Shown here: positions 1 through 24,000 of the stretch, piece by piece
Position numbering within the stretch: the stretch's first letter is position 1
Layout of the letters: each line of letters starts with the position of its first letter
Assembly (NCBI GenBank): GCA_036378175.1
Contig: DASUWY010000049.1
Location: forward strand, 1-24,000
Source: Thermoleophilaceae bacterium
Lineage (GTDB): Bacteria > Actinomycetota > Thermoleophilia > Solirubrobacterales > Thermoleophilaceae
Length of the DNA: 24,000 nucleotides
Direction: 5' to 3'
Position numbers and translations under genes: made by a program
Notes under the pieces: generated by a model
Databases searched by the model: none
The model's input: only the letters and a program-made list of their open reading frames with translations
What the model was told of the DNA's origin: nothing

Positions 1-348
1 CGCGAAGCGCTCCGCCAGCGGCTCCACGCCGATGCTCACGGCGGCGTCGCACGCGTCGGGGAAGCCGAGCGGGCCCGGCCCGATGTCCACAACCGTCTTC
101 CCCTGGAAGAACGCCGGATCGGGGATCTGCGCCTCGCGCAGCACCCGCCGCACCTCCGCGCGCGCTATCTGCCGGCGCCGCCCCTCGTAGGTGTCCGCCG
201 TGGGCTCGCCCGGGTCGAGGAACTCCTGAACGTCGCCAGGGTTGAAACCACCATCGTGGATGATCGGATCCCACCTCTCGAGCCACCAGCGCAGCTCGGC
301 GTCGAGGTCCGCTGCACGAGCCCGTTCGCGTCTGAGAAAGCCCACCAC
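1..348 (-). CDS. class I SAM-dependent methyltransferase, N-terminal part only (gene runs off the left edge)
   Basis: Hand translation of the minus strand from GTG 348 (or GTG 345): VVGFLRRERARAADLDAELRWWLERWDPIIHDGGFNPGDVQEFLDPGEPTADTYEGRRRQIARAEVRRVLREAQIPDPAFFQGKTVVDIGPGPLGFPDACDAAVSIGVEPLAERFA. VVDIGPGPLGF resembles methyltransferase motif I. An in-frame TAG (355-357, minus) bounds the start. GC3 is high. Confidence 0.55.
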   Translation of the reverse strand, partial: MVGFLRRERARAADLDAELRWWLERWDPIIHDGGFNPGDVQEFLDPGEPTADTYEGRRRQIARAEVRRVLREAQIPDPAFFQGKTVVDIGPGPLGFPDACDAAVSIGVEPLAERFA

Positions 349-367
349 AGGGCACTAAGGTACGCGC

Positions 368-1609
368 ATGTCCGCGGCTAGCCAGAGCGTCGCAGTGGTG
401 GGCCTCGGCCGCATCGGCCTCCCGCTGGCGCTGTCGTTCGCGGATCGCGGGCTCGACGTGGTGGGCGTGGACAAGGTGCCGGCCGTGCTCGAGTCGATCT
501 CGTCCGGCCGCATGCCGTTCGACGAGCCGGGCACGCAGGAGCTGCTCGATGGCGCGCTCGAAGGCCGCCGGCTGCGGCTCACGCACCGCATCGAGGAGGC
601 GGCCGGGTGCGACCACATCGTGCTCACGATCGGCACGCCCGCCTTCAGCCACATCGAGATCGACATCTCGGACGTGCGCAGCGTCACCGACGACCTGCTG
701 CCGGTCCTCCGCGAGGGTCACTCGCTGATCCTGCGCTCCACCGTCGCGCCCGGCACCACCGACTGGATGGCGGGGTACATCGAGCAGCGGCGCGGATTCA
801 CCGCGGGCGACGACATCTTCGTCTCGCACGTGCCCGAGCGGATCGCGGCCCACCGCTTCCTCGAGGAGATCTCAACGCTGCCGTGCATCATCGGCGGCGT
901 CGGAACCGGCTCGGGCGCGAAGGCCGCCGAGCTGTTCGAGGTGTTCGGCACCGAGATCGTGCAGACCACGCCGGTGCAGGCCGAGCTGGCGAAGATCTGG
1001 ACGAACATCTTCCGCTACGCCACCTTCGCGCTTCCCAACCTGCTGATGATGGATTGCGATCAGCACGGCGCGAACGTGTTCGAGGTGATCGACCTGATCA
1101 ACCACGACTACCCGCGCGGCGGCATCGGCCGGCCGGGCCTCACCGCCGGGATCTGCCTGCGCAAGGACTTCACCTTCAGCGAAGAGCGCTCGAACGCGCC
1201 CGGGATGCTGCTCGCCGTGTCGCGCGTGCACGAGAGCGTGCCGCGCTTCCTCGTGGAGGGGCTGAAGCGGCGACTTGGCGGCTCGCTGCGCGATCGGAAG
1301 GTGGCGGTGCTCGGCCTCACCTTCAAGCGCGACTCCGACGACACTCGCGACTCGCTCTCCTACAAGCTCATCCGCCTGCTCGACCGCGAGCTGGCACACG
1401 TGTCGCGGCACGATCCGTTCGTGCCCGCGGAGTCGGAGCCGCTCGACACCGCGCTCGCGGGCGCGGACGCGGTGGTGATCGCCACCAACCACTCCGCCTA
1501 CGAGCACGTGCTGTCCCAGGTGCCGAGGAGCGCGCTGCTGGTGGACCCGTGGAACGTCACTGGCTCGGCGCAGGTGTTCGCGTACGCGGACGAGCTCGTC
1601 TCCACGTGA
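368..1609 (+). CDS. nucleotide-sugar dehydrogenase (UDP-glucose/GDP-mannose dehydrogenase family)
   Basis: 413-aa ORF. Rossmann N-terminus VAVVGLGRIGLPLALSFADRGLDVVGVD. Catalytic-Cys segment GLTAGICLRKD. C-terminal domain signature VLGLTFKRDSDDTRDS. A -10-like TAAGGT (356-361) lies 6 nt before the ATG. Confidence 0.85.
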   Translation: MSAASQSVAVVGLGRIGLPLALSFADRGLDVVGVDKVPAVLESISSGRMPFDEPGTQELLDGALEGRRLRLTHRIEEAAGCDHIVLTIGTPAFSHIEIDISDVRSVTDDLLPVLREGHSLILRSTVAPGTTDWMAGYIEQRRGFTAGDDIFVSHVPERIAAHRFLEEISTLPCIIGGVGTGSGAKAAELFEVFGTEIVQTTPVQAELAKIWTNIFRYATFALPNLLMMDCDQHGANVFEVIDLINHDYPRGGIGRPGLTAGICLRKDFTFSEERSNAPGMLLAVSRVHESVPRFLVEGLKRRLGGSLRDRKVAVLGLTFKRDSDDTRDSLSYKLIRLLDRELAHVSRHDPFVPAESEPLDTALAGADAVVIATNHSAYEHVLSQVPRSALLVDPWNVTGSAQVFAYADELVST

Positions 1610-2556
1610 TCCTCATCACGGGGGTAGCGGGGTTCGCCGGGACCCACCTGGCTCGCCTGTGCGCGCAGCGCGGAATCGAGGTGGCGGGCCTCGGACGGCA
1701 TCCGCGGGTCGATCTGCCCGGCGTGTCGGTGTACGAACAGGTGGACCTCCACGACGGCCGCGCGGTGCGAGACGTGGTCTCGCGCCTCAAGCCCAAGCAG
1801 GTGGTGCACCTCGCGGCGCAGGCGTCGGTCGCCCGCTCATGGGAGACGCCCGGCGAGGTGATCTCCTCGAACGTCACCACGTCACTCAATCTGCTCGAGG
1901 CGGTGCGGCTCGAGGCACCGGACACCCTCGTGCTCGTGGCCTGCTCGGGCGAGGAGTACGGGCGCCCGCAGAGTCTTCCGGTGGACGAGAGCCATCCACT
2001 CTCGCCGCGTAACCCCTATGCCACGAGCAAGGCGATGGTGGACGTTCTCGCCGGCTCGTACGTGGAGATGCACGGCATGCGGGTGCTCCGCGCGCGGGCG
2101 TTCAACCACGCGGGGCCGGGCCAGTCGGACACCTACGTTGTGGCGCGCTTCGCCCGCCAGGTGGCGGAGGCCGAGGCCGCGAGGCCCGCCGACGGCCGCG
2201 CGGTGATCGTCACCGGCAACGTGGACGTGCGGCGCGACTTCTGCGACGTGCGCGACGTGGTGCGCGCGTACCTGGTGGCGCTCGAGCAGGCGGAGGCGGG
2301 CGTTTTCAACGTCTGCAGCGGGCGGGCCACGCGCGTGTCCGACATACTCTCCGGCCTTGCGGCGCACAGTCCCCTCGAACTGGAGTGCCGCGTAGACCCG
2401 TCCCTGCTGCGAGAGAACGAGGTGATGGAGATCAGGGGCTCCCATGAGAGGCTGACCGAGGTGACCGGCTGGCGGCCGGAGATCGACCTGAGCGACACGC
2501 TGCGCGACACCCTCGACTGGTGGCGCGAGCGGGTGGCCGCCGAGGTGGCGCGATGA
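1606..2556 (+). CDS. rmd: GDP-4-dehydro-6-deoxy-D-mannose reductase-like extended SDR (Rmd-like)
   Basis: GTG 1606 overlaps the upstream stop (GTGA). 316 aa with ILITGVAGFAG (GxxGxxG), HLAAQASV, CSGEEYG, YATSK (YxxxK), AFNHAGPGQS, VRRDFCDVRDVV and FNVCSG. It is colinear with my recollection of Rmd and sits directly upstream of gmd. The upstream 333 codons of track ORF 607..2556 are an out-of-frame shadow of the dehydrogenase. Confidence 0.7.
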   Translation: MILITGVAGFAGTHLARLCAQRGIEVAGLGRHPRVDLPGVSVYEQVDLHDGRAVRDVVSRLKPKQVVHLAAQASVARSWETPGEVISSNVTTSLNLLEAVRLEAPDTLVLVACSGEEYGRPQSLPVDESHPLSPRNPYATSKAMVDVLAGSYVEMHGMRVLRARAFNHAGPGQSDTYVVARFARQVAEAEAARPADGRAVIVTGNVDVRRDFCDVRDVVRAYLVALEQAEAGVFNVCSGRATRVSDILSGLAAHSPLELECRVDPSLLRENEVMEIRGSHERLTEVTGWRPEIDLSDTLRDTLDWWRERVAAEVAR

Positions 2557-4577
2557 GCTCCGAGCAGCGGCGCGCGCTCGTCACGGGCGTGACGGGCCAG
2601 GACGGCAGCTACCTCGCCGAGCTCCTGCTCGAGAAGGGCTACGAGGTGCACGGCATGGTGCGGCGCGCATCCACCGAGACCTTCCAGCGCCTTCAGCACA
2701 TCCGGGACCGCATCACCCTCCACACCGGCGACCTGCTCGACCAGCGCTCGCTCGGCGACGTGATGCGGGAGTGCGAGCCGCACGAGATCTACAACCTCGC
2801 GGCGATGTCGTTCGTGGCAGCGTCGTGGAACCAGCCGGTGCTCACGGCGGACTTCACCGGCGTGGGTGTGACGAGGATGCTCGAGGCAATGCGCGAGGCG
2901 GCCCCGGACGCCCGCTTCTACCAGGCGTCGTCCTCGGAGATGTTCGGCAAGGTGCGCGAGGTGCCGCAGACCGAGCAGACGCCGTTCTACCCGCGCAGCC
3001 CGTACGGCGTGGCGAAGGTGTACGGGCACTTCATCACGGTGAACTACCGCGAGTCGTATGACCTTTTTGCCTGCTCGGGAATCCTGTTCAACCACGAGTG
3101 CGTGTCTTCCAGCACGCCCCTCATGGTGCGCGAGAACGGCGTGTTCGCGATCAGGACGCCGGCGGACTTGGTGCCTTACCGGCGCAGGGGACCGAGCAGC
3201 CAGACCTTCGAGCCGAGCGGCTTGCTCGAGATCTGGGCAGGCGAGGACTGGACACGGGTCACGGCGATCACGGCCACCCGGCGCCGCCGCACCGATCCGG
3301 ACCACGAGCTGCTCAGCATCGAGACGCGTGGCGGGGTGGTGCAGGCAACTGCGCATCACACGATGCTCGATGCAACAGGGGAAGGAGTGCGGGCCGCGGA
3401 TGTCGAGGAGGGCGACGAGCTTTACGTAACCGACGAGCTTCCCGAGGCGCCGATCTGGACCGCGGTGACCAACGAGCTCGCCGAACTGCTCGGCCTTCTC
3501 GCCGCCGACGGGTTCGTCGCACGCGATGGCACCAGCATTTGCTTCACCAACAACGACGCCGCTCTTCGCATGCGCGTCGCGCAGCTCTGGTCGAAGACGT
3601 TCCTCGGCACGTCGCACGAATGGATGGGACGCACCGGCTGGACTGAGAACGCGCAGGTTGGGAAGCTCAACCTGAACGGCGGCGCGTCGCTCGCCCCGTG
3701 GCTGCGCGAGCAGCTCTACACCCCCACCGGTCACAAGCAGGTTCCGCCGATCATCCTCAACGCGGACTCGCCTTTGCAGGAGTACTTCCTCGAGGGCTAC
3801 TACGCCGGCGACGGCCTGAAGAGGGGCAAGGGCGAGAGCATCAAGACGAACAGCGCAGTGCTCGCTCAGGGGCTTGTATGCCTCTACCACTCGCTCGACC
3901 AACCCGCGTCCGTGTACGTGGAGCAGCGCGCCGGGAAGTGCTACTACCAGCTCAACCTCGCGTCGCGGGCGTCGGTCTACAGCGGCAAGGGCGCGCACCT
4001 GCGGAAGCCGCCGCAGGAGGTTCGACGCATCATCCCGGCGGAGGTCGACGACGACGAGTGGGTGTTCGACATCGAGACTGAGGCCGGGGTTTTCAACGCC
4101 GGTGTGGGCCGGCTTGTGGTGCACAACTCGCCGCGTCGCGGGCTGGAGTTCGTCACCCGCAAGGTCACCCACACAGCGGCCGCGATCAAGCTCGGCCTCG
4201 CCGATGAGCTCGCGCTCGGCAACATGGACGCACAGCGCGACTGGGGCTATGCCAAGGACTACGTCGAGGCGATGTGGATGATGCTCCAGCAGGACGAGCC
4301 GGACGACTACGTGATCGCCACCGGCGAGGCGCACAGCGTGCGCGAGCTGGTGGACATCGCCTTCGCCCACCTCGATCTCGACCCGGACGACTATGTGCGG
4401 ATCGATCCGCGCTTCATGCGTCCCGCCGAGGTGGACCACCTGATCGGCGACTACTCCAAGGCGAAGGAGAAGCTGGGCTGGGAGCCCCGCACGAGCTTCG
4501 AGGAGCTCGTGAAGCTCATGGTCGACTCCGACCTGGAGCTCCTGCGCAGCGGAGTGCCCACGCAGCAGGCGGGTTGA
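2553..4577 (+). CDS. gmd: GDP-mannose 4,6-dehydratase precursor carrying an in-frame intein (182-aa N-extein + 343-aa intein + 149-aa C-extein)
   Basis: ATG 2553 overlaps the rmd stop (ATGA). N-extein motifs: ALVTGVTGQDGSYLAELLLEKGYEVHG, FYQASSSEMFG, SPYGVAKVYG, GILFNHE. C-extein motifs: SPRRGLEFVTRKVT, LGNMDAQRDWGYAKDYVEAMWMMLQ, DYVIATGE. Spliced length is 331 aa, which is typical for Gmd. Confidence 0.92.
   Translation: MSSEQRRALVTGVTGQDGSYLAELLLEKGYEVHGMVRRASTETFQRLQHIRDRITLHTGDLLDQRSLGDVMRECEPHEIYNLAAMSFVAASWNQPVLTADFTGVGVTRMLEAMREAAPDARFYQASSSEMFGKVREVPQTEQTPFYPRSPYGVAKVYGHFITVNYRESYDLFACSGILFNHECVSSSTPLMVRENGVFAIRTPADLVPYRRRGPSSQTFEPSGLLEIWAGEDWTRVTAITATRRRRTDPDHELLSIETRGGVVQATAHHTMLDATGEGVRAADVEEGDELYVTDELPEAPIWTAVTNELAELLGLLAADGFVARDGTSICFTNNDAALRMRVAQLWSKTFLGTSHEWMGRTGWTENAQVGKLNLNGGASLAPWLREQLYTPTGHKQVPPIILNADSPLQEYFLEGYYAGDGLKRGKGESIKTNSAVLAQGLVCLYHSLDQPASVYVEQRAGKCYYQLNLASRASVYSGKGAHLRKPPQEVRRIIPAEVDDDEWVFDIETEAGVFNAGVGRLVVHNSPRRGLEFVTRKVTHTAAAIKLGLADELALGNMDAQRDWGYAKDYVEAMWMMLQQDEPDDYVIATGEAHSVRELVDIAFAHLDLDPDDYVRIDPRFMRPAEVDHLIGDYSKAKEKLGWEPRTSFEELVKLMVDSDLELLRSGVPTQQAG
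3099..4127 (+). mobile_element. LAGLIDADG-type (class 1) intein inserted in gmd between NHE and SPRRG
   Basis: Starts with Cys1 (CVSSSTPLMV, block A). Block B TxxH is present as ATAHHTM. Two LAGLIDADG motifs: LGLLAADG at 3489-3512 and FLEGYYAGDG at 3786-3815. Blocks F/G are WVFDIETEAGVFNAGVGRLVVHN, ending His-Asn, followed by Ser+1 (4128). Length is 1029 nt, in frame. Confidence 0.9.
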
Positions 4578-4578
4578 C

Positions 4579-5550
4579 GTGACGCGAGTGCTCGTGACCG
4601 GCGGCGCCGGCACGATCGGCACCGCGGTGGTGAAGCGGCTGCTGCGCGAGGACGGCATCGACGTGCGCGTGTCCGATCAGCGCACGCCGCCCGACTGGAT
4701 GCGCGACGCGTGCGAGGTTCACACGGGCGACCTTCGCGACCACGCCGAGGCGCGCGACGCCGCGCGCGGCTGCTCGCGCGTGATCCATCTCGCCGCGATC
4801 GTGGGCGGCATCGCCAACTTCCACAAGCTGCCGCACACGCTCCTCGAGGTGAACACGGGCCTCTACAACGCCGTGTTCCGCGCGGCGCTGGAGGAGCGCG
4901 TCGACCGCCTTGTGTACGTGTCGTCGTCGATGGTGTTCGAGCGCGCCACGCAGTACCCCACAACCGAGGCGCACATCGCGGACACGCCGATCCCGCAGTC
5001 GGCGTACGGGTTTTCGAAGCTCGCGGGCGAGGTCTACTGCCACGCGCTGCACGACGAGCACGGGCTGCCCTTCACCATCTGCCGCCCATTCAACGCCTAC
5101 GGCCCCGGCGAGATGCCCGAGGACGAGCCGGGCATCGCCCACATGGTGCCGGACGTGATCCGCAAGGTTCTGTCGGGTCAGAAGCCGCTCCAGATCTTCG
5201 GCTCGGGCGAGCAGACGCGGACGATCACGCACGTGGACGACATCGCCGACGGCATCGTCACCGCGATGTCGCACCCGGCGGCCGAGAACGAGGACTTCAA
5301 CATCTCCGCCAAGGAGGAGATGACGGTGGCCGAGATCGCGCGCGTGATCTGGGAGGAGTGCGGCCGGGCGCCCGAGGACTTCGAGCTCGAGCACCTGCCC
5401 ACGTTCGAGGTGGACGTGCAGCGCCGCTGGCCGTCGGTGAGGAAGGCGCGCGAGCTCCTCGGCTGGGAGGCGAAGATCGGCGTGCGCGAGGGGATCGCGC
5501 AGACGATCGGGTGGCTGCGCGAGCAGGACGGCGTGCCCAGCGGGGATTGA
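4579..5550 (+). CDS. NAD-dependent epimerase/dehydratase family protein (extended SDR; possibly GDP-sugar epimerase/reductase)
   Basis: 323 aa. Starts with GTG 1 nt after the gmd stop. Motifs: VLVTGGAGTIGTAV (GxxGxxG), IHLAAIVGG, YVSSS, YGFSK (YxxxK), RPFNAYGPG. The LAAxxGGxxxF plus PxSAYGxxK pattern is reminiscent of GDP-mannose 3,5-epimerase-like enzymes, but specificity cannot be assigned by eye. Confidence 0.8.
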   Translation: MTRVLVTGGAGTIGTAVVKRLLREDGIDVRVSDQRTPPDWMRDACEVHTGDLRDHAEARDAARGCSRVIHLAAIVGGIANFHKLPHTLLEVNTGLYNAVFRAALEERVDRLVYVSSSMVFERATQYPTTEAHIADTPIPQSAYGFSKLAGEVYCHALHDEHGLPFTICRPFNAYGPGEMPEDEPGIAHMVPDVIRKVLSGQKPLQIFGSGEQTRTITHVDDIADGIVTAMSHPAAENEDFNISAKEEMTVAEIARVIWEECGRAPEDFELEHLPTFEVDVQRRWPSVRKARELLGWEAKIGVREGIAQTIGWLREQDGVPSGD

Positions 5551-5610
5551 CTCGCTCGCGCCGGCCGATTTACGGTTGGGGCAAGGCTCGCAACCAAAAG
5601 GAGGCCCCCT

Positions 5611-5913
5611 TTGGCAAGTCCGCCTGTGCATCTTCTGCCCCACGTGCTCAAGGCCGGCGGCGTCCCTGCAGTGATCGGAGCCGTAGCCGCCGGGATCCTG
5701 TCGTTCCCGCAGAGCGAGACCTCGATCAACTCTCTGGGACTGGCCGTGACCACCTACCACAGCACCCTGACCGGCTCTGGGCTCACGGCTGAGGCGGCCG
5801 TGTTCGCGATGATTGGCTGCGTGATCGTCGGTGGGCTGATCGGATTGGGAGTGGGGTTCCTGCTCATCGCCACCGGGATCGCCCGGGCGAAGGACCTGGG
5901 CATGGAGGAATAG
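5611..5913 (+). CDS. small hypothetical membrane protein (two predicted TM segments)
   Basis: TTG start preceded by the best SD in the window (AAAGGAGG 5597-5604, 6-nt spacer). Hydrophobic stretches GVPAVIGAVAAGILSF and AAVFAMIGCVIVGGLIGLGVGFLLIATGI. GC3 is high. No recognisable family. Confidence 0.5.
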   Translation: MASPPVHLLPHVLKAGGVPAVIGAVAAGILSFPQSETSINSLGLAVTTYHSTLTGSGLTAEAAVFAMIGCVIVGGLIGLGVGFLLIATGIARAKDLGMEE

Positions 5914-6333
5914 GTGGCCGAAATTCCGGAGGCGGCCCGCGAGCTGCTCGAGTCGGACGCGCTCGTCCATCTCGTCACGATCAACCCGGACGGCAGCCCG
6001 CAGATGAGCGTCGTGTGGGTGGGGGTGGACGGCGGCGAGATCGTCTCCGGCCACCTGCCGCTGCACCGCAAGCTGCGCAACATCCAGCGCGACCCGCGCG
6101 TGAGCCTGTCCGTGGAGGGACGTGGGCTCAACAGCATCGGCCTGCGCGAGTACCTGGTGGTGCACGGTCGCGGTCGCGTCGAGGAGGGCGGCGCGCCCGA
6201 GCTCCTCCAGCGCCTCGCGCACGTCTACCTCGGCCCGGAGGTGAAGTTCCCCCCGATGGACGACCCGCCGCCGGGCTACATCCTTCGCATCACACCAGAG
6301 CGCTTCGGAGGGGTGGGACCGTGGACGGAGTGA
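5914..6333 (+). CDS. PPOX-class (pyridoxamine 5'-phosphate oxidase fold) probable F420-dependent enzyme
   Basis: 139 aa. LLESDALVHLVTINPDGSPQMSVVWVGVDGGEIV...KLRNIQRDPRVSLSVEG matches the split-barrel PPOX/F420 family pattern. GTG start immediately follows the upstream TAG. Confidence 0.7.
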   Translation: MAEIPEAARELLESDALVHLVTINPDGSPQMSVVWVGVDGGEIVSGHLPLHRKLRNIQRDPRVSLSVEGRGLNSIGLREYLVVHGRGRVEEGGAPELLQRLAHVYLGPEVKFPPMDDPPPGYILRITPERFGGVGPWTE

Positions 6334-6875
6334 TCGAGGACCCGGTTCTGCGGCAGCGCCTGAGCTTCACCCGCACCACCGACGAGGACGGGAGGGAGGT
6401 TCTCCACGTGGAGACGTGGGTTGATCCCGGCGGCGGCGTGACGCCTCACATCCACCCGGCGATGGAGGAGCGCTTCGAAGTGCTGTCCGGCGAGGCCAGC
6501 TTCCTCTCCGGGAAGAAGTGGGTGGCCGCCGGTCCCGGCGAGACCGTGGTGGTGCCGCCGGGCACTCGGCATGCGTACCGCAACAAGTCGAACGGCGAGG
6601 TGCACATGGTGTGTCACGTGCGCCCGCCGTCCACGCTTCAGGAGTTCCTCGAGGACACGGTGCGGCTGAGCCGGTCTGGCGGGCTCACGCGGCACGCGAT
6701 CCCCAAGTCTCTGCACGCCCTCCTCGAGGGAATGGTGATGGCGCACGCCTACCGCGACATGGTCACCCTGCTCTTTCCGCCCTTCCCCCCTCCGGCGGTT
6801 CAGCGGCTCATCGTGCCGCCGCTCGCCCGCCTCGGCGCCCGGCGCGGGATTCGCGCCGGACATATCGCTGAGTAG
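6330..6875 (+). CDS. cupin domain protein
   Basis: GTG 6330 overlaps the upstream TGA (alternative GTG 6321). Cupin motifs GGGVTPHIHPAMEERFEVLSGEASF and VVVPPGTRHAYRN. The first 105 codons of track ORF 6015..6875 are an out-of-frame shadow. Confidence 0.7.
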   Translation: MIEDPVLRQRLSFTRTTDEDGREVLHVETWVDPGGGVTPHIHPAMEERFEVLSGEASFLSGKKWVAAGPGETVVVPPGTRHAYRNKSNGEVHMVCHVRPPSTLQEFLEDTVRLSRSGGLTRHAIPKSLHALLEGMVMAHAYRDMVTLLFPPFPPPAVQRLIVPPLARLGARRGIRAGHIAE

Positions 6876-6895
6876 ACGGCTCGTCCGGTCTGTCC

Positions 6896-8341
6896 TCAGG
6901 CGGTCGCCGGGACGGTCTCCAGCTCGGGGTCGCGCGCTCGCGGCAGCAGCCTCGACATAACGACGATGCCGAGAGCCAGCGCGCTCAGCTGGAACAGGCT
7001 GATCTTGAAGGCATGGCCCAGGTCGTGGCCCGCGCCGAAGAAGATCACGCCCGTCACCGCAACGCCGAGTGCGTAACCCACCTGCGTGATCGTGCTCATC
7101 GCGCCGGATGCCGCCCCGGCCCGCGCGGGATCGATGCCGCTCAGCACCGTGGCTGTGAGCGGCGTGTAGCAGAGCCCAATGCCGGCCCCCACGAGCAGAA
7201 GCCCCGGCACGAGCGGGAGCAGCGAGCCACCCACGCCGATCTCCGCGACGGCGCCCGCCAGCAGCAGCAGTCCGGCCGCGAGGCTCACGCCGCCGGCGCC
7301 CACCACCGCGCGCCCGAAGCGCCTGGTGAGCTCGGGAGCCGGCCCTGACGCGAGCACGTACGCGGCCGCCAGGATCGTGAACACGAGTCCCGCGTCGAGC
7401 GCGTTCAGGCCGCGCCCGTCCTGCAGGTAGAGCGCGAGGTACACGAAGAACGAGGCCTGGGCGCTTCCGAGGAACAGCTGCGTGACCACGCCCGCGGCGA
7501 ACGGGCGCTGGCGGAACAGGCCGAGGTCGAGCAGCGCGGAGTCGCGCTGCCGCGCCTGGCGCGCCACGAACACGGCGAGCACGACGGGCGCCGCGGCGAG
7601 CGACAGCCAGGTCCACAGCGGCCAGCCGTGCTGGCGGCCCTCGATCAGCGGGAGCAGCACGGCGCTCAGCCCGAGCGCGAGCACCACGGCGCCGGGGAGG
7701 TCGATCCTGGCGCGCCGTGGCGCCCGCGACTCGGGCACGAGCCGCGGCGTGGCGACGAGCGCCGCGAGCCCGATCGGGACGTTTATGAGGAAGCAGCCGC
7801 GCCAGCCCAGGCCGGCGACGTCGGTCTGCACGAGCGCGCCGCCGATCACCTGCCCGCCCACGGCGGCGAGGCCGAGCACCACGCCGTAGTAGCTGAGAGC
7901 CCGCCCGTAATCGGCGTCGCGGTAGGTCACCCCGATGATCGAAAGCACCTGAGGCATCACCACCGCGCCGGCCGCGCCCTGGATCACGCGGGCGAGCACC
8001 AGCGTCGTGGGGCTCGGCGCGAGGCCGCACGCCGCGGACGCCGCGGTGAAGAGCGCGAGCCCGATCGCGTACACACGGCGGCGGCCCAGCTCGTCGCCGA
8101 AGCGGCCGGCGGTGATGAGGAACGCCGCGAAGGTGAGCCCGTAGCCCGCCACGATCCACTCGAGCGAGCTCTCGCCCGCCCCGAGTTCCGACCCGATTGA
8201 CGGCAGCGCGACGTTCACGATGAAGAAGTCGAGGACGACCATGAACGCGCCGGCGAGCAGTACCGGCAGCGCGGTCCAATGATTTGTCTGTGCGTTGGTT
8301 GTCATGGCGGCGATCGTGCCGCCGCGGATGAGGCTTCTCAA
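6896..8341 (-). CDS. MFS transporter, DHA2 (EmrB/QacA-like, 14-TMS type) efflux family
   Basis: 481 aa and highly hydrophobic. LLAGAFMVVLDFFIVNVALPSI and GRFGDELGRRRV are typical DHA2 motifs. TTG 8341 is preceded by GGAGG (8345-8349) with a short 3-nt spacer, and the 12 N-terminal codons have high GC3. Alternative start ATG 8305. Confidence 0.85.
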   Translation of the reverse strand: MRSLIRGGTIAAMTTNAQTNHWTALPVLLAGAFMVVLDFFIVNVALPSIGSELGAGESSLEWIVAGYGLTFAAFLITAGRFGDELGRRRVYAIGLALFTAASAACGLAPSPTTLVLARVIQGAAGAVVMPQVLSIIGVTYRDADYGRALSYYGVVLGLAAVGGQVIGGALVQTDVAGLGWRGCFLINVPIGLAALVATPRLVPESRAPRRARIDLPGAVVLALGLSAVLLPLIEGRQHGWPLWTWLSLAAAPVVLAVFVARQARQRDSALLDLGLFRQRPFAAGVVTQLFLGSAQASFFVYLALYLQDGRGLNALDAGLVFTILAAAYVLASGPAPELTRRFGRAVVGAGGVSLAAGLLLLAGAVAEIGVGGSLLPLVPGLLLVGAGIGLCYTPLTATVLSGIDPARAGAASGAMSTITQVGYALGVAVTGVIFFGAGHDLGHAFKISLFQLSALALGIVVMSRLLPRARDPELETVPATA

Positions 8342-8342
8342 T

Positions 8343-8355
8343 TACCTCCGAGGTA
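8343..8355. promoter_or_regulatory. 13-bp palindrome TACCTC-C-GAGGTA in the MFS/regulator divergent region
   Basis: Read directly from the sequence. It provides the GGAGG SD on the minus strand for the MFS gene. It could also be an operator for the adjacent regulator. Confidence 0.35.
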
Positions 8356-8392
8356 GGTGCCGCCACGCACCGCCGGCGTTAGGTTGCATCTC

Positions 8393-9190
8393 ATGCCAGA
8401 GGTCGCAGAGAGGCCGCAGATCGGATCGCTTCTACGTGACTGGCGCGAGCGCCGGCGCATGAGTCAGCTCGACCTCGCCCTCGGCGCGGGCGTGTCGGCG
8501 CGTCACGTGAGCTTCATCGAGACCGGCCGCTCGCGCCCGAGCGCCGAGATGGTGGTGCAGCTCGCCGAGCACCTCGACGTGCCGCTGCGCGACCGCAACG
8601 CGCTGCTGCTCGCGGCCGGGTATGCGCCCGCATACGGGCAGCGCGACCTGGCGGAGCCGGAGATGGGTCCGGTGCGCGAGGCGATCGACCGGGTGCTGCG
8701 CGGTCACGAGCCCTATCCGGCGGTGGTGGTGGATCGGCACTGGGGACTCGTGGCTGCCAACCGCACTGTGCCGCTGCTCACGGAGGGCGCCGCGGAGCAT
8801 CTGCTCGAGCCGCCGGCAAACGTGCTCCGCCTCGCACTCCACCCGGAGGGCATAGCGCCGCGGATCGTGAACCTGGGCGAGTGGCGCGCTCACCTGCTCG
8901 ACCGCCTCGGCCGCCAGGCGGTGGCGAGCGGCGACCCCGCGCTGTTCGCGCTCCACGACGAGCTTGCGAGCTACCCGGGCGGCGGCGAGGGCCACACGGT
9001 GGACCTCGAGGCGAGCGAGATCGCAGTGCCGCTTCGCATCCGCGCGGATGGCGCCGAGCTCTCCTTCATCAGCACCGCCACCACCTTCGGCACGGCGGTG
9101 GATGTGACGGTGTCCGAGCTGTCGATCGAGTCCTTCTTCCCCGGCGACGACGGCACGGCTCGCTTCCTGCAGGAGACAAGCCTTACCTAG
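8393..9190 (+). CDS. XRE-family HTH regulator with MmyB-like ligand-binding domain
   Basis: LRDWRERRRMSQLDLALGAGVSARHVSFIETGRSRPSAEMVVQLAEHLDVPLRDRNALLLAAGYAP, then PYPAVVVDRHWGLVAAN. This is the typical MmyB-family layout. A -10-like TAGGTT (8380-8385) lies 7 nt before ATG 8393, suggesting a leaderless start. Alternative start GTG 8357. Confidence 0.8.
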   Translation: MPEVAERPQIGSLLRDWRERRRMSQLDLALGAGVSARHVSFIETGRSRPSAEMVVQLAEHLDVPLRDRNALLLAAGYAPAYGQRDLAEPEMGPVREAIDRVLRGHEPYPAVVVDRHWGLVAANRTVPLLTEGAAEHLLEPPANVLRLALHPEGIAPRIVNLGEWRAHLLDRLGRQAVASGDPALFALHDELASYPGGGEGHTVDLEASEIAVPLRIRADGAELSFISTATTFGTAVDVTVSELSIESFFPGDDGTARFLQETSLT

Positions 9191-10056
9191 GCGCGATGCG
9201 GCGCCGACGCGGTGACCAGCTCGGCCACCGCCTCGAGCGGCCCGGAGCGCAGCCGCTCAGCGCCCACGTGCTCGGCGAGCGCATCGTCGGCCCCGGCGCC
9301 GGCCAGGAACACGTTTCGCTCCTTGGCCAGGGTCGCAAGCCGCCGCGCCACGCTGTGGAGCGGCTCAGGCGAGAGGGCGGCCACCACAACGGCATCCGGC
9401 TCGAGCTGCGCGCTCGCCGCGGCCAGCGTGTCGATAGGCGTGTCGGCGCCGAGGAAGGTGATGCGCCAGCCGATGCCACGAAGCGCGATGCCGAAGGCCA
9501 CGAGGCCAAGGTCATGCCGCTCACCAGGGGCGCACGCGAGCAGGGCGAGCGGTCCGACCCCGCGGTCCCAGCCGCGCGCGAGGGCCAGCAGCCGCTCCCG
9601 CAGGAGGGTGGATGCGAAGTGCTCCTGGGCCACGGAGGCGTCGCCGCTGCCCCAGCGGTCGCCGAGCAGGCGGAGGTAGGGCAGCACCGCCTCGCGCAGC
9701 AGCGTCTCGACGGTGAAGTCCGCCACCAGCCGGTCGAACGCCGCCTGGGCGCGCGCATTGTCGAATGCGTCGAGCGATGCCCATAGCTCTGCGGCATGGT
9801 CGGCCGCGCCGTCGCCGGGGGGCGCCGCCGCCCCGCTTCGAGCCAGGCCGGCCGCCTCGGCGGCGGACAGGCCCTGCGCGATGTGCGCCCGCATCGCCTG
9901 CACACGGGCGAGGTCGTCCTCCGAGTAGAGCCGGTAGCCCGAGGCGGTGCGCGCCGGCTCGAGCAGCCCGTAGCGGCGCTCCCACGCTCGCAGGACGTCG
10001 GCGCTCACCCCCGCCCGCCGAGAAAGCTCCCCTATGCGCAGCCGGGCCTCTTCCAT
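9187..10056 (-). CDS. litR: MerR-family regulator with cobalamin-binding domain, CarH/LitR-type (AdoB12-dependent photoreceptor-like)
   Basis: 289 aa. MerR HTH: LRIGELSRRAGVSADVLRAWERRYGLLEPARTASGYRLYSEDDL. Wx9EH motif: W135-GSGDASVAQ-E145-H146 (9619-9654). B12 lower-ligand motif ExHxxG: E179-R-H181-D-L-G (9505-9522), followed by GWRITFLGADTP. A -10-like TATACT (10064-10069, minus) lies 7 nt before the ATG. Confidence 0.85.
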   Translation of the reverse strand: MEEARLRIGELSRRAGVSADVLRAWERRYGLLEPARTASGYRLYSEDDLARVQAMRAHIAQGLSAAEAAGLARSGAAAPPGDGAADHAAELWASLDAFDNARAQAAFDRLVADFTVETLLREAVLPYLRLLGDRWGSGDASVAQEHFASTLLRERLLALARGWDRGVGPLALLACAPGERHDLGLVAFGIALRGIGWRITFLGADTPIDTLAAASAQLEPDAVVVAALSPEPLHSVARRLATLAKERNVFLAGAGADDALAEHVGAERLRSGPLEAVAELVTASAPHRA

Positions 10057-10063
10057 TGGGCGG

Positions 10064-10092
10064 AGTATAGACCTTAGACGAATTTTAGACAA
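10064..10092 (-). promoter_or_regulatory. putative litR promoter (leaderless): -35 TTGTCT, 17-nt spacer, -10 TATACT
   Basis: On the minus strand, TTGTCT is the complement of 10087-10092 and TATACT is the complement of 10064-10069. ATG 10056 lies 7 nt downstream of the -10. Confidence 0.5.
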
Positions 10093-10103
10093 ACTCTTGA
10101 CAC
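10071..10103. promoter_or_regulatory. three tandem 11-bp-phased direct repeats T(A/T)GAC(A/G): candidate CarH/LitR operator
   Basis: TAGACG 10075-10080, TAGACA 10086-10091, TTGACA 10097-10102, with exactly 11-bp spacing. An extra off-phase TAGAC lies at 10068-10072. The repeats overlap both -35 boxes. Confidence 0.5.
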
Positions 10104-10126
10104 AGGGCGAGAATGTCGCCTATTCT
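10097..10126 (+). promoter_or_regulatory. putative promoter of the FAS1-heliorhodopsin operon: -35 TTGACA, 18-nt spacer, -10 TATTCT
   Basis: Consensus -35 at 10097-10102. TANNNT-type -10 at 10121-10126. The region is AT-richer than its surroundings. Confidence 0.55.
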
Positions 10127-10131
10127 GTCGC

Positions 10132-10147
10132 AACCCTGTCCAGGGTT
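10132..10147 (+). promoter_or_regulatory. perfect palindrome AACCCTG-TC-CAGGGTT at the predicted transcription start / 5' UTR
   Basis: Read directly from the sequence. It lies 6 nt downstream of the -10. It could be a 5' stem-loop or a second operator. Confidence 0.35.
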
Positions 10148-10177
10148 TGTTCATTCCCGTCCCACAAGGAGCACCCC

Positions 10178-10702
10178 GTGACCACCTCGATCCTCCGCAA
10201 GCGATCCGTCGCCACGCTCGTCGCCGGCGCGGCGCTCACCGCCACGGTGGCCGCACCGGTTGCGGCCTCGCCCGCGGCGGGGCCGGCCGCCAAGCGCACC
10301 AACATCGTGAACACCGCCGTGAAGGCCGGCCAGTTCAAGACGCTCGTCGCGCTGGTGAAGCGCGCCGGGCTCGCGAAGACGCTGTCGGCCGGGGGCCCGT
10401 ACACCGTGTTCGCCCCCACGGATGCCGCCTTCAAGAAGGTCCCCAAGAGCACGCTGAACGCTCTCCTCAAGGATCGCGCGAAGCTGCGCGCCGTTCTCCT
10501 GTACCACGTGGCCAAGGGCCGGCTGACCTCGAAGAAGGTCGTGAAGCTCAAGGCCGTGAAGACGCTGAACGGCCAGTCGCTGAGCGTGCGTGCGCGCAGC
10601 GGCGGCGTGTTCGTGGGCGGCGCGAGGGTGACCACGCCCGACGTGCGCGCCTCGAACGGCGTGATCCACGTGATCAACAGGGTGCTGGTGCCCCAGAGCT
10701 AG
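10178..10702 (+). CDS. secreted fasciclin (FAS1) domain protein
   Basis: GTG start with SD AAGGAG (10166-10171, 6-nt spacer). Signal peptide: RKRSVATLVAGAALTATVAAPVAA. FAS1 motifs: IVNTAVKAGQFKTLVALV, YTVFAPTDAAF, LLYHV, NGVIHVINRVLVP. 174 aa. Confidence 0.85.
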   Translation: MTTSILRKRSVATLVAGAALTATVAAPVAASPAAGPAAKRTNIVNTAVKAGQFKTLVALVKRAGLAKTLSAGGPYTVFAPTDAAFKKVPKSTLNALLKDRAKLRAVLLYHVAKGRLTSKKVVKLKAVKTLNGQSLSVRARSGGVFVGGARVTTPDVRASNGVIHVINRVLVPQS

Positions 10703-10720
10703 CCGGTCGAACGACCGGCT
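10701..10720 (+). terminator. GC-rich hairpin overlapping the FAS1 stop codon (possible attenuator or processing site; no U-tract)
   Basis: AGCCGGTCG-AA-CGACCGGCT. Effectively a 7-8 bp stem with a GAAC loop, followed by CTCGCC rather than a T run. Confidence 0.25.
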
Positions 10721-10788
10721 CTCGCCGAGCGCGCCCGGCGCGGCATGCCCCGTGCCGTGCCGGGCTCAGCTCGGCCCCCCTACACACG

Positions 10789-11598
10789 ATGACCGCCACC
10801 ACTGAACTTCCGAACGGCAGCCCGACGGCAACCCGCTCGCGCTTCGCGCGCCTGCGGGCCTTCAACCTGACGATGGGCGGGCTGCACCTCGCCCAGGGCC
10901 TGGCGATGCTCGCGCTCGCCACGTCCTTTGCGCTGCCCGTCACCTCCTCGTTCCTCGAAATGAGTGGAACCACCGGCAAGCTCGAGCCCGACCTGCAGGA
11001 GCTGCTCACCATCCGGCTTGCCCCGCTCGTGGCCGCGTTCCTCTTCATCTCCGCGGTCGCGCACCTCACGCTGAGCCTGCCGCGCGTGTACGACTGGTAC
11101 CTCGCGAACCTGCGCCGCGGCGTGAACTACGCCCGCTGGGCCGAGTACTCCGTCTCCTCCTCGGTGATGATCGTGGTGATCGCGATGCTCGTGGGCATTT
11201 ACGACATCGCGGCGCTGATCCTGCTGTTCGCACTCAACGCCACGATGATCCTGTTCGGCTGGCTGATGGAACTGCTGAATCAGCACACCCGCCAGACGAA
11301 CTGGCTGCCGTTCTGGTTCGGCAGCTTCGCCGGCGCGGTGCCGTGGATCGCGATCGGCATCTATCTCTTCGGCGCCGGCTCCGGCGGGTCCGGCGGCCCG
11401 CCCACGTTCGTCTACGTGATCTACGGATCGCTGTTCGTCTTCTTCAACGTGTTCGCGATCAACATGCTGCTTCAGTACAAGCGGGTCGGCCGTTGGCGCG
11501 ACTACCTGTTCGGCGAGCGGGTGTACATCCTGCTCAGCCTGACTGCCAAGTCCGCGCTTGCCTGGCAGGTGTTCGCCGGCACGCTGCGGCCGGTGTAG
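10789..11598 (+). CDS. heliorhodopsin (retinal-binding 7-TM protein, HeR family)
   Basis: 269 aa, colinear with my recollection of heliorhodopsin 48C12. Motifs: GGLHLAQGLAMLALATSFALP (His33), ISAVAHL (His92), RWAEYSVSSSVMIV (Glu119, codon 11143-11145, counterion position), MILFGWLME, LPFWFGSFAGAVPWI, FVYVIYGSLFVFFN, GERVYILLSLTAKSALAWQVFAGTL. The last contains Lys254 (codon 11548-11550) at the Schiff-base position. Confidence 0.92.
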   Translation: MTATTELPNGSPTATRSRFARLRAFNLTMGGLHLAQGLAMLALATSFALPVTSSFLEMSGTTGKLEPDLQELLTIRLAPLVAAFLFISAVAHLTLSLPRVYDWYLANLRRGVNYARWAEYSVSSSVMIVVIAMLVGIYDIAALILLFALNATMILFGWLMELLNQHTRQTNWLPFWFGSFAGAVPWIAIGIYLFGAGSGGSGGPPTFVYVIYGSLFVFFNVFAINMLLQYKRVGRWRDYLFGERVYILLSLTAKSALAWQVFAGTLRPV

Positions 11599-11606
11599 CG
11601 GCAGAG

Positions 11607-11888
11607 CTAGCTGGGCCGGCGCGGCCGCGGCGACCAGAACCGCCGCGGCGGCTCCTCATGCTCGGGCTGCTCGCGGCGGCGCTCCTCCTCCTCGCGAGCG
11701 CGCGCCCTGTCCTCGCTCAGCCCGATCTCGTAGAACACAAGCAGCAGCACCGCGCCCATCGCGAGGGTGATCAGGCTGAGGCGAATGATCTGGCCGGGGA
11801 GGCCGGACACCACGAAGCCGCAGATTCCGCCGACCACCGCCAGCGCCGCCGCCGCTCCATAGGCGCGGATGCGTTCGCGCCTGCTCAT
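11607..11888 (-). CDS. small hypothetical membrane protein with charged C-terminal tail
   Basis: 93 aa: MSRRERIRAYGAAAALAVVGGICGFVVSGLPGQIIRLSLITLAMGAVLLLVFYEI, then a Glu/Arg-rich tail. GC3 is high. The ATG lies 2 nt after the upstream GFA stop. Confidence 0.5.
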   Translation of the reverse strand: MSRRERIRAYGAAAALAVVGGICGFVVSGLPGQIIRLSLITLAMGAVLLLVFYEIGLSEDRARAREEEERRREQPEHEEPPRRFWSPRPRRPS

Positions 11889-11890
11889 CG

Positions 11891-12313
11891 CTAGCCCCGG
11901 GGCTTGCCTTCGGGGTAGCGCTCGAGCCCGTCGTCCGGGATCGGCTCCCACGATGCGGCGTAGTTCACGAACGTGCGCCACATCGGCCGCACGCCCGGAT
12001 CCTGGTCGAACGCGCTCATGCGGATGCTCATGTGCGGCGAGCCATCGGGGTCGCGGCTGAACAGGTGCGCGCCGCACTCGCGGCAGAAGCACTTCTCGAA
12101 GCCGCCGTCCGGGTGCCGCCAGCCCTTCACGAGCTCCTCGCCTTGCGTCAGGCGGAACGTCCGCGCATCGATCCGCGCCTGGGCGGACGAGGCGGTGCCG
12201 GTGCGCCGCTGGCAGCGGGTGCAGTGGCAGTAGCCGGCGGCCTCGGGCCGCTCCGTGAGCTCGAAGCGCACGCCGCCGCAGAGGCAGCTGCCGGTGAGAA
12301 CCGCGCCGCTCAT
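11891..12313 (-). CDS. GFA-family (CENP-V/glutathione-dependent formaldehyde-activating fold) zinc protein
   Basis: 140 aa with GSCLCGGVRFEL, GYCHCTRCQRRTG and KCFCRECGAHLF cysteine motifs. The ATG overlaps the LysE stop (ATGA). Confidence 0.8.
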   Translation of the reverse strand: MSGAVLTGSCLCGGVRFELTERPEAAGYCHCTRCQRRTGTASSAQARIDARTFRLTQGEELVKGWRHPDGGFEKCFCRECGAHLFSRDPDGSPHMSIRMSAFDQDPGVRPMWRTFVNYAASWEPIPDDGLERYPEGKPRG

Positions 12314-12909
12314 CGGCGCTCTAGCGCGAGCCGCACGCCGAGGCCCACCAGAACCGCACCGGTCGCGCGCTCGAAGCGCCGCAGCCACGGCCCCTCCACG
12401 AACGCCCGCCGCGCCCGCGCCACGAGATAGGCGAGCACCGAGTACCACACGAGGTCCACCGCCACGATCGTGCACGCCATCAGCAACGCCGCCGGCAGCA
12501 CGGGCGCCCCATGCGGCACGAACTGCGGGAAGAGCGCGACGAAGAACGCGGCGAGCTTGGGATTTGCGATCGAGGTGACCACGCCGTCGCGCAGCGCGGA
12601 GCGGCTGAGCGGCGCCCGCGGCAGCTCGCCACGACCTCGGAGCGACTGCACTCCCAGGTAGATCAGAAACACCGCGCCGATCAGCTTCATCACCGTGAAC
12701 ACCTCCGCGGACGCCGCCACCACCGCGGCGATGCCGAGCGCGGCGAAGCAGCCCCACGCCAGGACCCCGAGCGAGTTGCCAACCGTGGTGAGCAGCGCGT
12801 CGCGCCGGCCCGCGCGCGCCGCGTTCCGCACCACGAGCGCCGTGGCCGGACCGGGCGCGAGCGACAGCAGCGCAGCAACCGGAGCGAAGGCTATGAGCGT
12901 GCGCATCAT
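12310..12909 (-). CDS. LysE/RhtB-family amino-acid (or small-molecule) exporter
   Basis: 199 aa. LSLAPGPATALVVRNAARAGRRDALLTTVGNSLG and TSIANPKLAAFFVALFPQFV are typical LysE-family motifs. The start overlaps the upstream GT stop. Confidence 0.85.
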   Translation of the reverse strand: MMRTLIAFAPVAALLSLAPGPATALVVRNAARAGRRDALLTTVGNSLGVLAWGCFAALGIAAVVAASAEVFTVMKLIGAVFLIYLGVQSLRGRGELPRAPLSRSALRDGVVTSIANPKLAAFFVALFPQFVPHGAPVLPAALLMACTIVAVDLVWYSVLAYLVARARRAFVEGPWLRRFERATGAVLVGLGVRLALERR

Positions 12910-14045
12910 GAGCTGGTCACCCGAGCGTAGAGGTCGAGCAGATTTTTCGTAAAGCGCTCGCGGCCGTAGTGCTCGTGCACCCTCGCGATCAGCTCATTTC
13001 CATCGGCGTGCCGCCGCTGCCGATCGCCCCAGAGCTCCCGCAGCCGCTCGGCCATCGCGGCCGCGTCGCCGCGCGGCACACACCGATCCTCCCCCACGAG
13101 CTCTGGCAACGCGCCCGCCCGCGTGGCGATCACCGGCACGCCAGCCCCCATCGCCTCGAGCGCCGAGAGCCCGAACGACTCGTCGCTGCGCGACGGCACG
13201 AGCACCACCGCGGCGCGGCGCATCAGCTCGCCAAGCTCCCCGGGCGGCACGCGGCCGAGCAGCTCCACTCGGGTCGACGAGAGCCGCGCCCGCTCGGCGA
13301 TCGCTTGGTGGAGCGGCCCGTCGCCCACCACCTTGAGCGGCACGCCGGCGAGCCCGGCGGCGTCGATCGCCATCTCCACTCCCTTCTCGCCGGACAGCCG
13401 TGCCACCACCAGCGCGAACTCGCCACCGTCCGCGCGCGACTCGGAGGCGAGCCCCTCATCCGGCAGGTAGTGCGGCAGCGGCTCCACCCGGTCATCGGGC
13501 ACGCCGAGCCGCACGAGCTGACCCACGGCGTAGCTGCTCGGCGCGACGAAGCGGTCCACCACCTCGAGCACGTGCGGGTACTGGCGCGACAGTGCCGCCG
13601 CGTACACCGCCGCCTCCGGCAGCGAGCGCCGGCAGTTCAGCACGAGTCCCGGGATCGTCCGCCCGTGATGGCAGCGGAAGCAGGGCTCGCCGAGCCGGAA
13701 GGCCACGCCGATCGCGCAGAACAGGCGGAAGTTGTGTAGGTGGAGCACCACGCGGGCGCCCTCCGCGCGCGCGGCGGCAAGCGCCCGTGGCCCGAAGAGA
13801 GGTTGCATGTTGTGCGCGTGCACCACGTCGGCGCCGAAGTCGCGAACCGCACGCGCCACCGCCTCCGGCTCGTCACCGCCGCGCAGCATCGCGCCGGCCG
13901 CGCGCGCACGTCCCGCCTGCGCCGAGTCGCGCACGAGCGCCCTGTGCTCGACACCCGCCTGGCGCAGCGCATCCAGGTGCAGCTCGAGCGCCCGCTCCTC
14001 ACCTCCCTGCAGCCGGTAGCGGTTGTGGAGGACGAGGACCTTCAT
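12906..14045 (-). CDS. glycosyltransferase family 4 (GT-B fold)
   Basis: 379 aa. MKVLVLHNRYRLQGGEE N-terminus. C-terminal VARLSGEKGV and PSRSDESFGLSALEAMGAGVPVIATRAGALPELV (E-x7-E region). Confidence 0.85.
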   Translation of the reverse strand: MKVLVLHNRYRLQGGEERALELHLDALRQAGVEHRALVRDSAQAGRARAAGAMLRGGDEPEAVARAVRDFGADVVHAHNMQPLFGPRALAAARAEGARVVLHLHNFRLFCAIGVAFRLGEPCFRCHHGRTIPGLVLNCRRSLPEAAVYAAALSRQYPHVLEVVDRFVAPSSYAVGQLVRLGVPDDRVEPLPHYLPDEGLASESRADGGEFALVVARLSGEKGVEMAIDAAGLAGVPLKVVGDGPLHQAIAERARLSSTRVELLGRVPPGELGELMRRAAVVLVPSRSDESFGLSALEAMGAGVPVIATRAGALPELVGEDRCVPRGDAAAMAERLRELWGDRQRRHADGNELIARVHEHYGRERFTKNLLDLYARVTSS

Positions 14046-15037
14046 CGGATCCCAAGCGCGGGCAGCAGCTCCTCGGCCACCACGCGCTGCACCGCTGCGG
14101 GGCGGAATGGCGCGAGCAGCTCACGCGCCTGTGCGGCATAAGCGTTGCGGTCGCGCAGGTCGAGCCCCGCGCGCAGCGCCGAGGCGAGGTCCTCCGACAC
14201 GAGCTCGGGCGCGAGGCGGCGTGCCAGCGGCAGCGCCTCATACGGTCCCGGCGACGGCACGGTGACGAGCACGCAGCCCGCCGAAAGCGCCTCGAGCTGG
14301 GCGAGGCCGTGGTCCTCGCGGCGCGAGGCGTTCACGAACACCCGCGAGCGCGCCACGAGCCCGAGCCATTCGTCGCGCCCGAGCTGTCCCGGCCACTCCA
14401 CGCCCGGCGGCTCCGGCCGGCCACGGCGCTCGAGCCAGCGCAACGCGCGCTCATGCTCCACGCCGCCGATCACCAGTCGCTCGCCCTGCCGCGACGCCTT
14501 CGCCCATGCCGCGCACAGCACGTCCAGACCGCGCTTGTGCGGATAGCCCGCGTACGCGATCGCGTGGATGTCCCGCTGCGGGCCATCCGGTATCTCCTCG
14601 ATCGGCACCCGCACGACCAGTCCCTGCCCAGCCTGCGCACCCCACGGCAGGAGCAGCGAGGCATTGCGCAGCACCGTCCGCTCACGTGCTCGCTGCCATG
14701 CGCCGGATACGCCCGGCCGGTTCATAGCCGCCTTCGAGTCGAACCTCACAGCCCACGGCACCTGAGGCGTGCGCTGAAGAAGCGCGGCGGTCACGCTCGA
14801 GAAGATGAGTGCCCGCGCGTCCACCTCCCGGGCGGCCCGGCGCGCCCCCAGCGCCTCCACGAGATCGGTCACCGCAGCGTTGCGCCGCAGCGCGGCGGCG
14901 GCGCGCCCGATGCGCACCGGCGCGACCTCGCAGCTCGCGCCTGCCGCGCGGATCTGCTCCGCCAGCGCGGCGTCCGCGCGTGTCAGCCCCGGCGTGGTGC
15001 CGAGCGATACGAGCCCGATGTCCACGGTCCCGGCCAC
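14042..15037 (-). CDS. glycosyltransferase (GT-B fold, GT1/GT4-like)
   Basis: C-terminal ASRREDHGLAQLEALSAGCVLVT (E-x7-E). The stop overlaps the downstream GT4 ATG (ATGA). The start is uncertain: GTG 15037 (TAGCCT -10-like element 8 nt upstream) or GTG 15025. The track start ATG 15112 is rejected because the extra codons have poor GC3 (about 12 of 30 end in A/T). Confidence 0.7.
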   Translation of the reverse strand: MAGTVDIGLVSLGTTPGLTRADAALAEQIRAAGASCEVAPVRIGRAAAALRRNAAVTDLVEALGARRAAREVDARALIFSSVTAALLQRTPQVPWAVRFDSKAAMNRPGVSGAWQRARERTVLRNASLLLPWGAQAGQGLVVRVPIEEIPDGPQRDIHAIAYAGYPHKRGLDVLCAAWAKASRQGERLVIGGVEHERALRWLERRGRPEPPGVEWPGQLGRDEWLGLVARSRVFVNASRREDHGLAQLEALSAGCVLVTVPSPGPYEALPLARRLAPELVSEDLASALRAGLDLRDRNAYAAQARELLAPFRPAAVQRVVAEELLPALGIR

Positions 15038-15049
15038 AGCCGGGCAGGC

Positions 15050-15219
15050 TAAATGACTGACTCCGAATCGACGTGTCACTGGGGGCGCGACAGGCCCAGC
15101 AGGGCGCCGCACGCTGACGAAGCCGATAGCAGAGGAGCTATCGGTGAGGAGGTGGGTGGCGATCCTGCGCCGGCATGGCGCGTCATCCAGGGGCGCGGCG
15201 ATGAGGAGTCAGTCATTTA
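15050..15219. repeat. 170-bp intergenic unit bounded by a perfect 15-bp inverted repeat (TAAATGACTGACTCC ... GGAGTCAGTCATTTA)
   Basis: Arms at 15050-15064 and 15205-15219 are exact reverse complements. The next 18 nt inward match 12/18. Each arm sits immediately upstream of a TANNNT element and the start codon of one of the two divergent GT operons. Confidence 0.8.
15123..15144. repeat. perfect 8-bp inverted repeat CCGATAGC-AGAGGA-GCTATCGG near the centre of the 170-bp unit
   Basis: Read directly from the sequence. Its centre (15133.5) is within 1 nt of the centre of the outer 15-bp repeat pair (15134.5). Confidence 0.7.
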
Positions 15220-15233
15220 TTTAACCTGCGCGC

Positions 15234-16079
15234 GTGTCTGCGCAGCCCGTGGTGTCCGTGGTGGTGCCCACGCACGATCGGGCCGAGTACCTCGCCGTCA
15301 CGCTCGATTCGCTGAACGCGCAGGACATCGAAGCCCCGTACGAGGTGGTGGTAGTGGACGACGGCTCGGTGGACCAGACGCCCGCGGTGGCCCACCGCGC
15401 CGAAGCCGGCTACATGCGGCTCGAGCGCGCCCGCGGCGTGAACGCCGCCCGCAACGAGGGGGCACGCGCGGCGGCCGCGGACCTCATCGCGTTCGTGGAC
15501 GACGACGTGTACGCGCCGCCCGGCTGGCTGCGAGCACTCGTGGACGGCGCCCAGCGGCATCCGGACGCGGAGGCCCTCGGCGGACCCATTCGCGCGCGTT
15601 TCGAAGGACCCGCGCCGCGTTCGTGCGGCCGCGAGCTGCCGCCCATCACCACGCTCGATCTCGGCCCGGAGGACCGCGAGGCGGAGCTGGTGTGGAGCGC
15701 GAACATGCTGGCCCGAAGGTCGGCGTTCGCGCGGGTGGGCGAGTTCGACGAGTCCCTCCCCACCGGCGGCGACGAGGAGGACTGGCTGCGACGCCTCCGC
15801 GCCGAGGGCGGGAAGGTGATCTACGTGGCCGCGGCGGGGCTTGACCACCGGCGCGCGGGCGACGACGCGCGGCTCCGTTCGCTGATGCGCTCCGCCTACT
15901 TCCGCGGTCGCAACCTGCGCGCGTACGACGAGCGGCGCGGCGTCCAGCCACCGCTGTCGCGCGAGCTTCTGACGCTGGCGGGCTGCGGCTGGCACACGGT
16001 GCGCCGCGGCTGCCCGCAGGGGCTCGTGATGGGAGCGCACTCGGCCGGCCGGACGATCAGGGCGGTGCGCGGCCGGTGA
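15234..16079 (+). CDS. glycosyltransferase family 2 (GT-A fold)
   Basis: 281 aa. VSVVVPTHDRAEYLAVTLDSLNAQ, VVVVDDGSVD and FVDDDV (DxD). GTG 15234 is the first possible start after an in-frame TAA (15222-15224). No SD. TAACCT (15222-15227) lies 6 nt upstream. Confidence 0.85.
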   Translation: MSAQPVVSVVVPTHDRAEYLAVTLDSLNAQDIEAPYEVVVVDDGSVDQTPAVAHRAEAGYMRLERARGVNAARNEGARAAAADLIAFVDDDVYAPPGWLRALVDGAQRHPDAEALGGPIRARFEGPAPRSCGRELPPITTLDLGPEDREAELVWSANMLARRSAFARVGEFDESLPTGGDEEDWLRRLRAEGGKVIYVAAAGLDHRRAGDDARLRSLMRSAYFRGRNLRAYDERRGVQPPLSRELLTLAGCGWHTVRRGCPQGLVMGAHSAGRTIRAVRGR

Positions 16080-16942
16080 GCGAGACGGGAGCCACGCCGC
16101 CCGAGCCCGAGGAGTTCCTCTCGGGGGAAACCGGCCACGTTGCGGGCATCAGGCGCACGGTGTCCCGCACCGTCGGCGATGCCCTGCTCGACGTCCGCGC
16201 GCGCACTCACGCACGCTCACTCGACCGGCTGGCCGCCGCCGTGCCGCGCCGCGGCGTGCTCGGCGTGTCGGTGTACCGGCCGGGCAGCGCCCACATCGAA
16301 CCCGCCGTAAGGGAGCTCCGGCGCACGCGGCACGATCTGCGCCTGCGTCTCGGCTCCACCGGCGAGCCACTGCCAGGGCTCGCGGACAGCACGGCGGCCG
16401 GCGCGCTCAGCGGCGGCAAGTTCCAGAACCTGAACAGGCTCCTGCAGGGGGCCGCCGAGTACGACTGGCTGCTCGTGTTCGACGACGACGTCGGCCTCCC
16501 GCCCCACTTCCTCGACCGCCTGCTCGGTCTCGCCGAGCACTTCGACCTCGCGCTGGTGCAGCCGGCGCAGACGCTGATGAGCCACGCGGCCTGGCGCGTG
16601 GCTCGCCGGCGCGGCGGCTCGCTCCTGCGCGAGACCCGCTTCGTGGAGATCGGCCCGGTGACCGCGTTCCGCCGCGACGCCGCGGAGACGCTCACCCCAT
16701 TCCCTGACCTCCGCTACGGCTGGGGACTCGATCTCCACTGGGCGGCGCTCGCGGCTGAGCGGGGCTGGCGGCTCGGCATCGCCGATGCGCTCCCCGTGCG
16801 GCACGAGCACGCACCGGTGGCGACCGCGTACGGGTTCGCGGAGCCAATCGCCGAAGCGCAGCGGTTCCTCACGGGCCGTCCGTTCGTGCGCGCGTCGCAG
16901 GCGCAGGAGACGCTCGCAACGCACAGGAAAGTCACGCCATGA
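16076..16942 (+). CDS. hypothetical protein, GT-A-like / DUF707-like putative glycosyltransferase
   Basis: 288 aa. The GTG overlaps the upstream stop (GTGA). GGKFQNLNRLL...YDWLLVFDDDVGLP (DxD-like) resembles my recollection of DUF707-type proteins. It sits between GT genes. Family assignment is tentative. Confidence 0.5.
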   Translation: MSETGATPPEPEEFLSGETGHVAGIRRTVSRTVGDALLDVRARTHARSLDRLAAAVPRRGVLGVSVYRPGSAHIEPAVRELRRTRHDLRLRLGSTGEPLPGLADSTAAGALSGGKFQNLNRLLQGAAEYDWLLVFDDDVGLPPHFLDRLLGLAEHFDLALVQPAQTLMSHAAWRVARRRGGSLLRETRFVEIGPVTAFRRDAAETLTPFPDLRYGWGLDLHWAALAAERGWRLGIADALPVRHEHAPVATAYGFAEPIAEAQRFLTGRPFVRASQAQETLATHRKVTP

Positions 16943-18138
16943 GGGTGTGCGTGGTGGCCGAGTACTACCCGCGGCGGCGCGACCCAGTGCTGGGAGTGTG
17001 GGCGCATCGCCAGGCGGTGGCCGCCCGCGACGCGGGTGCGGACGTGCGCGTGCTCGTGCTCGAGCGGCCGCTCCCGCCGGTGTCCACTCTGCGGTCCGCT
17101 CGCCGCCTGAGCCGCGCCGTGGCAGGCGCGGTGAGCCAGCCCCGGCACGACATGCTCGACGGCCTCGACGTGGAGTACGTGCGCTTCGTCTCCCCACCGC
17201 GCGAGCAGAGCTACGCCACGTGGGACCGCTGGGCGCGCGGCCCGCTCGCCAAGGCCCTGGCGAAGCTCCACACGGACCAGCCGCTCGACCTCGTGCACGC
17301 GCACTACGCGCTGCCGGCCGCGGGCGCGGCGCTCGCCTTCACCGAGCAGGAGAAGCTGCCGCTCGCCGTCTCCGTGCACGGCGGCGACGTGCTCGGGCCG
17401 CTCGTGTCGACGCCGCAGGCGCGCGCCCGCATAGGCGGAATCCTCAGGCGTTCGAGCATGGTGCTCTGCAACGGCAGGGACACGCTGATCCGCTGCTCGG
17501 CCCTCACCGGCTCCCCCGCCAGGATGTGCGTGGTGCACCTCGGTGCCGACGCTCCGGCCGACCCGCCGCCGAAGCGCGCGGAACCCACCGTCGCCACCCT
17601 CAGCCACATCGTCGGCAGAAAGCGCCACGTGGATGTGCTGCATGCCCTCACGGTGATCACCGCGCGGGTGCCTGACGCGCGCTGGGTGGTGATCGGCGAC
17701 GGCCCGGAGCGCCCGGCGCTCGAGCGGCTCGCGGCGGACCTCGGCGTGACTGACAGGATCGACTGGCTCGGGCAGCTGCCCCCCGACGAGGCGCTCCGCG
17801 AGCTCTCGCGCTGCCACGTGATGGCTTTGCCGAGCCTCGACGAGGCCTTCGGCGTGGCCTACGTGGAGGCGCTGGCCTGCGGCCTGCCGGCCATCGGCTG
17901 CCGCGGCGAGGGCGGGCCCGAGGAGATCGCCGCCCTCGGCGGCGGGATGGTGCTCGTTCCGCCGCGCGACCCGGACGCGCTCGCCGACGAGATCGCCGGC
18001 CTGCTGAGCGACGAGCACCGGCTCGCGGCTCTCTCGGAGGCCGCTCGCAAGACCGCCACCGAACACTTCTCCTGGGTCCGATGCGGCGAGCAGACCGTGA
18101 AGGCATACGAGCGCGCGATCGAGGAGGGCCCACGCTGA
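16939..18138 (+). CDS. glycosyltransferase family 4
   Basis: 399 aa. The ATG overlaps the upstream stop (ATGA). MRVCVVAEYYP N-terminus, GRKRHVDVL, LPSLDEAFGVAYVEALACGLPAIGCRGEGGPEEI. Confidence 0.85.
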   Translation: MRVCVVAEYYPRRRDPVLGVWAHRQAVAARDAGADVRVLVLERPLPPVSTLRSARRLSRAVAGAVSQPRHDMLDGLDVEYVRFVSPPREQSYATWDRWARGPLAKALAKLHTDQPLDLVHAHYALPAAGAALAFTEQEKLPLAVSVHGGDVLGPLVSTPQARARIGGILRRSSMVLCNGRDTLIRCSALTGSPARMCVVHLGADAPADPPPKRAEPTVATLSHIVGRKRHVDVLHALTVITARVPDARWVVIGDGPERPALERLAADLGVTDRIDWLGQLPPDEALRELSRCHVMALPSLDEAFGVAYVEALACGLPAIGCRGEGGPEEIAALGGGMVLVPPRDPDALADEIAGLLSDEHRLAALSEAARKTATEHFSWVRCGEQTVKAYERAIEEGPR

Positions 18139-19175
18139 AGCCCGCCGCGCTGATCACCAGCACCGTGACCGATTACCGGCGCGAGCCCTTCCAGCTCCTG
18201 TCGGAGGAGGCGAACGTGGAGGTGCTCGCGTGGGCGGACGGCGGGATCAGCCAGTTCGAGGCGGCGAGGCGCGTTGCCGAGGGACGCTACCGAGCCGTGA
18301 TCTGCGGTCTCGGCGGCCGCATCGCGCTGCCGGCGAGCTACCTGGCCGCGCGCCGCGCCCGCGTGCCGTTCGTCCTCTGGGCGTCGCTCTGGGCGCACCC
18401 CCGCACCCCCGCCCACGCCCTGTCCTACCTCCCGCTACGCCACATCTACAGGCACGCCGACGCCATAGCCACCTACGGACCGCACGTGAGCGCCTACGTG
18501 AGCGAGCGGCGCCGCAACTCGCACAACGTGTTCGAGGCGCCGCAGGCCGTGGACGTGGCCGAGTTCGGCAAGGAGATCTCGCCCGACCTTCGCGCCCATG
18601 CGCGGATGCACGCGGGCGCACCCGCGGACGGCGGCTTCCTCGCGCTCTTCGTGGGCCGCCTCGAGGAGGAGAAGGGGGTGCGGGTGCTGCTCGACGCATG
18701 GCGCCGCGCGGAGCTCGGCGAAAGCGCCGTGCTCGCGCTCGCAGGAGACGGACCGCTCCGCGAAGAGGTGGCGCGCCAGCCCGCCGACATACAGGCGCTC
18801 GGCCTCGTCCCGCGCGACCATCTGCCCGCTCTGTACGCCGCCGCGGACGTGCTCGTGCTGCCCTCGATCCGAACCGCAACTTTCCTCGAGCCCTGGGGGT
18901 TGGTTGTGAACGAAGCCATGCACCAGGGCACAGCGGTAATCACAAGCGATGCAGTCGGCGCCGCAAGCGGCGGCCTGGTGCAGGACGGCCACAATGGACT
19001 CGTCGTCCCGCAGCGTGATCCCGAGGCACTGGCCACGAGATTGCGCGGATTGGCGCAAAATCCGCAGCTTCGCAGCGGGCTGGGCGCAGCCGCCCGGCGG
19101 GACGTCGCGCGTTTCACATACGCTGCGTGGGTCACGGGGATGCGGCGGGCTCTTTCAGCCGCCGAGAGGACCTAG
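18081..19175 (+). CDS. glycosyltransferase family 4
   Basis: FVGRLEEEKGVRVLLDAW, VLPSIRTATFLEPWGLVVNEAMHQGTAVITSDAVGAASGGLV. The start is uncertain. ATG 18081 gives a 58-nt overlap with the upstream gene. GTG 18165 would remove the predicted first beta-strand (KPAALITS). Confidence 0.75.
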   Translation: MRRADREGIRARDRGGPTLKPAALITSTVTDYRREPFQLLSEEANVEVLAWADGGISQFEAARRVAEGRYRAVICGLGGRIALPASYLAARRARVPFVLWASLWAHPRTPAHALSYLPLRHIYRHADAIATYGPHVSAYVSERRRNSHNVFEAPQAVDVAEFGKEISPDLRAHARMHAGAPADGGFLALFVGRLEEEKGVRVLLDAWRRAELGESAVLALAGDGPLREEVARQPADIQALGLVPRDHLPALYAAADVLVLPSIRTATFLEPWGLVVNEAMHQGTAVITSDAVGAASGGLVQDGHNGLVVPQRDPEALATRLRGLAQNPQLRSGLGAAARRDVARFTYAAWVTGMRRALSAAERT

Positions 19176-19300
19176 CCGATGCATATTGCTAGCCTGAAGA
19201 AGGAACGGCCGTCCACGGCTCTTTTTGCCGTCACCGCAATGCGCGTGGCGCTGGCCCGGGAGTTGTGTAGATAGTCGCCCGACAGGGGAAGGTCCCATTC

Positions 19301-19879
19301 ATGCCTCGAATTCGTCACACGTTGATTCCGCTCGTGGCCGCCTTCGCGGTGCTCGTTCCTGCCCAGGTGGCAATGGCGAGCCCGCAGCAGGTGATCCGCG
19401 ACTGCGCGCAGGACGGCAAGCTCAATCGCCACTACTCGCTCAGCGATCTCAAAAAGGCCGAGAAGATTCTTCCAACCGACGTTGACGAGTACACAAACTG
19501 CCGCGACGTGATCAACCAGGCAGAGGTGCAGGGCTCCGGCGGCCACAGCCATGGCAGCTCGAACGGCCCCGTGGGAGGCGCCGGCGGCAGCTCCGGCGGT
19601 GGTGGTGGCGGCGGTGCGTCGGCCTCGCCGAGCGACATCAACGCCCTCAACCACGCCAAGAATGGCGGGAACGCCCCGTCGCTCTCGCTGCACGGTGAGA
19701 AGGTGGTGCCGGGCACCGGCGGCGTCTTCAAGACGGCCGGCGCGGCCAACAGCCTGCCGATGCCGGTGCTGCTTGCCCTGATCGCGATCGGCGCGCTCTG
19801 CGCGGCCGGCGGTGTGGTTGCGCTGCGGCGCAGGTTCCCCGAGGCCTTTGGTGCGGCGCTACGCCTCCTCCGCCGCTAG
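19301..19879 (+). CDS. hypothetical secreted, C-terminally membrane-anchored Gly/Ser-rich protein
   Basis: 192 aa. Signal peptide MPRIRHTLIPLVAAFAVLVPAQVAMA. Small two-Cys N-domain. GGAGGSSGGGGGGG linker. TM segment LPMPVLLALIAIGALCAAGGVVAL followed by RRR. SD-like GGGGAAGG lies 8 nt upstream. Confidence 0.55.
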   Translation: MPRIRHTLIPLVAAFAVLVPAQVAMASPQQVIRDCAQDGKLNRHYSLSDLKKAEKILPTDVDEYTNCRDVINQAEVQGSGGHSHGSSNGPVGGAGGSSGGGGGGGASASPSDINALNHAKNGGNAPSLSLHGEKVVPGTGGVFKTAGAANSLPMPVLLALIAIGALCAAGGVVALRRRFPEAFGAALRLLRR

Positions 19880-21968
19880 CGTCCTAATAGGCGCGGCGCT
19901 CGCCGGAGTTGCATTCGGGGCCGGGGGCGGATCAGAGCTCCGCTCGCTCACCTGGGTCGAGATCCTTCTGATCATCGCCGGCGCGCTGCTCGTGGCGGCA
20001 GCGGTCCTGCACGGGCGCCGCGACCGCTTTGACGGCGGCACCGCGCTCCTGGCGTTCGCCGCGCTCGCCGCGCTCACCACGCTCTCGCTTCTCTGGTCGA
20101 TCGCGCCGGACCTCACCTGGATCGAGGTGAACCGAACGCTCACGTACCTCGTGGTGTTCGCCGCGGGCATCGCCCTGGCGCGCCTGGCACCAGGGTCGTG
20201 GAGCGTGCTGCTCAAGGGCATCCTGATCGGGGCGGGCGCCGTGGTGATCTATGCGCTCGCCTCGAGGGTCTGGCCGGGCACGCTCGCCACGGACGAGATC
20301 TACGCGCGCATCGGCAAGCCGTACAACTACTGGAACGCGGTGGGGGTGACCGCGGCTCTCGCCATCCCGCCCGCCGTGTGGCTGGGCGCGCGCCGCTCCG
20401 GACACGCGCCTGCCAACGCGCTCGCCTACCCGCTGCTCGGCCTGCTGATCGTCGCGCTCTTCCTGAGCTACTCGCGCGGCGCGCTCGCCGCGGCGGTGGT
20501 GGCGATGATCGTGTGGTTCGCCTTCGTGCCGCTGCGGGTGCGCAGCCTCGCGGTTGTCGGCGTGTCGGTCGTTGGCGCCGCGCCCGTGATCGTGTGGGCG
20601 CTCCATCGCGACGCGTTCACGAAGGACCTGGTGCCGCTGAGCGTGCGCGAGAGCGCGGCCGGCGAGTTCGGGCTGCTCCTCCTGACGATGGTCGTGGTGC
20701 TGCTGGCGGTGGGCCTCGCGATCGGGTTCCGTGTGAGCCTCACCGCGCCCTCCATTCGCATCCGGCGGCGAGTCGGAGTCACTGCCGTGGCGTGCGCCTG
20801 CCTCGTGCCTCTCGCGCTCTTCACCTCGGTCGCGTTCAGCCAGCGCGGTCTCACAGGCACGATCTCGAACCGCTTCCACGACCTCACGAGCGAGACGGCC
20901 ACCACATCGGGGGGCCCGCAGCGGCTCACGCAGACCTCCTCTTCGCGCGGGCGCTACTGGCGCAATGCCGGCCACATCTTCGCCGCCCATCCGGCGCTCG
21001 GCACAGGCGCAGGCACCTTCGGCACCGCGCGCCTTCGCTACCGCAAGGACGTGCTCGTGGCGCGGCACGCTCACGGCTTCTTCGCCCAGACAATGGCGGA
21101 CCTCGGCACGGTGGGGCTCGTGGTGGTGCTCGCCTTCGCGGCTGCATGGTTCGCCGCCGTGTTCAGGACCACCGGCGGGCGGCTGCGCTTCTGGCGGCAG
21201 CGGCCGGGCGGACCGGGCCGCTGGGATGCCGAACGGGTGGGTGTCACGGCGCTCGTGCTGTCGGCTCTCGTGTTCGGCCTGCACTCGGCGATCGACTGGA
21301 CCTGGTTCGTCCCAGGCTGTGCGGTGATGGGGATCTTCGTGGCGGGCTTTGCCGCCGGGCGCGGACCGCTGCCCGTGCTGAGCACGGCGGGTGCTCCGGC
21401 GCCGGCCACCGCAGGTGGGATCGAGTTGCCGCGGAGCGCGCGCGGCTGGTTCCTGCCGAGGGATCCGGCGCGCGTGGGCACCGCCGTGGCGGTGGCGATC
21501 GCGGCCGTGCTGTGCGCCTGGGCGGTGGATCAGCCGGAGCGCTCGGACTCCGCCACGCGTGACGCGCTCACGCTCGCGTCGCAGGGGCACCTGCAGCAGG
21601 CGCTGGCCAAGGCCGATCACGCGCACAACCTCAACCCGCTCTCGCCCAAGCCCCTGCTCGTCCGGGCGGCGATACAGGACACGGGTGGCGACACGAAGGA
21701 CGCGCTCGCCACGATCGAGGCGGCGGTGATCGAGCAGCCGAGCAACCCGCAGCTGTGGGAGAAGCTCGCGGACTACGAGCTCAACCGGCTGCACAACCCG
21801 CGGGCAGCGCTCCAGGCACTCCGGGCCGAGCTGTATCTGGACCCGCTCGAGCAGTCGGCGCAGACGCTGTTCCTGGAGGCCAGCGCAGCCGCTCGCGGAG
21901 TGAGGACGAAGCACCACGGGTCGAGCTCGCCGGCCGGTGGCAGCCTCGCGCCTTCGCCCGGCGAGTAG
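19851..21968 (+). CDS. O-antigen ligase/polymerase-like (Wzy_C family) polytopic membrane protein with C-terminal TPR-like repeats
   Basis: Multiple TM segments. FLSYSRGALAAAVVAMIVW and HAHGFFAQTMADLGTVGLVV are typical of the O-antigen ligase family. The C-terminal soluble region (ALAKADHAHNLNPLSPKPLLVRAAI..., NPQLWEKLADYELNRLHNPRAALQAL) is TPR-like. The start is uncertain: GTG 19851, TTG 19848 or GTG 19812. All overlap the upstream gene. Confidence 0.8.
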   Translation: MRRYASSAASVLIGAALAGVAFGAGGGSELRSLTWVEILLIIAGALLVAAAVLHGRRDRFDGGTALLAFAALAALTTLSLLWSIAPDLTWIEVNRTLTYLVVFAAGIALARLAPGSWSVLLKGILIGAGAVVIYALASRVWPGTLATDEIYARIGKPYNYWNAVGVTAALAIPPAVWLGARRSGHAPANALAYPLLGLLIVALFLSYSRGALAAAVVAMIVWFAFVPLRVRSLAVVGVSVVGAAPVIVWALHRDAFTKDLVPLSVRESAAGEFGLLLLTMVVVLLAVGLAIGFRVSLTAPSIRIRRRVGVTAVACACLVPLALFTSVAFSQRGLTGTISNRFHDLTSETATTSGGPQRLTQTSSSRGRYWRNAGHIFAAHPALGTGAGTFGTARLRYRKDVLVARHAHGFFAQTMADLGTVGLVVVLAFAAAWFAAVFRTTGGRLRFWRQRPGGPGRWDAERVGVTALVLSALVFGLHSAIDWTWFVPGCAVMGIFVAGFAAGRGPLPVLSTAGAPAPATAGGIELPRSARGWFLPRDPARVGTAVAVAIAAVLCAWAVDQPERSDSATRDALTLASQGHLQQALAKADHAHNLNPLSPKPLLVRAAIQDTGGDTKDALATIEAAVIEQPSNPQLWEKLADYELNRLHNPRAALQALRAELYLDPLEQSAQTLFLEASAAARGVRTKHHGSSSPAGGSLAPSPGE

Positions 21969-22550
21969 TCAGCGGCGCGCCGTCGCGAGCAGCGTGCCCT
22001 TCTCGCGCCGCAGCGAGCGCACGTCGAACCCCATCTCGTCGAGCAGGCGGCCGAGCGAGCGCCTGCTGAAGAAGCGCAGGTGCGGCGACAGCGGGTCGAA
22101 GCAGGCGTCGAAGCCGCGGACCAGGACGCGCAGGCCGGTGAGCCGGTTGTGCGCCGGGGTCGTGACCGCGAGCGTTCCGCCCGGGCGCAGCACGCGCCTG
22201 ATCTCGGACAGCAAGAGCTGGACGTCGCGCACGTGCTCGAGCGTCTCCGCGCACAGCACGAGGTCGAACTGGGAGTCCTCGAGCGGCAGCTCCTGATCGG
22301 GCTCGAGCTCGACGAGCTCCACGTCCGCGTCGAGTCGCCGGCGCGCGCGTTCCAGCGCGATGCGCGACGGATCGGCCGCCACGAGGCGCCGCGCGTCGAG
22401 CTCCGCGCTCAGCCGCCCGTCCCCGCAGCCCACGTCGAGCGCCCGCTCGGCGCTCCCGAGTGAGCGCACGAAGCCGGCGATGTGCGCGGGCGGGCGGTTG
22501 CCGAGTTCCGGCACGAGCTCCCAGAGCTCGTCGTCGTAGCGGCTCGCCAT
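21969..22550 (-). CDS. class I SAM-dependent methyltransferase
   Basis: 193 aa. Motif I ALDVGCGDGRLS. Post-I/II regions DLVLCAETLEHV and LRPGGTLAV. The stop abuts the stop of the convergent Wzy-like gene. Confidence 0.8.
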   Translation of the reverse strand: MASRYDDELWELVPELGNRPPAHIAGFVRSLGSAERALDVGCGDGRLSAELDARRLVAADPSRIALERARRRLDADVELVELEPDQELPLEDSQFDLVLCAETLEHVRDVQLLLSEIRRVLRPGGTLAVTTPAHNRLTGLRVLVRGFDACFDPLSPHLRFFSRRSLGRLLDEMGFDVRSLRREKGTLLATARR

Positions 22551-22617
22551 TTCCTTGTTCTCTCCCCAGCGTCACCACCCAAATCAATTAGGAGGTAACG
22601 CACTAGAATTGATCAGG

Positions 22618-23172
22618 ATGACAGAAGAGCTCATCCCCACTCCGGCGGGCGCGAAGCTGATTGAGGAGTTCGTGAACACCAACGAGCTCGACGAGGCCGA
22701 CGGCGAGACGCTGCGCGACCCGGCCGCCCTGAGCGAATGGCTCCGGGAGCGCGACCTGCTTCCCGCCGATGCGACCGTGACGGGTGACGATCTGGAGAGC
22801 GCCCTGACCGTGCGCGAAGCGATCCGCTCGCTCCTCCTCGCGAACAACGGCGCGCCGCTCGATCCCGCCGCAGTCGCGAAGTTGAACACCGCCGCGGAAC
22901 GCTCGCGGCTGCGGGTGAGCTTCTCGCCGAGCGGCAAGGCCGAGCTCGTGCCGGACGAGGCGGACGTGCCCGGTGCGCTCTCGCGGATCCTGGCGGTGGC
23001 ATACACGTCGATGGCGGATGAGACCTGGCAGCGGCTCAAGGCCTGCCGGCTCGACGACTGCCAGTGGGCCTTCTTCGACCAGTCGAAGAACCGCTCCCGC
23101 ACGTGGTGCAGCATGAAGGTGTGCGGCAACCGCGCGAAGGCGCGCGCCTACCGCGAGCGGCAGCGCGGCTAG
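22618..23172 (+). CDS. CGNR zinc-finger (ABATE domain) protein
   Basis: 184 aa. The C-terminus CRLDDCQWAFFDQSKNRSRTWCSMKVCGNRAKARAYRERQ is the zf-CGNR signature. A -10-like TAGAAT (22604-22609) lies 8 nt before the ATG. Alternative start TTG 22609. Confidence 0.85.
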   Translation: MTEELIPTPAGAKLIEEFVNTNELDEADGETLRDPAALSEWLRERDLLPADATVTGDDLESALTVREAIRSLLLANNGAPLDPAAVAKLNTAAERSRLRVSFSPSGKAELVPDEADVPGALSRILAVAYTSMADETWQRLKACRLDDCQWAFFDQSKNRSRTWCSMKVCGNRAKARAYRERQRG

Positions 23173-23651
23173 ATCTCTTCCGGCAGCAGCGAGAACATCG
23201 TGATGTCGCGGCGCTCGCCCTTCATCACGGCGAACTGCCGCAGCACGCCTTCCCGCGTGAAGCCGGCGCGCTCGGCCACCCGCTCCGATGCCTCGTTACC
23301 CGGCAGCGTGTGGAGCTGCATGCGACCTAGCGAGAACTCGTCGAACGCCCAGCGGCACATCAGCTTCACGGCGCGAGTGGCCACTCCGCGCCCACGTGCG
23401 TGCGCTCCAAGCCAGTAGCCCACCTCGCCCACTCCGTCGTCCGGAAACCTGAGCCCTACGGCGCCCAGCAGCTCACCGCTGCCGGCATCCACGATCGCCC
23501 GCGCCCGGTCGTCCGCGCCGCGGATGAACGCGCGAGCATCGTCCTCGGTGTACGGCGACGGCACGTTGGTCCAGCGCGGGATCTCCGGGTCCTGACAGAT
23601 CTCCGCGACGCGCGGCGCGTCCTCCTCGCGCCACCGACGCAGCGTCACCAC
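23169..23651 (-). CDS. GNAT-family N-acetyltransferase (RimJ/RimL-like)
   Basis: VTLRRWREEDAPRVAEI..., GEVGYWLGAHARGRGVATRAVKLMCRWAF, and a C-terminal MFSLL tail. Start taken as GTG 23651, just downstream of the upstream gene's stop at 23672. The longer track ORF to 23819 would overlap the sugar transferase. Confidence 0.75.
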   Translation of the reverse strand: MVTLRRWREEDAPRVAEICQDPEIPRWTNVPSPYTEDDARAFIRGADDRARAIVDAGSGELLGAVGLRFPDDGVGEVGYWLGAHARGRGVATRAVKLMCRWAFDEFSLGRMQLHTLPGNEASERVAERAGFTREGVLRQFAVMKGERRDITMFSLLPEEI

Positions 23652-23671
23652 GCCGTCGCTGAGCGGCTCGT

Positions 23672-24000
23672 CTACCAGGCGCCCTTGGCCTTGATCACGG
23701 CCGGAATCGTCTTGAGCATGATGCTCAGGTCCTGGAACACGGACCAGTTCTCGAGGTAGAGGAAGTCGAGCCGCACCAGCTCGTCGAAGTCGAGCTCCGA
23801 GCGCCCCGACACCTGCCACAGCCCGGTGATGCCGGGCAGCACGAGGTAGCGCTTGCGATGCCAGTCCTCGAGGCGGTCGAAGTCGCGCTGCGGAAGCGGG
23901 CGCGGACCCACGAGCGACATCTCGCCGCGCAGCACGTTGAACAGCTGCGGCAGCTCGTCGAGCGACCAGCGGCGGAGAAACTGGCCGACCGGCGTGACCC
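23672..24000 (-). CDS. polyprenyl-phosphate sugar (glycosyl-1-phosphate) transferase, C-terminal part only (gene runs off the right edge)
   Basis: The minus frame stays open to the window edge. RRWSLDELPQLFNVLRGEMSLVGPRPLPQRD...LPGITGLWQVSGRS...DFLYLENWSVFQDLSIMLKTIPAV is the bacterial sugar transferase (WbaP/WecA-type PF02397-like) signature. Confidence 0.85.
   Translation of the reverse strand, partial: VTPVGQFLRRWSLDELPQLFNVLRGEMSLVGPRPLPQRDFDRLEDWHRKRYLVLPGITGLWQVSGRSELDFDELVRLDFLYLENWSVFQDLSIMLKTIPAVIKAKGAW

Follow-up and report, generated by a model that had tools for sequence, protein, structure and literature searches.

The interrupted gmd gene

The locus examined here raises the question of why a gene for GDP-mannose 4,6-dehydratase (Gmd) should carry 343 additional residues in its middle, and whether these residues are a self-splicing intein, mobile, immobile or regulatory, or a permanent part of the enzyme. 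The window, meaning the whole stretch of DNA analyzed, comprises 24,000 nucleotides from a Thermoleophilaceae bacterium (GCA_036378175.1, contig DASUWY010000049.1, positions 1 to 24,000 of the forward strand). Our findings indicate that positions 3099..4127 very probably encode a genuine class-1 intein that carries a LAGLIDADG homing endonuclease, a selfish mobile element lying in frame in gmd, for which splicing and DNA cleavage are predicted.

The ORF encodes a 674-aa Gmd precursor (674 codons plus TGA) and is free of frameshifts and stops. Its start ATG at 2553 shares the bases ATGA with the stop of the upstream gene, and its TGA occupies 4575-4577. The gene is organized as follows:

2553..4577, plus strand: gmd precursor ORF, consisting of N-extein, intein and C-extein (profile matches, ATG and TGA positions)
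2553..3098, plus strand: N-extein, 182 aa, with the Rossmann GxxGxxG, the catalytic SSE motif and YxxxK, and GILFNHE at its C-terminus (translation, alignment to locus L001)
3099..4127, plus strand: predicted intein, 343 aa, with a class-1 splicing (Hint) domain and an embedded LAGLIDADG homing endonuclease (AF2 model, Foldseek, homologues)
4128..4577, plus strand: C-extein, 149 aa plus stop, whose first residue is the +1 Ser (TCG, 4128-4130) of SPRRG (junction reading)

The Pfam family GDP_Man_Dehyd (PF16363) matches the ORF at 4e-133, with the insert breaking the match into two stretches. The TIGR01472 equivalog, also matched in two stretches, reaches 441.5 bits (cut-off 415) with the intein still in place. 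The expected motifs are found at GVTGQDG (from residue 12), SSE within QASSSEMFG (starting at 124) and YGVAK (from 151), and the N-extein is 93% identical to that of L001. With the equivalog cut-off passed and GxxGxxG, [ST]SE and YxxxK all there, the assignment of the host protein as a Gmd is solid.

Third-position GC content (GC3) is 95.1% in the N-extein, 87.2% in the intein and 92.0% in the C-extein, in agreement with an earlier hand count of about 87% for the insert against about 95% for the N-extein, and the N-extein and intein differ with a Fisher p of 0.004. Among the other ORFs of the window, retained for comparison only with GC3 above 0.85, values range from 86 to 95%. The intein falls within this range and is therefore no compositional outlier, so that GC3 says little on foreign origin. 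Consequently, the description of the insert as foreign but largely ameliorated is not upheld, and GC3 was dropped as a sign of foreign origin.

Boundaries and splicing residues of the insert

The insert corresponds to codons 183-525 (3099..4127), between FNHE and SPRRG, exactly to the base where the initial annotation had placed a 343-aa intein. At the nucleotide level, the N-side junction reads TTCAACCACGAG/TGCGTG and the C-side junction GTGCACAAC/TCGCCGCGTCGC, the slash marking the insertion point here and below. The individual elements, with their conservation among 62 close family members, are:

3099..3101, plus strand: block A nucleophile Cys1 (TGC); Cys in 54/62, Ser in 7/62
3348..3359, plus strand: block B, TxxH, read as T84-A-H-H87; T in 61/62, H86 and H87 in 62/62
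3429..4010, plus strand: homing-endonuclease domain, approximately intein residues 111-304, in two half-domains with approximate boundaries (model secondary structure, Pfam, Foldseek)
3477..3512, plus strand: LAGLIDADG motif 1 (LAELLGLLAADG; LLAAD137G, predicted catalytic D137); Asp in 57/62, Glu in 5/62
3780..3815, plus strand: LAGLIDADG motif 2 (EYFLEGYYAGDG; YYAGD238G, predicted catalytic D238); Asp in 61/62
4056..4100, plus strand: block F (EWVFDIETEAGVFNA) with the F-block Asp D324; D324 in 62/62, T327 in 62/62
4107..4127, plus strand: block G (GRLVVHN), with penultimate His342 and terminal Asn343; Asn in 62/62, penultimate His in 51, Ser in 10, Lys in 1

The +1 nucleophile is Ser in all 106 intein-bearing junctions scored, and Cys/Ser1, T84, H87, D324, N343 and Ser+1 are conserved in homologues 51-89% identical to the window intein. 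The F-block His is missing across the whole Gmd intein family, as compared over the 62 close members, a known and tolerated variation in inteins. The insert thus combines the residues of blocks A, B, F and G and the +1 Ser with a Hint fold and exact excisability, the features of a class-1 intein, and every hallmark residue initially named (Cys1, TAHH, D137 in LAADG, D238 in YAGDG, the terminal His-Asn and Ser+1) was found. The insertion does lie at NHE/SPRRG; the motif is not strictly invariant, as had been claimed, since close intein-less alleles vary after NHE, reading SPRRG, SERRG, SQRRG, SSRRG or SARRG, and G[PE]RRG in 7 of 120.

Fold and homology of the insert

Profile searches recovered the endonuclease part of the insert. 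Pfam returned LAGLIDADG_3 (3e-9, two stretches) and Hom_end (1e-3, below cut-off) and nothing else, and the Hint and Intein_splicing models of Pfam and NCBIfam gave no match at E ≤ 1. The initial annotation had expected both kinds of match and had counted a missing Hint-domain match against its own reading; the LAGLIDADG expectation was borne out and the Hint expectation was not.

The AlphaFold (AF2) model of the intein (pLDDT 93, pTM 0.92) finds its best match in the PDB, according to Foldseek, in the TliVMA intein 7qsu (E 1.8e-21, TMq 0.66), followed by 7qst of the PhoVMA/TliVMA set, PI-PkoII (2cw7), PI-PfuI (1dq3) and PI-SceI (1vde). Alignments to these intein-endonuclease structures span 386-559 columns. 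The Hint part of the model matches the Pab PolII mini-intein 2lcj, and its central part matches I-DmoI, I-SceI and I-Tsp061I. At the sequence level, phmmer matches the V-ATPase intein and PI-PkoII weakly and the inteins of family-B DNA polymerases at E 1e-21 to 1e-31. In one of the latter (P0221), the matched stretch, 420-725, coincides with the Pfam Intein_splicing domain at 415-725. The fold match and these phmmer matches to stretches labeled Intein_splicing by Pfam weigh more than the missing Hint profile match; it is from fold and transitive homology that the Hint assignment derives. Together with residue conservation and the empty-site alleles described below, fold and homology support the core of the original reading, a class-1 LAGLIDADG intein at NHE/S of Gmd.

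The homing-endonuclease domain

The model and the Foldseek matches show the pseudo-dimeric alpha-beta-beta-alpha-beta-beta-alpha fold of these nucleases. The first half-domain comprises H125-137, E138-140, E147-150, H154-168, E171-178, E186-193 and H199-206, and the second H224-238, E247-250, H253-265, E270-277 and E280-287, where H and E denote helices and strands. Position 137 is acidic in all 62 family members, and K213, K241 and T250 are kept as well. Relative to L001, dN/dS is 0.14 for the intein, 0.12 for its endonuclease part and 0.10-0.15 for the exteins. As judged from these ratios, the intein, its endonuclease included, is under purifying selection.

Empty sites and spliced product

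Removing the insert restores, as initially proposed, a normal 331-aa Gmd, which shares 94% identity with intein-less Gmds over 331/331 aa and is ungapped at the junction. Against the P. aeruginosa GMD 1rpn, the spliced extein aligns at E 5e-129, again ungapped over the junction. Two syntenic Thermoleophilaceae loci (L010 and L011) keep the same gene order with an empty intein site, which reads TTCAACCACGAA/TCAGAG (longer, TTCAACCACGAA/TCAGAGCGTCGG) in L010 and TTCAACCACGAG/GGGCCG in L011. The intein is present or absent among close relatives, even between alleles more than 93% identical, and is therefore not a fixed domain.

In the window and in the loci L001 and L002, the nearest intein-less allele (94-95% identity) is closer than the nearest intein-bearing one (88-92%). 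When intein states are placed on an extein tree, at least 4 changes are needed and the distribution is patchy; this is a quick NJ tree of a sample picked by similarity to the window and skewed to intein-less proteins, which a contiguous query places at the top of its ranking. Intein and extein identities are weakly correlated (Spearman 0.31), with pairs such as 69% extein and 35% intein, or 38% extein and 47% intein. The dS relative to L001 is 0.84 for the intein, more than twice the 0.33-0.38 of the exteins, a difference that could reflect weaker codon bias (GC3 of 87% against 95%) instead of separate ancestry. On the sequences compared, the patchy presence on the extein tree fits homing. Phage collections, considered as a source of vectors, gave one weak match only (an uncultured jumbo-phage record, 27% identity), and plasmid collections gave no match to the intein; neither result points to a vector of this kind.

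Distribution of Gmd inteins

One search returned 297 homologues, and another, with the intein alone as query, 968 representative proteins (E ≤ 1e-3). Among the matches listed, all 120 close ones are Gmds with an intein at the same site, and about 60 distant full-length homologues (25-47% intein identity) are Gmds with the intein at exactly this position. No exact copy of the window precursor is on record; the nearest MAGs to it are Thermoleophilaceae. Gmds with an intein at NHE/S occur in Actinomycetota, Chloroflexota and Beggiatoa, with Anaerolinea as a named cluster among the distant ones, and the site is occupied even where extein identity is only 32-50%. The survey of gmd homologues initially suggested yields many occupied sites as well as precise empty alleles. 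It also speaks against the view that Gmd is an unusual host: more than 100 close and about 60 distant Gmds share this insertion, and a gmd intein had already been mentioned in passing in Thermosynechococcus (PMC9403480). The window intein is real but ordinary, belonging to a large family at one site.

Two Gmds (P0147 and P0238) carry two inteins, the second at the catalytic QAS/SSE motif. Frameshifts in several intein-bearing genes (P0017, P0048, P0088, L008 and L009) raised the idea that these are often pseudogenes, which was rejected as unproven; in L008 and L009, both MFD MAGs, the shifts are scattered over exteins and intein alike and resemble sequencing error. A frameshift after AAIKLGL is recurrent.

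As a tentative possibility, the inteins of Gmd may constitute a large "glycan-metabolism" family that has gone essentially undescribed, occupies NHE/S in several phyla and uses QAS/SSE as a second site, and relatives of which have moved to SDR paralogues acting on sugar nucleotides (F[TN]H/TGPRRG) and to a GT1 glycosyltransferase. The Gly+1 alleles of some host lineages would block splicing and hence be immune to the intein. In a stronger version, conditional splicing would gate deoxyhexose supply.

An intein that still splices but no longer moves could produce this picture, with a dead endonuclease, vertical inheritance and occasional precise loss, the patchiness then recording losses. Many described inteins have inactive endonucleases, the close family is confined mostly to one order-level group (Thermoleophilia / Solirubrobacterales), and a need for foldability and splicing, rather than nuclease activity, could account in part for the low dN/dS of the endonuclease domain, whose conservation would then be structural. 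Nevertheless, we regard this alternative as rather unlikely. At least 61 of the 62 members retain the acidic LAGLIDADG residues as well as K213, K241 and T250, the dN/dS of the endonuclease part is as low as that of the exteins, the site is filled in highly divergent Gmds with intein and extein similarity poorly coupled, and three loci are closer to intein-less than to intein-bearing alleles.

Proposed splicing and homing pathway

For the mobile intein that we favor, the splicing steps can be predicted by mapping the residues found here onto the canonical pathway. The 674-aa precursor would be translated first, and Cys1 and Glu182 would form a thioester by an N-S acyl shift aided by Thr84 and His87 of block B. 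The hydroxyl of Ser+1 would then attack the thioester to give a branched ester, and cyclization of Asn343, aided by His342 and by Asp324 of block F, would free the intein. Finally, an O-N shift would link FNHE to SPRRG in an active 331-aa Gmd. The freed intein is expected to cut intein-less gmd alleles site-specifically around TTCAACCACGAG/TC, and an intein-bearing copy used as template to repair the break would pass the intein on. Such homing would explain why one site is filled in divergent Gmds of several phyla and empty in very close relatives. We infer both splicing competence and present-day endonuclease activity for the window intein.

The insert interrupts Gmd a few residues upstream of the SPRRG arginine, a conserved residue of a loop that orients substrate and cofactor (PMC3584063; mapped by residue offset only), so the unspliced precursor probably lacks activity.

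Genomic neighborhood and conditional splicing

The gmd gene lies in an operon with the following neighbors:

368..1609, plus strand: nucleotide-sugar dehydrogenase (TIGR03026, 1.5e-81), in the same position in the intein-less L010 and L011
1606..2556, plus strand: extended SDR of the FNHAGPGQS type, below every equivalog cut-off, with a GTG start overlapping the upstream stop (profile search)
4579..5550, plus strand: extended SDR epimerase/reductase with a weak GDP-fucose-synthase-like match (profile search)

The glycosyltransferase / Wzy cluster is located at 12906-22550, about 7 kb from this operon, and the intervening genes encode a cupin, an MFS transporter, regulators, a fasciclin protein, a heliorhodopsin and a GFA-domain protein.

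The initial annotation proposed that splicing could serve as a redox- or temperature-sensitive checkpoint for the whole glycan locus, an idea that is purely speculative and that the evidence does not bear out. A redox switch would call for a conserved cysteine able to pair with Cys1, such as Cys+1 or an extein Cys-3, and none was found: a Cys1-Cys+1 disulfide is impossible because +1 is Ser, and Cys148, Cys261 and Cys281 of the intein and Cys(-9) of the N-extein are all variable in the family consensus. In addition, the glycan cluster lies behind unrelated genes. A more general regulatory role, in which redox state, temperature or a metabolite controls splicing and thereby the supply of GDP-4-keto-6-deoxymannose, the intein having been co-opted as a post-translational switch, would be compatible with a mobile intein as an added layer. 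It draws on the conditional protein splicing known for other inteins (review PMC7765530), on the position of the insert next to the Arg loop and the probable inactivity of the precursor, and on the long persistence of the allele in several phyla. Besides the lack of a partner cysteine, Cys1 itself gives way to Ser in the 7 close members noted above and to Ser or Thr in distant ones, the same operon works without the intein in very close relatives, and insertion at conserved sites is a general rule for selfish inteins that requires no regulation. Such a role is therefore very unlikely.

It is still less probable, and close to negligible, that the 343 residues form a permanent, non-excised Gmd domain or act as a bacterial intein-like (BIL) domain, cleaving but not ligating. 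The absence of a direct Hint profile match would suit this view, yet the splicing nucleophiles are all present and conserved, the +1 Ser included, the terminal Asn is invariant, alleles 94% identical lack exactly the insert, and the fold is that of endonuclease-bearing inteins. BIL domains, moreover, are marked by variable regions of non-conserved proteins and by the lack of a conserved +1 nucleophile; the insert shows neither feature and interrupts a motif that is highly conserved, in an enzyme that is itself conserved. An assembly or chimera artefact joining an intein-like ORF to gmd can be dismissed almost entirely, as nothing was found in its support, the frame runs uninterrupted through exact junctions, and over 100 contigs and MAGs, independent of one another and from different projects, show the same in-frame architecture at the same codon.

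Relation to known inteins and significance

The closest described counterpart of this mobile intein is that of gmd in Thermosynechococcus sp. TA-1 / CL-1 (PMC9403480, 2022), which shares the host enzyme, is full-length with an embedded homing-endonuclease domain and is patchy among close strains. It occurs in Cyanobacteria, in contrast to the Thermoleophilia-like actinobacterium studied here, and the likeness is one of description, as PMC9403480 states no insertion site.

Structurally, the best matches are TliVMA / PhoVMA (7qsu, 7qss, 7qst) and PI-SceI (1vde), with Foldseek E from 1.8e-21 to 1e-11. These inteins of archaeal V-ATPase subunit A, together with PI-SceI, share a Hint domain split by a two-motif LAGLIDADG endonuclease, Cys1 and a terminal His-Asn; they differ in having an ATPase host and only 14-20% sequence identity to the window intein. 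At 343 aa, the window intein is compact compared with the 425-537-residue chains of PI-SceI, PI-PfuI and PI-PkoII.

Beyond sugar-nucleotide enzymes, the nearest sequence relatives are PolB inteins (PI-PkoII, 2cw7; metagenomic P0183, P0186, P0191 and P0221), with 25-30% identity over the whole window intein and the same block order, although they reside in replication proteins, often several per protein, and at an unrelated homing site.

Within nucleotide-sugar metabolism, a precedent outside replication and repair is offered by archaeal UDP-glucose / GDP-mannose dehydrogenase inteins. Novikova et al. 2016 (PMC4760082) list 10 UDP-GlcDH inteins, from Euryarchaeota, and do not include Gmd among the intein hosts of their main text. 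The host of these inteins is a dehydrogenase of another fold and family than Gmd, an extended SDR dehydratase.

While our understanding of how inteins or Gmd work is unchanged by this finding, it has consequences for annotation. Proteins of about 670 aa are labeled simply "GDP-mannose 4,6-dehydratase" by gene callers and by the NCBI/JGI pipelines, and any inference on the length, structure or phylogeny of Gmd should start from sequences in which the intein has been annotated and taken out. A compact Cys1/Ser+1 intein with its endonuclease could also become a protein-engineering part or a rare-cutting nuclease. For the family itself, the Gmd inteins represent a well-populated case of homing-endonuclease inteins beyond the replication, repair and ATPase network, and the numerous alleles of both kinds, occupied and empty, that the same soil lineages hold make it a convenient natural system for the cycle of homing gain and loss.

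The gmd insert and its host protein

The precursor gene for GDP-mannose 4,6-dehydratase (Gmd) is uninterrupted over 674 codons, with no stop or frameshift. It matches Pfam GDP_Man_Dehyd (4e-133) and scores 441 bits with the NCBIfam equivalog TIGR01472, whose cut-off is 415. An insert splits each match into two stretches, and by these matches the host protein is Gmd.
2553..4577, + strand: gmd ORF
3099..4127, + strand: intein, codons 183-525, 343 aa, placed by script

The initial annotation had reported this insert from reading the DNA, and its observation is confirmed: the location is exact, every splicing and LAGLIDADG residue named was found (Cys1; T84-A-H-H87; LAAD137G; YAGD238G; H342-N343; Ser+1, the first C-extein residue), and deleting the insert leaves a Gmd of the expected 331 aa. 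The junctions read ...TTC AAC CAC GAG/TGC GTG... and ...GTG CAC AAC/TCG CCG CGT CGC... (slashes mark junctions throughout). The spliced protein aligns with the P. aeruginosa GMD structure 1rpn (E 5e-129), ungapped through the junction. The hand-counted third-position GC (GC3) was likewise correct (N-extein 95.1%, intein 87.2%, C-extein 92.0%; N-extein versus intein, Fisher p = 0.004); since the other, GC3-filtered window ORFs span 86-95%, the intein falls within their range, which leaves GC3 with little weight.

Little space is left between the four sugar-nucleotide genes at 368..5550. A start codon overlaps the preceding stop at GTGA (1606..1609) and again at ATGA (2553..2556), the latter joining the gmd ATG to the stop of the gene upstream, and the next GTG comes a single base after the gmd stop. 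This packing suggests a translationally coupled operon.

Anatomy of the insert

Profile HMMs, proposed in the initial annotation as a check, recognized one part of the insert: LAGLIDADG_3 matched the endonuclease part only, in two stretches (3e-9), and Hom_end reached 1e-3, under its cut-off, whereas no Hint or Intein_splicing profile of Pfam or NCBIfam matched at E <= 1. A PDB sequence search gave weak matches only, with a V-ATPase intein at 0.015 and PI-PkoII at 0.08. A 47-sequence alignment (A1) was therefore built and the intein structure predicted (pLDDT 93, pTM 0.92). The top Foldseek matches in the PDB were endonuclease-bearing inteins, led by TliVMA 7qsu (E 1.8e-21, TMq 0.66) and including 7qss, PhoVMA 7qst, PI-PkoII 2cw7, PI-PfuI 1dq3 and PI-SceI 1vde. 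At lower rank, the central part matched the free-standing LAGLIDADG enzymes I-DmoI and I-SceI, and the Hint part matched the Pab PolII mini-intein. The central region of the model comprises two halves of alpha-beta-beta-alpha-beta-beta-alpha topology, and a LAGLIDADG helix opens each of them. Similarly, an exhaustive phmmer search related the insert to family-B DNA-polymerase inteins over its whole length (25-30% identity, E 1e-21 to 1e-31); in the homologous protein P0221, the aligned region (420-725) corresponds to the Pfam Intein_splicing annotation (415-725). Profile, fold and phmmer results together indicate full class-1 intein anatomy with an embedded two-motif LAGLIDADG homing endonuclease.

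Residue conservation points the same way. With intein blocks defined as in PMC7765530, residues were counted in 62 close members of the family that include both junctions.

Conservation of intein residues in the close family (n=62)
Position 1, block A nucleophile: Cys 54, Ser 7
T84, block B: Thr 61
H86 and H87, block B: His 62 each
137, LAGLIDADG 1 acidic residue: Asp 57, Glu 5
238, LAGLIDADG 2 acidic residue: Asp 61
D324, block F Asp: Asp 62
342, penultimate: His 51, Ser 10, Lys 1
N343, terminal Asn: Asn 62

Ser occupies +1 in all 106 intein-bearing junctions scored (106/106). By the Nei-Gojobori method, dN/dS between the window and L001, the nearest intein-carrying locus among GTDB representatives, is 0.14 for the intein, 0.12 for its endonuclease part and 0.10-0.15 for the exteins. 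Conservation of this kind says, as far as sequence can, that the element is functional. Residue 1 and the penultimate residue co-vary: 7/8 Ser1 inteins end in Ser-Asn and 50/54 Cys1 inteins in His-Asn, and the Ser1/Ser-Asn group may be a subfamily with altered splicing chemistry.

Presence and absence among relatives

When the spliced 331-aa extein was searched, the best 120 matches were intein-less Gmds, nearly every one 327-331 aa long (full range 319-348 aa; 84-94% identity, full coverage); a contiguous query places such proteins first, so no intein frequency can be read from them. Two loci, L010 and L011 (Thermoleophilaceae MAG GCA_036494715.1), share the window's order of nucleotide-sugar dehydrogenase, SDR, gmd and SDR with an intein-less gmd, and L011 continues in a largely window-like manner with a PNPOx-like gene, a cupin, an MFS transporter and an MmyB regulator. 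Their empty sites are clean, TTCAACCACGAA/TCAGAGCGTCGG in L010 and TTCAACCACGAG/GGGCCGCGGCGC in L011, and nucleotide identity with the spliced window gene is 88-89% in both cases.

In a neighbor-joining tree of 8 intein-bearing and 119 intein-less exteins, at least four changes of intein state are needed. The nearest neighbor in this set is intein-less at 94.0%, 94.9% and 93.6% identity for the window, L001 and the homologous locus L002, versus 92.4%, 92.4% and 88.2% for the nearest intein-bearing one. Intein and extein identities are weakly correlated across 57 full-length members (Spearman 0.31). For instance, an Anaerolinea cluster of distant Gmd inteins shares 69% of extein and 35% of intein residues with the window, and the homolog P0122 shares 38% and 47%. 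Against L001, intein dS (0.84) is more than twice that of the exteins (0.33-0.38), which fits separate histories, weaker codon bias in the intein being the alternative. Together, empty sites, tree, weak identity coupling and dS make a fixed domain less likely than either repeated acquisition through homing or precise loss. With the fold match, phmmer homology and conserved residues, the empty alleles support the initial interpretation of the insert as an intein.

Some close intein-less alleles read NHE/G[PE]RRG, with Gly for the +1 Ser (L011 5001..5996 and 7/120 intein-less Gmds; 0/106 intein-bearing genes, Fisher p = 0.015 ignoring phylogeny). As Gly is no splicing nucleophile, an intein inserted there would inactivate Gmd, and Gly+1 is possibly an intein-refractory allele.

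Proposed splicing and its regulation

By the canonical pathway and the residues present, splicing would proceed through an N-S acyl shift at Cys1, trans-esterification by Ser+1, cyclisation of Asn343 and an O-N shift yielding FNHE-SPRRG. The excised LAGLIDADG domain would cut empty gmd alleles, the intein being copied in at repair. In BceN, conserved Arg190 (BceN numbering) is described as orienting GDP-mannose and NADP+ (PMC3584063). Mapped by offset from the YxxxK motif, it corresponds approximately to R185/R186 of the spliced window protein; with the insert three to four residues ahead of this arginine, the unspliced precursor is probably inactive.

The initial annotation further proposed splicing as a checkpoint for the whole glycan locus. 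Conditional splicing is possible, but we found nothing in favor of this regulatory interpretation. Apart from Cys1, the intein and nearby extein hold no conserved cysteine, the +1 residue is Ser, relatives replace Cys1 by Ser or Thr, and the near-identical operons L010 and L011 run intein-less. Moreover, the glycosyltransferase/Wzy/methyltransferase cluster (12906-22550) lies apart from the gmd operon; between them stand genes for a cupin, an MFS transporter, two regulators, a GFA-domain protein, a fasciclin protein and a heliorhodopsin. The heliorhodopsin and its neighbors are:
9187..10092, - strand: MerR-family regulator with B12-binding domains (LitR/CarH-like light-sensor type)
10034..10702, + strand: fasciclin-domain protein
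10147..11598, + strand: heliorhodopsin ORF (Pfam PF18761, 3e-101)

The PF18761 match is confined to residues 236-480, so the real heliorhodopsin start is probably near 10850; 9187..11598 is a possible light-sensing neighborhood.

A Gmd intein family

A search with the intein alone returned 297 proteins from a 90%-clustered database. The best 120 were all Gmds with the insert (51-89% identity), named sources being Thermoleophilaceae, Solirubrobacteraceae, Conexibacter, Trebonia and Beggiatoa sp. PS, and wherever visible among them the junction is FNHE/[CS]... ...N/S[PEI]RG. An exhaustive search of 50%-identity representatives gave 968 matches at E <= 1e-3, about 60 of them full-length proteins of 650-770 aa whose extein boundaries at the intein fall on exactly the window's Gmd residues (intein identity down to 25%, extein 32-70%). 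Among GTDB representatives, nine loci carry the intein, all in Thermoleophilaceae or Solirubrobacterales MAGs; L001 has the same SDR-gmd-SDR order (intein 82%, exteins 93% and 91% identity). The survey of homologs advised in the initial annotation thus recovers exactly the same insertion site in many Gmds.

Two Gmds, P0147 (1087 aa) and P0238 (1043 aa; its source organism is very AT-rich), carry one intein at NHE/S and a second immediately before the catalytic [ST]SE motif (QAS/S...HN/SSEMFG and NAG/C...GN/SSEEFG, respectively), giving at least two insertion sites in Gmd. Related inteins (27-34% identity) lie outside Gmd in P0177, P0187 and P0192, each about 660-680 aa, and in P0244, of 751 aa. 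The hosts are extended SDR sugar-nucleotide enzymes, all scoring under the gmd cut-off, in which the intein occupies the loop homologous to that of Gmd (F[TN]H/S...HN/TGPRRG or SGLRR), and in one case a GT1 glycosyltransferase (FMH/S...HN/SD). Such hosts suggest that inteins have jumped from one target site to another that is paralogous or locally similar. Among intein-bearing gmd genes from MAGs, P0017, P0048, P0088, L008 and L009 contain frameshifts; three shift at about the same place, just past AAIKLGL in the C-extein. In L008 and L009, from MFD MAGs, shifts occur throughout the gene, which makes systematic sequencing error the likely cause, real pseudogenes being the alternative.

The nearest structural relatives of the window intein are archaeal VMA inteins, and PolB inteins are the nearest in sequence outside sugar metabolism. 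The nearest literature precedent is a full-length gmd intein noted in passing for Thermosynechococcus strains (PMC9403480), in the same host enzyme. A large survey (PMC4760082) lists UDP-Glc/GDP-Man dehydrogenase inteins, and Gmd is not among the inteins of its main text. The initial view of Gmd as an unusual host holds for the classical literature, but databases contain hundreds of such alleles and nucleotide-sugar enzymes have precedent (UDP-GlcDH, PMC4760082). Every feature of a class-1 intein with a LAGLIDADG endonuclease that sequence and model can reveal was found in the window element, which is thus predicted to work like one. The size and spread of the Gmd family may be new to specialists, as may the QAS/SSE second site, the SDR-paralogue and GT1 relatives and the Gly+1 intein-less alleles. 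In a Solirubrobacteraceae MAG (L007), a second, intein-less gmd paralogue (5494..6453; 44-47% identity) directly follows the intein-bearing gmd, and this genome would have Gmd activity with no need for splicing.

Follow-up and report, generated by a model that had tools for sequence, protein, structure and literature searches.

In this locus, a regulator gene resembling the B12-dependent light sensors CarH and LitR lies divergent from a fasciclin (FAS1) gene and a heliorhodopsin (HeR) gene, which raises the question of whether one photoreceptor controls the expression of another, and whether the FAS1 protein is the partner of the HeR. A preliminary description of this DNA had proposed both. 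We re-analyzed the whole stretch of 24,000 nucleotides (the window) and found the gene order, strands and coordinates of the divergent genes as described (Table 1). Judging from sequence comparisons, the window probably holds a LitR light regulon of which FAS1 is a core member and HeR one swappable cargo.

Table 1. Features of the regulator–FAS1–HeR region, numbered from the first nucleotide of the window.
Feature	Position	Strand	Basis
litR/carH-type gene (ATG at 10056), MerR winged-HTH and AdoB12-binding module, 289 aa	9187..10056	-	Pfam, 5C8D and motifs
Putative litR promoter: -35 TTGTCT (10092..10087), -10 TATACT (10069..10064)	10064..10092	-	promoter scan
Operator, forward array: TAGACG 10075-80, TAGACA 10086-91, TTGACA 10097-102	10075..10102	+	11-bp spacing
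P_FAS1: TTGACA - 18 nt - TATTCT	10097..10126	+	10/12 match in promoter scan
Operator, reverse array: TGTCGC 10126-31, TGTCCA 10137-42, TGTTCA 10148-53	10126..10153	+	11-bp spacing
FAS1 ribosome-binding site, AAGGAG	10165-10170		
Single-domain FAS1 (fasciclin) protein, predicted secreted, 174 aa, GTG start	10178..10702	+	Pfam Fasciclin
Two tandem GC-rich hairpins without U-tract, terminator-like/attenuating element	10696..10775	+	folding energy
Heliorhodopsin, 269 aa	10789..11598	+	Pfam Heliorhodopsin and TaHeR alignment

The regulator matched the Pfam profiles MerR_1 (6.8e-17), MerR (2.2e-13), B12-binding_2 (PF02607, 1.4e-9) and B12-binding (PF02310, 1e-8), and aligned over its full length with Thermus CarH (5C8D residues 29-286, E=1.3e-35). 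Its N-terminus is a MerR-type winged-helix domain that aligns to the DNA-binding domain of TtCarH, and the two B12 profiles together with the 5C8D alignment place a four-helix bundle together with a Rossmann B12-binding module at its C-terminus. A protein 100% identical to it is labeled in the database as coming from a Thermoleophilaceae MAG. Both photoreceptor signatures reported in the preliminary description were found at the same residues and numbering: Wx9EH (W135-GSGDASVAQ-E145-H146), kept in 120/120 of the closest homologs, and ExHxxG (E179-R-H181-D-L-G184), kept in 115 of these 120. Wx9EH caps the adenosyl group in class I CarH and is missing from the B12-independent CarA (PMC8156234). 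Measured against the cobalamin motif that we used as the class I CarH/LitR criterion (ExHx2G-x41-SxV/T-x22-27-GG), residues 226-228, x41 after ExHxxG, read AAL in place of SxV/T, and residues 252-255, x23 after AAL, read AGAG in place of GG; most members of the regulator's clade have SSL/SAL and AGxG at this distal motif. The Trp-adjacent His132 of TtCarH is replaced by Gly. Leaving the distal motif aside, the regulator has the sequence features that define AdoB12 photoreceptors of the CarH/LitR type, and is predicted to bind B12 and to respond to light.

In published CarH operators, direct repeats of 11 bp (nAnnTnnACAn, core TnnACA) stand three or four in tandem and overlap a sigma-A promoter at its -35 (PMC8156234). 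The intergenic DNA of the window contains three forward units, T(A/G)GACA, and three inverted units, TGT(C/T)CA, whose reverse complement gives the forward unit. The forward repeats share a TnGACA core at an exact 11-bp spacing and leave the consensus unmatched in its nAnnT half (alignment read by eye). Between the arrays lies a spacer of 23 bp whose end falls in the -10 of P_FAS1; the third forward unit doubles as the -35 of P_FAS1, the second shares bases with the -35 of the putative litR promoter, and the reverse array, part of inverted repeat I1, runs from the edge of the -10 to about +25. Three promoter-like sites were observed in the scanned region (0.1 expected). The putative litR -10 lies about 8 nt before the ATG and so implies a leaderless or very short-leader transcript; a GAGTATA block at this promoter is kept in relatives. 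This 3+3 operator is retained in seven further loci whose LitR proteins are 65–83% identical to that of the window, and in L174 at 61%, while non-coding positions around the units vary among loci. The forward array was found in L163, L165, L167, L168, L170, L171, L172, L174 and L098, and the reverse array scored 14-17/18 in the window and seven relatives (random P(>=14) ~1e-4). A -10 of the form TAnnnT was retained in most aligned relatives. By eye, and without a score, the reverse array could also be read in L174. Since the conserved 11-bp repeats overlap the -35, -10 and start region of P_FAS1 as well as the putative litR -35, the regulator very probably controls the divergent FAS1 promoter.

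The arrangement is not due to chance: the pattern of the operator occurred once in the whole window, against 0 expected, and independent loci show the gene order again. LitR has FAS1 as its neighbor in all but one of ten distinct contexts, and the divergent pair was seen, in related uncultured bacteria, in L163, L164, L165/166, L167, L168/169, L170, L172, L174 and L173, with the identity of the FAS1 proteins following that of the LitR proteins from locus to locus. HeR is present in three of the ten contexts (the window, L163 and L171). The genes behind FAS1 vary: HeR in L163, DUF378 and photolyase in L168, a YbgA-like gene and UvdE in L174, others elsewhere, or none, and at least five contexts have the LitR/FAS1 pair without HeR (L165, L168, L170, L172, L174). 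Photolyase and UvdE are typical of a light/UV response and thus fit a light regulon. In L098 and L171, LitR adjoins HeR and FAS1 is missing; its position is filled by another protein, either a DUF4397 one whose N-terminus is signal-like or one resembling HtaA.

Seen from the HeR side, 8 of 160 HeR-seeded loci (1.3 Mb) contained a Wx9EH regulator and 7 contained FAS1, whereas about 90% had neither. LitR–FAS1–HeR triads do recur in loci whose HeRs are only 60–62% identical, one such locus belonging to a Chloroflexia genome. The HeRs linked to the B12 regulator or to FAS1 belong to at least five different HeR sequence clusters, and the loci linked to the regulator include some where the gaps are small or the operon runs on the same strand. 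FAS1 lies immediately 5' of HeR in L085, L086, L011, L096, L012 and L138, the gap in L138 being 11 bp, with no LitR within ~4.5 kb.

The FAS1 and HeR genes had been described as an operon, a term that needs qualifying because the 86-bp gap between them carries two very stable hairpins (dG -66.2 kcal/mol, z -7.2). These are kept in L163 and L001, with one compensatory C-G to U-A pair (alignment read by eye), and homologous hairpins end the FAS1-only operon of L165; light-gating of HeR would therefore require read-through. The 3' end of FAS1 in L163 and L001 bears a 27-bp duplication scar. A consensus scan of the gap found no promoter-like site, such scans detecting GC-rich actinobacterial promoters poorly. 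Only 13 nt separate the foot of the hairpins from the HeR ATG, and no Shine-Dalgarno sequence was found upstream of HeR. The earlier claim of a light-gated HeR thus keeps the LitR signatures and the conserved operator over the divergent promoter on its side, but the hairpins make it depend on read-through.

The HeR matched the Pfam Heliorhodopsin profile over its entire length (PF18761, 3e-101, positions 1-242 of 242) and aligned with TaHeR (6IS6, 2e-70) and 48C12 (3e-65). H33, H92, E119 and K254 are all present, as previously reported; by the residue numbering of TaHeR, K254 corresponds to the Schiff-base Lys (helix 7), E119 to the counterion Glu (helix 3) and H33 and H92 to the two conserved His. 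E119 falls in the alignment column mutated from E to D in the 7CLJ TaHeR chain, H33 within a conserved N-terminal His motif and K254 within a conserved AKSALAWQ motif. From its family, the HeR is expected to have inverted topology and to bind retinal. Uptake of exogenous xanthophylls by HeRs, from outside the cell, was proposed in a 2025 preprint, and a preprint names F162, C166, G169, F206, N207 and A210 of 48C12 as the lateral fenestration and proposed carotenoid site. The corresponding residues here are F175, S179, G182, F219, N220 and A223 (hand count on the alignment), and they are non-discriminating because the preprint reports the feature in 91% of HeRs. The N-terminal tail is Arg-rich, consistent with a cytoplasmic N-terminus. 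In agreement with the preliminary description, crt and blh were absent from the scanned ORFs, which took in all but about 4.4 kb of the window, and also from the gene tables of LitR-seeded loci (up to ~4-5 kb each side where the contig allows).

The FAS1 protein matched the Fasciclin profile at 9.4e-42 (positions 2-123 of 123) and has a signal-like N-terminal segment, suggesting export via a signal peptide. Its PDB matches, among them Fdp (1W7D, 1.4e-29) and AstaP (8C18, 3.6e-14), place it nearer to the adhesion-type Rhodobacter Fdp and TGFBIp domains than to AstaP. Algal AstaP is a carotenoid-binding FAS1 fold induced by photooxidative stress, whereas a high-light-induced Synechocystis homolog did not bind zeaxanthin (PMC10147662). 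Our criterion for an AstaP-like carotenoid-binding FAS1 was binding in the alpha1-alpha2 'jaw' tunnel, with tunnel-exit residues at AstaPo1 positions 111 and 138, although the AstaP authors hold that FAS1 ligand binding is not predictable from sequence (PMC10147662).

In the mechanism that we propose, AdoB12-loaded LitR oligomers would sit in the dark on the bipartite 3+3 operator, bracketing the -35, -10 and start site of P_FAS1, and the forward array also overlaps the putative -35 of litR, whose divergent promoter is probably leaderless. UV-to-green light would photolyse the Co-C bond, the oligomer would dissociate and both promoters would become active. The main product would then be Sec-exported FAS1, while part of the transcripts would pass the terminator-like hairpins into HeR; as only a fraction would read through, HeR would be made at a lower level and in light only. 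LitR and FAS1 would form the inherited core of the lineage, and the gene behind FAS1 would be swappable light/UV equipment.

The role of FAS1 could differ from this. A protein made only in light as a dedicated extracellular partner of HeR, either a carotenoid/retinal carrier acting via the fenestration or an output/docking protein, would be compatible with LitR control and departs from the light-regulon reading in the role of FAS1 only. The six loci with FAS1 directly 5' of HeR, among them the close L138 pair that has no LitR nearby, argue for it, as do the carotenoid-binding fold of stress-induced AstaP and the match of our FAS1 to 8C18, the proposed uptake of xanthophylls by HeRs together with the fenestration residues of this HeR, and the absence of crt and blh. 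We nevertheless consider it unlikely, given the contexts with LitR/FAS1 and no HeR, the replacement of FAS1 by other proteins in L098 and L171, the Synechocystis homolog, the closer match to Fdp and TGFBIp and the AstaP authors' caution; with FAS1 in nine LitR contexts and HeR in three, synteny does not make FAS1 'the' HeR partner. A bolder version, for which we see still less likelihood, is that in these monoderm bacteria the regulon scavenges polyenes rather than synthesising them, a secreted FAS1 carrier, derepressed by light and a functional analog of AstaP, loading the membrane and, where HeR is present, its outward-accessible fenestration. If true, HeR would gain a chromophore and/or antenna from carotenoid or retinal captured in the environment, and FAS1 would be the first accessory protein on the extracellular side to be named for a heliorhodopsin.

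It is also improbable that LitR controls FAS1 and itself only, with HeR a neighbor expressed independently of light and placed there by shared envelope localization or insertion history. Homology of the hairpins (-66 kcal/mol) to what must be the L165 terminator speaks for it, in that HeR might receive little or no read-through, the duplication scar suggests rearrangement at the FAS1-HeR junction, and the consensus scan detects GC-rich actinobacterial promoters poorly. However, the 13 nt before the HeR ATG offer no space for a separate promoter and hold no suitably placed TAnnnT, and linkage of the B12 regulator to at least five HeR clusters, including small-gap and same-strand loci, speaks against it. 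That the regulator is B12-independent (CarA-like), or a sensor of B12 availability and not of light, is very improbable: the Ser-to-Ala and GG-to-AG changes of the distal motif and the missing His next to Trp would agree with it, but Wx9EH, which CarA lacks, is complete here and does not vary within the clade, and the photolyase and UvdE cargo genes point to light.

The LitR light regulon that we favor shares with the class I systems (Thermus thermophilus CarH 5C8D/5C8E, Bacillus megaterium CarH, Streptomyces LitR) its domain order, Wx9EH and ExHxxG, a regulator divergent from its target, tandem 11-bp TnnACA repeats over the -35 of a sigma-A-type promoter and, in sister loci, photolyase among the targets. 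It differs in that the putative targets are a secreted FAS1 and HeR instead of carotenoid synthesis genes, in its head-to-head 3+3 operator of ~79 bp in place of one series of three or four repeats, and in the lack of the nAnnT half, of SxV/T (AAL), of GG (AG) and of the TtCarH His132. AstaP (8C18) and Synechocystis P74615 ('SynAstaP') likewise have a single FAS1 domain after a signal peptide, and high light or photooxidative stress induces them, as is predicted for our FAS1 through LitR, but carotenoid binding was shown for the algal proteins only.

In line with the preliminary description, which was aware of no described LitR-FAS1-HeR system, no paper in the literature searched connected CarH/LitR to fasciclin or to any rhodopsin, and none contained fasciclin and heliorhodopsin together. 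One paper lists a 'MerR family regulator' among ten frequent HeR operon neighbors, without a B12 or light connection; here the sequence identifies such a neighbor as a putative B12 photoreceptor with an operator. Known partner systems (HeR–glutamine synthetase, HeR–photolyase and HeR–ABC transporter OmrDE; PMC9529153, PMC9769723, PMC11109279) resemble ours in that the candidate partner is encoded beside HeR, but there the partners are cytoplasmic or membrane enzymes or transporters acting via the intracellular loops of HeR, and here the protein is predicted to be secreted. The putative LitR–FAS1 light-response set gives a testable lead on the working partners of heliorhodopsins. In PmlR2–PmSB-LOV, a class II LitR is the effector of a LOV photoreceptor (PMC9758184), so that a LitR-family regulator again has a genetic coupling to a second photoreceptor of different chemistry; there LOV signals to a B12-less LitR, whereas here the B12-LitR would be the sensor and HeR its putative target.

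Thermus CarH (5C8D) aligned with the whole of the CarH/LitR-type regulator (LitR; E = 1.3e-35). With the ATG at 10056 as start, the translated protein carries W135-x9-E145-H146 and E179-x-H181-xx-G184, at exactly the residue numbers given for the Wx9EH and ExHxxG motifs in the preliminary description; all of its 120 closest homologues keep Wx9EH, and 115 of them have ExHxxG. The distal cobalamin motif is non-textbook, with AAL for SxV/T and AGAG for GG, and Gly takes the place of the TtCarH His located directly after the Trp. Within the same 120 homologues AGxG is the usual form in this clade, and the Ser-to-Ala exchange is a minority variant. By all sequence criteria bar these degenerate distal cobalamin elements, the regulator is of CarH/LitR class I. 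A 100% identical protein in NCBI is labelled as from a Thermoleophilaceae metagenome-assembled genome. An Rfam search at gathering thresholds found no known RNA family in the window, cobalamin riboswitches included. The gene for an MmyB-like HTH regulator (8357-9190, + strand) converges on litR, with 4 bp of overlap between its stop and the 3' end of litR.

Features of the LitR, fasciclin (FAS1) and heliorhodopsin (HeR) locus in the window
Feature	Position	Strand	Description
LitR regulator	9187-10056	-	MerR HTH, B12-binding_2 and B12-binding domains (profile match)
P_litR, putative divergent promoter	10092-10064	-	TTGTCT, 17 nt, TATACT
Operator, forward array	10075, 10086, 10097	+	TAGACG, TAGACA, TTGACA; exact 11-bp spacing
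P_FAS1, putative promoter, strong sigma-70 type	10097-10126	+	TTGACA, 18 nt, TATTCT
Operator, reverse array	10126, 10137, 10148	+	TGTCGC, TGTCCA, TGTTCA; 11-bp spacing
FAS1	10178-10702	+	GTG start, AAGGAG ribosome-binding site, one fasciclin domain (9.4e-42)
HeR	10789-11598	+	Heliorhodopsin profile (3e-101)

The regulator and FAS1 genes are separated by a 121-bp spacer, and a promoter scan of this region returned three promoter-like sites where 0.1 were expected. The third forward repeat of the operator is the -35 element of P_FAS1, and the 23 bp between the forward and reverse arrays end in the -10 element. The units of the reverse array are reverse complements of the forward unit; the window has a single match to the forward repeat pattern, and shuffled sequences have none. 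As TATACT lies about 8 nt from the regulator ATG, the sequence suggests that the litR mRNA is leaderless or near-leaderless. The published CarH operator consists of tandem 11-bp repeats, nAnnTnnACAn, three in Thermus and four in Bacillus, overlapping the -35 (PMC8156234). The window operator has the same 11-bp period and likewise overlaps the -35; of the consensus it keeps TnnACA but not the nAnnT half, and the inverted array comes in addition. This double array of three forward and three inverted repeats (3+3) is an unreported design. A palindrome at 10132-10147 had been flagged as terminator-like. Its reading as an RNA hairpin or attenuator in the 5' UTR was rejected, because relatives keep the sequence and not the pairing, and because it resolves into the 11-bp-spaced reverse repeats.

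Relatives of the locus were found with the LitR protein as query, since the HeR scans of genome contigs and metagenomes yielded none above 69% identity. The 3+3 design is kept in the homologous loci L163, L165/166, L167, L168/169, L170, L171, L172 and L174 (LitR 83 to 61% identical), with array-to-array spacers of 21-23 bp across the loci with this design. Reverse-array scores were 14-17 of 18 in the window and seven scored loci; for randomly chosen positions of the window, P(>=14) is about 1e-4. When the relatives were aligned, the repeat cores formed invariant columns and the spacer was variable; read by eye, L174 has TGGACA/TAGACG/TTGACA and then TGCCCA/TGTCCA/TGTCTA. The more distant L098 (LitR 50%) retains only the forward set and promoter. 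This conservation is the main new evidence for the regulator acting on the divergent promoter, and it is very probable that LitR controls P_FAS1. In L086, a locus with an AT-rich LitR-FAS1 spacer, TGGACA-N5-TCGACT and TGGACA-N5-TGTGCA were seen by eye at 3673-3689 and 3826-3842, with 11-bp spacing, as was the direct repeat TTTACGAAATTC. These sites suggest that half-sites akin to those of the window are used outside the Thermoleophilia-like clade.

Genes divergent from litR in the window and its relatives
Locus	LitR identity	Divergent genes
Window (L173)	100%	FAS1, HeR
L163	83%	FAS1, HeR
L164	83%	FAS1 (contig cut)
L165/166	80%	FAS1 alone
L167	73%	FAS1 (contig cut)
L168/169	71%	FAS1, DUF378, 50-aa ORF, DNA photolyase
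L172	67%	FAS1, M14 peptidase
L171	66%	HtaA-like protein, HeR fragment
L170	65%	FAS1, Na/H exchanger, second FAS1
L174	61%	FAS1, YbgA-like (DUF1722), UvdE

Across these loci FAS1 identity falls in parallel with that of LitR (FAS1/LitR 84/83, 77/80, 75/71, ~68/66 and 54/61%), which indicates that the LitR-FAS1 pair is inherited as one unit. From the gene sets divergent from LitR, FAS1 is the constant predicted target and HeR is one of several alternatives behind it. Among these alternatives are two with a classic light/UV function, photolyase and UV endonuclease, which lends independent support to the light-regulon reading. A small DUF378 membrane protein occurs in two different predicted LitR-controlled operons, with HeR in L098 (953-1189) and with photolyase in L168 (4090-4332). 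On the far side of LitR, genes for SRPBCC/Polyketide_cyc2 proteins (START-like, hydrophobic-ligand-binding) were seen in L170 (6385-6825), L171 (6029-6931) and L174 (6384-7531).

The preliminary description had proposed comparing HeR neighbourhoods, and a census by two scans (genome contigs and metagenomes) gave 160 HeR loci totalling 1.30 Mb, with a best identity to the window HeR of at most 69%. Both neighbours recurred: a LitR-like gene in 8/160 loci (L011, L043, L068, L072, L081, L085, L086 and L098) and FAS1 in seven (L011, L012, L021, L085, L086, L096 and L138), while about 90% of the loci had neither. Chance linkage was estimated at less than one match in 1.3 Mb, on the assumption of few copies per gene per genome rather than from a computed background. 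All eight LitR-like genes encode Wx9EH; the canonical lower-ligand motif [ED]xHxxG is missing from four of the translated ORFs (L086, L043, L068 and L081). By distance clustering, the HeRs linked to LitR or FAS1 are spread over five or more sequence clusters, so that the linkage is a recurrent one rather than a single inherited accident, and a monophyletic 'LitR/FAS1-type' HeR clade was rejected.

L086 repeats the window layout exactly, with FAS1 (here of two domains) between HeR and a divergent LitR. In L011, from a Chloroflexia genome, LitR, a two-domain FAS1 and HeR all lie on the same strand; in L138 a gap of 11 bp separates FAS1 from the HeR downstream, and the preceding 4.5 kb contain no LitR. 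In L098 the genes divergent from LitR are those for DUF378, for a DUF4397 protein whose N-terminus is signal-like, and for HeR. L085 has no fused LitR: an HTH-less B12-binding protein (Wx9EH present) and then a MerR-PAS gene (together at 1697-3171, - strand) are divergent from FAS1, FAS1, DUF4383 and HeR, which may be a split or antirepressor-type light switch. Directly next to HeR, several loci have a gene for a DUF1295 membrane protein (steroid-5-alpha-reductase/ICMT-like): it is at 5825-6613 in L086, directly downstream of HeR in L133, L126, L012 and L006, and nearby in L020, L021 and L038. A polyene or isoprenoid could be the substrate of this protein.

The 86-bp gap between FAS1 and HeR folds as two adjoining hairpins, 10696-10723 and 10724-10775 (dG -66.2 kcal/mol, z -7.2). 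They are kept in L163 and L001; in the alignment, read by eye, one C-G pair is replaced by U-A and one G-U pair by G-C. L001, whose HeR is 90% identical to that of the window, begins with the final FAS1 codons and is therefore another FAS1-HeR junction, cut by the contig end. In L165 the homologous pair follows a FAS1 with no same-strand gene behind, so that its predicted role there must be that of a U-less terminator or 3' stabiliser. A separate HeR promoter in the gap was rejected, as the promoter scan found no consensus site and there is no room behind the hairpins, whose foot lies 13 nt from the HeR ATG; no Shine-Dalgarno sequence was found upstream of HeR. A terminator behind HeR was also rejected, since shuffled sequences fold equally well (z = -0.04). 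Most economically, HeR would be made by partial read-through of transcripts started at P_FAS1, with FAS1 abundant and HeR scarce. The FAS1-HeR operon first proposed needs qualifying, as strong terminator-homologous hairpins stand between its genes. The inferred read-through is the weakest link in the claim of a light-gated HeR, and we lean only slightly towards HeR being co-induced with FAS1. At the junctions of L163 (~4355-4385) and L001 (1-50), and not in the window, 27 bp of the FAS1 3' end (GTGCTGGTGCCCCAGAGCTAA...CTGGTGCCCCAGAGCTAG) are duplicated in tandem.

In the working that we propose, AdoB12-LitR oligomers would in the dark occupy both arrays, occluding the -35, -10 and start of P_FAS1 and likewise the -35 of P_litR. 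From the three repeats per tetramer in Thermus, our guess is two LitR tetramers on the operator. Light from UV to green would cause photolysis and disassembly, and litR and FAS1 would be transcribed, as would HeR at an attenuated level. As a whole, a LitR light unit with FAS1 as main output and HeR by read-through seems reasonably probable to us.

The FAS1 N-terminus has a basic-hydrophobic segment ending in VAA/SP, which predicts export, with a mature protein of residues ~31-174. FAS1 had been put forward as the partner of HeR, and their adjacency does recur (L086, L011 and L138), but FAS1 is found without HeR in several LitR loci; this distribution argues that FAS1 serves a light-related function of its own on the cell surface. 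Examples of secreted proteins with a single FAS1 domain that respond to high light by induction are the carotenoid-binding AstaP of green algae, whose hydrophobic binding tunnel is conserved across many FAS1 domains, and P74615 of Synechocystis, for which zeaxanthin was not a ligand (PMC10147662). The window FAS1 is similar to AstaP (8C18, 3.6e-14), yet closer to Rhodobacter Fdp (1.4e-29). It is proposed in a 2025 preprint that exogenous xanthophylls reach HeRs from outside via a fenestration defined by six residues, a feature of 91% of HeRs; all six positions are permissive in the aligned window HeR. By analogy, FAS1 might be a light-induced extracellular polyene carrier, for the membrane generally and for HeR where present, though we consider this unlikely. 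The position of FAS1 beside HeR coincides with the carotenoid-capture proposal and with the carotenoid carriage shown for algal FAS1 proteins.

H33, H92, E119 and K254, the HeR residues originally singled out, are present in conserved columns or motifs of solved HeRs, and by sequence both HeR and FAS1 are ordinary family members. The novelty lies in the wiring of a predicted B12 photoreceptor to a fasciclin-HeR transcription unit, in the 3+3 operator, and in FAS1 as a core predicted LitR target across the lineage. Heliorhodopsins occur widely among monoderm microbes, with few functions known, case by case, and we know of nothing on the control of their expression. The literature searched contained no paper with both heliorhodopsin and fasciclin; it linked neither heliorhodopsin to CarH, LitR or cobalamin nor CarH/LitR to a fasciclin or microbial rhodopsin gene in any substantive way, in agreement with the initial statement that no described LitR-FAS1-HeR system was known to its author. 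'MerR family transcriptional regulator' is listed among ten frequent HeR operon neighbours, with no further analysis (PMC11109279). The locus offers a concrete and directly testable regulatory input to HeR, a predicted B12 photoreceptor with a defined operator, and would extend the CarH/LitR regulon past carotenoid synthesis to a secreted fasciclin, the lineage's most constant predicted target.

The window has a G+C content of about 70%. No carotenoid or retinal synthesis gene was found among its scanned ORFs (all but ~4.4 kb of the window), and to that extent the reported lack of crt and blh holds. Neighbouring genes encode an MFS transporter, the MmyB-like regulator, GFA, LysE and cell-envelope glycosylation proteins. 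A GDP-mannose 4,6-dehydratase ORF of 685 aa (2520-4577, + strand) matches GDP_Man_Dehyd in two stretches separated by an insert with a LAGLIDADG_3 homing-endonuclease domain, and looks like an intein-containing Gmd.
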